A DNA stretch of 64,000 bases, taken from Thermoplasmata archaeon. GTDB lineage: Archaea > Thermoplasmatota > Thermoplasmata > Lutacidiplasmatales > UBA184. Under the pieces are notes generated by a model. It was not told the origin of the DNA. It saw only the letters and a list, made by a program, of their open reading frames with translations, and did not search any database. Each line of letters opens with the position of its first letter. Position 1 is the first letter of the stretch. Made by a program: the position numbers and the translations under genes. Below are positions 1 to 64,000 of this stretch, piece after piece. The stretch is from positions 9,088 through 73,087 of the forward strand of contig JASHWW010000005.1 of NCBI GenBank assembly GCA_030043855.1, in the 5' to 3' direction.

Positions 1-650
1 GCCCCCAGCGTGATCGCCAGCAGCAGCAGGGTGAGCCCGAGGGCGAACAGGACGTTCCCGGCCCAGTCGATCCGGGGCTTCTCCTCGGGCTTGGCGATCT
101 CGTGCAGGTCGATCCGGGCCCGGAGCGTCGCGATCACCCCGATCGGGACGTTCACGAAGAAGATCCATCGCCAGCCGATCGTGGACGTGATGATCCCGCC
201 GAGCACGAGTCCCGAGACCGCCCCGACCACGATCGAGACCTGGTTCACGCCGAGCGCCCGCCCGCGCTCGTTGGGCGGGAAGGCGTCGGTGATGATCGCG
301 GCGGAGTTCGAGAAGAGGAACCCCGCGCCCACGGCCTGGACCAGGCGGAAGAGGACGAGCTCGAGCCCGGTCTGCGAGAACCCGCAGAGCGCCGAGCCGG
401 CGGTGAAGATCGCGAACCCGAGCACGTAGAGGCGGACCCGTCCGAACATGTCGGAGAGACGCCCGAAGTTGAGCAGCACGACGGCGGTGAGGAGCGAGTA
501 CCCGAGGAGGATCCAGAGGACCAGCGTCGGCGACGTCCCCGGCAGCTCGCGGCCGATCGTCGGCAGCGAGATCAGGACGATGTTCGTGTCGATCGCCGCC
601 ATCAGGGTGGCGATCGTGGTGTTCGACAACACCCGCCACTTGTACTCCAC
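1..650 (-). CDS. MFS transporter (DHA2/EmrB-like); C-terminus runs off the window start
   Basis: Reverse-strand translation reads MEYKWRVLSNTTIATLMAAIDTNIVLISLP...FRLVQAVGAGFLFSNSAAIITDAFPPNERGRALG, with TM helices and the MFS signature. Probable GTG start at 648-650. The + strand ORF 10..429 is Arg/Ser-rich shadow. Confidence 0.7.
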   Translation of the reverse strand, partial: MEYKWRVLSNTTIATLMAAIDTNIVLISLPTIGRELPGTSPTLVLWILLGYSLLTAVVLLNFGRLSDMFGRVRLYVLGFAIFTAGSALCGFSQTGLELVLFRLVQAVGAGFLFSNSAAIITDAFPPNERGRALGVNQVSIVVGAVSGLVLGGIITSTIGWRWIFFVNVPIGVIATLRARIDLHEIAKPEEKPRIDWAGNVLFALGLTLLLLAITLG

Positions 651-733
651 GGAACGCTCACCCCCCGTCGCGCGGCGCCCCGGCTCCGGGGCCGGCCCGT
701 CTCATCGGCGGAACGTCTCCGGCACGCGCGGCC

Positions 734-1177
734 TCACCCGAGCGGTCCGTGGGTCGCCTGGAAGCCCGCGATCTCGGACGAGAGCTGGTCGACGTACTGG
801 CGGAAGGCGGAGAGGACGTGACGGGACGTCACGATCCCGACCACCTCCTCGCCCGATCGTACCACGAGCCGTCGGACGCCGAGTTGCGACATCGTCGTCG
901 CGACCTCGTCGGTCGGGGTATCGGGAGCGCACGTGTGCAACACGGGCGACGCGATCTCGCGCATGCGGATCCGGCTCGGGTCGACCCCGGGAGCGACCAC
1001 CTTCTCGAGGTAGTCCCATTCGGTCGCGATGCCGGCCACGACGGGCGGGTCGCCGCGTGTGACCAACGCGTACCCCTTGCGCGCGGCCAGCATCGCGCGC
1101 GCGCAGGTCAGAGCGTCCACCTCGCCGTCGATCTTGAGGAGGTGGGAGTCCATAATCTCCTTCGCCCGGAGCACCAT
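734..1177 (-). CDS. CBS-domain protein
   Basis: MVLRAKEIMDSHLLKIDGEVD...RRLVVRSGEEVVGIVTSRHVLSAF shows the tandem CBS pattern. The internal Met at 1177 was chosen over the 1234 ORF start, which adds an Arg-rich prefix. Confidence 0.6.
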   Translation of the reverse strand: MVLRAKEIMDSHLLKIDGEVDALTCARAMLAARKGYALVTRGDPPVVAGIATEWDYLEKVVAPGVDPSRIRMREIASPVLHTCAPDTPTDEVATTMSQLGVRRLVVRSGEEVVGIVTSRHVLSAFRQYVDQLSSEIAGFQATHGPLG

Positions 1178-1265
1178 GGGCCGGCCACCCCATCGACGAT
1201 TATGAGCCCGCGTCGGTCGGACGGGCGAGCGCACGCGTGATACGGCTCGGCCGTTCCCCGCGGTC

Positions 1266-2300
1266 GTGGCAGACCCGGAATTCGAGGTCGGCCTCCTGCG
1301 AGGATTCCGGTTCGCCTGCCGCCCGGACTGCGGGCTGTGCTGCTACACCTCGCCTCAGGTCGCCCCCGACGAGTGGCGCCGACTTCGGGAGGTTCGCCCG
1401 GAGCTGACCGCGGTGCGGGCCGGCGGATCGGTCTGCGTTCCGGCCCGGTCCAACGGCGGCGCCTGCGTCCTGTTGACGGAAAACCGGTGCTCGGTCCACG
1501 CGGTACGCCCCCATCCGTGCCGGGAGTTCCCGATCTCCGTCCACGTCGGGCATAGGTTGCAAGCCAGCGTGGTGCTCTCGTGCCCGGGGATCGGATTGGA
1601 TGGGTTGGTGGGCGACCGCGAGGATCGCGAGCCGAGCGGGTTCGATGCGGAGCTCCTCGCCGTCCGGACCCGGATCGGGCGCGAGGGCGAGCGGCGCGTC
1701 GCCGAAGCAGCTCGCCGACGTCGCAAGATCCGTCGCGTGCTGGAGGCCGAGGGCCGATGGGAGGAGGAGGAGCCGGTTCGCCAGTGGCTCGGCGACCGGA
1801 TTCCCCTGCCCTCCGCCGGCTCGTTCCCGCCCGATCCGCCTCCGCCGATCGACGAACCGTGGGAGTTCCTGCCGATGTACTTCGACGGTCGGGCCGGGCC
1901 GGTCGCGCTCGGGTCCCGCGAGGACGGCTGGGAGGCCGTCGAGCTCGCCCCGACGGGCGGAGGTTCTCCCCTCGGGGTGGCGGTCCCTCCGGATCGCCCG
2001 CCGAAGTTGGACGAAGGCGCGCGGGAGCTGCTGGAGGCGTACCTCCGGTACTGGCTCGCGAGGGACGCCTTCTTTGGGACGCTGCACGTCGAGCTCTTGG
2101 ACCGGAGGCCGGGCACGGTCCGTGAGGAAGCGGAGCGAACGCTCCGGGAGATCGGTGCCGCGACCGTCGCGACCTCGTACGTCCGGGCGCAGTTCCGTCG
2201 CGGACCCCCCGAAGAGCTCCGGCGCGACGATCTCGAGCGGGGGATCCGGGCGGTCGACCTCGACTGGCTCGACCGGGCCTCCTGGGGAGGACGGCTCTAA
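1266..2300 (+). CDS. YkgJ-family CxxCxxCC Fe-S/zinc-cluster protein with a long Arg/Glu-rich C-terminal extension
   Basis: N-terminal CRPDCGLCCY...C...C spacing matches the PF03692-type family. Composition is protein-like, unlike the opposite-strand 753-aa poly-Arg ORF. Its 3' end overlaps the downstream convergent gene. Confidence 0.45.
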   Translation: MADPEFEVGLLRGFRFACRPDCGLCCYTSPQVAPDEWRRLREVRPELTAVRAGGSVCVPARSNGGACVLLTENRCSVHAVRPHPCREFPISVHVGHRLQASVVLSCPGIGLDGLVGDREDREPSGFDAELLAVRTRIGREGERRVAEAARRRRKIRRVLEAEGRWEEEEPVRQWLGDRIPLPSAGSFPPDPPPPIDEPWEFLPMYFDGRAGPVALGSREDGWEAVELAPTGGGSPLGVAVPPDRPPKLDEGARELLEAYLRYWLARDAFFGTLHVELLDRRPGTVREEAERTLREIGAATVATSYVRAQFRRGPPEELRRDDLERGIRAVDLDWLDRASWGGRL

Positions 2301-3448
2301 GGCCCGGGAAATCGGATCCCGATCGCGGCCTCGAGCTCCGCCACCAGACGGTCCCCGTGCTCCGGCCGCCAGCGACTCGGGAGGGGAGTCGCCGGCTCGG
2401 CCCACACGGGCGGCGCCTCCGTCCCGATCGTTTCGAAGAACTCCAGGCGCCAGGGCTCCGGAAGCGCGACGCCGTCCGCGGGAACGGAGTCCGGGTCCAT
2501 CAGGATCCGCCCCGTTCGTGCGAGCACCCGTCCCACGGACTCCGCGCGGTATCCTCCTCCTCCGGTGACCAAGAGCCGCCCGTCGCTGTACCTCTGGGAC
2601 CACTCGAGCAGCCAGCGGTCGATCTGGGCGTACGCCTCCGGCGTGTACTGGAGGCGCGCGAGCGGGTCCCCCCAATGCCCGTCGACCCCGTGCTGGGCGA
2701 CGATCAGCTCGGGCCGGAACGACTCCAGAAGCGGCGGGACGACTCGTCGGACGAGGGAGAGCAACGCCTCGTCGCCCGCGGTCGGGGGCAACGGGAGATT
2801 CACCTTCGCCCCGGCGCCGTCTCCCCGGCCGGTCTCGTTCGGGAAGCCGGTCCCCGGAAACAACGTACGTCCGTCCTGATGCACGTCGATGTCGAGCAGC
2901 CGCCCGCAGTCGTAGAACCCGTACATCACACCGTCTCCGTGATGGGCGTCGATGTCCAGATAGCAGACCCGCAGTCCTCGGGCGATGGCGGCCGCGATCG
3001 CGACCGCGACGTCGTTGAAGACGCAGAACCCGCTCGCGCGTCCCGGGTGGGCGTGGTGGAGGCCGCCCCCGGGGTGGAAGGCGGGGCGCCGGGACTCCAG
3101 CGTGCGCTCGAGCGCGACCGTGGCCCCTCCGACCAGGCGCGCCGCGGCCTCGTAGCACCCGGGGAACGCGGGCGTATCGCCCTGGTCCAGGTAGAGCCGC
3201 TCCTCGTACGCTCCCGCGCGCTCGACGAAGTCCAGGTACGGGGTCGCGTGAAACGTCGACAGCTCCGGGCGCCCGCTCGGGACGACCGATCGGATCCACG
3301 CGACGTCCGGAGCGTCCGGGACATCGAGCGAGAGCTCGAGGAGGCGGACGGCGAGCGAGCGACTGGCCTCGGAGAACGGGTGGTCCCCTCCGAAGTCGTA
3401 GTCGGTGAACCGGGGATCCCAGACGATCGTCGCTCGGGGTTCGGCCAT
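2297..3448 (-). CDS. Histone deacetylase-family protein (AcuC/acetoin utilisation / acetylpolyamine amidohydrolase-like)
   Basis: MAEPRATIVWDPRF...CYLDIDAHHGDGV...GFCVFNDVAVA are classic HDAC-fold motifs. Start taken at the internal MAEP. Confidence 0.75.
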   Translation of the reverse strand: MAEPRATIVWDPRFTDYDFGGDHPFSEASRSLAVRLLELSLDVPDAPDVAWIRSVVPSGRPELSTFHATPYLDFVERAGAYEERLYLDQGDTPAFPGCYEAAARLVGGATVALERTLESRRPAFHPGGGLHHAHPGRASGFCVFNDVAVAIAAAIARGLRVCYLDIDAHHGDGVMYGFYDCGRLLDIDVHQDGRTLFPGTGFPNETGRGDGAGAKVNLPLPPTAGDEALLSLVRRVVPPLLESFRPELIVAQHGVDGHWGDPLARLQYTPEAYAQIDRWLLEWSQRYSDGRLLVTGGGGYRAESVGRVLARTGRILMDPDSVPADGVALPEPWRLEFFETIGTEAPPVWAEPATPLPSRWRPEHGDRLVAELEAAIGIRFPGP

Positions 3449-3554
3449 GCCCGCGGGACACCGGAGGCGCGGTCCGGTAAAAGTGGTCCGGTCGCCTCCG
3501 CCGTCCGGAGGCATTATCTGGCCGGGTCGTTCGGCACGCCCGGCGGGGGATCCG

Positions 3555-3779
3555 ATGGGGATCGAGGACGAGGTCTCGTCGAACGCGGTCAAGGTCTACA
3601 AGGCGATGAAGGAGCTCGGCATGCTCGTCGAAGAGAAGATGGGCACCGCCGAGCGGATCACTCAGTCCGCGAAGCTGCCGAAGACGATGGTGATGAACGC
3701 CCTGCAGGAACTGCAGACGAAGGGGTTCGCCCGTCGGAAGGTGCGCGAGAAAGCCGCCGGCTACTTCCTCACGAAGTAG
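3555..3779 (+). CDS. Small winged-helix DNA-binding protein (about 74 aa)
   Basis: MGIEDEVSSNAVKVYKAMKELGMLVEEKMGTAERITQSAKLPKTMVMNALQELQTKGFARRKVREKAAGYFLTK is HTH-like. Its 3' end overlaps the tfb 3' end by about 10 nt, convergently. Confidence 0.4.
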   Translation: MGIEDEVSSNAVKVYKAMKELGMLVEEKMGTAERITQSAKLPKTMVMNALQELQTKGFARRKVREKAAGYFLTK

Positions 3780-4746
3780 TATCGGGCGACTCGGTCGCGT
3801 GGGCCTGCTCGTCGTGCGCCCAGACCTTCTGGACGAGCCGGCTGGTCGAGCGGAGCGTCACCTCGGTCACGGAACTCACGCGCGCCACCTGCGCCCGGGA
3901 CCGGTGCTCGCCGTTGCGCTCCGCGGCCAGATAGATCAGCGCCGCGACGAGACCGTGCGGGCTCAATCCGGAGAGCTCGGGGTCCTCGCGCGCTTCGTCG
4001 AGCATCGCTTCGACCGTGGACCGGACCCGCGGGGAGAGGGCCAGCTCCTGCGCGTACCGTGCGAGGAACGACTTCGCGCCCACGCCCGGGATCGCGAGCC
4101 CGCTGCCCCGCTGGATGACCTTGAAGGTGCGGCCGACCTCGGCCCGCTCCGCGCCGACCGCGGTCGCGACCTCCCCGAGCGTCCGGGGGATCGAGTACCG
4201 GCGGCACGCCGCGTAGACGCACGCCCCGACGCTCGCCGGCAGGCTCCGGCCTCGGAAGAGTCCCCGCGCCTTCGACTCGCGATAGACGTGCTCCGTCTCG
4301 GTGAGCACGATCGGCGGGAGGCCCATCTTTTCCCCCGCGACCTGGATCTCGCCGCGGACGGGCGAGCGCTCCAGCGCGCCGTCAGCGACCCGGGAGGTCT
4401 GCCGCTGCATGACGCGCTTCAGGTGCTGGAACTCGTACCGCCGATGCCAATCGAGACGGCGTCCCTGCCCGTCGCGGCTGAGCGAGAGGGTCGACCCCAA
4501 GAGTCGCTTCGACCCTCCGGGGGTCACAAAGGGGCCGATCCCGCGCCCGCTGCCGGCCGACGTCTGCGGGTCGATCGGTGGGGGAGGACTGGAGAGGATC
4601 GCCACCTCGTCGAGGACGAGACCGCATTCGGCGCAGCAGGTCTCCGAGCGGGCGGGGTCGACGATCCGGTGCGTGCTGCGGCACATCGGGCAGGGGGTCG
4701 GTCCCCCAGCGGCGGCCACCTCGGGTCGAGTCCCGGTCTCGCCCAC
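3769..4746 (-). CDS. tfb: Transcription initiation factor IIB (TFB)
   Basis: N-terminal zinc ribbon CPMCRSTHRIVDPARSETCCAECG followed by two cyclin-like repeats (HLKRVMQRQTSRVADG...; ...LSPHGLVAALIYLAAE). GTG start at 4744-4746 with a TATA element about 25 nt upstream, so the transcript is leaderless. Confidence 0.85.
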   Translation of the reverse strand: MGETGTRPEVAAAGGPTPCPMCRSTHRIVDPARSETCCAECGLVLDEVAILSSPPPPIDPQTSAGSGRGIGPFVTPGGSKRLLGSTLSLSRDGQGRRLDWHRRYEFQHLKRVMQRQTSRVADGALERSPVRGEIQVAGEKMGLPPIVLTETEHVYRESKARGLFRGRSLPASVGACVYAACRRYSIPRTLGEVATAVGAERAEVGRTFKVIQRGSGLAIPGVGAKSFLARYAQELALSPRVRSTVEAMLDEAREDPELSGLSPHGLVAALIYLAAERNGEHRSRAQVARVSSVTEVTLRSTSRLVQKVWAHDEQAHATESPDTTS

Positions 4747-4770
4747 GGTACTCCCGTGATGGCCGGGCCC

Positions 4771-4778
4771 TATTAATT
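4771..4778 (-). promoter_or_regulatory. TATA box (TTAATAGG on the coding strand) for tfb
   Basis: The plus-strand string tattaatt lies 25-32 nt upstream of the tfb GTG. Archaeal promoter geometry. Confidence 0.5.
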
Positions 4779-4816
4779 CTCGTCCAACGGCCTTCGGGAA
4801 CCGCGCCGAATGAAGC

Positions 4817-4825
4817 CTATTTGAG
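4817..4825 (+). promoter_or_regulatory. TATA-like element (CCTATTTGA) for the divergent downstream gene
   Basis: Lies about 22-30 nt upstream of the GTG at 4847. Together with the tfb TATA it forms a divergent promoter pair in the 100-nt intergenic spacer. Confidence 0.35.
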
Positions 4826-4846
4826 AGGTGCGGGACTGTCAGGGCG

Positions 4847-5482
4847 GTGCGCACTGGCCTCGTTCTCGTCGGCATCGGAATGGCGGTCATCGGCGCGGGA
4901 GTGATCGCATCGCTCGCGCTGGCGCCCGACCCGGGCACCCTCCGGGAGTCGTGGCCGATCGACATCGAGAATCTGACCAGCAACGCCTCCCGGGGCGTGC
5001 CGGTCCCGGTCACCGATGGAGCCTCTTCGGTGTTCTCGTTCGATTGGGTCGCTTCGAGCGCGGCTGAGGCGAGCCTCTGGCCGGCCGTCTCGTGCGGCGC
5101 GGCCGTCGGCGCCTGCCCCACGACGGAGCTCCCGGTCGTCCACTGGAACGCTACGACGCACGGTGACTGGACGACGCACGGCGACCTCCCCTCGTACTAC
5201 CTTCTCACCATCTGGGCCGCCGCGAAGTCGTCGGTGAACTTCACCGGCCAGGTCGCGGAGACGTACTCGGCCCCGAGTCTGGCGATCCCGACCTGGGCCG
5301 AGATCTCGGTGATCGTCGGCGGAGTCGTCCTGCTCGGGATCGGAGCGATGGCCCTGTTCCTCGGGCTGTTCCTGCGGACCTCGATCTACCGGGGACCGCC
5401 TCCGCCGCCTCCGCCGGAGCTCGCGGTCGACGAGACCGACGAGTTTGACGACGAGCCGCCCGACCCGCCGAACCCGAGCTGA
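4847..5482 (+). CDS. Hypothetical membrane-anchored extracellular protein (N- and C-terminal TM segments, N-x-S/T sequons, poly-Pro linker)
   Basis: VRTGLVLVGIGMAVIGAGVIASLALAP opens the protein; LLGIGAMALFLGLFL is near the C-terminus. Sequons include NLTSNAS, NATTHG and NFTG. GTG start. Confidence 0.5.
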   Translation: MRTGLVLVGIGMAVIGAGVIASLALAPDPGTLRESWPIDIENLTSNASRGVPVPVTDGASSVFSFDWVASSAAEASLWPAVSCGAAVGACPTTELPVVHWNATTHGDWTTHGDLPSYYLLTIWAAAKSSVNFTGQVAETYSAPSLAIPTWAEISVIVGGVVLLGIGAMALFLGLFLRTSIYRGPPPPPPPELAVDETDEFDDEPPDPPNPS

Positions 5483-5498
5483 CCGAGCCGGGGGGCGA

Positions 5499-7262
5499 CT
5501 ACTGCCCCCAGAACGGCCTCTCGGCCCGGTGAATCCGTACGACCTCTTCGAGGATCTCGCCCTCGCGCGGCGTCAGGGCCTGCTGCCGCAACGCCCGGGC
5601 CGCCGATTCCGGGATCGATGTGAGCAGGGCATCGCCGGGTTTCAGATTCCGACCGATCACCGCCCCCTCGATCGAGGCCGCGAGCTCGGTCCCCTCCTCC
5701 GCTTCGGCGACGCTCTCGCCGTCCCGTTGCAGGCCGCGGAGCACCCCGACCTCGGATCCGTCGGTGTGCATCAGGCGGACGCCCGGGCGCAGCGTCCCGC
5801 CGACCACCTTCACGCCCACGATCGCCGGCTTGGAGACGCGGAACACGAATCCGGGCAGCACCTCGAGCTTCGCGGGGTGGACGAGTTCCAGCCGCCGCTG
5901 GGCCTGGAGCTCCCGGCTCCTCTGTTGGCGCCACGTCTCGTACTCCTCCATCGCCCGGTACATCACGTCGGCCCGGAAGATCTTGACCGGCCCGTCCTCC
6001 CCTTCGGGGAGGGCGTCGGGAAGCACGGGCACGTTGAACGCGATCACCGCCCGATGGGTCGGGTCCTTCACGTCGGCCATCCGGAGGATGGTCGACCGCC
6101 CGACCGGTCCGACCCCGGCCTCGTGGACCGGCAGGTTCCTCTGCCGGCACTCGAAGGCGAGCGCCTCGAGCCCCCCCAGCGTGTCGGCGTAGATGGCGAC
6201 GCCGCTCTCCGCGAGCTCGGCGACCGGGTGCGATTCGCGGGTCAGCGCGGCCCGGACCTCCTCGGTCTCGGCGGTCGTCCGGACGACCTTGAGGAGCCCG
6301 CCGGGCATCGCATCCTCGATCCCGGGCGCCGACAGATACACGCCCGCGGCCGCGCGCACTGCGGCGAGCGACTCGAGCCGGCGCTGCTTCGAGACCTTCC
6401 CCTCCTTGGGAGGGATCGGGCGGTAGATCCCGCGCACGCGGGTCTCGAACGGCTCGGTGCGGCCGGTCGCGACGACGGTGTCGCCGACCTTGAGGGTCCC
6501 CTTGTAGACGATGATGCTGCTGACCGGGCCGACCCCGCGCTGGTCGCTCCGCTCGACGATCGTCGCCTCCCCCTCGCCCGCCTGGAGTTCGAGCTCCTCG
6601 GTCAGGAACCGTTGCGCGAGGCCGACGAGGAGCGCGATGAGCTCGGGGACGCCGACGCCGGTCTTGGACGACACCGGGACGATCCCGAGGTTCCGGGTGA
6701 AGTCGGTGACCCGGTCGTACCGGTCCGCCGAGAATCCCATCTGGACGAGGTCCTCCGCGACGCGGTAGAGGTGCGCGTCCAGCGCCTTCTCGAACTCCGG
6801 GCCGGACCGCTGGATCTCCTCGCGGAGCGAGACCGTTCCCGTGGCCTTGCGCCAGCCGGGCAGGAGGTCGATCTTCGTGAGGGCCACCGCGAACGGCGTC
6901 TTCTCGCGCCGGAGAATCTCGACGGACTCGCGAGTTTGCGGCATGAACCCCTCGCGAGCGTCCACGACGAGGATCGCGAGGTCGGAGAGCGCCCCGCCCC
7001 GCCGGCGGAGGGTCTCGAAGGAGCGGTGTCCCGGCGTGTCGACGAAGAGCAGCCCCGGGATGCGCATCTGGTCGCCCCGGAGGATCCCCTCGCAGAGCTT
7101 CCGGACGACCGGGCCCGGTACCTCGACGGCCCCGATGTGCTGGGTGATCCCGCCGGCCTCCCGCGAGGCGCGCACGCTCCCGGCGATGCGGTCGAGGAGC
7201 GTCGTCTTGCCGTGGTCGACGTGCCCCAGGAGGGAGACGATCGGCTCGCGCAGGTCGGCCAC
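5499..7262 (-). CDS. infB: Translation initiation factor aIF5B (IF2 homologue)
   Basis: GTPase G1 [21 protein letters not shown], then beta-barrel domains. Length 587 aa. Confidence 0.9.
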
Positions 7263-7286
7263 GCGCGGTCGACGAGGGGCCGACCC

Positions 7287-8318
7287 TTAGCGTTTCTCGC
7301 CGACCGCCTCGGGAGCCGCGAGGGCGGCGCGCAGCCGCTCGGCCGCCGCTTCGGGCGGGATCGGATTGACGGCGACCCCGGTGCCGACCTCGAAGCCGTC
7401 GGGGCGGATCGTCCGCGGCAGCAACTCGAGGTACCAGTGCTCCGATTCGCTGCCGAGCCCGCCCGCCCCGCTCCGGGTCACGAGGTTGTAGGAGACGCCC
7501 GGAACGAGCGATCGGAGCGCGCGCAGGGTCCGGGGCACCCGCTCCGCCAGCTCGTCGAGCTCCGCGTCGGTCGAATCGCCGAACGTCCGCGCATGCCGAC
7601 GGGGAAGGAATCGCACCTCGTACGGAAGGGCGGAGGCGTACGGGGCGTACGTCACGAACGATGCGCCTCGGTCTAGCAGGCGAGCCCCGCCGGCCTCCTC
7701 GCGCGCCCCGATCTCTTCGTATGCGCACGGAACCCCCTCCGCGCGGGCCCACGCCCGGGCGCCCGCGGCCTCCTCGGCGAGCTCCAACGGCACGAACGGG
7801 AGCGCGATCGCTTGCGCGTGGGGGTGCGTCAGCGTGCCTCCGGACTCGGGCCCGGCGTTCTCGAACAGGATGGAGCTCTGGATCCCCGGTCGGCCCGCGA
7901 GGTCGCGGATCCGGTCCCGGCCCATCCGGAGCACCTCGGCGGCCGCCTCGGGAAGGAACTCCGCGAATCCGGGCGCGTGATCCGGGCTCATGACGATCAC
8001 CTCGTGGTAGCCGGTCGCCGCGCGCCGGACGCCGAGCGGCGTGCGTTCCCCGAGGAGATGCGGGTCGGGAGGTCCCTCGAGCGTCGGGAACCGGTTGGGG
8101 ATCGACCGTACCGTCCACCCGGGAGCGTTCGGCGGTCGGCCCGGTGGACCGAAGGCGGCCGTCTCCGCGGGCGTCCGCGCCTCGTGACCGCCGCAGAACG
8201 GACACTCTCCGTCCGGCGGGGCGGGGGCACGTCCCCGGTACTCGTCCGGCCTCGCGAGCCGTCCCTCGGCGATGACGACCCACCGACCGGAGAACGGGTC
8301 CTGCCGCAGCTCCGACAT
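7287..8318 (-). CDS. Galactose-1-phosphate uridylyltransferase-like (GalT/HIT superfamily)
   Basis: [18 protein letters not shown]...[12 protein letters not shown]...[14 protein letters not shown] carries the GalT zinc site and HPH active-site motif. Confidence 0.65.
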
Positions 8319-8364
8319 CGCGCGACCGACCAACCCCGGCGCCCACTTGAGCCGGCGGGGCGGC

Positions 8365-9708
8365 TCAGTCGAGTTCGCTCAGGGGCCCGGTGATCAGGGG
8401 TACGAGGAACTCGGCCGGGTCGAGACCGCCGTGGGCGCCCGGTCGGTGATGCGGTCGCGCCGCGGCCCCCGGGATCGAGTAGGTCACGCCCGCGCCCGCG
8501 GGCAGGAGAACGATACTCTCCCCGATGCGTTCGCGGAGCTCCGGATGGAACGGCGGGGGGCCGAACAGACCCCCGGCGATCGCTGCATCGACGTCGAGGT
8601 AGCCGGTTCCTGGGGGGAGGTGTCGGAGGAGAGCGTCCCGGAGGGCGTCCGCATGCCCGGGACGGGGGACGACGAATACGGCCCGCCGATCGCCGGCGGG
8701 AGGGCGAGCGAGGTGTTCGAGGATCGACGGTTCGGCATCGACCCGCAGGAGTCCCTGGGGCGGGATCGACACCTGTCCGTGGTCGGCGGTCAGGAGGAGG
8801 GTCGTGCGACGCGCGCGTTCCGGTGCGACGCGTCGCCGGACCGCATCGAGGATCCGGGCCACCTGCGCGACCTCGAACTCCGCCATCTCCCGGTCCGGGC
8901 CGTGCAGGTGCTCGACGGTGTCGAGCTCGTCCCAGTACAGGAACACCAGCGCGGGGGGCGTCGGGCGGTCGAGGAGTCTCCCGAGGACCCGGACGAGATC
9001 CCCCGCGGTCGCGTACGGCGCGAACTCCGCCCCGTCGTAGAGGGTGCGCGTGAACCCGGACCCCGCGTACGTTCCGCGGGTCACAGCGACGGCCGGAACC
9101 CCGCGGCGAAAGATCGTTGGCACGCCCGAGATGTCCGCGGGCGTCCAGCCCGGGCCGACCAGGCTCTCGGCGTGCGGGTTCCCGAGGGGCGTCATGTGGA
9201 GGATCTCGGTCACGGTCCCGAACCGAGGGAGGTACTCCCGGTGGCCGACGACCCCGGTGCGACCCGGGGGAGCGGCGGCCGAGAGGCTCGTGAGGGCGAC
9301 GGTGGTGGTCGTCGGGAACACGGAGGTGATGGGGCGGGCGTCCAGCCAGGCGGGAGGGATCCCGGCTGGCCGGCCCGCACCGTCCTCACCGAACGGTGCG
9401 CCCCATCCGAGCCCGTCCACGATCCCGACGATCACCGTTCCCTCGGCGCGCCGACCGTCGAACGGGTCGAGGTCGCGCGCGAGCGGGGCGACCAGCTCCG
9501 ACGCCTCGACGGAGGCTCCCGTCGCCCGCACCGCCGTGGCCGCCACGTTCGGGAGCGATCGGCCATCGAACGACGGAAGTGGAAGGCCGAGTGCGCCGAT
9601 CGGGCGCAACAGTTGCGCCACGTCCTTCGCGAACGATCCGGACGTGGCCCTGACCTCCCCGGTCCGATGCGACGTGCGCGGGCTCTTAACCCCCGCCGAC
9701 CGCGACAT
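8365..9708 (-). CDS. Alkaline-phosphatase-superfamily hydrolase (type I phosphodiesterase / nucleotide pyrophosphatase-like)
   Basis: IVGIVDGLGW...SVFPTTTTVALTSL...TADHGQ...HGGLDPAE are the metal-ligand motifs of the AlkP/NPP fold. Confidence 0.6.
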   Translation of the reverse strand: MSRSAGVKSPRTSHRTGEVRATSGSFAKDVAQLLRPIGALGLPLPSFDGRSLPNVAATAVRATGASVEASELVAPLARDLDPFDGRRAEGTVIVGIVDGLGWGAPFGEDGAGRPAGIPPAWLDARPITSVFPTTTTVALTSLSAAAPPGRTGVVGHREYLPRFGTVTEILHMTPLGNPHAESLVGPGWTPADISGVPTIFRRGVPAVAVTRGTYAGSGFTRTLYDGAEFAPYATAGDLVRVLGRLLDRPTPPALVFLYWDELDTVEHLHGPDREMAEFEVAQVARILDAVRRRVAPERARRTTLLLTADHGQVSIPPQGLLRVDAEPSILEHLARPPAGDRRAVFVVPRPGHADALRDALLRHLPPGTGYLDVDAAIAGGLFGPPPFHPELRERIGESIVLLPAGAGVTYSIPGAAARPHHRPGAHGGLDPAEFLVPLITGPLSELD

Positions 9709-10849
9709 CGCCCGGTTCGTCGAGCCGACGCTGTCGTTGGTGGCGCGGCGTCAGTCGCTCCGTCCGCACCGAAACCGTGCGGACCGGCCGCCGCCCGTGG
9801 GCGCCGTCGGTCTCCCAGAGCTCGCGCGCGAGCCGGGTCGCTCCGTGCCGGAGCGCGGAGGCTCCTTCCTGCGCGCCCCCGAGCGCGCGGACGCGCTGGG
9901 TCCGGGTGAAGTCGGCCCATCGGAACGCCACTCCGACCGACCCGTACCGGAGATTCTCTCGGTCCAGGGCCGCGGCCAGGTCGGTCGCGAGCGCCTCGAC
10001 GGCGTCGCGGATCGGCTCCCACGCCTCGAGGTCGGTCTCGAACGTCCGCTCCGACGAGCGGGAGTGCGGCTCCCACGCCTCCACCGGCGCTTCGGACGGG
10101 TGCCCGCGCGCGAGCAGGATCAGGTCGCGGCCGAATTGGCCGAGCGACCGGGCGAACTCCGACGGGGCGCGCCCCGCGAGCTCTCCCATCGTCGTGACGC
10201 CCCGCGCGCGAAACGCCTCATCGGTCTTCGGGCCGACGCCCGGAACGGCACGGACCGGGAGGGGGGCGAGGAAGCCCGCGACGTCCTCGGGGGGAACGAC
10301 CACGATCCCTCCGGGCTTGGCGCGATCGCTCGCGATCTTGGCGACGACCCGGGTCGTGGCGACGCCGATCGACGCCGGGAGTCGCAACTCCTGGCGGAGC
10401 TCGGCCTGGACGCGCAGGGCGGCCTCCCGCGCTGCCCCGGCGCCCGATGCGTCCACCGCGACGGCCGCCTCGTCGATCCCGTACGGCACCACCCGCACCG
10501 CGTGCCGGGCCAGGATCGTCCGCACGTCCCCCGCGATCCGCTCGTATTTGGAGAAATCCGGCGGAATCCACAGCGCGTCGGGGCAGAGGCGCGCGGCGAT
10601 CGCGACGGGCATCGCCGAGTGGACCCCCGTCGCCCGGGCGGCGTAGCTCGCCGAGAGGACGACGCCCCGGGCTCGTCCCGACCCCGGCGGGGGACCGACG
10701 ATCACGCGCGCCTCCGCCAGTTCCGGTCGGTCCCGGATCTCGCAGGAGACGTAGTAGGCGTCCAGGTCGACGTACAGGAACCAGGTCGGCGGCGGCGCGA
10801 CGGTCGGCTCGAGGGTCGGTCCGGTCACCGAGGGCGCGGGGTCGCGCAT
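9686..10849 (-). CDS. dinB: DNA polymerase IV (Y-family, DinB/Dbh)
   Basis: WFLYVDLDAYYVSCEIRDRPEL matches the DinB N-terminal consensus (hVDhDAFYASVE). Palm, finger and little-finger regions follow. Start placed at the ATG at 10847-10849; an alternative GTG lies 7 codons downstream. The ORF-track extension to 11473 is shadow overlapping the KaiC-like gene. Confidence 0.8.
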   Translation of the reverse strand: MRDPAPSVTGPTLEPTVAPPPTWFLYVDLDAYYVSCEIRDRPELAEARVIVGPPPGSGRARGVVLSASYAARATGVHSAMPVAIAARLCPDALWIPPDFSKYERIAGDVRTILARHAVRVVPYGIDEAAVAVDASGAGAAREAALRVQAELRQELRLPASIGVATTRVVAKIASDRAKPGGIVVVPPEDVAGFLAPLPVRAVPGVGPKTDEAFRARGVTTMGELAGRAPSEFARSLGQFGRDLILLARGHPSEAPVEAWEPHSRSSERTFETDLEAWEPIRDAVEALATDLAAALDRENLRYGSVGVAFRWADFTRTQRVRALGGAQEGASALRHGATRLARELWETDGAHGRRPVRTVSVRTERLTPRHQRQRRLDEPGDVAVGGG

Positions 10850-10875
10850 GGGAGACGCGGCGGGCGTGCGGCGGC

Positions 10876-11601
10876 TCAGCCGCTCCCGAAATCGACCGCC
10901 TTCGCGTCGACCGCGATCCCCTGGGGACCGATCGCGTACGGCTGGACCGTCCGGACGTGCGGGGTGCGGCGCATCTTGAGGACCCGGATCGAGAGTCCGA
11001 TGCGGTGGCCGTCCGGTCCGGTGTTGTAGCCGAGCACGAGCACGCCGTCGGCGATGTACTCGGAGAGGCCATCGCGGCTTACCTCCGGATGGAGCGGGTC
11101 GGCTTCGGCGGTGAGGACGGTCGTAGCCCCCGAGGAGCGGCACGCTGCCGCGAGCGCGAACAGCGTCGCACGGCGCCCCGGCTCGTCGTCGCTGAGCATG
11201 TTGAGCAGGCTGACCGAGTCGACGACGATCCGTTTCGCCCCGAGGGCGGAGAGCTCCTTCCCGAGCTCGCCCTGGATCCGGTGGAGGCTCTGGCGCGTCT
11301 CCTTGGGGTCGAGCCGCACCACCTGGAACGTTCCCTTCTCGACCGCCGCGTCGACCGGCCAGTGGAACTGGCGGGCGCTCTCGAGCAAGGGCGCCGTCTC
11401 CTCCTCGAGCGAGAGGAAGACCCCCTTCTCTCCGCGCTCCGCGCCCGAGAGCAGGAACTGGAGGCCGAAGCACGTCTTTCCGGTCCCGGGCAGTCCGGTC
11501 ACGAGCACGACATGCCCCGATGGGAATCCTCCGCCGAGCATCTCGTCCAGGCCCGCGACCCCGGTGGAGACCTTCGCGCGCGTCGGCTCAGATCCGCTCA
11601 T
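10876..11601 (-). CDS. KaiC-like / RecA-superfamily ATPase (intact Walker A and B)
   Basis: LDEMLGGGFPSGHVVLVTGLPGTGKTCFGLQFL (Walker A) and RIVVDSVS (Walker B). Single KaiC/RadA-like domain, 241 aa. Confidence 0.75.
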   Translation of the reverse strand: MSGSEPTRAKVSTGVAGLDEMLGGGFPSGHVVLVTGLPGTGKTCFGLQFLLSGAERGEKGVFLSLEEETAPLLESARQFHWPVDAAVEKGTFQVVRLDPKETRQSLHRIQGELGKELSALGAKRIVVDSVSLLNMLSDDEPGRRATLFALAAACRSSGATTVLTAEADPLHPEVSRDGLSEYIADGVLVLGYNTGPDGHRIGLSIRVLKMRRTPHVRTVQPYAIGPQGIAVDAKAVDFGSG

Positions 11602-12502
11602 ACTGTGTGGTCACCAACCCGTTCGCGGCGTTCACCCGGATCACGAATCGGCCGTTGTACTCGCTCGAACTGTGCGCGAGGACCGGCATGAACTTCTCGA
11701 TCATCATCGAGCGCTGACGATGGGAGCGGGACGGGCTCGCCGTCCACCGGAAGTGGAGCACCCCGTCCACGGAGTCGATGATCGCCTGCTCGACCGACGG
11801 CGGCGCGACGCCCTCGGAGAGCACCAGGTAGACGATCCCGCCCCACTCCTTGGCCCGACGCCGCAGCCCCTTCAGCAAGGTCAGCATGTCGGTCGCCTCC
11901 ACCCCGCGCCGGACGACCAGGTCGGTCAGCGAGTCGACGATGACGACGTTGGAGGCGCCGAGTTCGTCGACCGTCTGCGCGAGCGCGGCCACCGGCCCTC
12001 CGTCGGGCGGTCGACTTCCCTCCGACGGGCTTCCCAGCAACGGTCGAACCGAAGCCCATGCGGCTGGGACGACGGTGTCCTGGAAATAGGAGGCGGAGAG
12101 GTCGCGAAACGTCAGGTGTCGGAGGAGGACCTTCGCGTAGAGCGGCTCGAACGACCCCTCGACCTCCCCGATCACCTGGTCCTTCGACCGGCTCGTGCTG
12201 ACGTAGACGACCGACTCGGGGTAGACGAACGGACCCTTTGCGCTCCCCAGGAAGAACTGGTGCAGCCGCGGGTCGTCGTAGTGCAGCATCAGGTGCACGG
12301 CGGAGGTGAGCGAGAACTCCTGGTGACCGGCACCCGCCTCCCCGAACAGGAGGATCACCGAGCCGACCGGTACGCCGCCCGTCAAGAAGTCGAAGTCCGG
12401 CACACCCGTCGGGATCCGGGCCGGCAGGCCGGCCAGGTCCGGGGGACGAGGCGCGGCCGGGTGGGACGGCATCACGAACGGGCGGGGTGCGTCCAACGCC
12501 AT
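11588..12502 (-). CDS. KaiC-like ATPase paralogue with a degenerate Walker A (predicted pseudo-ATPase)
   Basis: FDFLTGGVPVGSVILLFGEAGAGHQEF has the KaiC fold but lacks the K-T/S of the P-loop. VVIVDSLTDL is Walker-B-like. Overlaps the next KaiC-like gene by 14 nt. The upstream part of the 765-aa ORF is Arg-rich shadow. Confidence 0.6.
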   Translation of the reverse strand: MALDAPRPFVMPSHPAAPRPPDLAGLPARIPTGVPDFDFLTGGVPVGSVILLFGEAGAGHQEFSLTSAVHLMLHYDDPRLHQFFLGSAKGPFVYPESVVYVSTSRSKDQVIGEVEGSFEPLYAKVLLRHLTFRDLSASYFQDTVVPAAWASVRPLLGSPSEGSRPPDGGPVAALAQTVDELGASNVVIVDSLTDLVVRRGVEATDMLTLLKGLRRRAKEWGGIVYLVLSEGVAPPSVEQAIIDSVDGVLHFRWTASPSRSHRQRSMMIEKFMPVLAHSSSEYNGRFVIRVNAANGLVTTQYERI

Positions 12503-12540
12503 CGGGGGAGGTACCGGGCGCGAGACGCGGACGCCCGGTA

Positions 12541-13875
12541 TTAGTAGGCTCGGCTCGACTCGTCCCCGCAGAGCGGCCCGCCGCCGCTCTTCAAGAATTC
12601 CCGCAGCAGGATCGTCGCGTACGCCCCCTTCGGGAGGGCGAACCGGAACCACACCCCGTCGCCGTCGGGCGCGAGACCGAGCGGTGGGCACGGGAGGAGG
12701 ATCGGTCGCCACGCCCCGGCGCTCGCGAGTTCGGGAGCGACGGGGATCCCAAATTGCGCCGGGGCGACGGAGTCCGCGTCGAGGAGCTGGCGCAGGTGGT
12801 CCCCGGGCCGTCCGGCGCCGGGGACGGTGCCCGTACCGACCAGGGGACCGGCCACCGCCGCCCGTCCCCGCGCGACGAGCTCCGTGCACTCGACGACGTT
12901 GTCGTCCGTCACCGGGACATCGTCGTGACTCCGATAGGTGCCGTCCCGTCCGAGCCGGAGGATCCGGTCGCCCGGCACGGGCCGGTCGAAGGGAAGTCCC
13001 TCGGCTCGCCGGAGGACCATCCATCGGTTGAACAGATGCGCCTGGTAGGCGTGGACGAACAGCAGGCGGAGGTCGCGCGGGAGCGCGTGAAAGGCCCGCG
13101 CGGGCGGGTCGCCTCGGGCGAGTCGTTCGAGGATCGCCCGTTCGAACCGGTACTCCGGCGGGAACTCGGCCAGCGCCCGTCGCGCATCGCGATGCTCCGC
13201 GAAGGCGGCCCGGGCCGCGTCTCCGGCGCCTGGGGAACCGAAGTCGGGGCGGCCGACCAGGTACGTCTCGACCGCACGGTCGAGATCCCCCTGGACGACC
13301 GCGCGCCCGACGACGTGCGTGATCGGTCGGACCTCCCCGAACCGCTGCGGACCGAAGAAGTTGGGAAATCCACCCTGGTCGCGGAGCGACGCCTCCGTGC
13401 GCCGATACGCCACGATCGCCCCGTCCGGCGGGAGGGCCGTCCGTCCGACCCGGATCTCGAACGAATTTCCGTAGTGGTGGCCGAGCACCAACCCTTCCCG
13501 GGTCCGGTACGCGTCCCGCACCTCGACCCGGGGAAGTCCGAGGTCTCCGCTCGGGAGCGGTCCCCGGTACGAGAGCAGTCGATCGGCGACCGCGCGCCGG
13601 TCCTTCGTCCCCGACCACTGGATCGACCGGGACGAGATCCCGACCCGCCGCGCGATCGCCGCCCCCAGCTCGTGCTGCTCCCAGCCGCGGCTCACGATTC
13701 GGAGGACGACCACCCCACCGGCCGGGTCCGGTCGGGGATAGGTCGAGATCTCCCGGACGAGGAACTCCTCCCACGTCGTCTTGACATCGCCGACGACGCC
13801 CGCGGTGGACGTGAAGTAAAACTCGAGGCCCAGCGCGCCCTCGCTCGCCGGGGGCACGAGCGGGCGCGCCTCCAC
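12541..13875 (-). CDS. truD: tRNA pseudouridine(13) synthase TruD
   Basis: N-terminal LEFYFTSTAGVVGDVKTTWEEFLVREI and catalytic GTKDRRAV (GxKD) motif. Archaeal TruD length (444 aa). Confidence 0.8.
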   Translation of the reverse strand: MEARPLVPPASEGALGLEFYFTSTAGVVGDVKTTWEEFLVREISTYPRPDPAGGVVVLRIVSRGWEQHELGAAIARRVGISSRSIQWSGTKDRRAVADRLLSYRGPLPSGDLGLPRVEVRDAYRTREGLVLGHHYGNSFEIRVGRTALPPDGAIVAYRRTEASLRDQGGFPNFFGPQRFGEVRPITHVVGRAVVQGDLDRAVETYLVGRPDFGSPGAGDAARAAFAEHRDARRALAEFPPEYRFERAILERLARGDPPARAFHALPRDLRLLFVHAYQAHLFNRWMVLRRAEGLPFDRPVPGDRILRLGRDGTYRSHDDVPVTDDNVVECTELVARGRAAVAGPLVGTGTVPGAGRPGDHLRQLLDADSVAPAQFGIPVAPELASAGAWRPILLPCPPLGLAPDGDGVWFRFALPKGAYATILLREFLKSGGGPLCGDESSRAY

Positions 13876-13932
13876 GCGCTGTCAAGTGGGGCGGTCATTA
13901 TTACATCGCTCCCGGATACCGCCGAGGGCCCG

Positions 13933-14409
13933 ATGATCCAGGCGACGGCCCGGGTTCTCAAGAACGAGATCGAGATCCACGTCGGGGGCGAGCTGTGGAC
14001 CGCCCGACCCGTGGAGGCGACGCAGGAGGGCCTCGGGCGTCGCATCGCGGCGCTGTTCTCCACCGATTACCACGTACTGCGGCCGGCGCCTCCGGACGAG
14101 GTGTACGCCACGGTTTCGTACCGTGCGAAAGCGGACGAGATCCGGATCCAGGCCGGCGAGGATCACTGGCGCACGCAGTCCTCGGCCTTCGGCCCGATGC
14201 TCGTGGAGTACGGGGGGATCCGGTACACCATCAACGAACGCTTGACCGGACGATTCGCGATCCTGAACGGGACCCAGCCGGTCGCGCTGGGGCAGCTCGG
14301 GTTCCGCTCGTGCGCGATCCGGGACTACCCGCCGGAGCTCGAGATCTTCTTGGGGCTCCTGTCGCTCGGGTACGTGATCCGGACGCTCACCTGGGAGATG
14401 TTCGGCTGA
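13933..14409 (+). CDS. Hypothetical protein (158 aa)
   Basis: MIQATARVLKNEIEIHVGGELWTARP...EIFLGLLSLGYVIRTLTWEMFG has non-shadow composition. A TATA-like cattattac motif sits about 30 nt upstream of the ATG. The remainder of ORF 12487..14409 is shadow. Confidence 0.45.
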   Translation: MIQATARVLKNEIEIHVGGELWTARPVEATQEGLGRRIAALFSTDYHVLRPAPPDEVYATVSYRAKADEIRIQAGEDHWRTQSSAFGPMLVEYGGIRYTINERLTGRFAILNGTQPVALGQLGFRSCAIRDYPPELEIFLGLLSLGYVIRTLTWEMFG

Positions 14410-14418
14410 GACCGACGC

Positions 14419-15831
14419 TCATCGGGCCGTGGGCGGCCCGCGAGGGGGGCGCGGCACCGTCGCGCGGGTGCCCCGATGCAGGAGGTGGCGGTGCGACGCC
14501 GTGTGCGGGAGCTGGAAGACGTGGTACGGGATCGGCAGGAGGAGCGCCCCGCCCGCCACCACGGTGAGCGCGGCGACGGAATACGCGAAGTGCACCCCGT
14601 AGGTCGCGTACATCCATCCCCCCAGGAGCGTGCCGAGCAGACCGCCGGCCCCGGCGACCGCGTTGTAGAGGCCGAGCGCCCGCCCCCGGGCCGAGCGGCC
14701 CACCAGGCGGACGAGGAAGAGGGTGCTCGCGGTGCTGATGAACGCCCAGGTGACGCCGAGGAGCGCGTTCAGGAGCGTGAGCCACAGGAGCAGCGCCGGA
14801 GAGCCGAGGCCGAGGAGCACGTAGACGGGCCCCCACAGGAACAGCACCATCAGGAGGACGCGGCCGGTGAGCGAACCGAGGAAGACGTTCTTGGGCGAGT
14901 GGTTGTCGACCGCCTTCCCTGAGTGGAAGAAGAGCGCGGTCGAGGCCGCCGCCGAGCCGAGGTAGACGACGAATACGCCCGCGTCCGTGAAGCGGGCGCT
15001 CTGCCAGAGGAAGACCGGGAACGGTCCGTAGAAGATGTCGAACCCGACGCTCATCACCCCGAGCGCAGCGAGGAAGAGGTACTCCTTGCCGGGCAGTTTG
15101 TCCTTCGACGGCCGGGTCAGGTCGAGGATCGACACCACGCGGAGGCGGAAGGTACGGATCCGCTCCACGACGCCGCGGTGCAGGTGGACCAGGTCGGAGA
15201 CCGACCGCCGCTCGACGCGCGTCGTCGGTTCCTCGATCCACGCCCAGGCGACGAGGGCCGAGACGAGAGCGAGCGCGCCCGAGACGAGCAGGAGCGCGGT
15301 CATCGCGCCGATCATCGGCTGGCTGCGGCCAATCACGAACAGCCAGACGAACCCGATCGCGAGACCGACCGTCGTCCCGAGGCCGGAGATTAGGCCGAAC
15401 AACCCGATGTCGGTCGGCCACCACCGCTTGTGCCGCGTCTCGAGCAGCAGCATCGTGCCGATCGGGGCGCTGGCGGCCGAGGCGAGTCCCTCGACCACGT
15501 TGAGCCAGAAGTAGGTGACCAGCGAGTGGGCGAGCGCGATCAGGATGATCGAGACGCCGGTGGCGAGGAACGAGCCGACGAGGAAGTACTTCCGGTGGGC
15601 GATCCGGTCCGAAAGGTTCCCCCAGAGGATCGTGAAGGGAACCTGGCTCATCGCGCTCGCCGCGATGATGATGGTGACCGCGAACGCGCTCGCGCCGAAG
15701 TGCTGCAGCGCGAGCAGGGGGATCAGCGGGGTCGCGATCCCGTCGGAGATCGCGAGCGGCAGATAGGCGAAGAACCAGAGGTCGCTGCTGGACGGCCGGA
15801 GCACCGTGGGGGTCTTGATGTCGATCGACAC
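14419..15831 (-). CDS. MFS transporter
   Basis: About 12 predicted TM helices (LWFFAYLPLAISDGIATPLIPLLAL...; GNLSDRIAHRKYFLVG is the MFS loop-2/3 motif). Confidence 0.75.
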   Translation of the reverse strand: MSIDIKTPTVLRPSSSDLWFFAYLPLAISDGIATPLIPLLALQHFGASAFAVTIIIAASAMSQVPFTILWGNLSDRIAHRKYFLVGSFLATGVSIILIALAHSLVTYFWLNVVEGLASAASAPIGTMLLLETRHKRWWPTDIGLFGLISGLGTTVGLAIGFVWLFVIGRSQPMIGAMTALLLVSGALALVSALVAWAWIEEPTTRVERRSVSDLVHLHRGVVERIRTFRLRVVSILDLTRPSKDKLPGKEYLFLAALGVMSVGFDIFYGPFPVFLWQSARFTDAGVFVVYLGSAAASTALFFHSGKAVDNHSPKNVFLGSLTGRVLLMVLFLWGPVYVLLGLGSPALLLWLTLLNALLGVTWAFISTASTLFLVRLVGRSARGRALGLYNAVAGAGGLLGTLLGGWMYATYGVHFAYSVAALTVVAGGALLLPIPYHVFQLPHTASHRHLLHRGTRATVPRPPRGPPTAR

Positions 15832-15932
15832 GGACCCCGACCCCGGTGTCTAGCTCGGAGCCGGGGGGCGGGGGATAAAGAATCGGTTCTTGGGGAAACG
15901 GAACGGCCCGGATCGGCGTCCGAACGACGCGG

Positions 15933-16511
15933 TTACGCCGCCGGGACCTTCAGCTCCGCCAGGAGCTCTCGATGCTCCGCGTCGGAGATCCACTCGACCT
16001 TGAGATAGTCCCGGAGGAACGTGTCGGGCACGTCCATCGCGCGCGCCTCCTCCACGACGAAGCGGTACGCTTCGACCTCCGTCCACCGCTTCACGTAGCT
16101 CACGCCCGGCTCCCACAGGTTCGCCCCGCCCTGGCGCTGGAGGACGTGGCAGAGCTCGTGGTAGATGTCCATGAACAGCATCAGCTCCGGGCTCTCGCGC
16201 AGGTGTCCCATTCCGACGACGATGCAGTCGGAGGCGGAGACGACCGGCTTCCAGCCGCGGCTGCGGGCGAACCGGGGCACCTCGTGCGGCGCGACGTACA
16301 TCCACATGTCCTGGTCGACGACCTGGACGCACGTCTCGTCGAACAGCTTGGTCCGTTGCTTCGCGTCGGTCACGAGCCGTCGCGCCGGCGGCAACCCGTC
16401 GAGGCCCGGGAAGACGGCGAGGAGGGGATGCCGCCCCGGAGGGATCTCCCGCTGGACCCGGAATCCCGGAGGCACCGGCAGGGGAGCCGTCCGCTTTGGA
16501 GCGCGAGGCAT
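15933..16511 (-). CDS. Hypothetical HExxH-motif protein (putative zinc metallopeptidase-like)
   Basis: MDIYHELCHVLQRQGG contains HExxH plus a downstream Glu/His. Start chosen at the internal MPRAPK. Confidence 0.4.
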   Translation of the reverse strand: MPRAPKRTAPLPVPPGFRVQREIPPGRHPLLAVFPGLDGLPPARRLVTDAKQRTKLFDETCVQVVDQDMWMYVAPHEVPRFARSRGWKPVVSASDCIVVGMGHLRESPELMLFMDIYHELCHVLQRQGGANLWEPGVSYVKRWTEVEAYRFVVEEARAMDVPDTFLRDYLKVEWISDAEHRELLAELKVPAA

Positions 16512-16549
16512 CGGACCCCGCGAACCCCGACCCGAGATAAAGGGACCCG

Positions 16550-17554
16550 GTGGCGAAGGAGGCGCGAAGCGCTTTCTCGCTCGCGCCCCTCGGTCGAGAC
16601 GTGCCCGCACGGGCCCGAACGCTCACGTCGGTCCCGGGGCTCCGCGTGGGCCACGCCGAGACGGCCGACGGTAGCTCCGGCGTCACGGTGGTCCGGTTCG
16701 ATCAGCCCACGGCGACCGTCGTCGACGTCCGGGGTGGTGCCTCGGCCACGTACGACACCGCCTCGCTCGCCGTCGACGCGACCTTCGGCCGCCGGTGGGC
16801 GATCTTCTTCTCCGGGGGCAGCCTCTTCGGGCTGGACGCGGCCCGGGGGATCCGCACCCGCATCCTGGAGGAGGGGGGCGGACACCGGGCGTTCCGCAAC
16901 CCGACCCCGATCGCCCCCGTATCCGGCGCGGCCCTGTTCGACCTACCGGCCCGGCGGGGTCCGCTCCCGGAGTATCTCTCGCTCGGCTACGCCGCCGCGG
17001 AGGGGGCCAGCCGAGCGATCGTCCCCTTCGGACGACGCGGGGCGGGAGCCGGCGCCCTCGTCGGAAAGTATCTGGGCCGCGACCGGGCGATGCGCGGTGG
17101 GGTCGGCAGCGCGGCCGCCCGGGTCGGCGGTGGAACGGTCGGAGTTCTCGTGGCCGTCAACGCGGTGGGGGCGATCCGCGATCCGACCGACGGCCGCTGG
17201 GTCGCCGGCGCCCGGGGCCCTCGGGGTCGCGTCGTGCCGCCCGATCGACCGTTCCGTCGCCCCGAACGTACGACCGGCACGACGCTCACCCTGGTCGCGA
17301 CCGACCTGGCGCTCGACCGACCCGCCCTCGCCCGGGTCGCGGCGATCGGGCACGCCGGCGTCGGCCGGGCAGTGGTTCCCTACCAGAGTTCGACCGACGG
17401 GGACATCGTCTTCGCGGCTACCACCGACCGGACGACTCCTCGTACGGCGATGGACCGCCCGGGCGCGGCAGCGGACCTCGTAGGCACCTGTGCGGCCGAC
17501 CTCGCCGTGGCGGCGATCCTCGGGGCCGTCCGTTCGTCGAACCGACTCGGGTGA
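16550..17554 (+). CDS. DmpA/S58-family peptidase (L-aminopeptidase/D-esterase-like)
   Basis: VPGLRVGHAETADGSSGVTVVRF...ATFGRRWAIFFSGGSLFGLDAA...TTLTLVATDLALD show the self-processing Ntn-hydrolase pattern of peptidase S58. GTG start is uncertain; an alternative GTG lies about 18 codons in. Confidence 0.65.
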   Translation: MAKEARSAFSLAPLGRDVPARARTLTSVPGLRVGHAETADGSSGVTVVRFDQPTATVVDVRGGASATYDTASLAVDATFGRRWAIFFSGGSLFGLDAARGIRTRILEEGGGHRAFRNPTPIAPVSGAALFDLPARRGPLPEYLSLGYAAAEGASRAIVPFGRRGAGAGALVGKYLGRDRAMRGGVGSAAARVGGGTVGVLVAVNAVGAIRDPTDGRWVAGARGPRGRVVPPDRPFRRPERTTGTTLTLVATDLALDRPALARVAAIGHAGVGRAVVPYQSSTDGDIVFAATTDRTTPRTAMDRPGAAADLVGTCAADLAVAAILGAVRSSNRLG

Positions 17555-17563
17555 TCCGCGGGA

Positions 17564-17998
17564 TCACTCGGTCCGCCCGAACCACCAGTCGGAGCGGGTC
17601 CCGGGCCAGTTCACGTCGATCACGTCGAATGGGTTGCCATCGGGGTCCGTCAGGGTGACGAAGTCGTGGCCGGGTTGGGGCGGTCGGACGACCTTCGCGC
17701 CGAGAGCGACCAGGCGCTCGACCTCGCGCAACGGATCGGTCGCATACAGGTCCAGGTGGAACCGGTAGTCGTTCAGCGGCAACTCGGACGTCCGGCTGAG
17801 ATTGAGGTTCGGACCGGCGCCCTTCGGGTCCTTCAGGATCACCCCGTCCGGCCCGGGCGGGTCCCGCGGGACGTAGTGCAGGGCCTCGGACCAGAAGGCG
17901 ATCATCTCCGCGACGTGCGTGCAGTCGACCACGATCGACCCGACCCAGATCCGGGCCGGAGGGTGCGCGGCGGGTGGGTCCGACGTCGGGGCGACCAT
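17564..17998 (-). CDS. Glyoxalase/VOC-family protein
   Basis: IVVDCTHVAEMIAFWSEALHY...FHLDLYATDPLREVERLVALGAKV...DPDGNPFDV are the two beta-alpha-beta-beta-beta VOC modules. Confidence 0.6.
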   Translation of the reverse strand: MVAPTSDPPAAHPPARIWVGSIVVDCTHVAEMIAFWSEALHYVPRDPPGPDGVILKDPKGAGPNLNLSRTSELPLNDYRFHLDLYATDPLREVERLVALGAKVVRPPQPGHDFVTLTDPDGNPFDVIDVNWPGTRSDWWFGRTE

Positions 17999-18044
17999 GG
18001 GAGCGGCAGAGGTCGTCGGGGGATGACGGTGTGCCCCGAGGGGG

Positions 18045-18623
18045 TCAGGTCTCGGCCGGGCGGCGGAGCGCGGTCCCGCGTAGGCCCCGGATCAGGTCCG
18101 CCTTCGTGGCGATCCCGACGAGCGCCCCTTGCTCCGCTACGACCACGGCCGGATACCGGGCGAGCAGCTCCGTCAGCAGGTCCGCGGGGAACCCCGGGTC
18201 GACGATCGGGTACGCGGTCTCGAGGACGTCCCGCACCCGGCGCTTGCGCCCGGAGGCCTCCGCCAGCGCGCGCAGCAGCGCTCCTTCGGAGAGCGAACCG
18301 ACCAGACGACCGTCGTCGACCACGGGGAGCTGCGAAAAGCCGCCCCCCTCCATCCGCTGCGCCGCCACGGCGAGCGGCGCCGACGACTCGACCGAGACGA
18401 GGTTGCGGGTCATCAGCTCGCGCACGGTCAGACGGGGGGTCGCGAGTCCTTCGCGACCCTCCAGGTAGGTGACGATCCGCTGGACCAGGTCGTACGAGGG
18501 GCGGATCTGGCCCCGCTCGATCCGGGACAGGGTGGCGTCGCTGCGTCCGACCGCCCGCGCGAGCTCGCCGAGGGAGATGCCCAGGGCGATCCGACGGCGT
18601 CGGAGCTCCGTGAGGGTGTCCAC
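18045..18623 (-). CDS. XRE-type HTH plus CBS-domain transcriptional regulator
   Basis: LRRRRIALGISLGELARAVGRSDATLSRIERGQ is an XRE HTH. The C-terminal CBS pair is VRELMTRNLVSVESSAPL...GRLVGSLSEGALLRAL. GTG start at 18621-18623 with a TATA-like gagataatc about 25 nt upstream. Confidence 0.6.
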   Translation of the reverse strand: MDTLTELRRRRIALGISLGELARAVGRSDATLSRIERGQIRPSYDLVQRIVTYLEGREGLATPRLTVRELMTRNLVSVESSAPLAVAAQRMEGGGFSQLPVVDDGRLVGSLSEGALLRALAEASGRKRRVRDVLETAYPIVDPGFPADLLTELLARYPAVVVAEQGALVGIATKADLIRGLRGTALRRPAET

Positions 18624-18722
18624 GGGTCGGAAGGTCCGCGCAAGATTATCTCGGTTTGCCGGCGGACCGCGCCGGCCCCGAAAGGTATAGGACGGCGGGT
18701 TGAGTACTGCTTCGCAACGCCG

Positions 18723-18983
18723 ATGGACGCCCCTCCCCGTCGGATCGAATGGATCTCGCCACCGCCGGAGATCTGCTCGCTCTGCAAAGAGCCGCTCGGC
18801 GACCCGGCCGAGACGAGCTCCTGGAACGGGAACCCCGCGCACCGCGACTGCGTTCGGATCCACCTCCTGCAGCGGGATCCGGCGTTCCACGAGTCGGGCG
18901 AGTCGGAGGAACCGACCGACGATTTCGGCGACTCGATCGACGGAGTGCTCTCGCGGGACGACGACGAAGCCGACCTCGAGTGA
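18723..18983 (+). CDS. Small hypothetical Cys/His protein (86 aa)
   Basis: MDAPPRRIEWISPPPEICSLCKEPLGD...NPAHRDCVRIHLL has CxxC...HxxC spacing. A TATA-like aaaggtatagga sits about 35 nt upstream. Weak call. Confidence 0.25.
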   Translation: MDAPPRRIEWISPPPEICSLCKEPLGDPAETSSWNGNPAHRDCVRIHLLQRDPAFHESGESEEPTDDFGDSIDGVLSRDDDEADLE

Positions 18984-19093
18984 CGCGCGGTTATCCGCCG
19001 TCCCCCCGCCCCGGTGTCGCGTCCGCGGCTTCGCAACGCATAAAAAGGCGGGGTTCGTGGACTCGACCGCCCTGAGGTGAGGTGGGGTACCCC

Positions 19094-20686
19094 ATGCCGG
19101 AAGTCGTCATCACCTGCGATTGGACGATGATGAGCAACCACCACGGGAAGGAATTCCTGGGGTTCGGGACGACGACGCCGGCCTACGTCTTCCCGGAGAC
19201 CGTCTACCAGCGCCTCTTCTACCCGGAGATGCCGGTCGACGAGCACGGCTACCCCGTCCAGGCCCCGTACGGGATGCGGAAGATCGAGGCGGCCCTCATC
19301 GACGGCGGCTTCGACGCCCGGATCGTCCACCCCGGCCACCTGAGCAAGTACATGCCCGGGGAGGCGAAGGTCCTCCTGATCTCGGGCCACGACTACTTCG
19401 GCCTCAACCCGCCGAGCTCCACGTTCGGCGGCGTCATGAAGCGCGAGCCGCTGAATTCGGTGAACTTCAAGCGGATGCTCACCCAGCCCGCCGTCGTCGA
19501 AGCCCGCAAGCGGGGCCTCAAGATCATCGCGGGGGGGCCGTGCGCGTGGCAACTGTCGCCCGCCACCCGCCAGAAGCTCCCGTTCGTCCAGGAGTTCCTC
19601 GACTCGTTCGGCGGCGTCGACACCGTCGTGGAGGGGGAGAGCGACCTGTTCGTCCGCGACATCGTCGCGAAGGCGCTCCGGGACGAGTTCCTCCCGCCGC
19701 ACGTCGTCCTCGCCGCGAAGGAGGCGCCGAAGGTCGAGCAGATCTCGTCGATCAAGTTCCCCAGCGTCAATGGCCTGATCGAGATCGGGCGCGGGTGCTG
19801 CCGCGGCTGCTCGTTCTGCTCGGTGACGACCCGCCCGACCCGCTGGTACCCCCTCGACAAGGTCGAGGAGGAGCTGAAGGTCAACGCGAAGCTCGGGATC
19901 CGCAAGGGGATCCTGCACTCCGACGACGTGTTCTTCTACGGCAGCCCGAACGTGATGCCGCACGAGGAGAAGCTGATCCCCCTCCTCCAGCTCGCCAAGC
20001 GGTACTACCAGCAGGTCGGATGGAGCCACGTGGCCGTCGCGTCGTTGATGACGAAGCCGAAGCTCCTCTCGAAGTGCGCCGAGGTCCTGATCGACGACAA
20101 CCAGAGCTGGTGGGGCGTCGAGGTCGGTGTCGAGACGGGATCTCCGCGGATGATCACCGCCGCGATGCCGGGGAAGGTCGCCCCGTTCAAGGCGTCGCAG
20201 TGGCCCGAGCTCGTCGTCCAGGCGGCTGGGCTGATGAACGACAACCACGTCTATCCGGCGTGCACGTTCATTGTCGGCCTCCCGCAGGAGACGGAGGACG
20301 ACGTCCAGCGGACGATCGACCTGATCGACGACCTCTGGGACTTCAAGGCGATCCTCGTCCCGATGTTCTTCGTTCCGCTCGGGCACCTGAAGAGCCGCGA
20401 CTGGTTCCGGCGCGACCGCCTCTCCCCGCTCCAGGAGGAGCTGCTGAAGCGCGCGCTGTCGCACGGGCTCCGGCAGTCGAAGGTGATGCTGAACGACTTC
20501 TTCGACTGGGAGGGGTCGCACACGCGGCTCTACCGCGGCGCCTTCCGCAGCTTCATCGGGTTCCTCGACGTGATCGCGAAGATGCACGGGCTGACGAGCG
20601 AGCCGCACCGGCCCGGCCGCGCGATCGTCGACCCGAACCGGTCGCCGGACCACCTGCCGGTGCCGACGATCCCGGTCCGCGAGTGA
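19094..20686 (+). CDS. Radical SAM protein with an N-terminal COG1032-type (B12-binding-like) domain
   Basis: GRGCCRGCSFCS contains the CxxxCxxC radical-SAM cluster site. The N-terminal 200 aa (GMRKIEAALIDGGFDARIVHP...KVLLISGHDYFG) resemble the Rossmann-like cap of the 'Fe-S oxidoreductase' radical SAM class. RBS gaggtgaggtgg lies 9 nt before the ATG; TATA cgcataaaaagg lies about 50 nt upstream. Confidence 0.8.
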   Translation: MPEVVITCDWTMMSNHHGKEFLGFGTTTPAYVFPETVYQRLFYPEMPVDEHGYPVQAPYGMRKIEAALIDGGFDARIVHPGHLSKYMPGEAKVLLISGHDYFGLNPPSSTFGGVMKREPLNSVNFKRMLTQPAVVEARKRGLKIIAGGPCAWQLSPATRQKLPFVQEFLDSFGGVDTVVEGESDLFVRDIVAKALRDEFLPPHVVLAAKEAPKVEQISSIKFPSVNGLIEIGRGCCRGCSFCSVTTRPTRWYPLDKVEEELKVNAKLGIRKGILHSDDVFFYGSPNVMPHEEKLIPLLQLAKRYYQQVGWSHVAVASLMTKPKLLSKCAEVLIDDNQSWWGVEVGVETGSPRMITAAMPGKVAPFKASQWPELVVQAAGLMNDNHVYPACTFIVGLPQETEDDVQRTIDLIDDLWDFKAILVPMFFVPLGHLKSRDWFRRDRLSPLQEELLKRALSHGLRQSKVMLNDFFDWEGSHTRLYRGAFRSFIGFLDVIAKMHGLTSEPHRPGRAIVDPNRSPDHLPVPTIPVRE

Positions 20687-20696
20687 GCCGCTCGGG

Positions 20697-21224
20697 CTAC
20701 TCCTGATCCGCCGGGAGTGCCGGTCGCCCGGCCCGATGCACCGGTCGGGGACGGTACTCGGCGATCGGACCGTCGTCGTCGGCGCCTCCATGGCCCTCGA
20801 CCACCGAGAGGCTCCGTTCCTGCGCGTTGCCGTCGTACGCCCGCCACGACCCGGGCCCGAACGGGGCGCCGAGGATCACGTGGCGGCTCCCCCAGTTCCG
20901 GAACAGCTGCTGGTCCGCTTCGGACGGGTGGAGCGCGCCCGACGGATGGGAGTGGACCGTCCCGACCACCGACAGGTCGGCCGGCAGCATGTAGAGGCGG
21001 AAGTTGGCGTGGCGTCGGCCGGCGGTCGTCCCCGGCAGCAGCAGCAGCTCGCCGATGACCCCGGGCGGGTCGGCCCGGAGCACCCCGCCGAACTCGTTCG
21101 GATACGCCGAGCGCGCGCTCGCGAGCGCGCTCGAAAGGACGCGCCGCGAGATCGCGGTCGCGGGCGCCCCCAGGCGCGGGGCGTCGTCGGCCCGCCTACG
21201 CTGCGGGCGGAAGATCGGCGCCAC
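20697..21224 (-). CDS. JAMM/MPN+ metalloprotease-family protein
   Basis: GTVHSHPSGALHPSEAD is the JAMM motif HxHx7Sx2D. A glutamate (NEFGGVL) lies upstream. Confidence 0.7.
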   Translation of the reverse strand: MAPIFRPQRRRADDAPRLGAPATAISRRVLSSALASARSAYPNEFGGVLRADPPGVIGELLLLPGTTAGRRHANFRLYMLPADLSVVGTVHSHPSGALHPSEADQQLFRNWGSRHVILGAPFGPGSWRAYDGNAQERSLSVVEGHGGADDDGPIAEYRPRPVHRAGRPALPADQE

Positions 21225-22071
21225 GGCGGTCCGACCCGGCCTCCTCGCTCCAGGGAAGGATCCCCTTCCCGCGGAGCCGCTCGAAGTACTGGGAGCCGAA
21301 CCGGACCAGGGTCGCCCGGCGGGGCGAGCGGTAGAGGGTGACCTCTCCGTCGCGCCGGAGGGGGATCTCCTCCTGGCCGTCGAGGATCACGACCGCTCCG
21401 GGGTCGGCGTCGAGCGGACGCAGGCGGATCGTGTGGAGCGGGTCGACGACGATTGCCCGGGCCTGGACGCGGAACGGCGCGATCGCGGTGACGACGATCG
21501 CCTCGAGCGACGGGTCGACGATCGGGCCCAGCGAACTGAGCGAGTACGCGGTCGAACCGGTCGGGGTGGCGACGATCACCCCGTCGGCGCGGATCTCCCC
21601 CACCACGTGGCGGTCGACCGCGATCTCGAACAGTCCCATCTTGCCCACCGCGGCGGAGTGGACGACGAACTCGTTCGTCACGTCGGCGGTCGGGTGCCCG
21701 TCGACCTCGGCGGCGAGCTTCATCCGCTCCTCGAGCGAATACCGCCCCGAGAGGAGCCGCTCGAGGGCCCCGTCCACGTCGTCGGGAGCGCCCTTCCCGA
21801 CCCCGGCGAGGACCCCCACCGTCCCGGCGTTGATCGGGAGGAGGGGCGCCTCCGAGCGCCGGAGCGTGTAGAGGAACGTCCCGTCGCCGCCGATCGCGAT
21901 CAGCACGTCGGGGCGCAGCTCGCCGAGCGGCCGGTGGGGCCGGTCCGGGGCGAGCGCGTTCACCTCCGTGCTGAGCTCGACCTCCGCCCGGTCGCCGATC
22001 CGCTCGAGCACGTGCGCGGCGAGGCGCAGCGCCTCGGGCTTGCCGGGATTCGCGGTCAGGCCGAGCTTCAC
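21196..22071 (-). CDS. nadK: NAD kinase
   Basis: VSVKLGLTANPGKPEAL...LIAIGGDGTFLY...DGVIVATPTGSTAYSLS carry the NAD kinase GGDG and NE/D motifs. GTG start overlaps the suhB stop, with GGAGG 10 nt upstream. The upstream 200 codons of the ORF are Arg-rich shadow. Confidence 0.8.
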   Translation of the reverse strand: MKLGLTANPGKPEALRLAAHVLERIGDRAEVELSTEVNALAPDRPHRPLGELRPDVLIAIGGDGTFLYTLRRSEAPLLPINAGTVGVLAGVGKGAPDDVDGALERLLSGRYSLEERMKLAAEVDGHPTADVTNEFVVHSAAVGKMGLFEIAVDRHVVGEIRADGVIVATPTGSTAYSLSSLGPIVDPSLEAIVVTAIAPFRVQARAIVVDPLHTIRLRPLDADPGAVVILDGQEEIPLRRDGEVTLYRSPRRATLVRFGSQYFERLRGKGILPWSEEAGSDRRGADLPPAA

Positions 22072-22880
22072 AGATACCCGGCCTCCGCGGCGTACTGCAG
22101 GAACGCCCGGTCGCCGAAGCCGAGGACGGTCGTGCGCTGCTCGACGCCGAGCGGGAACTGCTCGAGCGAGCGTCCGCTCGCGTCCGTCACCCCGCCCCCG
22201 GCTTCGGCCAGGATCCGGTAGCCCGCCGCGATATCGGTCGCGCGGAGGTTCCGGCCGTCGGCGGAGTTCTCGAACACGTAGGCGTCCGCGCTCCCTTGCG
22301 CCACCATCAGCATCTCGAACGAGGCGCATCCGAGCGAGCGGATCCGTCGGGCCTTCCCGGCGAGCCGTTGGGCCCGTTCGGTCGCCGGGGTGCCCAGGTT
22401 CACGCAGAGGATCTCCGAGCGGGGGCTCCAGCCCCGAGTACGGATCGGGCGTCCGTCGCGGTAGGCGCCGCCTCCGCGGACCGCCCAGTACGTCGCGCCC
22501 CGGTACAGGTCCCGGACCAGCCCGAGGTCGATTCCGCCGAGGGTCTCCCGACCGAGCGCGAGCGACACCGTCGAGAACGGCAGGTGGCGGAGCGCGTTCG
22601 TGGTCCCGTCGATTGGGTCGACGACGAGCGTCCGCTCGCCGCCGCGCCGGACCGTCCCGATCTCCTCGGAGACGAGGTTCCAATCGACGCCCTCGGCGTC
22701 GAGCATGCGCAGGATCTCCGACTCCGCGGCCCGGTCGAGCTCCTCGGTCGGCGTCCCGTCGGCGCCCATCGCGACGACGTCCGCCCGATGGGGCGCGCTC
22801 TCCGCGTCCCGGACGACCTGCTGGACCGCGAGGCTGATCCGGACGAGAACTTCGAGCTCGGCGCGGAACGCCTCCGGCAC
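22068..22880 (-). CDS. suhB: Inositol monophosphatase / fructose-1,6-bisphosphatase family (archaeal IMPase/FBPase, possible NADP phosphatase)
   Basis: EELDRAAESEILRML...LVVDPIDGTTNALRHLPFSTVSLAL...WAVRGGGAY show the IMPase fold. GTG start at 22878-22880 with a TATA-like ctttatcgag about 33 nt upstream. An alternative ATG (MGADG) lies 37 codons downstream. Confidence 0.75.
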   Translation of the reverse strand: MPEAFRAELEVLVRISLAVQQVVRDAESAPHRADVVAMGADGTPTEELDRAAESEILRMLDAEGVDWNLVSEEIGTVRRGGERTLVVDPIDGTTNALRHLPFSTVSLALGRETLGGIDLGLVRDLYRGATYWAVRGGGAYRDGRPIRTRGWSPRSEILCVNLGTPATERAQRLAGKARRIRSLGCASFEMLMVAQGSADAYVFENSADGRNLRATDIAAGYRILAEAGGGVTDASGRSLEQFPLGVEQRTTVLGFGDRAFLQYAAEAGYL

Positions 22881-22979
22881 GACGCCGGGACGGTCGGTCC
22901 TCTCGATAAAGCCGCCTTCGCCGGCGGGAGCGCCCGTCTCCCGGCGTGACGTTAAATGGCGGTGCCGCTCGGGCGGCCG

Positions 22980-24212
22980 ATGGAACTCCAATTCCTCGGC
23001 GGCGCGAGCGAGATCGGCTCGCTGGGGCTGGTCGTCCGGGACGCCGGACGGACGCTGTTGTTCGACTACGGGATGACGCCGACGGACCCGCCGTCGTACC
23101 CGCGGCCCGCCCCGACGAACGTCGACCTCGCGTTCCTCTCCCACGCCCACCTCGACCACTCGGGGATGACGCCGCTCCTGAGCCGGCTGCCGAAGGCGCG
23201 CCTGATCGCGACTCCCGTGACGATCGCCGTCGCGGACCTGCTCACCAAGGACGCCCTCAAGGTCGCGCGGCTGGAAGGCTACCTGGCCCCGTACACTCCG
23301 TCGGACATCCACTCGCTGCACGCGAAGTTCACGGCCGTCGATCGGCACGGGACGTTCCGGCACCGGGGCATCGAGGTCGAGTTCACGCCCGCGGGCCACA
23401 TCCCGGGGGCCTCGATGCTCCTGTACCGGGGCGAGAAGGACGTCCTGTTCACCGGCGACCTGCAGACGATCCCGACGCATCTGGTCGGCGGCGCGGAACC
23501 CCTCGAGACCGACGTGCTCGTGATGGAGTCGACGTACGCGGGTCGGGAGCACCCCGACCGGCGGGAGACGGAACGGCGGTTCCGGGACAAGGTCGCGGAG
23601 ACGATCGCGCGCGGCGGCAAGGCGATCGTCCCGGCCTTCGCCGTCGGCCGGGCCCAGGAGGTGCTGATGTCGCTCGCGTCCTCGGGATTCGAGACGTACC
23701 TCGACGGCATGGCCCGGTCGGTGAACGAGATCTACGAGGCGGCCCCCGAGTACCTCGCGGACGCCCGAAAGTTCCGGCGGGCCCTCGAAGGGGTCCACGT
23801 CGTCGAGCACCCCGGCGATCGCAAGAAGGCGTTGCGGGAGGCCGAAGTGATCGTCACCACCGGCGGGATGCTCGACGGCGGGCCCGTCCTCTACTACATC
23901 GGCGAGATGTACCGCGACGCGAAGAGCTCGATCCTGCTCACGGGGTTCCAGGTCGAAGGATCGAACGGACGGCAGCTGATGGACGAGGGGACCCTCACCA
24001 TCGACGACACGACCATCCACCCGTCGTGCGAGGTCGGAAAGTTCGACTTTTCCGCCCACGCGGGCCACTCCGACCTCGTCCGGATCGCGCGCGAATCTCG
24101 GGCGAAGAAGGTCGTGCTGATGCACGGCGACCACCGCGAACCGCTGCGCGAGGCGCTCGAGGGGTTCTGCGAAGTCGTCCTGCCCGAGAACGGCAAGGCG
24201 TTCAGCGTTTAG
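22980..24212 (+). CDS. Beta-CASP family metallo-beta-lactamase-fold ribonuclease (aCPSF2 / RNase J-like)
   Basis: MELQFLGGASEIGSLGLVV...FLSHAHLDHSG (HxHxDH) is followed by beta-CASP motifs (...TGGMLDGGPV...FSAHAGHSDL). TATA-like cgttaaatgg sits about 27 nt upstream of the ATG. Confidence 0.8.
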   Translation: MELQFLGGASEIGSLGLVVRDAGRTLLFDYGMTPTDPPSYPRPAPTNVDLAFLSHAHLDHSGMTPLLSRLPKARLIATPVTIAVADLLTKDALKVARLEGYLAPYTPSDIHSLHAKFTAVDRHGTFRHRGIEVEFTPAGHIPGASMLLYRGEKDVLFTGDLQTIPTHLVGGAEPLETDVLVMESTYAGREHPDRRETERRFRDKVAETIARGGKAIVPAFAVGRAQEVLMSLASSGFETYLDGMARSVNEIYEAAPEYLADARKFRRALEGVHVVEHPGDRKKALREAEVIVTTGGMLDGGPVLYYIGEMYRDAKSSILLTGFQVEGSNGRQLMDEGTLTIDDTTIHPSCEVGKFDFSAHAGHSDLVRIARESRAKKVVLMHGDHREPLREALEGFCEVVLPENGKAFSV

Positions 24213-25296
24213 AGCGGCCCGAACGACGGCGGCGCGGACGAGGTTCCTCGTCCTCGGCCGCAACGTCGACCTCTCGCCCCGCGGCCAGCTCCGGAGGAGT
24301 TTCCTCCAGGGCCTCCTGCAGGGGCGGCAGGGCCCCGGTCGGACGAACCTGGCGGCGGATCTCGGCCCAGAGGGCGTCGACTCCCTCCCCGGTCCGGGCC
24401 GAGACGTGGGGGCGGTCGTTCTCCCGCTGCACCAGATCGGATTTCGTCTCGACCGCCACGATCGGGAGCGTCGGGTACTCCTCCCGCCAGCGCTGGAGCA
24501 GGCCCTCCTGTTCGGCCATCGAGTATCCCGAGCTCTCGGACGGGTCCAGCACGAAGAGCACGACGGTGGCCGCCGAATGGACCGCGGTCGTCGCCTCGGA
24601 CTCGGCGGGATTCTCCTTCCCCCGCCGCCCGAGCACCCCCGGTGTGTCCAGCACCTGGAGTCGGTCGAACCCGAGGTCGGCGTGCCCGACCTGCAGCGCG
24701 AGCGTCGTGAACGGGTAGTCGGCGACCTTCGGGTGGGCGGACGAGAGGCGAGCCACGAGCGACGACTTGCCGACGTTGGGGAACCCCGCCACGACCAGGG
24801 TCGGCGCCCCCGGCTCGAGCCGGGGTCGGTCGTCCAGGAACGCCGCCATGTCGCGCAGCCGCAGGAGGTCGGGATCGACCTCGCGGACGAAGCTCGACAG
24901 GCGCCCGTAGTACGACCGAACGATGTCGCCCAGCTCCTCGGACCCGGAGGCGCGCTGGACGGCCCGTTCCGTCGGGCGCGCGAGTCCCCGGATCCGCTCC
25001 TCGGCGCGGCGCACGCGCACGAGCGAACGGTCGAGGGTGCCCGGCCCGAACCGGCCGTCGATCAGCGCCCGCTCGAAGTCGGTCGGCTTCGGTTGGAGGA
25101 ATCGTCGCGTCTCCAACCGGAGGTGCCGGATGACGGTTGCCGTACTGCGAACGACCTTGAGCTGGGCCCGAAGCCGGTCGCGCGCCGCCTTCGTCTCGCC
25201 GTGGGGCGTGGCGAGCGACGCCCGACGGAACGCCGTGTCGAGGATGGCAACGGACGGCGGCGGCGCGGACGGTGTGGAGGATCGGCGTCGCGGCAT
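24202..25296 (-). CDS. NOG1-family GTP-binding protein
   Basis: G1 GFPNVGKSSL, G2 FTT, G3 DTPG, G4 TKSD, with the N-terminal NOG1 helical domain (ILDTAFRRASL...LETRRFLQ). ATG at 25294-25296. Confidence 0.75.
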   Translation of the reverse strand: MPRRRSSTPSAPPPSVAILDTAFRRASLATPHGETKAARDRLRAQLKVVRSTATVIRHLRLETRRFLQPKPTDFERALIDGRFGPGTLDRSLVRVRRAEERIRGLARPTERAVQRASGSEELGDIVRSYYGRLSSFVREVDPDLLRLRDMAAFLDDRPRLEPGAPTLVVAGFPNVGKSSLVARLSSAHPKVADYPFTTLALQVGHADLGFDRLQVLDTPGVLGRRGKENPAESEATTAVHSAATVVLFVLDPSESSGYSMAEQEGLLQRWREEYPTLPIVAVETKSDLVQRENDRPHVSARTGEGVDALWAEIRRQVRPTGALPPLQEALEETPPELAAGREVDVAAEDEEPRPRRRRSGRSKR

Positions 25297-25446
25297 GACC
25301 GACGGGGGCGTCCGGGGGAGGGGGACCGGCGGAAGAGGATTGTCACCCGCGCCCCGGACCCCGGCCGCGCGGGTCGCCGTTCCGGCCCGCTCGACCCCGA
25401 ACGCCTTTTGAGCGCCCCACCGCTCGGTCGGCTCCGGGGAAGCGAC

Positions 25447-26826
25447 GTGCCTCGGTGGATCTCCGACGAGGGTGGGGAGGAGGCGGCCCTCCTGGCCGCT
25501 CTCGGCATCTCCTCGGTCGAGGAGTTGTTCACCGACGTTCCCAAGAAGGCCCGGATCGGACGGATGGGCGTCGGGCCCGGGCACGAGGAGCCCGAGGTCG
25601 TCCGGGAGATCGACAAAATCCTCGACCGCAACCGACCCCTCTCGAAGTTCGCGGCGTTCGTCGGCGGTCGCTTCCAGAGCCGCTACGTCCCAGCGGCCGT
25701 CGATGCGATCCTCTCCCGCAGCGAATTCTACACGTCGTACACGCCGTACCAACCCGAGGCGAGCCAGGGGATGCTCCGGGCGCTGTTCGAATTCCAGAGC
25801 CTCTGGGTCGAGCTGACCGGCCTGGACGTCGCCAACGCGTCGCTCTACGACGGGGCGACCGCTGCGGGCGAGGGCCTGCTCTTCGCGCGTCGGCTGCACG
25901 AGGGCCACCGGTTCCTCGTACCCGCGAGCCTCCCGTGGGAGGAGCGCAGCGTCCTCGAGAACTACGCGAGCGGGCCCGGACTCACGGTCGAGTCGATCCC
26001 CTACGACGAGCGGACCGGTTGCCTCGACCTCGACTTCGTCCGCACCGCCGTCCGGTCGGGCGACGTCTTCGGGGTCCTCGCCGACGTCCCGAACGGGTTC
26101 GGCCACCTCGACGAAGGTCTCGTGGAGTTGAAGCCGATCCTCGGCGACGTGCCGCTGGTCGTCTCCGCCGATCCGCTCTCGTTGACGGTCCTGGAGGCGC
26201 CGGGCCGGTACGGAGCGGACGTGGTCGTCGGGGAGGGACAGGGGTTCGGCATCGCCCCGTCGTTCGGCGGGCCGGCGCTCGGACTGTTCGCGTGTCGGAA
26301 GGAGCACGTGCGGATGGCGCCCGGCCGGATCGCGGGTGCGACCCTCGACTCGGAGGGCCGGCGGGCGTACGCCCTCACTCTCCAGACGCGGGAACAACAC
26401 ATCCGTCGCTCCCGCGCGACCTCCAACATCTGCACGAACGAATCGTTGATGGCCCTCGCGTTCGTCGTCTACGCGAGCGTCGTCGGGCCGCGGGGACTCG
26501 CGGCGCTGCAGTCCTCCCTGGCCGAGAAGGCGCGCACCCTCGCGAGCGCCCTCGGGAGCGTTCCGGGGCTGCAGGCGCCCCGGTTCGAGGCGCCCTACCT
26601 CTGCGACTTCACGGTGGAACTCCGCTCCGGTACGGCCCGTGCGTTCCTCGACCGGCTCCGGCGACGGAAGGTCTTGGGCGGTGTCCCGCTCGCGGATCCC
26701 CGGCCGGGACGGTCGTCCGGCCCGGAACGGATCCTCGTCTCGGCGACGCCCACGATCGGGGAGAAGGAGATCCAGAAGTACGCGGCGGCCGCGCGGGCGG
26801 CGCTGTCCGGGGGGGGCGCGTCGTGA
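25447..26826 (+). CDS. gcvPA: Glycine dehydrogenase (decarboxylating) subunit 1
   Basis: SYTPYQPEASQGMLRALFEFQSLWVELTGLDVANASLYDGATAAGE is the diagnostic P-protein N-half. GTG start. Confidence 0.85.
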   Translation: MPRWISDEGGEEAALLAALGISSVEELFTDVPKKARIGRMGVGPGHEEPEVVREIDKILDRNRPLSKFAAFVGGRFQSRYVPAAVDAILSRSEFYTSYTPYQPEASQGMLRALFEFQSLWVELTGLDVANASLYDGATAAGEGLLFARRLHEGHRFLVPASLPWEERSVLENYASGPGLTVESIPYDERTGCLDLDFVRTAVRSGDVFGVLADVPNGFGHLDEGLVELKPILGDVPLVVSADPLSLTVLEAPGRYGADVVVGEGQGFGIAPSFGGPALGLFACRKEHVRMAPGRIAGATLDSEGRRAYALTLQTREQHIRRSRATSNICTNESLMALAFVVYASVVGPRGLAALQSSLAEKARTLASALGSVPGLQAPRFEAPYLCDFTVELRSGTARAFLDRLRRRKVLGGVPLADPRPGRSSGPERILVSATPTIGEKEIQKYAAAARAALSGGGAS

Positions 26827-28286
26827 GCTTCCGGCAGGCGCGCTGGGACGAGCCGTCCATCTGGGACCTCGCCCCGTCCGACCCCGGCCCGGTGCCCGAG
26901 GTCCCCGGAGTCCCCGAGCGACTCCGGCGGAAGGAGGGTCTGCGCTGGCCCGAGCTCTCCGAGCTCGAAGTCGTCCGGCATTACACGCGCCTGTCGCAGA
27001 TGAACTTCGGGATCGACACCTCGCCGTACGCCCTCGGGTCGTGCACGATGAAGTACAACCCGAAGGTCTCCGAGCAGCTCGCTCGGCGACCGGGGGCGGC
27101 CGACCTTCACCCGTACCAACCGGTGGAGACGGTCCAGGGCGCCCTCGAGGTCGTCTGGCGGCTCGAGCGAATCCTGGCGAAAGTCACGGGACTACCCGAG
27201 GTCTCGCTGCAGCCCGCCGCGGGGGCCCACGGGGAGTACGCGGCGCTCCTGATGGTGCGGGCCTACTTCCGCGATCGCGGGGAGCTCGCCCAGCGCACCG
27301 AGGTGTTGTTGCCCGACACCGCGCACGGGACCAATCCCGCCTCGGCCAGTATGGCGGGGTTCACGACGCGGGAGATCCCCTCGAAGGACGGTTGCGTCGA
27401 CCTTGCGGCACTGCGCGCCGCGGTCTCGGACCGGACGGCCTGCTTCATGCTCACCAACCCGAACACGGCCGGCCTGTTCGAGTCCGAGATCCTCGAGATC
27501 GCGGCGACCGTCCACGGCGCCGGCGGGATGCTCTACTACGACGGGGCGAACCTGAACGCGATCCTGGGGATCACCCATCCCGGCCGGATGGGGTTCGATG
27601 TCGCGCACCTGAACCTGCACAAGACGTTCGCGACGCCCCACGGCGGAGGCGGCCCCGGCGCCGGCGTGCTCGCCGCCGGGGAGACGCTGGCCCCGTACCT
27701 GCCGGTCCCGCGGGTCGTGAAGCGGGGACGGGCGTTCTCGCTCGACTACGACCGGCCGAAATCGATCGGGAAGATTCGCGCCGGCTACGGGAGCTTCGGG
27801 CTCGACCTGCGAGCGTACGCCTTCGCGATCACGCACGGCGAGGAGGGACTGAAGCACGTCTCCCGGCGGGCCGTCCTCAACTCGAACTACCTCGGATCCC
27901 GGATGGGGCGCTACCTGCCCCGGCCGTTCCGGCCCCTGGTGAAACACGAATTCCTGCTCTCGGGGGCCCCGCTCAAGGAGAAGGGCGTCCGGACGTTGGA
28001 CCTCGCGAAGCGCCTCCTCGACGAGGGCGTGCACGCGCCAACGATCTACTTCCCGTCGCTCGTCGAAGAGTCGTTGATGTTCGAGCTCCCCGAGACCGAG
28101 TCGAAACGGGAGCTCGACCGCTACTACGCGGCGTTCGAGCGGGCGGTCACGGACACGCCCGAGCACCTGCACGCGGCGCCCCGGAATCTCGCCGTCTCCC
28201 GCATCGACGAGGTCCGGGCGGCGCGCGAGCCGTTGCTCTCGTGGAAGGACCTGCGCGCCGCGTCCGCAAAGGTTGAAACTCCCTAG
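26823..28286 (+). CDS. gcvPB: Glycine dehydrogenase (decarboxylating) subunit 2
   Basis: VSFRQARWDEPSIWDL...PLGSCTMKYNP...NLHKTFATPHGGGGPG contains the PLP-Lys region. GTG start overlaps the gcvPA stop (GTGA). Confidence 0.85.
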   Translation: MSFRQARWDEPSIWDLAPSDPGPVPEVPGVPERLRRKEGLRWPELSELEVVRHYTRLSQMNFGIDTSPYALGSCTMKYNPKVSEQLARRPGAADLHPYQPVETVQGALEVVWRLERILAKVTGLPEVSLQPAAGAHGEYAALLMVRAYFRDRGELAQRTEVLLPDTAHGTNPASASMAGFTTREIPSKDGCVDLAALRAAVSDRTACFMLTNPNTAGLFESEILEIAATVHGAGGMLYYDGANLNAILGITHPGRMGFDVAHLNLHKTFATPHGGGGPGAGVLAAGETLAPYLPVPRVVKRGRAFSLDYDRPKSIGKIRAGYGSFGLDLRAYAFAITHGEEGLKHVSRRAVLNSNYLGSRMGRYLPRPFRPLVKHEFLLSGAPLKEKGVRTLDLAKRLLDEGVHAPTIYFPSLVEESLMFELPETESKRELDRYYAAFERAVTDTPEHLHAAPRNLAVSRIDEVRAAREPLLSWKDLRAASAKVETP

Positions 28287-28302
28287 CGGCTCCCGCCGGC
28301 CG

Positions 28303-37766: not shown

Positions 37767-38336
37767 TCACGCGGTGCGCGATCGGGCGTGACGGCGGGCC
37801 AGGAATTCGCCCGCCCGCCGGACCGCTCGGGCCCGGTGGGAGATCGCATTCTTCCGCTCCGCCGGTACCTGCCCGAACGTCCGGTCCCAGCCGGTGGGTA
37901 TGAAGATCGGGTCGTAGCCGAACCCGTGCGATCCGGCGGCCCGCCGGGCGATCGTTCCGTGGACGTCGCCTCGGAAGAGGTAGGTCCGTCGGCCGACCCG
38001 AAGCGCCGCCACGGTACGGAAGTACGCCCGCCGGTTCCGGCGCTCCAGCAGCTCGAAGATCGGGCGAAATTTCCAGATGCGCAGGAAATGGGCCGAGTAG
38101 ACGCCCGGAAAACCTCCGAGCGACGGGATGAACAGTCCGGAGTCCTCGACGAGCACCGGTCCCGGGATGTCGCGGGTCGCCCGAAGCTTCGATCGGACGA
38201 CCTCCTCGAGGGTCTCCGCCTGAGGCTCCGGAAGGGTGCGGCGAATCCAGCGCACCTCGACCCCGTACGGACGGAGTACGGCGCGGACCTCGCGCGCCTT
38301 TCCCGGATTGGTGCTGACGAACGTCACCCGGCGCAC
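37767..38336 (-). CDS. rdgB: Non-canonical purine NTP pyrophosphatase (Ham1/RdgB ITPase)
   Basis: VTFVSTNPGKAREV...LVEDSGLFIPSLGGFPGVYSA...FGYDPIF. GTG start. Confidence 0.8.
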   Translation of the reverse strand: MRRVTFVSTNPGKAREVRAVLRPYGVEVRWIRRTLPEPQAETLEEVVRSKLRATRDIPGPVLVEDSGLFIPSLGGFPGVYSAHFLRIWKFRPIFELLERRNRRAYFRTVAALRVGRRTYLFRGDVHGTIARRAAGSHGFGYDPIFIPTGWDRTFGQVPAERKNAISHRARAVRRAGEFLARRHARSRTA

Positions 38337-38346
38337 GGTCCGACGC

Positions 38347-38886
38347 CTACCACGGGTATTCGTCGTACGCGAAGATCTCGTCCGGGCTCTTGCGGCCGTC
38401 CCCGTTGTTCGTCCCCGACGCGCCGTTCGTCTCCGCCGGGAAGCCGATCGGGATGACGGCGATCGGGTGGATCCCCTCCGGGACGCGCAGCACCGACCGG
38501 ACCTTCTGTTCGTTGAACTCGACCAACCAGTTCGTGCCCAACCCTTCCGAGGTGGCGGCGAGCTGCAGGTGGTCGACCGCCACCGCGACGTCGAGCGGGT
38601 ACGCGGAGATGTAGCCCCCGACGGTGACCGGAATGTCCTCCTCGACGGCGAACGCCACGATCACGGCCGGGGCCTCGGCGATCAGGCGGCCCCGATTGGA
38701 CGCCTGAGCGAGCAGGCGCTTCTGCTCGTCATCGCGGACCACCACGAACCGCCACGGCTGGAGGTTGTGCTGGCTGGGCGCGAGGCGCGCCGCCGCGAGG
38801 ACGGCCTTGAGCTTCTCCGGCGGGATGGGCCGGGGATGGTACGATAGGCACGGCCGGTAGGAGCGAATCGCGTCGAGAACGTCCAT
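38347..38886 (-). CDS. Nitroreductase-family protein
   Basis: RPCLSYHPRPIPPEKLKAVLAAARLAPSQHNLQPWRFVVV is the nitroreductase N-terminal signature. FMN-binding fold. Confidence 0.75.
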   Translation of the reverse strand: MDVLDAIRSYRPCLSYHPRPIPPEKLKAVLAAARLAPSQHNLQPWRFVVVRDDEQKRLLAQASNRGRLIAEAPAVIVAFAVEEDIPVTVGGYISAYPLDVAVAVDHLQLAATSEGLGTNWLVEFNEQKVRSVLRVPEGIHPIAVIPIGFPAETNGASGTNNGDGRKSPDEIFAYDEYPW

Positions 38887-39114
38887 TGAGACAAACCGAA
38901 AACAGGTCAGAGACGCGGGGTTCGGGGGTTACCCCTCCGCCGGGTGGCGTGCCATTCACGGATGCGAGGGTCGTCCCGAATAAAAACGTTTGGCCAACCC
39001 TCCGTTCTCGCCGGAAAACCGCCCCTCCGCTGTCGTTGCCCGCACGCCGCTCCCCTCGGGGACTTCCGACTTTGAACCAATTCCTTAAACCGTCGGACCG
39101 ACTACTCGGCGACC

Positions 39115-39393
39115 GTGGGGCTCGCCGACCTCTTCGTGGCCGTCCTGATCGTCGGGATCTCGTGCATCAACGCGGCCGTCCCGTCGGCCGCCTTCGGACG
39201 GTCGCGCGATCCTCGGTTTCTCGTGCTCGCCGGCGCGAACGCCGTCTTCGCGGTCGTCGGGCTCCTCTGGGCGTGGGCCCAGCTGCCCCTCGGGCCCCCC
39301 GCGGGGCTCGGCGTCGACTTGCCGGTCGCCGTCCTGGTCCTCCTCGCCACGCTCCTCCTCCTCGCGACCACGTTGTGGCCCCGACGCGACTGA
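39115..39393 (+). CDS. Small membrane protein (92 aa, 2-3 TM)
   Basis: GLADLFVAVLIVGISCINAAV...FAVVGLLWAWAQL...VAVLVLLATLLLLATTLW. GTG start. Its stop overlaps the next ATG. TATA-like ttccttaaac sits about 28 nt upstream. Confidence 0.4.
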   Translation: MGLADLFVAVLIVGISCINAAVPSAAFGRSRDPRFLVLAGANAVFAVVGLLWAWAQLPLGPPAGLGVDLPVAVLVLLATLLLLATTLWPRRD

Positions 39394-39396
39394 GCG

Positions 39397-39924
39397 ATGG
39401 AGGACGACCCGCTCGCCCTCGCCACGCGGCGCCGAATCTACGAGGCGGTGCGTCGGGCGCCGGGCGCCGGAGCGCGCGAGACCCAGCGCGCGGCCGGAAC
39501 CGGCTGGGGCGAGACGACGTACCATCTCGACCGGCTCACCGACGCGGGACTCGTGCACCGGGAGCGGAGTGGCCACCAGGACCACTACTTCGTCGCGGAC
39601 GTTCCGCTCGGGGACCGGCGGCTGCTCGGCCTCACGCGGTCCGCTTCGGCCCGGCGACTGTTGGTCACCCTCCTCGAGACTGACGAACCGACGATTCCCG
39701 AACTGACCGACCGCACCGGCCTGAGCGAGGGCCGCCTCTCGGTCCACCTGCGTCGTATGATCGAGACCGGAGTGGTCCGCACGGGCCGGCGGGAGCGGTG
39801 GAGGACGTTCGAGCTCGTCGACCGCGAGCGGGTCCGTCGCCTCCTCGTCACCTACCGGGACGGTCTCGGCGACTCGGCGATCGAAGGGGTCCTGGCGGCG
39901 TGGTCGGAGCTGTTCCGACCGTGA
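39397..39924 (+). CDS. Winged-helix (ArsR-like) transcriptional regulator, two tandem wHTH-like repeats
   Basis: RRRIYEAVRRAPGAGARETQRAAGTGWGETTYHLDRLTDAGLVHRE and RRLLVTLLETDEPTIPELTDRTGLSEGRLSVHLRRMIETGVVRT. Confidence 0.6.
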   Translation: MEDDPLALATRRRIYEAVRRAPGAGARETQRAAGTGWGETTYHLDRLTDAGLVHRERSGHQDHYFVADVPLGDRRLLGLTRSASARRLLVTLLETDEPTIPELTDRTGLSEGRLSVHLRRMIETGVVRTGRRERWRTFELVDRERVRRLLVTYRDGLGDSAIEGVLAAWSELFRP

Positions 39925-40000
39925 ACCGGCGGGTTTGGACCAACGGATTCCGCCCTTGAACCAAAAACGGGGTGGTCGTCCTCCGCCCTGCTTCCTCCCG

Positions 40001-40981
40001 ATGACGAACGGGATGCGCCGCTCCGGGCGCCTCGGCGCGCGGTTCCCCCGGCGCGCTGCGATGCCGATCGCCGTCCTCCTCGGAGTCGCCGTCCTGTTCG
40101 TCGTTCCCACGGGCGCGATCGCCGGCGCTCCCACCACGGTCTGGGGAGGGTCCTCCGCGTCCTGGACCAACGGCCTGGTCCTGTGCGTGTTCGCCCCGTC
40201 CGCCCCGTCCGTCGGCGCGTCGGCGCTGGCCCGCCCGAACACCGGGATGACCTTGTCCGTCGAGTCGATGGCCGAAGTCTCCAGCGGCGGTTCGACCGTG
40301 GCCTCCGCCGACCTCGCCAACGCGACGTGGTCCGTGGCGAATCTCTCGTCCGACGACGCCTACGACCTGGCGTACTTCGCGAACGCCTCCGTCATCGGGG
40401 CGGGCGCCGCCGCCGACGGCACCGTGGCGATGCAGGTCCAGTTCGTCCTTCCGGCGTACGCGGAGGAGGGAGCCCCCGCGCCGAACGCCGTCGTCGTCGC
40501 GCTCAACGTCTCGGGATGGCCCTGGCAGGCCCCCACCGACCATCTGATCCTCACGTTCGCCGCGCAGCCGTCGTTCCCCACGGCCGAGCACCTCATCCTC
40601 GGTGCGGCCGGTGGGCCCCTGGTCGCGGGCGCCTCGACGAGTTCGGGGGCGACCTTCGAACAGCTGTTCGGCGCCGCGTCGGCCAACGCGACGCCCGCCG
40701 GCGGCGGAACGGTCGCAGTGCCGGCGACCGCCACCGTCGCCGGGAGTTCCGCCGCCGCGACTGTGTCGGTCGCGTTCGGCGACTCCGCCGGCGCGTACTC
40801 CGCCCTCTCCTACGCGGCCCAGGTCACGATCGTCTTTCCCCCATCGATCGCCGGCATCCCGACGGTCGACCTGGTTGCCGTCGGCGCGGCCGCGGCCGTG
40901 GTCTCCCTGGTGCTCGCGGCGGGCGTCCGTCGGATTCGGCGGGGCCCGTCCAACCTGACCTACGTGGAGGAGGAACCGTGA
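40001..40981 (+). CDS. Hypothetical cell-surface protein (signal peptide, Ala/Gly/Ser-rich, C-terminal TM anchor, about 6 N-x-S/T sequons)
   Basis: MTNGMRRSGRLGARFPRRAAMPIAVLLGVAVLFVVPTGAIAGAP...IPTVDLVAVGAAAAVVSLVLAAGVRRIRRG. Sequons: NATW, NLSS, NASV, NVSG, NATP, NLTY. Confidence 0.5.
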   Translation: MTNGMRRSGRLGARFPRRAAMPIAVLLGVAVLFVVPTGAIAGAPTTVWGGSSASWTNGLVLCVFAPSAPSVGASALARPNTGMTLSVESMAEVSSGGSTVASADLANATWSVANLSSDDAYDLAYFANASVIGAGAAADGTVAMQVQFVLPAYAEEGAPAPNAVVVALNVSGWPWQAPTDHLILTFAAQPSFPTAEHLILGAAGGPLVAGASTSSGATFEQLFGAASANATPAGGGTVAVPATATVAGSSAAATVSVAFGDSAGAYSALSYAAQVTIVFPPSIAGIPTVDLVAVGAAAAVVSLVLAAGVRRIRRGPSNLTYVEEEP

Positions 40982-41193
40982 CGAACGAGGAGCGCGAAGC
41001 GTCGACGTTCGCCGACTGGACCGTGCGCCTGGAGTGCGGCCACCGCGTGGCCGTCCCGTACGGAGTGGCGGTTCCGGCCATGGCAGCCTGCCTCGTCCAT
41101 CACCAGGAGGTCTGTCCCCAGGACGCCTTTGCCGATCCCGCCGAGTTCGGGGTCGCCCTCCCGATCCCCCGGGGGGCGTCGTTCCCATGAGCG
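40978..41193 (+). CDS. Small Cys/His-rich protein (71 aa)
   Basis: VTNEEREASTFADWTVRLECGHRVAVPYGVAVPAMAACLVHHQEVCPQD. GTG overlaps the upstream stop (GTGA) and its stop overlaps the cupredoxin ATG. Translationally coupled, but there is no homology evidence. Confidence 0.3.
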
Positions 41194-41816
41194 ACCGATC
41201 CCGGGTTGGACCTGGCCGGACCCTCGCGGTCCTCACGGGGGCGGCGCTCCTGCTCTTGACCCTGCTGGCCGCCCGGGGCGTAGGCGTCGCCGCGGCCGCC
41301 TCTCCGGCGGCCTCCCCCGCGGCCGAGTTCGTCAACGTTAGCGCGACGAGTGTCCTTTCGTTCCAGCCGGGATCGTTCGATGTTCTCCCGGGCGCCACCG
41401 TCCACCTCGTCGTGACCCAGCTCGCGAATTTCAACCACACGTTCACGCTCTCGTCGGTCGTCAACGTCACGATCCCGAGCACCGACAACGCGAGCGCCGT
41501 CGCCGCGTTCTTCAACGCGCATCCCCCGATCGTCAACCTCTCGCTCGGCTCGACGGTCGGCACCGAGTTTTCGGACACGTTCGTCGCGCCGTCGACCCTC
41601 GGGGCGTACGAGTTCGTCTGCCTGATCCACTTCCCCACGATGATCGGAGAGATGCAGGTCGTGGCGACCTTGCCCGGGCCGTCCAGCACGACCTCGGCGA
41701 TCTCGACCACCGAGCTCGTGGCGATCGGGGTGGGACTCCTCGTGGTCGTCGTCGTGATCGTGCTCGTGGTTCGATCTCGCAAGCGCCGCGCGGGTGGCAA
41801 GACTCCCCCGGCCTAG
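41187..41816 (+). CDS. Membrane-anchored cupredoxin (halocyanin/plastocyanin-like type 1 blue copper protein)
   Basis: Signal peptide, then NFNHTFTL (His ligand), then YEFVCLIHFPTMIGEM (Cys-x2-His-x4-Met), then a C-terminal TM GVGLLVVVVVIVLVV. Multiple N-x-S/T sequons. Confidence 0.7.
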   Translation: MSDRSRVGPGRTLAVLTGAALLLLTLLAARGVGVAAAASPAASPAAEFVNVSATSVLSFQPGSFDVLPGATVHLVVTQLANFNHTFTLSSVVNVTIPSTDNASAVAAFFNAHPPIVNLSLGSTVGTEFSDTFVAPSTLGAYEFVCLIHFPTMIGEMQVVATLPGPSSTTSAISTTELVAIGVGLLVVVVVIVLVVRSRKRRAGGKTPPA

Positions 41817-41838
41817 TCCCGCGTCGCATGGGGAGGCG

Positions 41839-43779
41839 GCCGTGGCAGTCCCCTGGAGCGTCTCCCCGGAGCCGATCCGGGAACTCTCGGGCGGCGTGGT
41901 CGCCTACAACGAGGAGGCGAACCTGCGCGGCGCGGTCCGGTCGCTCCTGGACCAGCACCTCCCCGACGGGGTTCGCTGGAGGAACGTCTGGGTCGTCGCG
42001 AGCGGATGCACGGACGGGACCGTCGGCGTGGCCGAGACCCTCGCGTCGGAAGATCCGCGCATCCGCGTCCTGGTCGAGTCCGACCGGGGCGGGAAGGCGC
42101 GGGCCCTCGGCGCCGTGTTCGCCCGCGCCGAGGGAGATGCGCTCGTCCTGCTGAACTCCGACGCCCGGGCCGAGCCGGGGGCCGTCGCCCACCTGGTCTC
42201 GGTCGCGTCCGGGAAGTCCGCCCCCTACGCGGTGATGGGGCGGCCGGTGGTCCCCGCGACGGTCGGCGGCCCGTGGTCCCCGATGCTGCGGTGGATGTGG
42301 GAGCTGCACCACGAGTTCCACCTCGAACTGCTGGCCGACGGACGGGGCGGCCACCTCTCCGACGAGCTGTTGCTGCTGAGCCTCCCGACGGTCGTTCCAC
42401 CGCCGGCAGGAACCATCAACGACGGGTCGTACCTCGCCGTCTGGTTGGCGCAGCACGCCGGGGGTCGGTGGTACGCCCCGGACGCTCGCGTTGCGATCCA
42501 GATCCCGTCCCGGCTGAGGGACCATCTGCACCAGCGCCGGCGGATCCACGTCGGCAACGGACAGGTCGCTTCGCTGCTCCGCACACCGCCGGCCACGATC
42601 CCCGAGCAATTCTTCCGACGGCCCGCGGCGACGCTGCGCCTGCTGCGCCGTCTGCTGGCGCGACCGAACGGAGTCCGGGACTTCGGTCGACTCGCCGCAG
42701 CGGAACTCGCCTCGTACGGCCTCGCCGCGTGGGACCTCTTGCCCCCACGACGCGATCACGTCCGCTGGCAACGGATTGAGCTGCCGTCGTCCGGATCGGC
42801 GCCCTCCGCTCCGGCCGAGTCGGAGACCCGGGACTCCGACGGGACGGAACGACGGGTCGCGGCGATGCTCCGCGTGGCGCGACAGTTCGACACGGGACTC
42901 GACCTCGCACGACTTCGGGACCTCCTTCCCGCCGACGGGCCCGCGACCCCGGCGGCCGTCGAGCGCTGGATCCTCGAGCGGCCCACGATCGGGCGACTGG
43001 ACGCGGGGCGCATCTTTGCCCCCGAGGCCGAGGGCCGAGGGACGGCGGACCGGGAGCGGCGCGCGGCGGCGTACCGTCGGTACGCGACCGCGGTCGTGGA
43101 AGGCCCGCTCGGCTTCGCCGCCCCCCTGGTCCGATGCGTCGGCGTGAGCGGGTCGGTCGCGTACGGCGAAGCGCGCCCCGGCGATGACCTCGACCTGTTC
43201 GTGGTGCCGCGGACCGGTGCCCTCTGGTGGTTCCTGCTCCGCGCGTACGTCCACCTGCGTCTCGCGCCGCCCGTCGCGGTGGACGGCGAACGGCCCGAGG
43301 TCTGCCTGAACTACGTGGTGGAGGACGCGTCCGCGGCTCGGGAGTTCGCGGCCCGCGACGGACTGCTCTACGCGCGCGAGGCGCTCTCCGTCCGCGCGAT
43401 CGCGGGCGATCCGTACTACCGCGGGCTCCTCGCATCGGCCCCGTGGATGCGCTCCGAGCTTCCCCGTCTGTGGGACCAGCGGAGCGCGGACCCCGGGGGG
43501 ATCGACCCCCAACCCGCCCCGCGGGGGATCCGGCTGCTCAACGCGCTCGTCTTCCCGTTCCTCGCCACGTACCTGCAGCTGGTCGGTCTGGTCCGGAGCT
43601 CGCACGGACGCCGCGCCCGTGGAGCCGATGGCGAGTTCCGGACCGAAACCGCGCTCCACCGGGTCGCGTTCGCTTCGCGACGGTTCGAGCGGCTCCGGTC
43701 GGACTACGGCGAGCGCCGATCCGTGGACTCGCCGGCCGATGCGACGCCGGCCCCGTCGGGGGCTCCGGCGGCCCGGTGA
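41839..43779 (+). CDS. Family-2 glycosyltransferase fused to a C-terminal Pol-beta-type nucleotidyltransferase-like domain
   Basis: N-terminal GGVVAYNEEANLRGAVRSLL...ASGCTDGTVGVAETL...LLNSDARAEPG is a GT-A/GT2 DxD-type fold. C-terminal CVGVSGSVAYGEARPGDDLDLFVV matches the hG[GS]x9-13DhDh NTase motif. Start is uncertain: GTG at 41794 or 41839. Confidence 0.6.
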   Translation, partial: AVAVPWSVSPEPIRELSGGVVAYNEEANLRGAVRSLLDQHLPDGVRWRNVWVVASGCTDGTVGVAETLASEDPRIRVLVESDRGGKARALGAVFARAEGDALVLLNSDARAEPGAVAHLVSVASGKSAPYAVMGRPVVPATVGGPWSPMLRWMWELHHEFHLELLADGRGGHLSDELLLLSLPTVVPPPAGTINDGSYLAVWLAQHAGGRWYAPDARVAIQIPSRLRDHLHQRRRIHVGNGQVASLLRTPPATIPEQFFRRPAATLRLLRRLLARPNGVRDFGRLAAAELASYGLAAWDLLPPRRDHVRWQRIELPSSGSAPSAPAESETRDSDGTERRVAAMLRVARQFDTGLDLARLRDLLPADGPATPAAVERWILERPTIGRLDAGRIFAPEAEGRGTADRERRAAAYRRYATAVVEGPLGFAAPLVRCVGVSGSVAYGEARPGDDLDLFVVPRTGALWWFLLRAYVHLRLAPPVAVDGERPEVCLNYVVEDASAAREFAARDGLLYAREALSVRAIAGDPYYRGLLASAPWMRSELPRLWDQRSADPGGIDPQPAPRGIRLLNALVFPFLATYLQLVGLVRSSHGRRARGADGEFRTETALHRVAFASRRFERLRSDYGERRSVDSPADATPAPSGAPAAR

Positions 43780-43787
43780 GTCGAACG

Positions 43788-44729
43788 ATGGCGACCGCCT
43801 CGATCAGCGATTACGAAGGGTTCGATTTCGCATCGCTCTGGCATCGTCGCGAACGGGTGACCGAGGTCGAGCAGCGGTTCCTCGTGGCGGCCCTCGCCGG
43901 CGCCGATCGTCGTCGGGTTCTCGAGCTCGGGGCCGGGTTCGGCCGCTTGACTCCGACCCTCGCCCGGATCGGGGGAGAGGTGGTCGCGACGGACTTCGAC
44001 CGGGGCAGCCTCGAGCGGATGCGGACCGCCGAGGGCAGCGCGCCCCGGTTCGTCCGCATCGCAGCGAACCTGTACCACCTCCCGTTCGTCGACGGCGCGT
44101 TTCCGGCCGCCACGATGGTTCGGGTCTACCATCATCTCGACGACCCGGTCGCCGCGCTCTCCGAGTTGCGTCGCGTCCTCGCCCCGGGCGGGCAGGTGCT
44201 CGTCTCGTACAACCCGAAGCCGTCCGTGGGCACGCTGGTCAACGATATCCAGCGCGCCCTCCGTCCGACCGCCGAGTTCCGGTCGATCACGTTCTCCCGG
44301 GAGCGCCATCTCGAGCTGCCGCCCGATCCGTTTCCCGTCCACGTGGGCCCGCGCGCCGAGTTCGCCGACGTCGTCCGGTCCGCCGGGTTCGCGATCGCGT
44401 CGGAGCGCGTTTCCGGCCTCGAGGAGTACTACCTGATGCGCTTCGTTCCGGCGGAGGTCTTCGTCCGGGTCGGTACCGCCCTCGGCCGCGCTCCGGGGTT
44501 CCCGATGCGATTCGCCTTGCTGCGGGCCCCCGGCGCTCCCCCCGGACGTCTGGTCCCGGCGTCCGAGCTACTCGCTTGCCCCCGCTGCCGCGCTCCCGTC
44601 GCGGGGACCGAGGCGGGGGCGGCGTGCTCGTCGTGCGGGTTCTTCGGCGAGGCACGCGACGGGGTCCTCGACCTGCGGTACGTCCCGGACGGAGCGACCC
44701 GGTGGCGGGGAGCCGGACATGCTCGCTGA
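43788..44729 (+). CDS. Class I SAM-dependent methyltransferase with a C-terminal Cys4 zinc ribbon
   Basis: RVLELGAGFGRLTPTL (motif I), VATDFD (motif II), then ACPRCRAPVAG...CSSCGFFG (Trm112-like ribbon). Confidence 0.7.
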   Translation: MATASISDYEGFDFASLWHRRERVTEVEQRFLVAALAGADRRRVLELGAGFGRLTPTLARIGGEVVATDFDRGSLERMRTAEGSAPRFVRIAANLYHLPFVDGAFPAATMVRVYHHLDDPVAALSELRRVLAPGGQVLVSYNPKPSVGTLVNDIQRALRPTAEFRSITFSRERHLELPPDPFPVHVGPRAEFADVVRSAGFAIASERVSGLEEYYLMRFVPAEVFVRVGTALGRAPGFPMRFALLRAPGAPPGRLVPASELLACPRCRAPVAGTEAGAACSSCGFFGEARDGVLDLRYVPDGATRWRGAGHAR

Positions 44730-45912
44730 CGCGCGTCCGCCCGGCTCGGACGCCGAGCTTCCGCACCTGGAGCTCGTTCGGGAGAGCGGGCGCCTCCCGC
44801 TCGGGTTCGTGTCCGACGGCGCCGATGTCCTCCTGATCGCCCGGGATCGATCGGCGCGGTGGCCGACCGAGATCCTCCGGGACGGAGCGGTGGAGCTGGC
44901 GGTCGGAGAGCGGCAGGTCCGCGGCGCTCCGGAGCTCGTCACGGACCCGGACGAAAAGCAGCGGGCGACGAGCCTGTTCCGGGCGAAGTACGGAGCGGTC
45001 GGATTCGAGAAGTGGTACTCGCATCCGGCCCGGATCGTCCGGGTGGTCGTGGGGGACGGACCGCCGTCGGTCGACCCGCCGGGTCAGTACCGCCGATGGC
45101 TGGAGGCGGAATTCGACAACGTCGCCGACGACTACGATCGACACATCACCGGCAACCGCGTCAACCGATTGCTCCGGGACCGGTCGCTGGCGGAGCTGCG
45201 CCGGGCATTCCGCGGCCGCCACCGGCTGCTCGAGATCGGGTGCGGCTCGGGGATGGAGACGCTGCCGTTGCTGGAGGACGGGCACGAGCTCGTCTGCGTC
45301 GACCTCTCGGCCCGGATGCTGGACGTGGTCCGGGCGAAGGCGCGGGCGGCCGGCCGCTCCGAGGCTCTGACCACGTTTCGGTCGACCGCGGGCGACCTCT
45401 CGCGACTCACGCCGGACCTCGGCGAGGGCGCGGTCGATGGGGCCTACTCGACGTACGGCGCGTTGAACTGCGAGGCGCACCTCGACCGGGTGGCGCTCGC
45501 CCTCGGCGGCCTGCTGCCCGCCGGAGCCCCGTTCGTGGCGGGGGTCTACAACCGCTGGTGCCTCTTCGAGCTCGCGGGCTACGGGCTGACCGGTCGTCTG
45601 CGTCGCGCGTTCGGGCGCACCGGCTCGCCCGTTCCGGTCGGCGCTTCCCGGTTCTGCGTCGACGTCTTCGCGTACTCCTGGCCCGAGTTCCGTCGCCGGT
45701 TCGCCCCCTGGTTCGAGGTCCGGCGGGTCGAGGCGGTCCCCGTCCTGCTGCCGCCGTCGGACCTCGCCGGATACGCCGATCGGTTCGATCGGGGGTGGGC
45801 CGCGCTGCGGCGGCTCGACGCGGCGGTCGGGCAGCGGTGGCCGTTCTTTGGGTTCGGCGACCACTTCCTCGCGACGTTCGCCCGACGTGCGGGGCCGTCG
45901 GGAGCCGGATGA
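44719..45912 (+). CDS. Fusion of a deazaflavin(F420)-dependent nitroreductase-like (PNPOx/DUF385-like) domain and a class I SAM methyltransferase
   Basis: N-terminal DVLLIARDRSARWPTEILRDGAVELAVGERQVRGAPELVTDPDEKQRATSLFRAKYG resembles the small split-barrel F420-binding family. C-terminal RLLEIGCGSGMETLPL...LVCVDLS is MTase motif I/II. ATG overlaps the upstream stop. Confidence 0.6.
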   Translation: MLADARPPGSDAELPHLELVRESGRLPLGFVSDGADVLLIARDRSARWPTEILRDGAVELAVGERQVRGAPELVTDPDEKQRATSLFRAKYGAVGFEKWYSHPARIVRVVVGDGPPSVDPPGQYRRWLEAEFDNVADDYDRHITGNRVNRLLRDRSLAELRRAFRGRHRLLEIGCGSGMETLPLLEDGHELVCVDLSARMLDVVRAKARAAGRSEALTTFRSTAGDLSRLTPDLGEGAVDGAYSTYGALNCEAHLDRVALALGGLLPAGAPFVAGVYNRWCLFELAGYGLTGRLRRAFGRTGSPVPVGASRFCVDVFAYSWPEFRRRFAPWFEVRRVEAVPVLLPPSDLAGYADRFDRGWAALRRLDAAVGQRWPFFGFGDHFLATFARRAGPSGAG

Positions 45913-48005
45913 CGACCGCTGCGGTGCCGCGCCGGCTGAGTGGGCGCCTTCGGGCGATCCCTCCGGCGGCGTGGCTGGGAGTCGCCATCGGGGTCTACTT
46001 CGGCGTTTCCTTCGGCCTCTCTTGGCTTCGGGCCATCGAACTCCAGACGACGACGTGGGACCTCGGACTCTACCAGCAAGCGTTGTGGACGACGGCCCAC
46101 GGCCACCCGTTCTACGAGACCGCGGACGTCGAGACGGGCGGGTACCGCTCGCTCCTGCAGGTGCACACGGTCTTCCTGCTCTACGCCATCGTTCCGATCT
46201 ACGCCGCGCTCCCGAGCGAGGCGACCCTGTTCGCGATCCAGTCCGCCGTGGTCGCGTTGGCGGCAGTCCCGCTCTACCTGCTCGCGCGGCAGCGGACGGG
46301 GTCCCCTTGGTTGGGGCTTGTGGCCGCGATCGTCTTCCTCGCCGCGACCCCGACCCTCTCCTCGAACCTCTACGACTTCCACCCGGAGGCGTTCCTGCCG
46401 CTCGAGCTGTTCGCGACCGTCCTGCTCTGGGAACGGGGGCGGTACGGGCCAGGCCTGGTCGTCGCCGCGCTCGGCTGGTCGACCTTCGAGCTGATGCCGG
46501 TGCTCCTCGCGTTCGTGGGCCTGTTCTTCCTGCTCCCGTCGGGCGCCACGGTGCGCCGCTGGGTCGCCGCGTCGCGCGGACCTCGCGGATGGTCGGCCGT
46601 CGTCGTCGACCTCCGCACGGCGATCCGGGCCCCCCGCGTCCAGGCGTCCCTCGCCCTGCTCGTCGGCTCGGTCCTCGCGTACGTCGTGCTGCTCGACCTA
46701 CGCACGGGGTACCTGCTCACGACGCTCGGCACCACGCCGCTGCCGACCCCCCCGAACGGCTACGTGATCGGGGGAACGCCGGCCGCGCTCGGACTCGCGT
46801 CCGGGAACGTCGCGATCGGATTCTTCGCGAAGGCGACCTACTGGATCCTGCTGCTCGCGCTCCTCGGATTCGTGCCGCTGTTCGCACCCCGGGCCCTCGT
46901 CCTCTCGATCCCCTGGTTCGCGTTCACCCTGTTCAGCGCGAACACGAACTACGTGGAGCTCGGATTCCAGTACGGGTTCATCGCCGAGGCCGGACTGTTC
47001 GTCGCGTTCGCGTACGGCCTCGGGCCCGCGACGTCGTTCGCCCGTCGCTGGCTCGAACGACCGATCGACGCCGCCCCGCCGGCCCGCCCCCGACGCCGCC
47101 CCCGCGCGTGGGCGATCGGAGCCCTCACGGTCCTCGTCGTCGTGAACGTCGCGCTCACGCCGGCCAATCCGTGGATGCAGGATCGCGGGCTGGGGTCGGC
47201 CTACCGGATCTCGTACGGAGGCGGGGGAGGCTTCGCGAACGTGGAGGCGCTGGTCGGCCTCGTCCCGTCGGGAGCGGTGGTGGTCGCCAGCGACAACCTG
47301 TTCCCGCTGGTAGCGAACGACCCGAACGCGTATTCGTTCTTCTGGACCCAGAACAACCTCCTCGCGCTCCCCTTCTCTCCGTCGGACCCGCCCAACTACG
47401 TCCTGCTCGCCGACAACCGGACCGGAGCCGTTCCCGGTTGGCTCGCGACCGAACTCTACAACTCGTCGATCTTCGGCGTGCGCGGGGTCGACTGGGACTC
47501 CGCGGCGGGCACGCTGCTCCTCTTCGAATCCGGGTACTCGGCGACGCCGGCGGAATTTGGGGCCCTGCCCGCCGCAGGGTTCTCGACCTCGGGGGCGTCG
47601 TTGATCGATCCGGAGGCCGGGATCCCAGCGACGTTCCCGAATCAGCCGTCCGGCGGCTCGGCGGCCAACGCGCCCGGTGTGGCGGGGACGTTCCTCCAGG
47701 GACCGTGGACGACGCTGTCGCCCGGCGCGTACGTCGCGACCCTTCGATTGATCGCACTTCCAGTGCCGGGGTATCCTGCGGTCGGCGGGAACGACTCGGT
47801 CGTCTGGATCGGCGCCGCGGCGTTCGGACAGGCCCAGTTCTTCGGCGTGACCCTACCGGCCAGCGTCCTCGAAACTCCGGGCGGGATCGTCGAGAGTCAG
47901 CCGTTCTACGTCCCCGCTCCGACGCTGCAGTTCGAGATCCAGGGGGTCGCCCTCTCGACCAGCGTCGAGGTCGTCTGCGCGAGCGTCGCGATCGAACCGA
48001 GCTGA
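45909..48005 (+). CDS. Polytopic membrane protein (GT-C-like, resembling DUF2079) with a large C-terminal extracytoplasmic domain
   Basis: TWDLGLYQQALWTTAHGHPFYETAD...YRSLLQVHTVFLLYAIVPIYA is followed by about 10 further TM helices and then a 300-aa Gly/Ala/Ser-rich tail with an NxS/T sequon. ATGA overlap with the upstream gene. The N-terminal part of ORF 44859..48005 is shadow. Confidence 0.55.
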   Translation: MTTAAVPRRLSGRLRAIPPAAWLGVAIGVYFGVSFGLSWLRAIELQTTTWDLGLYQQALWTTAHGHPFYETADVETGGYRSLLQVHTVFLLYAIVPIYAALPSEATLFAIQSAVVALAAVPLYLLARQRTGSPWLGLVAAIVFLAATPTLSSNLYDFHPEAFLPLELFATVLLWERGRYGPGLVVAALGWSTFELMPVLLAFVGLFFLLPSGATVRRWVAASRGPRGWSAVVVDLRTAIRAPRVQASLALLVGSVLAYVVLLDLRTGYLLTTLGTTPLPTPPNGYVIGGTPAALGLASGNVAIGFFAKATYWILLLALLGFVPLFAPRALVLSIPWFAFTLFSANTNYVELGFQYGFIAEAGLFVAFAYGLGPATSFARRWLERPIDAAPPARPRRRPRAWAIGALTVLVVVNVALTPANPWMQDRGLGSAYRISYGGGGGFANVEALVGLVPSGAVVVASDNLFPLVANDPNAYSFFWTQNNLLALPFSPSDPPNYVLLADNRTGAVPGWLATELYNSSIFGVRGVDWDSAAGTLLLFESGYSATPAEFGALPAAGFSTSGASLIDPEAGIPATFPNQPSGGSAANAPGVAGTFLQGPWTTLSPGAYVATLRLIALPVPGYPAVGGNDSVVWIGAAAFGQAQFFGVTLPASVLETPGGIVESQPFYVPAPTLQFEIQGVALSTSVEVVCASVAIEPS

Positions 48006-48026
48006 CCGGTGCGCGAGCGCTCCCGC

Positions 48027-48410
48027 TCACGCCGGTTGCGCGTGCTCGCTCAACCCGAGCAGGTTCCCATCGGGATCCCGGAACCACGCCATCATCGTCC
48101 CGTCCCGGCCCGTCCAGATCCCGTGCCGGTCCTGGACCAACCCGTCCATCCGCTCGAACGCGACCCCCCGAGCGGCCAGCTCTCGGGCCAGATGCACGAG
48201 GTCCCCGACCTCCCAGCCCAGCACGGTCCGCGCTCCCCGGGGGACGTCCGCCACCTTCAGGATGCGGAGGGAGGTCCCGTTGGAGTCGAACAGGAGCGCC
48301 CGGCCATCGTCGCCCATGAACAACAGGCCGAGCAGATCGTGGTAGAAGTGTCGGCACTCGTCGGGCTTGGCCGTCGCCGCGAACGCGACCAGGTTCGCGT
48401 TCTCGAGCAC
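48027..48410 (-). CDS. Glyoxalase/VOC-family protein (127 aa)
   Basis: VLENANLVAFAATAKPDECRHFYHDLLGL...DGNLLGL. GTG start with a TATA-like aagatattc about 27 nt upstream. The rest of the 295-aa ORF is shadow. Confidence 0.55.
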   Translation of the reverse strand: MLENANLVAFAATAKPDECRHFYHDLLGLLFMGDDGRALLFDSNGTSLRILKVADVPRGARTVLGWEVGDLVHLARELAARGVAFERMDGLVQDRHGIWTGRDGTMMAWFRDPDGNLLGLSEHAQPA

Positions 48411-48525
48411 AGGGGGGAATCGGTCCGCCGATGAATATCTTTCCCTGGCGGTCTGCGCGACGGGCCGCGCCCGTTTTCTCCCGACGCGGTTGACGGACCT
48501 CGCAGGAGTCGAGACCGTGCCGCAC

Positions 48526-49113
48526 GCGTCGCGCACCGCCGCCGTCCGCATTCGGTCGCTCCGACCGGGCGAATGGCGCACGTACCGGCGGGTTCGGCTG
48601 CGGTCGCTCGCCACGGACCCCCTCGCCTTCGGGTCGACCCTCGCCCGCGAGCGCGACCTCGCCGAGACGCAGTGGCGGGACCGCTTGACCCACGGACCCG
48701 GAGGTTCCGCCTCGCGCACGTGGGCGGCGATCGATGCGCGCGAACGATTCGTCGGGGTCGCCTCGGTAGTCGACGTCGACGGAGACTGGCACGTCTTTGC
48801 GATGTGGGTCGCGCCCGCGCTCCGGGGTCGGCGGGTCGGCGCCCGGTTGCTCGACGCCGGGATCGCCTGGGCGCGGTCCGTCGCTCCCCGTCGCCGCGTC
48901 GTGTTGGACGTCAATCCCCGCCAAGTCGCCGCGCACCGCCTCTACGAATCGCGGGGATTCCGCGCGACGGGGCGAACGGAACCGCTGGGCCACACCGACG
49001 GGGAGTCGGTGGTCGAGATGGTCCTCGGTCCGCGATCGCCCGTTCGCTCGACCTCGGTGTCGAAGGCTCCGGCCCCTCCCCGACGGGGCCCGAGCGACCG
49101 GAGGGCCCGGTGA
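48526..49113 (+). CDS. GNAT-family N-acetyltransferase
   Basis: VFAMWVAPALRGRRVGARLLDAGIAWAR is the acetyl-CoA-binding motif A (Q/RxxGxG/A). GTG start is approximate. Confidence 0.6.
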   Translation, partial: ASRTAAVRIRSLRPGEWRTYRRVRLRSLATDPLAFGSTLARERDLAETQWRDRLTHGPGGSASRTWAAIDARERFVGVASVVDVDGDWHVFAMWVAPALRGRRVGARLLDAGIAWARSVAPRRRVVLDVNPRQVAAHRLYESRGFRATGRTEPLGHTDGESVVEMVLGPRSPVRSTSVSKAPAPPRRGPSDRRAR

Positions 49114-50084
49114 CCGCGCTCGCGGGCGAGGCGCCGGTCATCACGGCGGACGCGGTCCGGCATACGTACGGCAAGGGACGGTACGCGCTCGACGGGGTGA
49201 GCTTCTCGGTCGGTCGCGGCGAAGTGTTCGGCCTCCTCGGTCGGAACGGCGCCGGCAAGTCGACCCTGATCAAGGCGATGACCACGCTAATCCAGCCGAC
49301 CTCCGGGCAGCTCCGGGTCCTGGGCCTCGACCCGCGGCGCGACGGCCGCCGGATCCGAGAGCGGATCGGCGTGGTCCAACAGGGGGAGTCGATGGATTTC
49401 ACGACCGTCGAAGGGAACCTCGACCTCTACGGATACCTGTGGAAGGTCCCCGCCGCCGAGCGCCGCCGGCGCAGCGAGCTCCTGATCGAACGGTTCGGGC
49501 TCGGAGAGTTCCGCACCCGGCGCTCGTGGGACCTGTCGGGCGGACAGAAGCGGCGGGTCCAGGTCGCCCGCGAATTCATGCACGACATGGACGTCCTCTT
49601 CCTCGACGAACCGACGATCGGATTGGACGTGCTGATGCGTCGCGTCCTGCTCGACTCCGTCCGCGCCGAGGTCCGCAAGGGCCTCACGGTGGTCTTCACG
49701 ACGCACAACCTCGAGGAGGCCGACTACCTGTGCGACCGCATCGCGGTCATCGACGAGGGCCGCATCCTGGCGCTCGACACGGTGGCTAACCTGAAGCGGC
49801 TCTACAGCGGGAAGCGGACGGTCGACCTGACGGTCGCGGAGGCCGACGCCGGTCGGTTCTTCGACGCCCTATCGTCCGCGCTCGGCCCTGCGGCCTCCGT
49901 CACCGCCACGGCCGGATCGGCCGTGGTGCTCGTCGACGACCCGAAGTCGGCGCTGGGCACCATCGTGGAGCTCGCCCAGCGGCTGGGGGTGCAGCTGGAG
50001 TGGCTCACGGTCCGACAGAACACGCTCGAAGACGTGTTCTTGAAGTCGATCGCGCACCGGGGGGATCCGTCTGGCAGCGCCTAA
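49110..50084 (+). CDS. ABC transporter ATP-binding protein (ABC-2 type)
   Basis: GLLGRNGAGKSTL (Walker A), LSGGQKRRV (signature), VLFLDEPT (Walker B), TTHNL (H-loop). GTGA overlap with the GNAT stop. Confidence 0.85.
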   Translation: MTALAGEAPVITADAVRHTYGKGRYALDGVSFSVGRGEVFGLLGRNGAGKSTLIKAMTTLIQPTSGQLRVLGLDPRRDGRRIRERIGVVQQGESMDFTTVEGNLDLYGYLWKVPAAERRRRSELLIERFGLGEFRTRRSWDLSGGQKRRVQVAREFMHDMDVLFLDEPTIGLDVLMRRVLLDSVRAEVRKGLTVVFTTHNLEEADYLCDRIAVIDEGRILALDTVANLKRLYSGKRTVDLTVAEADAGRFFDALSSALGPAASVTATAGSAVVLVDDPKSALGTIVELAQRLGVQLEWLTVRQNTLEDVFLKSIAHRGDPSGSA

Positions 50085-50139
50085 CCTCGTCCGGCTCATC
50101 GTCCGGAACATCCGGGTCAACACCGACCCGGCGAGCCTC

Positions 50140-50829
50140 GTGATCCTGATGGGACTCCCGGCGATGTACCTGATCTTCTTCGGGTTCGGGTTCCAGTCGC
50201 TCTCCTCGGGCGGCGGGAACTACCTCGCGTTCCTCGCGCCGGGGATCATGTCGTTCCAGGCCGTCATGGCGGGGACGGTCGGGGGCAGCATCCTCTGGGC
50301 CGACCGCCGCTGGGGGATGCTCGCCCAGCTCCTCGTCGGGCCGTTCACGCGGACCGAGTACCTGTTCGGCATCATGCTGACGTCGCTCCTGCTCGGCCTC
50401 GGCGGAGCGGCCCTGATGCTGGTCATCGCGGTCGTGCTCCTCGGCACCACGACCGTGACCCTCGGGGGCGGCCTGGTCGCCTTCGGCGCGATCGCGTTGG
50501 GATCGATCTTCTTCGGCTCGGCGATGCTGCTCCTGGCGGCCCTCGTCAAGTCGAACAACGCGTACAACTCGATCCAGATCCTGCTGATCTTCTTCGTGAA
50601 TTTCGCATCGACCGTCTTCTATCCGGCCAGCCCGAGCCTCCCGCTCGTACTCCGCGCGCTCTTCGTACTCAACCCGCTGACGTACATCGCCGACACCGCG
50701 CGCGCCGGCTACGCGGGGACCCTCGGCGGGACGAACGCGCTCGAGATGGGGATCCTCGCCGTCGAGTCGGCCGTCGTCCTGGTCCTGGCGGTCCGGGCGT
50801 ACCTGCGTTCGGACGTCAGCCTCGAGTGA
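50140..50829 (+). CDS. ABC-2 family permease (possibly N-terminally longer than the annotated GTG start)
   Basis: Six TM helices (LMGLPAMYLIFFGFGF...). The in-frame upstream stretch 50062-50139 encodes a typical ABC-2 N-terminus (NLVRLIVRNIRVNTDPASLVIL) but contains no ATG/GTG/TTG. Confidence 0.65.
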   Translation: MILMGLPAMYLIFFGFGFQSLSSGGGNYLAFLAPGIMSFQAVMAGTVGGSILWADRRWGMLAQLLVGPFTRTEYLFGIMLTSLLLGLGGAALMLVIAVVLLGTTTVTLGGGLVAFGAIALGSIFFGSAMLLLAALVKSNNAYNSIQILLIFFVNFASTVFYPASPSLPLVLRALFVLNPLTYIADTARAGYAGTLGGTNALEMGILAVESAVVLVLAVRAYLRSDVSLE

Positions 50830-50853
50830 GTCGACGGCGAGTCCGACCCGCGA

Positions 50854-51615
50854 TCAGCACGGGGTCCCGGTCCCGGCGACCACCGTGAAGGCCCCGACGC
50901 CGGTCCCGTACGTGCTTCCGACGACCACGAGCACGTACGTCCCCGGAGCGAGACTGGGCAGCACGGTCCACCCGCGATGGAACGCACCGGTCACGTTGGC
51001 GGAGAACCCGTGGAGTATCCGAACGTGGGCGGCGTTCGACCACGGTCCGAGGTAGAAGTTCTCGCCGTCCATCGGGTAGAACCCGTGGCCGGTCAGCCTC
51101 AGGCAGCCGTCCGCCATGACGGTCGTCGTCGACAACGAGAAGTGGATCGAGCTCGAAGAGACGCGGAACGAGCTCGTGATCGTCGTCGGTCCCTCGCGGG
51201 CGATGACCAGGTAGGAGCCGCGGTTCACCGACGGTACGTTGACGTTCCGCACGAATCCGCCCGTGCTGTTCGTCGTCACCGTGATCGCGTGGTTGTAGGG
51301 ATACGGCTGGTTGTTCAGGTTGAACCCGGTGAGGTCGGGAGAGGTGAATGTGAGATTCACGTCGACCGAGTGATGGAAGTGCGTTCCGGTGACGATGATC
51401 GCGTAGCCGGTCGTCCCCGAACTGGCCGAGAGGGCGATCTGCGGCCCCGTGGCCGTCTGGAGACCGGAGTCTCCCGCGAGCGAACCCGCAGCACCGGACA
51501 GCGACCCCAGGACCGCCAGAAGACCGACGAGGGCCCCGACGCCGACCGCCCACACGACCGGCGATCCCCACCCGTTCGACCCCGTCTCCGCTCGCTGCAG
51601 ATCCATTTTCGTCAT
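50854..51615 (-). CDS. Hypothetical secreted/extracellular protein (signal peptide, beta-rich, N-x-S/T sequons)
   Basis: MTKMDLQRAETGSNGWGSPVVWAVGVGALVGLLAVLGSLSGAAG...NLTFTS, NSTGG, NVTGA. Only the 3' 250 codons of minus ORF 50854..55425 are gene-like. TATA-like gtgttatac sits about 35-45 nt upstream. Confidence 0.5.
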   Translation of the reverse strand: MTKMDLQRAETGSNGWGSPVVWAVGVGALVGLLAVLGSLSGAAGSLAGDSGLQTATGPQIALSASSGTTGYAIIVTGTHFHHSVDVNLTFTSPDLTGFNLNNQPYPYNHAITVTTNSTGGFVRNVNVPSVNRGSYLVIAREGPTTITSSFRVSSSSIHFSLSTTTVMADGCLRLTGHGFYPMDGENFYLGPWSNAAHVRILHGFSANVTGAFHRGWTVLPSLAPGTYVLVVVGSTYGTGVGAFTVVAGTGTPC

Positions 51616-51858
51616 CGTGCCCCACCGCGCGGCGCGACGGCCCCGAGGGTGCGGCAGTATAACACGGCACGTCGGAGCGCCGCGGGACCGGGGCCACCCT
51701 CGCGCGGCGAACGGTGCGCCGGGCAGGGCTCGGAGCCCGTCCGACCGCAGGGTTATATATGGCGGACAGGGCTCGGGGAGCCGCGCCGACAACCGTCCGA
51801 CAAACGGGTGCGTTTCGGCGACGGGAGACCGATCGGGCGGAACCGGACGGAGCGACCG

Positions 51859-54800
51859 ATGTACCTCAAACGGATCAAACTCCGCAATTTCAAGTCGTTC
51901 GCCGGGGCGACCGAGATCCCGTTCGCGACCGGGTTCACGGGGGTCGCGGGCCCGAACGGAATGGGCAAGTCGAACATCTCGGACGCGATCCTGTTCGTCC
52001 TCGGTCCGACGAGCTCGAAGGCGCTCCGGGCGGAGCGGCTGACCCACCTGTTCTTCAACGGGGGGTCGTCGAAGAAGCCGGCGACGGAATGCGAGGTCTC
52101 CCTCGTGTTCGACAACGGGGACCGACTCCTGCCGGTCGACGCCGCCGAGGTCGAAGTCACCCGGTACGTCAAGCTCGCCCCGAGCGATCCGGACGGGTAC
52201 TACTCGTACTTCTACGTCAACGGCAAGCGGACGACCCAGACGGAGATCGACTCGGTCCTCTCCCACGCCCGGCTCTCGGGCGACGGGTACAATCTCGTGC
52301 AACAGGGCGACGTCAACAAGGTCGTCACGATGGGCCCCGTGCCCCGACGTGGCCTCCTCGAGCGGCTGGCCGGCATCAGCCAGTACGACGAGGAGCTCGA
52401 GCGGGCCGCGACGAAGCGGACCGACCTCGACGGGAACTTGAGCCGCATCCAGACCCTCCTCGGCGACATCAAGGGGCGACTGTCGTCCCTCGAGGGCCAG
52501 CGGCTCCAGGCGATCCAGTTCAAACAGCTGCAGGACGACCGGAAACGGTCCGAGGCGCAGCTCGCCCGCGCGGGGCACCGCCTCGCCGAACAGGAAGTCG
52601 CGAGCTGCCAGGCGCAGGTCGGGACCGTCCGGGCCGAGATCGAGAAACTGGACGCCGAGCGATCGCAGCTCGCCGCGCGACAGACCACCCTCGCCGCGGA
52701 GATCGACCGCCTCGAGCGGGAGATCGCCGAAGCGGGCGGCGCGGCCGCGGTGAAATTCCGCCAAGAGCTCGACGAGAAGCGGATCGCGTTCGCCCGCCAG
52801 GAGCAGTCGCTCGACCATCTCCGGGAAGCGGCCGAGGCGATCGCGCAGAAGGTCGAAGAGCTCGACAAGGTCGTCAAATCGGACCGGGCCCAGGGGGCGT
52901 CGCTGACCTCCCAGGAGTCGAAGCTCGCCGACGCCCTCGCCGACCTGGAGAAGAAGGCCGGAGCCGATCAGAAGCAGATCCAGGAGGCCACCGGTGCGCC
53001 GGGTCAGGCCCAGGGGCGCCTCGCGACGGCCCGCAAGCACCAACTCGAGCTCGAACGGTCCCAGGAGGCCCGGCGGGCGAAGTGGGAGACGGCGGTCCGG
53101 ACACGAGAGACGGCCAACGCGACCGTCCTCGCCTCGGAGCGATCCCAGGCGCAGGCCGAGGACGACCTCCGGGAGCGGGAGGTCGAGGTGCGGGACCTCG
53201 AACTGCGTGTGAAGGAGTCCCAGCCCGCGGGCGCCGGAGGGAAGGCCGCGGCGACGGGGGACCTCCAGAAGGAACTGTTCCAACTCAAATCGAAAGAGAC
53301 GGCGCTGACCGCCGAGGTCGAGCGGCTCGGTCAGGAGGTCGGAGAGCTGAACCGCCGGTACCTCGCGCTCGACGCCCGGCTCAAGGCGCGCACCGAGTCG
53401 GGCGCTCGACCGAACCAGCTCGCGGCCGTCGACTACCTGCTCTCGCAGCGGAATCTCGGGAAGATCCCGGGGATCCACGGCACGGTCGAGGAGCTCGCCG
53501 AGTTCGACCCGAGGCACAAGACGGCGCTCCAGGTCGCGGGCGGGAACCGGTTCCAGGCGCTGGTCGTCGAGACGGACCAGGTCGCCGAGCAGTGCATCCA
53601 ACTCCTCCGGTCCGAGAAGCGGGGACGGGCGACGTTCCTGCCGCTCAATCGGATGCTCGCCGGTCGCCCCCACGGAAAGTCGCTGGTCGTGGCGAAGGGG
53701 TCCGGCGCCCAAGGATTCGCGATCGACCTGGTCAAGTTCGACGAGTCGCTCCGACCGGCGTTCTGGTACGTCTTCGGCGAGACGGTCGTGATGGACGACC
53801 TCGCGAAGGCACGGGCGCAGATGGGCGGGGTCCGGCTCGTCACCGTCCAGGGGGATCTCATCGAGGCAACGGGCGCGATCTCCGGCGGGTATCTCGATCC
53901 GACCAGCCAGGGTCGCGGCGCCGACAGCGCCGTCGAACTGAAGCGGCTCGGCGAGGAACTCCGTGAGAAGGGCGGTGCCGAGGCGGCCGCCCGGCAGGAG
54001 CTCGCCAAGGTCGCCGAGCGGATCAAGGCCCTCGCCGAGGAACTCTCCACCCGATCGATCCAGGACCAGGCCCACCGGTCGACCCGGGAAGCGTTCGCGA
54101 AGGACCTCGCCGCAGCCCGCGAGCGCCTGGCCGCCGCGAAGGACCGGCTCAAATCGGTCGTCGCGGAGGAGCAAAAGGCGTCCGCCGCGCTCGCCGAGGC
54201 GACCACGACCGAGCAGCGCCTCGCCGGCGAGATCGAGTCCGCGACGGCCGAGATCCGGTCGGCGCAGGAAGCATACCTCTCCCAACTGCCCGAGGCGATC
54301 TCCGGACGGCTTCGCTCGTTGCAGGAGACGATCCAGAAGACCCAGGAGGAGCGCGTCCGGGTGAACGGAGAGCTCGAGGCGGTGCGGGCCTCGCTCGCCG
54401 CCCTCGGGCAGAACCTCGCCGATCACGCGAAGGAGCTCGCTGCGGCCCGCGCGGACGCCACCGCCCGCGCGAAGGAGATCGCGGCGACCGAGAAGCTCGT
54501 CCACGAAGCCGAGGCCGCGCTGCAAGCGCTCAAGTCGGTCGAGGCGAAGCAGGGCGAGGCGGCGAAAGCGCAGTCCGAGCAGAAGCGGAAGCTCGACTTG
54601 GATCGACTCAAGGTCACCGAATCCCTCGCGAAGGTCGAGACGAACCTGGAGACGCGCCGTTCCCTCCTGACGCAGGAGGAGACGCGCCTCGCCCAGGCGA
54701 CCGACCACCTCCACGAGCTGCAGGAGGCGCTCCGGCAGTTCCCCGACCCGGCACCGGACGAGGCGCCCCTCTCCGTCGACGAGCTGAAGCGCCGCATCGC

Positions 54801-55488
54801 CACGCTCGATCAGCAGATCGCCGCGCTCGGGGACGTCAACCAGCGGGCCTTGGAGGAGTACGACGCCGAGAAGTCGCGGATGGACGACTTCGCCCGGGAG
54901 GTCGATCGGCTCGGTACCGAGAAGACCGAACTGCTCGCGCTGGTCGGGGAGATCGAGACGAAGAAGCGCGAGAAGATCACCCAGGTCGTCGGCCAGGTCA
55001 ACGAGAACTTCCGTGCGATCTACGGCGAGCTCTCCGCCGGCGGCGACGGGGAGATCGCGCTGGAGTCCCCCGCCGACCCGCTCGCGGGCGGTCTCCTCAT
55101 CAAGGCGCGTCCCGTGGGCAAGACCGTCACCCGCCTGGAGCAGCTCTCCGGCGGGGAGAAGTCGCTCGCGAGCCTCGCGTTCATCTTCGCGATGCAGCGG
55201 TACGACCCGAGCCCCCTCTACGTCTTCGACGAGGTCGACATGTCGCTGGACGGGCTCAACGCCGAGTACGTCGGTCGCATGCTGCGGCGAAATTCCGAGC
55301 GGGCGCAGTTCGTGGTGATCTCGCTCCGCAAGGTGACCCTCAAGTTCGCGCACCACCTCTACGGCGTGACGATGCGGGGCGACGGCTGCTCCCACGTCGT
55401 CGGCATCCACCTCGACGAGATCCACGACGTCGAGAGCCGCGAGAACGCCCGCGCGCCCGACGCATCGGCACCGCTGGAGGCGCGATGA
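51859..55488 (+). CDS. smc: Chromosome segregation protein SMC
   Basis: MYLKRIKLRNFKSFAG...GPNGMGKSNISDAILFVLG (Walker A), long coiled coils, a hinge (GIHGTVEELAEFDPRHKTALQVAGGNRFQALVVE), then LSGGEKSLASLAFIFAM...YVFDEVDMSLD (signature and Walker B). Length 1209 aa. Confidence 0.9.
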   Translation: MYLKRIKLRNFKSFAGATEIPFATGFTGVAGPNGMGKSNISDAILFVLGPTSSKALRAERLTHLFFNGGSSKKPATECEVSLVFDNGDRLLPVDAAEVEVTRYVKLAPSDPDGYYSYFYVNGKRTTQTEIDSVLSHARLSGDGYNLVQQGDVNKVVTMGPVPRRGLLERLAGISQYDEELERAATKRTDLDGNLSRIQTLLGDIKGRLSSLEGQRLQAIQFKQLQDDRKRSEAQLARAGHRLAEQEVASCQAQVGTVRAEIEKLDAERSQLAARQTTLAAEIDRLEREIAEAGGAAAVKFRQELDEKRIAFARQEQSLDHLREAAEAIAQKVEELDKVVKSDRAQGASLTSQESKLADALADLEKKAGADQKQIQEATGAPGQAQGRLATARKHQLELERSQEARRAKWETAVRTRETANATVLASERSQAQAEDDLREREVEVRDLELRVKESQPAGAGGKAAATGDLQKELFQLKSKETALTAEVERLGQEVGELNRRYLALDARLKARTESGARPNQLAAVDYLLSQRNLGKIPGIHGTVEELAEFDPRHKTALQVAGGNRFQALVVETDQVAEQCIQLLRSEKRGRATFLPLNRMLAGRPHGKSLVVAKGSGAQGFAIDLVKFDESLRPAFWYVFGETVVMDDLAKARAQMGGVRLVTVQGDLIEATGAISGGYLDPTSQGRGADSAVELKRLGEELREKGGAEAAARQELAKVAERIKALAEELSTRSIQDQAHRSTREAFAKDLAAARERLAAAKDRLKSVVAEEQKASAALAEATTTEQRLAGEIESATAEIRSAQEAYLSQLPEAISGRLRSLQETIQKTQEERVRVNGELEAVRASLAALGQNLADHAKELAAARADATARAKEIAATEKLVHEAEAALQALKSVEAKQGEAAKAQSEQKRKLDLDRLKVTESLAKVETNLETRRSLLTQEETRLAQATDHLHELQEALRQFPDPAPDEAPLSVDELKRRIATLDQQIAALGDVNQRALEEYDAEKSRMDDFAREVDRLGTEKTELLALVGEIETKKREKITQVVGQVNENFRAIYGELSAGGDGEIALESPADPLAGGLLIKARPVGKTVTRLEQLSGGEKSLASLAFIFAMQRYDPSPLYVFDEVDMSLDGLNAEYVGRMLRRNSERAQFVVISLRKVTLKFAHHLYGVTMRGDGCSHVVGIHLDEIHDVESRENARAPDASAPLEAR

Positions 55489-56441
55489 GCGGCGCCGTCG
55501 TGCCGGAGGCCGTCGTCGTCGAGGCGACGCCGTCGGTTCCGCGGGACGCCGCGGAACAGATGTTCCGGTACCTGATCTTCCACCGGTCGCTGCTCGGGGA
55601 GGGGGAGGACACGTCCGCCCTGCTCGAGCGGTACCTGGCCCTGGTCGAGAACCTGAAGGACGGGGTCCACCTCGTGATCCCCGACCCCGTGCAGAAGGCG
55701 ACGGCGCTCCTCTTCGAGCTCGTGATGGACGAGGCGTTCGACCCGTGGGAGATCGACCTGGCGAAGTTCACGCAGGCGTACCTCGAGCGGGTCCGTGCCG
55801 ACGGCGCGGTGAACTTCGCGATCGCCGGCCGTCTGCTGTACATGGCGTGGAGCATCCTCTACCTGCAGTCGGAGGAGGTCCTGCGGACCCGCGGAACCCC
55901 CGACCCGGGCGAACTCCCGGCGTCGGGCGAACTGCCGACGGACGACGGCTATCTGCCGCTGATGGAGACCCCCGAGGCGGTCGACGTCACCAGCACCGTC
56001 CTCGCGACGGGGGACACCCCGCCGCTCCTCGAGATGGTCCGCCACCCCGAGGTCCGGCCGGTGTCGCTGCTGGAGCTGGTGCGGGCGTTCGGGGCGGCCG
56101 AGGAGGACGCCCGGACCGCCCTCCGGGTCGAGGAACTGCGCGAGCGGCTGCGGGAAGAGCAGCGCGCCCCCCCCGAGGTCCTCGTCCACGGGGACATTCC
56201 CGAGCACGAGCTCTCCGACGCGTGGGAGGAGATCCTGCGGCACCCGGTCGGGGAGCCGTTTCCGTTCGTCGACCTCTGGGACCCGAAGACCGGCCGCGAC
56301 CACCTGGTCGCGCTCCTGCTCGCCGTGCTGTTCCTCGCGCGCGAGAAGTCGGTCGAACTTCGCCAGGACCAGGTCGCCGTCTCGCCCGTGATCGTGGTCC
56401 GGACGGCCGACGGCCGCCACCCGGTGGCGGAGGAGCCGTAG
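55485..56441 (+). CDS. scpA: Segregation and condensation protein A (kleisin)
   Basis: Immediately follows smc with an ATGA overlap. FDPWEIDLAKFTQAYLE is the N-terminal ScpA helix. A C-terminal winged-helix follows. Confidence 0.8.
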   Translation: MSGAVVPEAVVVEATPSVPRDAAEQMFRYLIFHRSLLGEGEDTSALLERYLALVENLKDGVHLVIPDPVQKATALLFELVMDEAFDPWEIDLAKFTQAYLERVRADGAVNFAIAGRLLYMAWSILYLQSEEVLRTRGTPDPGELPASGELPTDDGYLPLMETPEAVDVTSTVLATGDTPPLLEMVRHPEVRPVSLLELVRAFGAAEEDARTALRVEELRERLREEQRAPPEVLVHGDIPEHELSDAWEEILRHPVGEPFPFVDLWDPKTGRDHLVALLLAVLFLAREKSVELRQDQVAVSPVIVVRTADGRHPVAEEP

Positions 56442-56444
56442 ACG

Positions 56445-57065
56445 ATGCCGTCGAAGCTCGACGACCTGGTGCTCGAGGTAGAGGCGATCCTCTTCGCGGC
56501 GGGGAAGCCGCTCAGCGCCTCCGAGATCGCGGCCGCGCTCGAGCGGGACGACCCCCGCCCCGTCCAGCGGGCCGTGCGCACTCTCGAACAGACGTACGAG
56601 AACCGCCAGTCGTCCCTCGAGGTCCGGCGGGTCGGCGACCGATACGCCCTCCAGCTCCGGGAACCGTACGTCGCGACCGTCCACTCCGTGACGCCCGTCG
56701 AGATGGCGCCGCGCACCGTGAAGGCCCTGACACTGATCGCCTATCACCAGCCGATCCTCCAGAGCGTCCTCGTCCGGATGATCGGCGACCTGGCGTACGA
56801 GGAGGTCCAGCACCTCCGCGGCCTCGGTCTGGTCCGCACGGAACCGAAAGGTTCGACCCTCGAGCTGACCACGACGCGCCGGTTCGCCGAGTACTTCGGG
56901 ATCGCGTCGAGCCGTCCCGAGGAGATCCGCCGATTCCTCGAGCAGAAGCTCGGCGTGCCTCCGCCGCCCGGGGCGGTCGATCCGGCGGCGGCTCCGGTCG
57001 CCCCCGACGAGCCCGCGTCGCCCGAGGTCCGCCCGCCGGACGCCCCGGCGCCCCCGGCCGCCTAG
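56445..57065 (+). CDS. scpB: Segregation and condensation protein B
   Basis: LEVEAILFAAGKPLSASEIAAAL...TLIAYHQPILQSVLVRMIG...LGLVRTEPKGSTLELTTTRRFAEYFGI is the tandem wHTH ScpB fold. Part of the smc-scpA-scpB operon. Confidence 0.8.
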   Translation: MPSKLDDLVLEVEAILFAAGKPLSASEIAAALERDDPRPVQRAVRTLEQTYENRQSSLEVRRVGDRYALQLREPYVATVHSVTPVEMAPRTVKALTLIAYHQPILQSVLVRMIGDLAYEEVQHLRGLGLVRTEPKGSTLELTTTRRFAEYFGIASSRPEEIRRFLEQKLGVPPPPGAVDPAAAPVAPDEPASPEVRPPDAPAPPAA

Positions 57066-57078
57066 GCCGACCGCGTCC

Positions 57079-59418
57079 TTACAGGCGACCGCAGTGCGGA
57101 CAGCGCACCGGTTCCGCCGGACGCAACCCGCCGCAGTAGGGACACAGGAACGTCGCTCCGCCGAGCGTCGAGGCGCCGGTCGAACCCGGAGGGTTCGACC
57201 CGAACGGGACCGATCCGCTTCCGAGGCGCGTGCGACGCGGCCGGGCCGCGACGACCACGAGCACGATCGCGGCGATCACGCCGACGCCGAGGATCGCGTA
57301 GACCGTGGTCCACGGGAAGACGGTCCCGCTGGTCGGGGCCGGGGTCGGGAGGGTCGGGGTCGACCCGTTGTAGACGTAGTTCGCGATGGTGCTGTTCCGG
57401 TCGGCGGCGAGGAAGAGCGGGGCGAGGAAGCCGCCCCAGCCGGTCGTCGCGTCCCACCCCGGACCCGCGGTGAAGACGTAGTTCGACCCCTCGGTCACGT
57501 CGAACAACGGGTCGTCGCCGACGTCGCTCGGGTGGGCGGCGTAGAAGCTCGCCATCCGGTACAGCTCGGGATCCAGGAACCCGAGCGGCTGGAACTGAGC
57601 GGCGACCTTCGAACGGACGGCGACCAGGTCGGCGAGGATCCCCGAGAGGACCGGGGCGGCGATGCTGGTCCCGGCCAGGAGCCCGTAGAACAGGACCCCG
57701 GTCGCGTTGCGGAACACGTAGGCGATCGTGTTGTTGGCCGGCATCGCCACATCGGGCCCGGCCCGGCCGAGCTCCGACGCCCCCTGCTTCAAGGTCGCGT
57801 TGACGATCGCCGGCTGGGCCGCGGAGTGGAACTGCCACCAAGGCTCGGGGTAATCGGCGGTCGCGATCCCGCCCTCCGACCCGGCGGCGAACCCCGCCTG
57901 CTGGTCGTACCACGCGATCATCGAGTTGAACCGCGGCGGCGTGGCGTTCCCGACCGTCGGATCGTACGAGACGTTGATCGCCGTGCCGTTGACGATGGCG
58001 GTCGGGGCGCCGGCCAGGTCGACGGTCACCCCTCCGACCGAGAGGCTGCCGGTCGTGTTGAACGCGGCCGTCGCCGGCCAGACGGGCCACTGGCCGTCGG
58101 CGCCGCGACCGGTCAACGAACCGGGCGCGTCGCCCTGATCGCCGCTGGCGGTGACGACCGTCACGCCCGTCGCCGCCGCGATCGTCAGGACGGTGTTCCA
58201 GGCGGAGTCGTTGAGGTTCGGGAGGCCGAACGAGCCGCTCACCACGGCCAGGTGGGAGGCGCCGTAGTTGTACGACAGCGCCGACGCGAGATCCTGGGCG
58301 AAGAAGTCCGCGATGTTCCCCCAGGGGAACGATCCTTCGAGCAGGCTGCCCGAGAAGTAGAAATTCTCGATCGTGGCGCCCGGGGCGAGGCTGCCGGCCA
58401 TCTCGACGTCCAGGGAGTTCTCGATCTCGTCCCCCGAGGAATCGGTCGCGTTCCCCAACGAGCCGGGGGACGGCGGGGTCGTGCCGGCGACCGTCACCGG
58501 CACGCCCCCGAGGGTGGGCATCGGCCAGCCCGGCCCGAGGGTGTCGTTGAAGTAGGCGTCCACCACCGACGGGTCCCACGGGGGCAGGTTCGTCCCCGTC
58601 GTGTTGTTGAACGAGCTGGCCAGCAGTGTCGCGATCGCGATCCCGGTCGGGTACGTCGGGTCGGTGACCTCGGTGGACCCCGGCCAGAGCGCGGTCGCCT
58701 CGTACGCCTGCGCGTAGTCGGACCCGATGAACCAGTCGGCGCCGCTCGCGTTGTCGTGCACGTAGAGCGCGGGCGAGCCGCCCGCCGCCACGGGGCCGAG
58801 CGCTTCCGGCGCGAGCTCGTGGGAGAATCCCGGATCGACCGCGTTCGTGAGGCCCCCGATCCCGACGACCACGCCGGCGAGGCCGGTGGCCAGGGACGGA
58901 GATCCCACGGCAGTGTAGAGCAGTCGCCCGTCCTGACGACCGTAGCTCTCGAGCGGCACCCCCGCGATCCGGGCGACGACCGGGGGAGTCGCCACGCAGT
59001 TGACGAGCACCCCGCCGTCCTGGGTTCGAACGTCCGTCGCGCCGAGAGCGGAGAGCTCCTCGGTCACGCCTTGGACCGCACGGGTCGACGGGCCGAATTG
59101 GCTCACGAATTGGTCGTAGGTGAGGAAGTGGCGGTAGTTCGGGGATGCGGGGGACTCGACGGCGGCCAAGTAGGCGGCCAGACCCGACGGGTCCGACCAC
59201 CCGAGCGAGAGGGTCAGCGCAATGGGGTCGGTCGCGGCGAGGGGGCGGAGCACGGCGCCTTCGGGTGCCGCCACCGCGTCGGTGCGGAGCAGCGACGGGG
59301 AGCCCGCGGCCGGATGGGCCCCCGGTGCGGCCCCCTGGAGCACCGGCACGACGAGGGCGCTCGCGACGACCAGCACCGTCACGAGGCCGGCTGAGACTCC
59401 GGACGGCCACCGGCGCAT
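57079..59418 (-). CDS. S53 sedolisin-family serine peptidase (pro-kumamolisin-type propeptide plus subtilase-fold catalytic domain), C-terminal TM anchor and zinc ribbon
   Basis: Signal peptide MRRWPSGVSAGLVTVLVVASALVVP. Propeptide PNYRHFLTYDQFVSQFGPS. The catalytic domain ends with GTSIAAPVLSGILADL (Ser nucleophile, SGTSxAxP). About 20 N-x-S/T sequons. C-terminal TM ILGVGVIAAIVLVVVAA is followed by CPYCGG...CPHCG. Confidence 0.75.
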   Translation of the reverse strand: MRRWPSGVSAGLVTVLVVASALVVPVLQGAAPGAHPAAGSPSLLRTDAVAAPEGAVLRPLAATDPIALTLSLGWSDPSGLAAYLAAVESPASPNYRHFLTYDQFVSQFGPSTRAVQGVTEELSALGATDVRTQDGGVLVNCVATPPVVARIAGVPLESYGRQDGRLLYTAVGSPSLATGLAGVVVGIGGLTNAVDPGFSHELAPEALGPVAAGGSPALYVHDNASGADWFIGSDYAQAYEATALWPGSTEVTDPTYPTGIAIATLLASSFNNTTGTNLPPWDPSVVDAYFNDTLGPGWPMPTLGGVPVTVAGTTPPSPGSLGNATDSSGDEIENSLDVEMAGSLAPGATIENFYFSGSLLEGSFPWGNIADFFAQDLASALSYNYGASHLAVVSGSFGLPNLNDSAWNTVLTIAAATGVTVVTASGDQGDAPGSLTGRGADGQWPVWPATAAFNTTGSLSVGGVTVDLAGAPTAIVNGTAINVSYDPTVGNATPPRFNSMIAWYDQQAGFAAGSEGGIATADYPEPWWQFHSAAQPAIVNATLKQGASELGRAGPDVAMPANNTIAYVFRNATGVLFYGLLAGTSIAAPVLSGILADLVAVRSKVAAQFQPLGFLDPELYRMASFYAAHPSDVGDDPLFDVTEGSNYVFTAGPGWDATTGWGGFLAPLFLAADRNSTIANYVYNGSTPTLPTPAPTSGTVFPWTTVYAILGVGVIAAIVLVVVAARPRRTRLGSGSVPFGSNPPGSTGASTLGGATFLCPYCGGLRPAEPVRCPHCGRL

Positions 59419-59508
59419 TCCCTGTACGGACGCGGCAGGGGTACTAATGGGCACCACCGTTCCCCGGCCGGGGCCAACACTTTAGTTTGGCCCGCGCTCG
59501 CCGCGGGG

Positions 59509-59934
59509 ATGCCGGCCCCCGCTCCCCCACCCGACGGGCCGTGCGTCTTCTGCGAGATCGCGGCGAAGCGGTCCCCCGCATGGATCGTCCACGAGGACGG
59601 CGCGACCGTCGCCTTCCTCGACATCTTTCCGTTCACGCGCGGCCACCTGCTGGTGATCCCCCGCGAGCACGGAGCCCGACTGACCGACCTCACTCCCGAG
59701 GCCCAGCGGGCGCTGATCCGCAGCGTGGCCGAGTTGTGCGGCCGCGTCGAGCGCCTCGCCCCCGACTACAACGTCGCGCTGAACGCCGGAGCGGCGGCCG
59801 GGCAGATCGTCTTTCACGTGCACTTTCACGTGATCCCGCGGTACGGCGAAGCGAACCCGTTCCGGGCCACGACCCGGGCCCCGCTCGAAGCCGGCGATGC
59901 CCGGAAGCTGCTCGTCGAGCTCGCCCGTCCCTGA
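59509..59934 (+). CDS. HIT-family (histidine triad) nucleotide hydrolase/transferase
   Basis: CVFCEI...GHLLVIPREH...HVHFHVIPR is the HxHxHxx triad. Confidence 0.75.
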   Translation: MPAPAPPPDGPCVFCEIAAKRSPAWIVHEDGATVAFLDIFPFTRGHLLVIPREHGARLTDLTPEAQRALIRSVAELCGRVERLAPDYNVALNAGAAAGQIVFHVHFHVIPRYGEANPFRATTRAPLEAGDARKLLVELARP

Positions 59935-59940
59935 GGGTCG

Positions 59941-60801
59941 ATGCCGGCGCTGCCCCGACGTCCGGCGGTCGCGGGGCAGTTCTATCCGTCGGACGCCGCC
60001 GAATTGACCCGGTTGGTCGAGGCGTGCTTCACGGACGCCCGCGGTCCGGGGGAGCTTCCTCCTCGTCGGCGATCGACGGACCGCTCGCTCCAAGCCGCCG
60101 TCGTCCCGCACGCGGGGCTCGTCTACTCCGGTGCGATCGCCGCCCACCTCTACGCCGAGATCGCCGCGCAGCGCCCGCCCGACGCGGTCGTGATCCTCGG
60201 GGTCGACCACCACGGGGGCGCTTCCTGGCCCTCGGTGTCCGGGCGTCCCTGGGCAACCCCCCTCGGGCCCGTGCCGGTGGCGGAGGACCTCGCGCGAGCC
60301 CTGGTCCGCGGACCGATCCGTCTCGACGAGGACGCGCAGCGGGACGAACATTCGATCGAGGTGCAGCTCCCGTTCCTCGACTACGTCCTGCCGCACCCCC
60401 GGTTCGTGGCGCTCCAGGTCCCGTTCGGCCGGTTCGAAGCGTTGGCGCGCGTGGGAGCCGAGCTCCGGGACGCCATCGCCGACCGGGACGTGCTGCTGCT
60501 CGCGTCGACCGACTTCTCCCATTACGTCCCGGCGGAGGTCGCGGAGCGGCTCGACCGGATGGCGATCGATGCGATCCTCGCGGGCGATGCGCGTCGGCTC
60601 TACGACACGGTGGCGGCGAACGACATCTCGATGTGCGGGATCGCTCCCACCACCGCGCTCTTGGCCGCGGTCGCGGGCCGCGGGCTGGTTCCCCGGCTGC
60701 TTCGCTGGGGTCACTCGGGGGAGGTGGCGCGGATGCGCGATGTCGTCGGATACGCCGCGCTCGCTCTCGAAGCGCCCCCCGTCCCGCCCTCCGTTAAATA
60801 G
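59941..60801 (+). CDS. MEMO1-family protein (AmmeMemoRadiSam system protein B-like)
   Basis: AVAGQFYPSDAAEL...VVPHAGLVYSGAIAAH...LGVDHHG...STDFSHY are the Memo/extradiol-dioxygenase-like metal ligands. Confidence 0.75.
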   Translation: MPALPRRPAVAGQFYPSDAAELTRLVEACFTDARGPGELPPRRRSTDRSLQAAVVPHAGLVYSGAIAAHLYAEIAAQRPPDAVVILGVDHHGGASWPSVSGRPWATPLGPVPVAEDLARALVRGPIRLDEDAQRDEHSIEVQLPFLDYVLPHPRFVALQVPFGRFEALARVGAELRDAIADRDVLLLASTDFSHYVPAEVAERLDRMAIDAILAGDARRLYDTVAANDISMCGIAPTTALLAAVAGRGLVPRLLRWGHSGEVARMRDVVGYAALALEAPPVPPSVK

Positions 60802-60830
60802 CGCCCTCGGCTCGGCGCGCCCGTTCCGGC

Positions 60831-61424
60831 ATGATCCTCTCCGACACTCGGATCCGCGCCGCGATGCGGGACGGCCGCATCGTCATCCGCCCATATCGGC
60901 CCGAGTGCCTCGGTACGAACTCCTACGACGTCCACCTGGGCCCGTACCTCGCCGTCTATCGGTCGGCGGCGCTCGACGCCAGGGTGGCGAACCCGGTCCG
61001 CGAGTTCCGGATCCCGAAGACCGGGTACGTGCTCGTCCCCGGCCAGCTGTACCTGGGCGTCACGGAGGAGTACACGGAGACGCACGGGTACGTCCCGTTC
61101 CTCGAAGGCAAGTCGAGCGTCGGACGCCTGGGGATCGACATCCACTCGACCGCCGGAAAGGGGGACGAAGGGTTCTGCAACTACTGGACCCTCGAGATGA
61201 GCGTGAAGATCCCGGTCCGGATCTACGCGGGGATGCCGGTCGGGCAGTTGATCTACTTCGAGATCTCCGGGACGGTCGACCGCAGCTACGCGACGAAGGC
61301 GTCCGCGAAGTACCGGGCGGTGAGCCGCCACCCGACCCCGTCGCGCATGCACCTCAATTTCCCGACGTCGGGGCGGGGCCGCTCCCGCGCCGGCCGCCGG
61401 GCGACGAAGCCCGCCCCCCGGTAG
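60831..61424 (+). CDS. dcd: dCTP deaminase
   Basis: MILSDTRIRAAMRDGRIVIRPYRPECLGTNSYDVHLGP...EGKSSVGRLGIDIH matches the dCTP deaminase/dUTPase-fold consensus. Confidence 0.75.
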   Translation: MILSDTRIRAAMRDGRIVIRPYRPECLGTNSYDVHLGPYLAVYRSAALDARVANPVREFRIPKTGYVLVPGQLYLGVTEEYTETHGYVPFLEGKSSVGRLGIDIHSTAGKGDEGFCNYWTLEMSVKIPVRIYAGMPVGQLIYFEISGTVDRSYATKASAKYRAVSRHPTPSRMHLNFPTSGRGRSRAGRRATKPAPR

Positions 61425-64000
61425 GCTCTCCGGGGGGTCCGATCAGGTAGAACGCCGGACGGCCCGGTCGGGCGCGCTCGCGGCGTCCCTTCGGGTCGTG
61501 CGGTCCAGCCTCCGATTCCGCGTGCACGGTGACCTGCTCGAACCCGTACCGCCGGAGCAGGTACGCCTCGACCGCCCGGAGGCACCCGAGCTCGTCGACC
61601 TCCGCCGGAACGACACGGGGCTCGTTGCGGAGCAGGGGGAGGACGCGCTGCACGTACTTCGGCATCTCCGGCCGGAACGCGGCGAGCTCGGGGCGCGCGG
61701 CGGCCCGGTCGAGGATCGATCGGATCGTCGGCTCCTCGCCCCGCGCGAGATCGTCGCGGATCCACGACTCCACGGTCGCCTTCCACGGCGCCGCGACGAA
61801 GAACGCGACCTCCCGGTACGGTGCCTCCGCGCGTTCGAGGGACGGCCGGAGGACGGCGCGGAGGTCCTCCTCGACACGCTCGAGGAACGTCTCCTGCCGC
61901 TCGGCGCGCTCCGACCGCGCGAACTCCCCCGGGTCGGGGAACGCCGTCGTGGCGACGAGGTCGCCGCCGGCCGGGTGGAGCTCTTCGGCGAGATGCGGGG
62001 TGATCGGCGAGAGCAGGCGGATCCAGCATCGGGCGACGCGGTCGGTCGCGTCCCCCGCCTGGCCCCCCCGCGTGTAATAGCGCCGGAGGAGCGACGGCAA
62101 CCGAACGTAGGTCAGCTCCGCGGCGGTCCGAAGATCCGTCCCCTCGTACGCGGCCCGGACCTCTCCGACCAGGCCGTGGCACGCCGAGAGGAGCCAGGCG
62201 TCCAGTTCCGGCTCGCCGGCCCCCGCGCCGCGGGCCTCGCGAACCATCCGCTCGACGTCGGCCAGACGTTCCCGGGCGGCGTCCAAGAGCGAGGTCTCCC
62301 ACTCGACATCCTGCGACGGCGAGCTCGCGAGCGTGTACATCAGCCGCAGGGCGTCCGCTCCGGACTGCTCCAACGCGACGGCGATCCCGGGGATCCGGCC
62401 CCCCTTGGCGCCGACCTCCTTCTTCGAGAGCTTCCCCCCGCTGGTCCCCGTGATCCAGCCGTTCACGTAGATCCCGTGCGGCTGCAGCGGCTCGTCGAGC
62501 AGCGCGACGTGGGTGAACAGGAACGCGGGGAAGTGGACCCGCTTGTGCTCCTTCCCTCCGCAGTTGTAGTCGAGCGGATACCAGTAGAGGAACTCCGCGC
62601 GCACTTCGTCGAGGACCGCTCGCTCCACCTTCGGCTCGCCCGGACCGGCGCCCCGGAAGACGTACTCGAAGAACGCGTCGGTCAGCTGGTCGGTCCGGAG
62701 GCGCCCCGTCGCCACGAACCTCCGGACGACGTAGTACGCCATGTAGAACGTCGAGTCGGCGATCGGTTCGATCACCCACTCCGGGTCGAACGGCAACGGG
62801 GTGCCGAGCCAGCGGCCCCGTCGGGTGCACGGGCGGTCACCGAACCAATCGACGATTCCCGACAACTCCTCCCGGTACTCCGCCGGCCAGGTGACGAGAT
62901 GGTCGAGTCGGGCCCGGACCTTCGACTTCCAGGACGGGTCGGCGTAATGGAGGAACCACTGGTCCGGGACGCGGCGGATCACCACGGCGTGGCCGTTCCG
63001 ACACACGACCGGCTTCGAGAACTCCTGCAGGGGGAAGCTCGTCCCCGTGCGCGCCAACCGTTCGGCGACCTGCTCGCGAGCGTCCCGTACCAGCACCCCT
63101 TGCAGCTCGGGAACGGTCATCCGCCCGCGGACGTACTCGAGGCGGTAGAGGCGCTCGGTAGCGGTATCGACGGCGGCACGATCCGAGAGACCTCGCGCAC
63201 CGGCCGCCCGCAGCGCCCGGTCGGCGGGCGAACCGGACCCTTGGAGCAGCTCTCGATCGGACGGGGAGAGCGCGGCATCGGCCGGGATCTCCAGGAGGAT
63301 AGGTCCCGGGGCGACCGCGCTCCGGAGATCGGGTCCGAGCTCGGCGAGCGCCGCGGCGTCGGCCGGCGCATGGGCCGGCACGCTCATCACGACGCCGGTG
63401 CCCACGGCGGGGTCGACGAGGGCGCTTTCGAGGATCGGGACCTCGGCCGCGCCGATCGGCGGGCGGACGGTCCGACCCACCAGTTCGGACGGGGGGACCG
63501 GGTGGCCGACTCGCCCTCCGTGCTGTTCCACGAGGCGCTCGGCCGCGGGCCGCGTCACGAGGAACTGGTGGTCTCCTTGATGCCAGACGACCAGCGGAAC
63601 GCCGGGCGCCACCCACAGGTTCGTGACGCCGTAGACCGTCTCCGGTCGCAACGTTGCGGCCAGAAGGATCCGGCCGTCCGGAAGGGAGAACGGCACGGTG
63701 GTGAATCGAACGACCTCGGCGTCCCCGCCCGAGTCGAGGTCGGTCTCGGACGGATCGACCGCCACCGGCCCGCAGACGGGGCAGACCGGCGCGAAGTACG
63801 TCCCCTTCACGAGGGCCCCCGCCCGCTCCAACGCTCGGAACTGCCACCGGACGAACGCGCGATAGTCGTCGTCGACCGTCGTCAGGTAGGTCGCCTCGTC
63901 CACCAGGACGCCGAGCGAGCGGAGGACGACCCGATACGTCTCGCCCAAGAACCGCGCCGCCGCCTCCGGGTCCTCGAGCCGGACCCACTCTTGCTCCGGG
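61354..64000 (-). CDS. leuS: Leucyl-tRNA synthetase (archaeal type), N-terminus beyond the window end
   Basis: CP1 editing region (ATLRPETVYGVTNLWV), KMSKS-equivalent GKLSKKEVGAKGG, and the anticodon-binding C-terminus. The first in-window residues follow the HIGH motif, so the gene continues past 64000. Its 3' end overlaps dcd by about 70 nt, convergently. Confidence 0.85.
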   Translation of the reverse strand, partial: PEQEWVRLEDPEAAARFLGETYRVVLRSLGVLVDEATYLTTVDDDYRAFVRWQFRALERAGALVKGTYFAPVCPVCGPVAVDPSETDLDSGGDAEVVRFTTVPFSLPDGRILLAATLRPETVYGVTNLWVAPGVPLVVWHQGDHQFLVTRPAAERLVEQHGGRVGHPVPPSELVGRTVRPPIGAAEVPILESALVDPAVGTGVVMSVPAHAPADAAALAELGPDLRSAVAPGPILLEIPADAALSPSDRELLQGSGSPADRALRAAGARGLSDRAAVDTATERLYRLEYVRGRMTVPELQGVLVRDAREQVAERLARTGTSFPLQEFSKPVVCRNGHAVVIRRVPDQWFLHYADPSWKSKVRARLDHLVTWPAEYREELSGIVDWFGDRPCTRRGRWLGTPLPFDPEWVIEPIADSTFYMAYYVVRRFVATGRLRTDQLTDAFFEYVFRGAGPGEPKVERAVLDEVRAEFLYWYPLDYNCGGKEHKRVHFPAFLFTHVALLDEPLQPHGIYVNGWITGTSGGKLSKKEVGAKGGRIPGIAVALEQSGADALRLMYTLASSPSQDVEWETSLLDAARERLADVERMVREARGAGAGEPELDAWLLSACHGLVGEVRAAYEGTDLRTAAELTYVRLPSLLRRYYTRGGQAGDATDRVARCWIRLLSPITPHLAEELHPAGGDLVATTAFPDPGEFARSERAERQETFLERVEEDLRAVLRPSLERAEAPYREVAFFVAAPWKATVESWIRDDLARGEEPTIRSILDRAAARPELAAFRPEMPKYVQRVLPLLRNEPRVVPAEVDELGCLRAVEAYLLRRYGFEQVTVHAESEAGPHDPKGRRERARPGRPAFYLIGPPGEPTGGRASSPGGRRGSGPAPTSGN

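Follow-up and report, generated by a model that had tools for sequence, protein, structure and literature searches.

Two adjacent genes in a 64,000-nucleotide stretch of Thermoplasmata DNA (hereafter the window) encode a degenerate (Kdead) and an active-looking (Kact) KaiC-like protein. Comparison of this locus with its relatives showed that the dead and active genes are a widespread conserved unit, usually overlapping, and that their place beside dinB, the gene of a Y-family DNA polymerase, is a gene-order habit inherited by one order and one sister lineage. We hold with moderate confidence that the pair is an autonomous two-gene regulatory module of the KaiC family, acting as a mixed-oligomer switch, which has dinB as a neighbour through inherited gene order.

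ORF and start-codon mapping placed truD, Kdead, Kact and dinB on the minus strand as four packed genes, with a 38-nt gap between truD and Kdead, a 14-nt overlap between Kdead and Kact and a 26-nt gap between Kact and dinB, just as the initial annotation had described them (Table 1). The tight packing continues past dinB into the genes of a phosphodiesterase-family protein, GalT and aIF5B, which that annotation had overlooked. The source is a soil archaeon of the order Lutacidiplasmatales (UBA184). The truD product exceeded the cut-offs of both TruD models, and truD adjoined Kdead in all 78 of the 78 informative species loci.

Table 1. Genes and promoter-like elements around the Kdead-Kact pair (window positions)
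Feature	Position	Strand	Description and evidence
AT-rich TATA-like element CGATGTAATAATGACC	13893..13908	-	about 25 nt upstream of the truD GTG; direct reading and scan
truD	12541..13875	-	tRNA pseudouridine(13) synthase, 444 aa; PF01142 357 bits; TIGR00094 187.7 bits (cut-off 172.2)
Conserved promoter-like box GAGCCTACTAATA	12539..12551	-	37-49 nt upstream of the Kdead ATG; overlaps the truD stop codon
Kdead	11588..12502	-	KaiC-like pseudo-ATPase, 304 aa; Pfam, NCBIfam, alignments, fold model
Kact	10876..11601	-	single-domain KaiC-CI-type ATPase, 241 aa; PF06745, TIGR03880, PDB KaiC match
dinB	9686..10849	-	Y-family DNA polymerase IV, 387 aa; IMS, IMS_HHH, IMS_C; motifs read directly
Remaining co-directional packed array	5499..9708	-	phosphodiesterase-family gene, GalT, aIF5B
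Phosphodiesterase-family gene	8365-9708	-	type I phosphodiesterase-family protein; overlaps dinB by 23 nt
GalT	7287-8333	-	31-nt gap after the phosphodiesterase-family gene
aIF5B	5499-7262	-	24-nt gap after GalT

The Kact protein matched the KaiC model PF06745 over its full length (184.7 bits, cut-off 26.6; residues 11-233 of 241). Its Walker A (GLPGTGKT), catalytic SLEEE and Walker B (VVDS) motifs were invariant or conserved in nine orthologues, and LKMRRTPH stands where KaiC has its Lys/Arg finger. Its closest family was KaiC_arch_3 (TIGR03880), although the score of 208.5 bits was below the equivalog cut-off of 249.45. Kact matched a KaiC chain in the PDB (E = 8e-56), being most similar to the CI domain, and was far nearer to true KaiC than to SSO2452 (E = 2e-19), RadA or RadB. 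No conserved Ser/Thr phosphorylation-site motif was found in the alignment of the Kact family. By its motifs, Kact is a canonical, active-looking ATPase of the KaiC-CI type.

In Kdead, the P-loop reads GEAGAGHQEF rather than GLPGTGKT and, in the family profile alignment, STSRS replaces the catalytic Glu pair SLEEE of Kact; both the Walker A Lys-Ser/Thr and the catalytic Glu residues of an active P-loop ATPase are missing. A Walker-B-like VVIVDSLTDL is kept. The PF06745 score of Kdead exceeded the cut-off (35.2 bits versus 26.6) over residues 30-76 only, while profile-profile alignment (hhalign) of the Kdead and Kact families covered 225 columns with 98% probability (E = 1.3e-13). The AlphaFold model of Kdead (pLDDT 89.7, pTM 0.88) has a RecA/KaiC fold and matched SSO2452, the best structural match, and KaiC-CI (E ~1e-13, TM ~0.76 normalised to the target). 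There was also a weak match to ArlH (E = 7e-5), and relatives of Kdead are annotated by NCBI as 'RAD55 family ATPase'. The dead P-loop was invariant in 30 of 30 orthologues and general across a 45-sequence family alignment (A2), and G-x-G-x-x-E-F without Lys-Thr was found in 42 of 60 distant representatives, those in which the motif pattern matched. A sequencing error as the source of the Walker A loss, a doubt raised by the initial annotation, was rejected since the loss is invariant in the orthologues and general in the relatives. That annotation had taken both proteins for RecA-superfamily members of the KaiC type, the first with a degenerate P-loop on a retained fold and the second with intact Walker A and Walker B, and the PF06745 matches, the profile alignment and the fold model agreed with it. 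Kdead is, judging from its motifs and its predicted structure, an anciently inactivated paralogue that has kept the RecA/KaiC fold.

Kdead and Kact were adjacent or overlapping in 77 of the 79 species loci of the order, and the overlap of the genes suggests translational coupling. Of the four clades that make up the wider family, A, C and D had the pair in all lineages sampled, with Kdead identities of 35-47%; in the tree, the window's pair lies in clade D, separate from the pilus-linked clade A. Of 37 sequence clusters at 70% identity, 9 independent ones had PilC-PilB3 genes beside the pair; these genes ran divergently from it in 19 loci and shared its strand in two. The Methanoperedens pair adjoins a histidine kinase and three response regulators. 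Other neighbours outside the order were Hel308, LonB, NMNAT, CinA, Lhr and PDDEXK; several of those in sister clades are DNA-transaction enzymes (Lhr, Hel308, PDDEXK nuclease), of differing families, in differing positions and interspersed with ordinary housekeeping genes. Within the 64-kb window there were no homologues of PilB/PilC, histidine kinases or response regulators, and none of the 80 species loci of the order had a PilB3/PilC homologue. The initial annotation had supposed that unrelated neighbours elsewhere would count against its proposal; pilus, two-component and housekeeping contexts were indeed found outside the order.

In our reading, the pair belongs with the regulatory ATPases of the archaeal KaiC family (PF06745; TIGR03880; arCOG01171-01175), which are predicted regulators or signal-transduction hubs. 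Like these, Kact is a full-length, single-domain protein with all the catalytic motifs. The likeness to the arCOGs is one of context: relatives of the pair lie beside PilB/PilC (VirB11/TadC) and two-component genes, and KaiC-family arCOGs, arCOG01172 and arCOG01173 among them, are linked with type IV pilus loci and VirB11/TadC operons and are predicted to be regulators (PMC4858521). Unlike these ATPases, Kact falls under the TIGR03880 equivalog cut-off and is obligately accompanied by a paralogue whose P-loop is dead and whose Glu pair is gone; in this lineage truD and dinB, not pilus or signalling genes, adjoin the pair.

Direct reading, and a search of the 71% G+C background for AT-rich 10-mers, brought out CGATGTAATAATGACC, which is probably the promoter of a leaderless truD transcript. 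A second AT-rich element, GAGCCTACTAATA, lies upstream of Kdead and is unique within the window, where CTACTAATA with at most one mismatch had one match versus 0.19 expected by chance; in at least 64 of the 80 species loci, CTWCTAATA occurred exactly once per locus and at the same position relative to Kdead. This box is a predicted promoter. On the coding strand, the gaps of the array were free of T runs of four or longer. Neither a promoter-like nor a terminator-like signal was found in the 26-nt gap between Kact and dinB in this genome, so these two genes are probably co-expressed here. Many relatives have subclade-specific AT-rich boxes between Kact and dinB. The initial annotation had described one operon of a RecA-superfamily pair coupled to the polymerase. 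The pair is tightly coupled, but a single operon of truD, Kdead, Kact and dinB is not borne out, given the predicted internal promoter before Kdead, the insertions, opposite-strand genes among them, that split Kact from dinB in 10 of 72 species, and the boxes that precede dinB in relatives.

The dinB product exceeded the Pfam cut-offs for IMS (125 bits), IMS_C (57 bits) and IMS_HHH (29.5 bits), scored 245 bits against NF002677, just below the cut-off of 256, and has the catalytic motifs VDLDAYY and YGIDEA with their acidic residues intact. Its relatives carry QRQvsLDdF, a PIP-like C-terminal box of the ordinary PCNA-interaction type. From these features dinB is predicted to encode an ordinary, catalytically intact Pol IV. 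Among the 72 informative species loci, dinB adjoined the pair in 60, followed it after an insertion of 0.46-4.8 kb in 10 (about 14%), some of the inserted genes being on the opposite strand, and was missing in two. The core from truD to dinB was kept in the sister lineage (L005, L006), with identities of 45% for Kdead, 59% for Kact and 38% for dinB, though both outer flanks differ; this persistence exceeds the expectation from random gene-order drift. The initial annotation had proposed synteny as a check: the adjacency proved not to be unique to this genome, but the link to dinB was limited to Lutacidiplasmatales and the one sister lineage, and accounted for 1 of the 37 family clusters at 70% identity in the metagenome sample. 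The whole block from an MFS transporter to aIF5B, including the phosphodiesterase-family gene and GalT, is syntenic in the order, so that an argument coupling dinB to the pair by synteny would equally couple dinB to the phosphodiesterase, GalT and aIF5B. We infer that the pair and dinB are not functionally linked.

Along the lines of the initial annotation, which had likened the locus to bacterial ImuA-ImuB-DnaE2 cassettes, the dead/active complex would be an accessory or regulator recruited to Pol IV-dependent translesion synthesis in the order and its sister lineage, co-transcribed with dinB, on the model of RecA with UmuD'2C or of ImuA in the cassette. We consider this unlikely; local synteny is the one support for such a role. 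In bacteria, RecA-fold proteins regulate Y-family or mutasome polymerases, and dinB lay within 5 kb of the pair in 70 of the 72 loci. The retention of the arrangement in the L005 lineage and the signal-free gap in the window argue the same way. Both also count against the explanation that we favour, as do the DNA-transaction enzymes beside several sister-clade pairs and the lack of PilB/PilC, histidine kinase and response regulator homologues in the window. However, the rarity of the dinB context in the family, the opposite-strand insertions and the two losses of dinB, the separate AT-rich boxes before dinB, the equal synteny of the genes beyond it and the standard PIP-like box of its relatives all argue against recruitment to Pol IV. 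The cassette does share with this locus a degenerate RecA-like protein beside a protein of the Y-family fold, but the likeness failed in each defining feature tested: the ImuA model NF033429 gave 16.7 bits for Kact (cut-off 150) and no match for Kdead, the Y-family protein ImuB is catalytically dead but the motifs of this dinB are intact, and no C-family polymerase (DnaE2) was found in the eight genes scanned around the pair. The cassette is moreover bacterial and LexA-regulated.

There are two other explanations. The pair could, in the manner of ArlH, assist or regulate a secretion ATPase of the type IV pilus kind (PilB/PilC) encoded elsewhere in the genome, the role suggested for the clade-A relatives; this is as unlikely as the recruitment to Pol IV. 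ArlH (FlaH), a KaiC-like protein that binds ATP in the archaellum motor, has a single-domain RecA/KaiC fold and works with ArlI, an ATPase of the PilB type, and ArlJ, a platform of the PilC type; clade-A pairs have just such neighbours. The PilC-PilB3 genes in nine clusters, the weak ArlH match of Kdead and the VirB11/TadC linkage of arCOG01172 and arCOG01173 are consistent with such a role. ArlH is, however, a single gene rather than a pair, and it retains Walker A and binds ATP, whereas Kdead is without Lys-Thr. The ArlH model NF052589 scored Kdead at 22.6 bits and Kact at 45.6, far under the cut-off of 215; no archaellum or pilus genes, ArlI/ArlJ-type neighbours included, were found in the window, nor PilB3/PilC in the loci of the order, and clade D stands apart from clade A. 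Very unlikely, in our view, is a recombination mediator or anti-recombinase of the RadA-paralogue type, an aRadC/SSO2452-like or Rad55-Rad57-like heterodimer acting on ssDNA or RadA filaments. SSO2452 and aRadC (RadC1), RadA paralogues of Sulfolobales, fold as a single KaiC-like domain and have been implicated in DNA repair. SSO2452 is an ssDNA-binding protein that inhibits the formation of D-loops, and knocking out RadC1 makes cells sensitive to damage (findings cited in PMC8708640 and PMC10003305). The structural match of Kdead, the SSO2452 match of Kact and the DNA-enzyme neighbours in several sister lineages also favour this role. The Sulfolobus Dpo4 gene (SSO2448) presumably lies a few genes away from SSO2452. 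In eukaryotes, active Rad51 paralogues are known to form heterodimers with degenerate ones, and the concept of a RecA-fold hetero-oligomer with one catalytically compromised subunit is shared with Rad55-Rad57 and other Rad51-paralogue heteromers. The relationship of Rad55-Rad57 to the pair is at the superfamily level only, however, and the family contexts of the pair are mostly unrelated to DNA: clade A is tied to PilB/PilC and two-component genes, not DNA enzymes, and the DNA-related neighbours elsewhere vary in family and position among housekeeping genes. Furthermore, the SSO2452 P-loop is intact whereas that of Kdead is dead, no dead/active pairing is known for SSO2452, and Kact is much closer to cyanobacterial KaiC.

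For the autonomous module that we favour, Kdead and Kact would join in one mixed oligomer, built as a hetero-ring or as rings stacked in the manner of KaiC CI/CII. Two KaiC-type domains in tandem recall a split cyanobacterial KaiC (CI and CII); here, unlike in KaiC, the domains are on separate genes and the first is inactive, and neither KaiA nor KaiB is near the pair. ATP would be hydrolysed by Kact alone, with Kdead as a regulatory or partner-binding subunit, and the complex would be a nucleotide-dependent switch like those predicted for other archaeal KaiC-family ATPases. In Lutacidiplasmatales, the module would be driven by its own conserved promoter-like box; in this genome dinB, the phosphodiesterase-family gene, GalT and aIF5B would probably be transcribed by read-through from the Kdead promoter, without dinB depending mechanistically on either protein. 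It is also conceivable, though quite unlikely, that in Lutacidiplasmatales and the sister Thermoplasmata lineage this ancient hetero-oligomer was co-opted to regulate or load Pol IV in a nucleotide-dependent way, through a conserved, dedicated promoter reading into dinB. If true, such a co-option would be an archaeal counterpart of the RecA- or ImuA-dependent control of mutagenic polymerases.

Start-codon mapping and domain scans agreed in placing truD, two KaiC-like genes and dinB on the minus strand at the coordinates proposed by the initial annotation, and the 38-nt gap, 14-nt overlap and 26-nt gap between them were reproduced. We refer to the first KaiC-like gene, a pseudo-ATPase, as Kdead and to the second, an active-looking ATPase, as Kact; each is single-copy within the 64-kb window. 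The tight packing extends past dinB, which had gone unremarked: a phosphodiesterase-family gene (PF01663) overlaps dinB by 23 nt and is followed, after 31 and 24 nt, by GalT and aIF5B. Between truD and aIF5B, no gap contains a T-run of four or more on the coding strand, and this packing suggests that functionally unrelated genes are transcribed together by long read-through. The G+C content of the window is 71%, and spurious long ORFs are plentiful. Very long Arg/Gly/Pro-rich ORFs, the largest of 986 aa, run across real genes in a different frame or antisense to them; these are artefacts of the high G+C content and not genes.

Features of the truD-aIF5B region of the window
Feature	Coordinates	Strand	Remarks
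truD to aIF5B array	5499-13875	minus	seven co-directional genes; gaps 38, -14, 26, -23, 31, 24 nt
truD	12541-13875	minus	PF01142, 357 bits
Kdead box GAGCCTACTAATA (also named by CTACTAATA)	12539-12551	minus	37-49 nt upstream of Kdead ATG
Inverted repeat TACCGGGCG-N9-CGCCCGGTA	12505-12531	minus	perfect, 9 bp; between Kdead box and Kdead ATG
Kdead	11588-12502	minus	KaiC-like, 304 aa; P-loop GEAGAGHQEF
Kact	10876-11601	minus	KaiC-like, 241 aa; Walker A GLPGTGKT
dinB	9686-10849	minus	IMS, IMS_HHH and IMS_C domains
dinB 3' end	9686-9760		QRQRRLDEP; aromatic residue lost
Arg/Gly/Pro-rich ORF	5386-8346	minus	overlaps real genes

The first KaiC-like protein had been described as having a degenerate P-loop without Lys-Thr in a retained fold, and both parts of this description held. 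Searches with Kdead returned 487 homologues (E up to 0.001, 90% clusters), the best 120 of which came from Thermoplasmata MAGs with 64-92% identity; in the 30 of these 120 that were read, the key positions of the P-loop G-x-A-G-[AS]-G-H-[QE]-E-F were invariant. By sensitive search of public data (E up to 0.001), the family comprised 213 clusters at 50% identity and ranged over Thermoplasmatota and Halobacteriota, and all distant full-length relatives that were read carried G-x-G-x-x-E-F without Lys-Thr. Profile-profile alignment of the Kdead and Kact families covered 225 columns (98% probability, E = 1.3e-13) and showed that the catalytic Glu pair, SLEEE in Kact, is replaced by STSRS in Kdead while a Walker-B-like hhhhDS is retained. 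An AlphaFold model of Kdead built from 45 sequences (pLDDT 89.7, pTM 0.88) matched SSO2452, KaiC-CI and PH0284 with an E of about 1e-13 and a target-normalised TM of about 0.76. Since the altered P-loop is conserved, the Glu pair lost and the fold matched, the inactivation of Kdead is ancient and selected; a sequencing error behind the dead Walker A is ruled out.

The intact Walker A and Walker B reported for the second KaiC-like protein were confirmed in nine Kact orthologues from different lineages, in which Walker A, the Walker-B D128, the catalytic E166 and the K-M-R of the KMRR box were invariant and SLEE was kept in eight of the nine. Among PDB chains, Kact matched KaiC (E = 8e-56) and PH0186 (E = 3e-35). 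On these sequence features, Kact is a canonical KaiC-CI-type ATPase.

We then compared gene order among loci collected by contig look-ups for homologues and by a genome scan, with one genome per GTDB species and neighbours identified by tblastn and phmmer. The scan used a narrower alignment, the family-wide alignments A2 and A3 being too diverse. The block MFS transporter-truD-Kdead-Kact-dinB-(phosphodiesterase)-(GalT)-aIF5B was syntenic in 80 species-level genomes, with names including Thermoplasmata archaeon UBA184 and Candidatus Lutacidiplasmatales; the order Lutacidiplasmatales has been described as being of acidic-soil origin with about 69% G+C (PMC9287336). Mean identity to the window proteins within the order was roughly 80% for Kact, 74% for aIF5B, 67% for Kdead and 60% for dinB. 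TruD and Kdead were adjacent at 78 of 78 loci, and Kdead and Kact were adjacent or overlapping at 77 of 79. At the Kact-dinB junction, 60 of the 72 informative loci had the two genes adjacent, so that the adjacency is not confined to this genome, 10 had them separated by an insertion of 0.46-4.8 kb, and 2 lacked dinB. The inserts (loci L015, L018, L020, L023, L024, L026, L066, L070, L084 and L087; L-numbers denote related loci from our genome and metagenome scans) have a lower G+C content (0.63-0.69) and an unrelated, variable cargo, partly in opposite orientation (examples are an isocitrate-lyase-like ORF in L026 and an ORF of 760-870 aa in L018 and L020). Because of these variable inserts and the absences of dinB, Kact-dinB is the weakest of the three junctions. 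The same intergenic region is a recurrent insertion site, used in ten species.

AT-rich boxes are conspicuous against the G+C-rich DNA of the window. The truD start is preceded, at about 25 nt, by one such box, CGATGTAATAATGACC; a second, the Kdead box, overlaps the truD stop codon and is unique within the window. In relatives the Kdead box reads GAG[CGT]CT[AT]CTAATA and precedes the Kdead start codon by 36-47 nt; at least 64 of the order's 80 species loci contain its core CTWCTAATA exactly once, at the corresponding site ahead of Kdead, and the box is also kept, as an intergenic element, in loci where truD stops earlier. It probably serves Kdead-Kact as a BRE/TATA promoter and may, in addition, bind a regulator. 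The single four-gene operon of the initial annotation is not supported, since a conserved promoter-like box lies between truD and Kdead; on this reading truD is a separate unit. The inverted repeat downstream of the box was rejected as a regulatory hairpin: the repeat lacks conservation, and no structure emerged when 45 relatives were folded with RNAalifold (consensus energy -0.53 kcal/mol). A G+C-rich palindrome of some kind is frequent at this site in relatives, but none is conserved or covarying among the 45 sequences. Upstream of dinB, many relatives carry AT-rich boxes that are specific to a subclade and similarly spaced from the start, for example CTTAGTACG and GATTATCG. No such box was found in the 26-nt Kact-dinB gap of the window which, together with the lack of T-runs, makes it plausible that dinB, and with it the phosphodiesterase-family gene, GalT and aIF5B, is transcribed by read-through from the Kdead promoter.

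In the sister lineage (P0122, L005 and L006), where Kdead identity is 45-47%, the order truD-Kdead-Kact-small membrane protein-dinB is retained and both outer flanks are changed. All more distant lineages were without truD and dinB near the pair. There the pair was found with a convergent Lhr helicase (L007), with a zinc-ribbon protein and flotillin (L009), with a polysaccharide-synthesis gene and a PDDEXK nuclease on the opposite strand (L092), or with PilB3/PilC upstream and, downstream, a third KaiC and a CYTH protein (L010). In Candidatus Methanoperedens (L095, 7001-14879, and L096) it was followed by a DUF7504-like gene, a MASE3-PAS histidine kinase, three single-domain response regulators and a second kinase, and this locus looks like a KaiC-pair-plus-two-component signalling cluster. 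No homologue of PilB3, PilC, a histidine kinase, a response regulator or Lhr was present in the 64-kb window.

Metagenome contigs were scanned with a manually built degenerate DNA pattern encoding G-S-x3-L-x-G-[ED]-x-G-[AS]-G-x2-E-[FY], meant to avoid bias toward close relatives, and family members were encoded at about 98 of the 120 loci. A neighbour-joining tree of 175 Kdead sequences gave four clades that matched gene context. In clade A (L102, L111, L126, L137, L141, L144, L145, L165, L175, L179, L188, L207, L214 and others), PilC-PilB3 lies beside the pair at 21 loci, divergent and upstream at 19 and on the Kdead strand at 2. The linkage is seen in 9 independent clusters of the 37 formed at 70% identity, and genes for V-type ATPase subunit I, PmbA/TldD and BofA-like proteins are common close by. 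Clade B has acidic, haloarchaeon-like proteins, the neighbours included, and downstream of the Kdead-like gene a coiled-coil protein takes the place of Kact (L100, L105, L115, L116, L135, L172, L178, L182, L187, L205 and others). The coiled-coil protein is about 285 aa long and without a Pfam domain, and a GHMP-kinase-family gene often precedes the Kdead-like gene. In clade C the pair is surrounded by Hel308, LonB, NMN adenylyltransferase, CinA, aminotransferase and SAICAR synthase genes, and clade D is the Thermoplasmata clade that includes the window. A link to Lhr suggested by phmmer was rejected as unspecific because it mixed two SF2 helicase families, Lhr in L007 and Hel308 in clade C, the latter set among the other clade C genes.

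The initial annotation had coupled the ATPase pair to the Y-family polymerase and likened the array to ImuA-ImuB-DnaE2 cassettes. The likeness broke down on every count tested: the ImuA score was 16.7 against 150 bits, DnaE2 was lacking among the eight genes scanned around the pair and, unlike ImuB, dinB has intact catalytic motifs (VDLDAYY and YGIDEA). A PIP-like box, Q-R-Q-v-s-L-D-d-F, closes the dinB orthologues in L001-L091, and a PIP box is the usual route of PCNA recruitment for archaeal Y-family polymerases; in the window this element is degraded at the site of the 23-nt overlap with the next gene. As for the coupling, the pair is real and conserved, but its association with dinB proved to be local synteny only. 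A role of the pair in regulating translesion synthesis by Pol IV would accord with the survival of the truD-pair-dinB core in the sister lineage through the change of both flanks, and with the likely co-expression of the pair and dinB in this genome. However, dinB-linked Kdead members made up 1 of 37 clusters at 70% identity. The clade B locus L124 has dinB 4.3 kb downstream of the Kdead-like gene, a proximity that is probably coincidental and that we rejected as a recurring link (one case in roughly 80 loci outside the order, by rough estimate). We consider such a role unlikely, and the adjacency of dinB is best explained as a gene order inherited within one order and one sister lineage. Tight packing in a high-G+C archaeal genome is a poor guide to function, as it would also tie dinB to a translation factor. 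Literature searches on archaeal KaiC-like proteins plus DinB found no report; if true, the regulatory role would be the first case in archaea of a regulator dedicated to a translesion polymerase.

What holds up robustly is the Kdead-Kact pair itself, which is strongly conserved and whose genes usually overlap. Membership of a defence system was rejected, PADLOC giving one weak P-loop match only, for Kact. The pair belongs to the known archaeal KaiC-family ATPases; to our knowledge its pseudo-ATPase partner is uncharacterised, we know of no experimentally studied member of this family of pairs, and literature searches on KaiC pseudo-ATPases found nothing. Most economically, Kdead and Kact would form a mixed RecA-fold oligomer in which Kact may provide hydrolysis and Kdead a surface for regulation or for binding partners; the complex would then act as a nucleotide-dependent switch. 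Such a switch agrees with the contexts found elsewhere, PilB/PilC and a histidine kinase with response regulators, and with published comparative genomics, in which KaiC-family arCOGs are tied to type IV pilus loci as predicted regulators, and arCOG01172 and arCOG01173 are co-transcribed with VirB11/TadC in Methanomicrobia (PMC4858521). The Kdead-Kact pair may correspond to these two arCOGs. The result thus defines a widespread, strongly conserved pseudo-ATPase/ATPase pair inside the archaeal KaiC family, and the G-x-G-x-x-E-F signature and, in one order, the upstream box make this pair easy to find and to test.

Follow-up and report, generated by a model that had tools for sequence, protein, structure and literature searches.

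The stretch of DNA analyzed here, a 64,000-nt window from a Thermoplasmata archaeon (GCA_030043855.1, contig JASHWW010000005.1, positions 9,088-73,087 of the forward strand), contains a nine-gene co-directional array (39115-48005), of which g1-g4 form the second half. In order, the genes and their principal domains are:

39115-39393, plus strand: u1, a small membrane protein with three predicted transmembrane (TM) helices (hydropathy scan), which opens the array
39397-39924, plus strand: winged-helix (HTH) regulator, HTH_HVO_0163_N and HTH_24 (Pfam E=1.9e-14 and 2.2e-12)
40001-40981, plus strand: u3, a membrane-anchored surface protein and candidate acceptor, judging from sequence features
40978-41190, plus strand: s73, a soluble Cys/His protein of 70 aa (CGH...HH...C), whose gene overlaps the stop of u3 and the start of u4
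41187-41816, plus strand: u4, a membrane-anchored cupredoxin-like protein with 5 sequons
41842-43779, plus strand: g1, 645 aa, GTG start preceded by GGGAGG
41842-42780, plus strand: GT2 catalytic part of g1 (residues 1-313)
42844-43737, plus strand: module X of g1 (residues 335-632), consisting of a winged helix, a Pol-beta-type NTase core, and a helical part
43788-44729, plus strand: g2, 313 aa
44719-45912, plus strand: g3, 397 aa, with a Ddn-like split beta-barrel (about residues 12-110) and a class I SAM methyltransferase (about 130-397)
45909-48005, plus strand: g4, 698 aa

The genes g1-g4 are genuine: all four lie on the plus strand in the frames originally predicted, with a third-position GC of 0.83-0.95 and the lowest GC at the second position in the GC3 frame plot, and over 100 metagenome-derived genomes of Thermoplasmata encode full-length homologues. 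For g1, one database protein is identical (100%) and has the same length, 645 aa. Two details of the original prediction have to be corrected, namely, its start of the cluster at 41839, which is not a start codon (the GTG of g1 is at 41842), and its 9-nt gap between g1 and g2, which measures 8 nt. The 11-nt overlap of g2 and g3 and the ATGA overlap of g3 and g4 agree with the coordinates, and the tight packing of the four genes conforms to a single co-directional operon, a translationally coupled unit. The cluster does directly follow the surface-protein and cupredoxin genes, but these are not mere neighbors, both being part of the conserved array.

A frameshift origin of the fusions, a concern raised from the outset, is excluded by full-length homologues in the best 120 matches for g1 and, likewise, for g3. 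More generally, the idea that unrelated genes are juxtaposed here by chance, or that the fusions were mis-assembled, is refuted and retains a vanishingly small probability: independent assemblies supply over 100 full-length proteins of each kind, GT2-X and split-barrel methyltransferase, linkage is retained even though gene order is shuffled between loci, and the core, consisting of GT2, X, and the split-barrel methyltransferase, recurs in a second phylum, Nitrososphaerota, with a DUF2079 or GT87-like membrane protein as the partner. In Nitrososphaerota, the core adjoins a Glycos_transf_4 (AglH/WecA-type) gene and phosphatases. No support for an artefact was found; the sole caveat is that two additional fusions of X, to a g3-type methyltransferase in P0250 and to a g2-type methyltransferase in P0310, are single cases, each on one short metagenome contig. 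Thus, the homologues are not scattered singletons; instead, synteny is conserved, although part of it may be inherited rather than selected because most of the Thermoplasmata loci come from related lineages.

Conservation extends to the upstream half of the array. The u1 gene, for which a Pfam search gave no match, is kept immediately 5' of the HTH gene in L001, L003, L006-L010, L019, L020, L023, L024, L026, and L028, and its position is taken by a 93-aa, 3-TM DUF8036 protein in Nitrososphaerota-type loci. The HTH regulator shows 57-80% identity among related loci and lies invariably between u1 and u3. The u3 protein, assigned to no family in the Pfam search, has an N-terminal signal/TM segment, a C-terminal TM segment, 6 N-x-S/T sequons, and a Ser+Thr content of 17%. 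The s73 gene, with a GTG start preceded by GGAGGAGG, has homologues between u3 and u4 or g1 in L003, L006, L022-L028, L033-L035, and L038, and u4, which combines signal/TM and C-terminal TM segments with the ligand pattern C-x2-H-x4-M and a Copper-bind match under the Pfam cut-off (E=0.0069), is found in L003, L006, L010, L019, L020, L022-L025, and L034. All in all, either u3 or the s73/u4 genes downstream of it are located 5' of g1 in all loci with upstream sequence (about 30) except for L005 and for L017/L018, where g1-g4 are present and u1-u4 are missing.

The GT2 assignment of g1 holds (Glycos_transf_2, E=3.2e-18, passing the Pfam cut-off), and Glyco_tranf_2_3 covers residues 19-234, the full length of that family. 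A profile built from fused as well as stand-alone members identifies PcManGT as the nearest solved relative (Pcal_0472 of Pyrobaculum calidifontis, PDB 6YV7/6YV8/6YV9; match to 6yv7, E=3.8e-15, residues 15-233, nearly the whole catalytic domain), an archaeal, GDP-mannose-dependent enzyme with which g1 shares the E-x-x-R-x-G-K-A-x-A and D-A (DxD-type) motifs; weaker matches are the polyprenyl-phosphate transferases GtrB, ArnC, and DPMS. PcManGT is reportedly dolichyl-phosphate dependent, with a dolichyl-phosphate-linked acceptor. Residues invariant in both lineages are S54, R82-G84-K85, N105-x-D107-A108, S173-D174-E175, N193-D194-G195, and R232-R233-R234. In PcManGT, a mannosyltransferase (PMC10569066, PMC12595478), the catalytic base is Asp223 (PMC12595478), and N193-D194-G195 of g1 aligns within one residue of it. 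The C-terminal end of PcManGT consists of three TM helices (PMC10569066), whereas g1 has a helical extension, a linker, and module X instead. Because a hydropathy scan detects no TM helices in the GT2 part of g1, in contrast to GtrB, ArnC, and DPMS, carrier binding would have to be peripheral.

The same domain bears on an account in which the array makes a glycolipid or lipoglycan: the GT2 would glycosylate an archaeol or tetraether core lipid directly at the cytoplasmic face, the methyltransferases and X would modify the head group, the DUF2079/GT87-like protein would extend the lipoglycan outside, and the upstream surface proteins would not be acceptors. The full-length Glyco_tranf_2_3 coverage and the invariant arginines in Q-R-R-R-I, resembling the (Q/R)xxRW motif typical of lipid-glycosylating and processive GT2s, are compatible with such a role, as are weak Glyco_transf_21 matches in the GT2 of Nitrososphaerota and in an additional GT2 of L015, the tetraether lipids made by both Nitrososphaerota and the phylum that includes Thermoplasmata, the hydrophobic, membrane-associated substrates typical of Ddn-type barrels, and the L017/L018 loci. 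However, the tryptophan of the motif is replaced by Ile, the reported acceptor of PcManGT is not a core lipid, u3 and g1 are strongly linked, and a Glycos_transf_4 gene is adjacent in Nitrososphaerota loci, so that we consider this pathway unlikely.

The hub of the gene set is the NTase-like module X, a region of about 300 aa for which no family was found in Pfam or NCBIfam and for which the NTP_transf_2 match in g1 (15.7 bits) fails the Pfam cut-off of 21. The predicted NTase fold emerges from structural comparison, where the best 50 Foldseek matches of a model with pLDDT 87.7 are all Pol-beta-type NTases, headed by ANT(4') and AadA, which nucleotidylylate sugar hydroxyls. The anticipated motif is present, but its spacing is x9 rather than x11 (G437-S438-x9-D448-D449-L450-D451), and it is invariant or nearly so among 119 homologues, with no variation in the GS and DxD residues and with a conserved pair of acidic residues after the third strand. 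The fusion of GT2 with an NTase is also real, but it is a lineage-specific joining of two usually separate genes: X is mostly a stand-alone protein, and 10 of 145 representatives have it joined to GT2. Stand-alone X adjoins GT2 and the split-barrel methyltransferase, and a PF04185 phosphoesterase recurs in such loci.

With its residues taken at face value, X looks catalytically competent. Alternatively, it could serve as a regulator that controls GT2 and the methyltransferases, being a nucleotide-binding or protein-nucleotidylylating domain akin to GlnE, DrrA, and MntA, or as a scaffold, a pseudo-enzyme that does no more than assemble them, with the chemistry reduced to glycosyl transfer and methylation. 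Its N-terminal winged helix, typically an interaction domain, the three different fusion partners, the protein-AMPylating DrrA, GlnE, and MntA among its structural neighbors, and the lack of any other window gene that requires a nucleotide-derived substituent are in line with this possibility, but the strict conservation of the GS, DxD, and third acidic positions in two phyla argues for catalysis, the best matches are small-molecule sugar nucleotidyltransferases, and the phosphoesterase would fit the turnover of a phosphodiester product. A purely non-catalytic or protein-directed X therefore seems improbable to us.

Both methyltransferases are as predicted. The g2 protein is a class I SAM methyltransferase (Methyltransf_11, E=2.9e-18, passing the cut-off) ending in a Trm112-like Cys4 ribbon, CPxC...CxxCG...GVxDLR, kept in five of six homologues, and its gene adjoins g1 or g3 in L003, L006-L008, L017, L020-L022, L026, and L029; the second methyltransferase, in g3, likewise passes (Methyltransf_25/11, E=2e-8). 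The deazaflavin-nitroreductase-like barrel of g3 fails the Pfam cut-off but is supported by motifs and the predicted fold, its closest known system being the Ddn/FDOR-A deazaflavin-dependent reductases. As the Ddn family reduces menaquinone, g2 and g3 could be envisaged as UbiE/MenG-like C-methyltransferases of quinones or isoprenoids, with the barrel binding a menaquinone-type substrate and the glycosyltransferases functionally separate. Ubie_methyltran matches occur in both proteins, and the best NCBIfam match of g2 is demethylmenaquinone methyltransferase, but its score (56.9 bits, E=2e-15) is far under the cut-off of 327 and hence signifies generic class I similarity only. Furthermore, in the loci examined, the methyltransferases are always beside GT2 and X, both types are found fused to X, itself fused to GT2, and a domain search of the array found no quinone biosynthesis genes, making a quinone pathway very unlikely.

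As anticipated, g4 is a polytopic DUF2079 protein (Pfam E=1.7e-50, residues 43-483, passing the cut-off), with at least 10 hydrophobic segments in a hydropathy scan, a C-terminal extracytoplasmic domain of about 215-270 aa, and W50-D51 and Y155-D156-F-H158-x-E160 invariant across 4 homologues. DUF2079 is, from its Pfam clan, a putative GT-C member; profile comparison with GT87-like proteins and a PDB search for a solved relative of g4 by sequence both gave no match, and a literature search found no characterized DUF2079 member. Most loci include a polytopic partner, whose family varies: DUF2079 in the window, L003, L006, L007, L010, L017, L020, L022, L023, and L030, and GT87-like in L012 (28.4 bits, passing the cut-off of 25) and, under the cut-off, in L005. 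In L001, GT2-X and g3 are present, and no polytopic partner was found within 10 kb. A GT2 combined with an interchangeable membrane transferase is the pattern expected of two-stage lipid-linked glycosylation.

Taken together, these observations delineate a conserved, previously undescribed gene set; the initial impression that the architecture matches no described pathway is borne out by the lack of an NCBIfam equivalog and by literature searches that returned no named family or paper. The probable role of this gene set is to assemble a modified sugar on a lipid carrier and to link it to the surface of the cell. More specifically, and tentatively, we propose that the nine-gene array serves to place a tailored and probably methylated sugar on the cell surface by way of a lipid-linked intermediate, with g1-g4 as the enzymatic half. 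At the cytoplasmic face, the g1 GT2 would load a dolichyl-phosphate-based carrier with a hexose taken from a nucleotide sugar. The g2 and g3 methyltransferases would then tailor the carrier-bound sugar, and X may act on the sugar or the carrier phosphate in a step that depends on a nucleotide, either O-nucleotidylylation or phospho-group transfer, and might also physically organize the GT2 and the methyltransferases. The product would cross the membrane, conceivably via u1 or a nearby ABC-2 transporter, no recognized flippase family having been found in the array, and g4 would hand it to an extracellular acceptor, most likely u3 (and u4), whose genes lie immediately 5' of g1, or a lipoglycan. 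The order suggested at the outset, in which nucleotidylation, methylation, and redox tailoring would precede membrane transfer, is plausible.

The Ddn-like barrel, a putative catalytic domain, has no necessary role in the lipid-carrier model.

Among the known systems, those closest to X are the Pol-beta-type NTases ANT(4'), AadA, MntA, GlnE, and DrrA. At the pathway level, WbdD of the E. coli O8/O9a polymannan system caps lipid-linked mannan with a methyl or methyl-phosphate group, using a methyltransferase that may or may not carry a phosphate-adding domain, of the kinase fold in WbdD, prior to ABC-2 (Wzm/Wzt) export. The array similarly combines methyltransferases with a phosphoryl/nucleotidyl-transfer-type module and has an ABC/ABC-2 pair within 10 kb in the window, L005, L008, and L015 (4 of about 10 long loci), but this linkage is inconsistent, the fold is that of an NTase, not a kinase, and there is no polymerizing glycosyltransferase set. 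In two-stage lipid-linked systems, such as GtrA/GtrB/GtrC, ArnC/ArnT, Ppm1/Pmt, and Haloferax AglD/AglR/AglS with the methyltransferase AglP, a GT2 in the cytoplasm charges polyprenyl phosphate with a sugar, which can be modified while bound to the carrier and is then used by a polytopic membrane transferase on the outer side. The array differs from these in the absence of membrane helices in its GT2 and of GtrA or another known flippase family in Pfam searches, and in having an NTase-like module together with two dedicated methyltransferases that bear accessory domains, but it resembles them in combining a small membrane protein, a GT2, and a polytopic protein, and the exchange between DUF2079 and GT87-like partners fits the same logic.

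The four plus-strand genes between 41.8 and 48.0 kb of the window (overall G+C content 71%), whose frame and strand were confirmed by a codon-position GC plot, are the distal part of a nine-gene array. The co-directional packing that led the original prediction to delimit a four-gene operon is real, but its extent was underestimated: five further genes on the same strand lie upstream almost without gaps.

Genes of the array (window coordinates, strand, product)
39115-39393, plus, 3-TM protein (u1)
39397-39924, plus, HTH regulator
40001-40981, plus, anchored surface protein with six sequons (u3)
40978-41190, plus, 70-aa Cys/His protein (s73), GTG start after GGAGGAGG, CGH...HH...C pattern
41187-41816, plus, anchored cupredoxin-like protein (u4)
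41842-43779, plus, GT2 glycosyltransferase fused to the NTase-like module X (g1), 645 aa
43788-44729, plus, methyltransferase with a Cys4 ribbon (g2), 313 aa
44719-45912, plus, split barrel fused to a methyltransferase (g3), 397 aa
45909-48005, plus, DUF2079 membrane protein (g4), 698 aa

The predicted 11-nt and ATGA overlaps are both present, whereas the gap given as 9 nt measures 8 nt, and g1 starts at 41842 rather than 41839. The small Cys/His protein, absent from the original prediction, overlaps the stop of u3 and the start of u4 by 4 nt each and is kept between u3 and u4 or g1 in at least 12 related loci. The array extends to 48005, where it faces the stop (48027) of a convergent glyoxalase-type gene.

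The unusual fusions hold. Nearly all of the best 120 homologues of g1 are 629-741 aa long, with one shortened to 550 aa, at 48-69% identity and, except for the latter, 94-100% coverage; the GT2-X fusion is thus genuine. The best 120 homologues of g3 likewise span both of its domains, and the possibility that frameshifts or mis-assembly created the fusions is ruled out by these full-length proteins. All close homologues in the g1 search come from Thermoplasmata metagenome genomes. In a synteny comparison of 38 related loci, taken from contigs of genomes and metagenomes, u3, or its followers s73 or u4, lies upstream of g1 wherever upstream sequence is available, except in L005 and L017/L018, and at least one of g2, g3, and g4 lies downstream wherever the contig extends that far. 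The downstream order varies (g2-g3-g4; g4-g3-g2; g4 followed by inverted g3 and g2; g3 alone), so that the neighborhood is conserved as a linkage across the sample and not as a fixed order; this persistence despite shuffling speaks for selection and not just for inheritance. A chance juxtaposition or an artefact is hardly credible.

A similar arrangement recurs where X is encoded by a separate gene. In L013, from a Nitrososphaerota metagenome-assembled genome, the order is an HTH gene, a 93-aa 3-TM DUF8036 protein, GT2, X, and a split-barrel methyltransferase, and L012 and L015 share it. Near this core lie a PF04185 phosphoesterase, a 590-600-aa polytopic protein (in L012, with GT87 at 28.4 bits), a protein-tyrosine-phosphatase-type gene, and a Glycos_transf_4 gene. 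The combination of GT2, X, and split-barrel methyltransferase is thus a core common to two archaeal phyla, with a membrane partner that alternates between DUF2079 and GT87-like proteins.

The GT2 assignment of g1 is borne out by Pfam (PF00535, 66.7 bits against a cut-off of 23.3, residues 19-149; Glyco_tranf_2_3, 39.5 against 27, residues 19-234). N105-x-D107-A108, of the DxD type, and N193-D194-G195 are invariant across seven fused and stand-alone GT2 members, and probably represent the metal/nucleotide motif and the putative catalytic base, respectively; D194 aligns within one residue of Asp223 of PcManGT. With a profile of fused and stand-alone GT2s, PcManGT from Pyrobaculum calidifontis (6YV7-9) is by far the best solved match (E=3.8e-15) and covers almost all of the catalytic domain; it is followed by the polyprenyl-phosphate transferases GtrB, DPMS, and ArnC and other GT2s, which match over the nucleotide-binding half only. 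PcManGT is an archaeal mannosyltransferase that uses GDP-mannose as donor and has three C-terminal membrane helices (PMC10569066, PMC12595478), whereas a hydropathy scan of the GT2 part of g1 detects no TM helix and no membrane anchor. The GtrB/ArnC/DPMS type is defined by a GT2 domain with interface helices and C-terminal TM helices after it, together with significant sequence similarity; g1 does not qualify, as its similarity is weak and confined to the N-terminal half (a single-sequence search gives E of 0.01-0.15, a profile search 7e-5 to 2e-3). A Q-R-R-R-I segment resembling QxxRW, along with JGI names such as PNAG synthase, had hinted at a processive polysaccharide synthase; as the main reading of the GT2 this is ruled out, since the protein has no membrane channel, another residue stands in place of the Trp, and NCBIfam PgaC reaches a score of only 43 where the cut-off is 422.

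Module X is the least conventional part of the system. Its motif reads G437-S438-x9-D448-D449-L450-D451 (the spacing had been given as x11), with the G, the S, and both DxD Asp residues invariant in homologues; after the third strand comes an acidic pair (alignment positions 160-161, the latter D or E in all sequences listed). As judged from the alignment, X conforms to the Pol-beta pattern hG[GS]-x9-13-Dh[DE]h with a third acidic residue. The expected NTase domain did not reach the NTP_transf_2/Polbeta gathering score (15.7-16.9 bits against 21, with 20 of 25 members matching, all below threshold and over about 25 residues only), but the model of g1 residues 335-632, built with 25 homologues (pLDDT 87.7, pTM 0.85), predicts three parts, one of them helical, and an NTase alpha/beta core fold. 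Known NTases resemble X distantly. A hydrophobic stretch at g1 565-584 was considered as a TM helix and judged unlikely to be one; it falls inside a 37-residue helix of the model (pLDDT 89-97), and this helix carries the conserved polar residues N233, Y243, R251, and R256. Searched against 1.84 billion representatives, the X profile recovers 663 proteins at E<1e-10, 201 of them at E<1e-30. Among the top 150 matches listed there are 145 new representatives, of which 133 are stand-alone X proteins, mostly of about 300-350 aa, and 10 are GT2-X fusions. The other two are fusions with methyltransferases, P0250 (739 aa, X with a g3-type methyltransferase) and P0310 (672 aa, X with a g2-type methyltransferase that includes the zinc ribbon), which need confirmation, each coming from one short contig. 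The stand-alone proteins are annotated as “hypothetical protein” and yielded no Pfam family; X is a protein family unnamed in Pfam or NCBIfam. The fusions to different enzymes could also fit X being a regulator or scaffold rather than a tailoring enzyme, against which stands the conservation of the GS and DxD residues; we view this alternative, which concerns the role of X only and is compatible with either of the pathway readings discussed below, as rather unlikely.

As predicted, both g2 and g3 are SAM methyltransferases; they belong to class I, with Pfam scores above cut-off (g2, Methyltransf_11 at 66.7 bits against 21.2; g3, Methyltransf_25 at 35.2 against 27 and Methyltransf_11 at 34.0 against 21.2). 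Taking Trm112-like to mean two CxxC pairs followed by G-[IV]-x-x-L, together with a Pfam Trm112p match, the C-terminus of g2 (CPxC...CxxCG...GVxDLR) keeps the pattern in 5 of 6 homologues, with no Trm112p or zinc-ribbon HMM at E<=1. The F420-nitroreductase-like barrel of g3 was upheld as a fold but not as a family: modeling predicts a Ddn-type split barrel (FDOR/PNPOx-like), while the family HMMs stay below cut-off (PNPOx_N, 18.1 against 28.1; F420H2_quin_red, 13.6 against 22). The methyltransferases and the barrel could suggest quinone or isoprenoid methylation, a reading that we consider very improbable.

The resemblance of g4 to DUF2079 proved strong (PF09852, 172.9 bits against 28.2, E=1.7e-50, residues 43-483 on profile positions 3-406 of 459). 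The protein is polytopic by hydropathy, and W50-D51 after TM1 is invariant in four homologues. GT-C glycosyltransferases are characterized by a membrane fold whose first extracytoplasmic loop holds an acidic residue and by a lipid-phosphate-sugar donor. DUF2079, which we take to belong to the GT-C clan of Pfam, gave no match to the PDB with either sequence or profile, and hhalign against the GT87-like partners returned a probability of 0.2 with four-sequence alignments. The 3-TM u1 (about 90-105 aa) has no Pfam match and did not qualify as a GtrA-family flippase (PF04138). For g1-g4 no NCBIfam equivalog cut-off was reached, and hence no named function can be given.

Several further genes recur around the array and the related loci.

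Neighboring genes (locus, coordinates, strand where recorded, product)
Window 31813-32781, plus, cis-prenyltransferase of the UppS/dolichol-chain synthase type (Pfam E=5e-79), 7-9 kb from the array
L001 21290-22022, minus, cis-prenyltransferase, within 10 kb
Window 37767-38336, minus, Ham1 (ITPase) gene
Window 38347-38886, minus, nitroreductase-family gene
Window 49110-50829, plus, ABC ATPase (DrrA-type C-terminal domain) and ABC-2 permease
L005 19461-21421, L008 1-1486, L015 2969-4997, ABC ATPase and ABC-2 permease
Window 50977-55488, plus, SMC
Window 56442-57065, plus, ScpB
Window 57079-59481, minus, pro-kumamolisin/subtilase-type protease
L001 15501-15728, L005 15748-15975, L007 about 14433-14645, L011 7608-7832, minus, ~75-aa protein
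L008 7647-7859, L014 8903-9145, plus, ~75-aa protein
L012 10281-11618, L014 12324-13448, L015 10492-11928, PF04185 phosphoesterase (stand-alone-X loci)
L012 15193-15669, L013 7701-8198, dual-specificity phosphatase-type gene (Nitrososphaerota-type loci)

Of about 10 long loci, four (the window, L005, L008, and the distant stand-alone-X locus L015) have the ABC/ABC-2 pair no more than 10 kb from the module, on either side of it. The pair could supply the export step for a lipid-linked product that the array otherwise lacks, but this count rules out a consistent exporter linkage. The phosphoesterase and phosphatase genes, neither of which was found in the window array, recur in stand-alone-X loci, a hint that the pathway produces and processes a phosphate or phosphodiester. 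The nearness of the cis-prenyltransferase may reflect lineage synteny rather than functional linkage. The nitroreductase-family and Ham1 genes (68-83% identity) accompany the array: in the window and L006 they precede it in inverted orientation, and in L001 and L003 they lie downstream of it. A soluble ~75-aa protein (…LSERLP.KYL.SDHG…) is in several loci the direct neighbor of X or of a g3-type methyltransferase; no Pfam family covers it, and it was not found in the window, L003, or L006. That the window derives from a Thermoplasmata archaeon is seen from its thermosome, SMC/ScpB, and HVO_0163-type regulator, and from the origin of the close g1 homologues; SMC, ScpB, and the protease, which flank the region in L001 likewise, are ordinary chromosomal context.

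From the parts and their linkage, which are observed directly, we infer all of the chemistry that follows. Our best mechanism, which we put forward tentatively as a real possibility, is that a lipid-linked sugar is made, tailored, and transferred by the DUF2079 protein. The cytoplasmic GT2 would load a hexose on a dolichyl-phosphate-based carrier (PcManGT is reportedly dolichyl-phosphate dependent, according to its original description); g2 and g3 would methylate the hexose, while X would make a nucleotide-dependent modification and hold the enzymes together; the product would cross the membrane, with u1/DUF8036 or the ABC-2 pair as candidate routes; and the DUF2079 protein would hand it over on the outside, where u3 from the same array is the most plausible acceptor. 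This mechanism is weakened by the GT2 having no membrane anchor, by the lack of a recognized flippase among array proteins compared with known families, and by the distant NTase likeness of X; a further weakness is that it gives the Ddn-like barrel no role. Direct synthesis of a glycolipid or lipoglycan head group, which would account for the same glycosyltransferase and methyltransferases and leave the co-encoded u3 aside, seems to us an unlikely alternative. A more specific version of the transfer mechanism is a long shot as a whole: X could be a new membrane-proximal nucleotidyltransferase family and the hub of a GT2-methyltransferase complex, adding a nucleotide- or phosphodiester-linked group to a dolichol-linked methylated sugar, and DUF2079 the archaeal enzyme that moves the unit onto surface proteins, u3 for example, that are rich in Ser/Thr or bear N-glycans. 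To our knowledge, the enzymes of archaeal protein O-glycosylation are still unidentified, and, if true, this version would therefore provide the first candidate machinery.

Archaeal surface glycosylation has been worked out in detail for a few cultured species only, and we know of few enzymes for the late, extracellular, or O-linked modifications. The module described here is shared by many Thermoplasmata and Nitrososphaerota, all carriers found being uncultured and their contigs stemming from peat and soil samples, and gives DUF2079, a family of unknown function, a clear enzymatic context. It raises the hypotheses that DUF2079 is a lipid-phosphate-sugar transferase, that X has nucleotidyltransferase activity toward a sugar or its carrier, and that the split-barrel methyltransferase has a membrane-bound substrate; the fusion patterns point to the proteins to co-express for reconstitution of the pathway. 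As originally suspected, the architecture is not a described pathway: in the literature and curated families, we found nothing describing X, the function of DUF2079, or the gene set. The module shares the two-stage logic of lipid-linked glycosylation with Gtr, Arn, Ppm1/Pmt, and Haloferax AglD/AglS with AglP, but belongs to none of these systems, having neither a GtrA-family protein nor a membrane-anchored GT2, and, compared with all of them, it alone brings in X, the Ddn-like barrel, and the putative Trm112-like ribbon as accessory domains.
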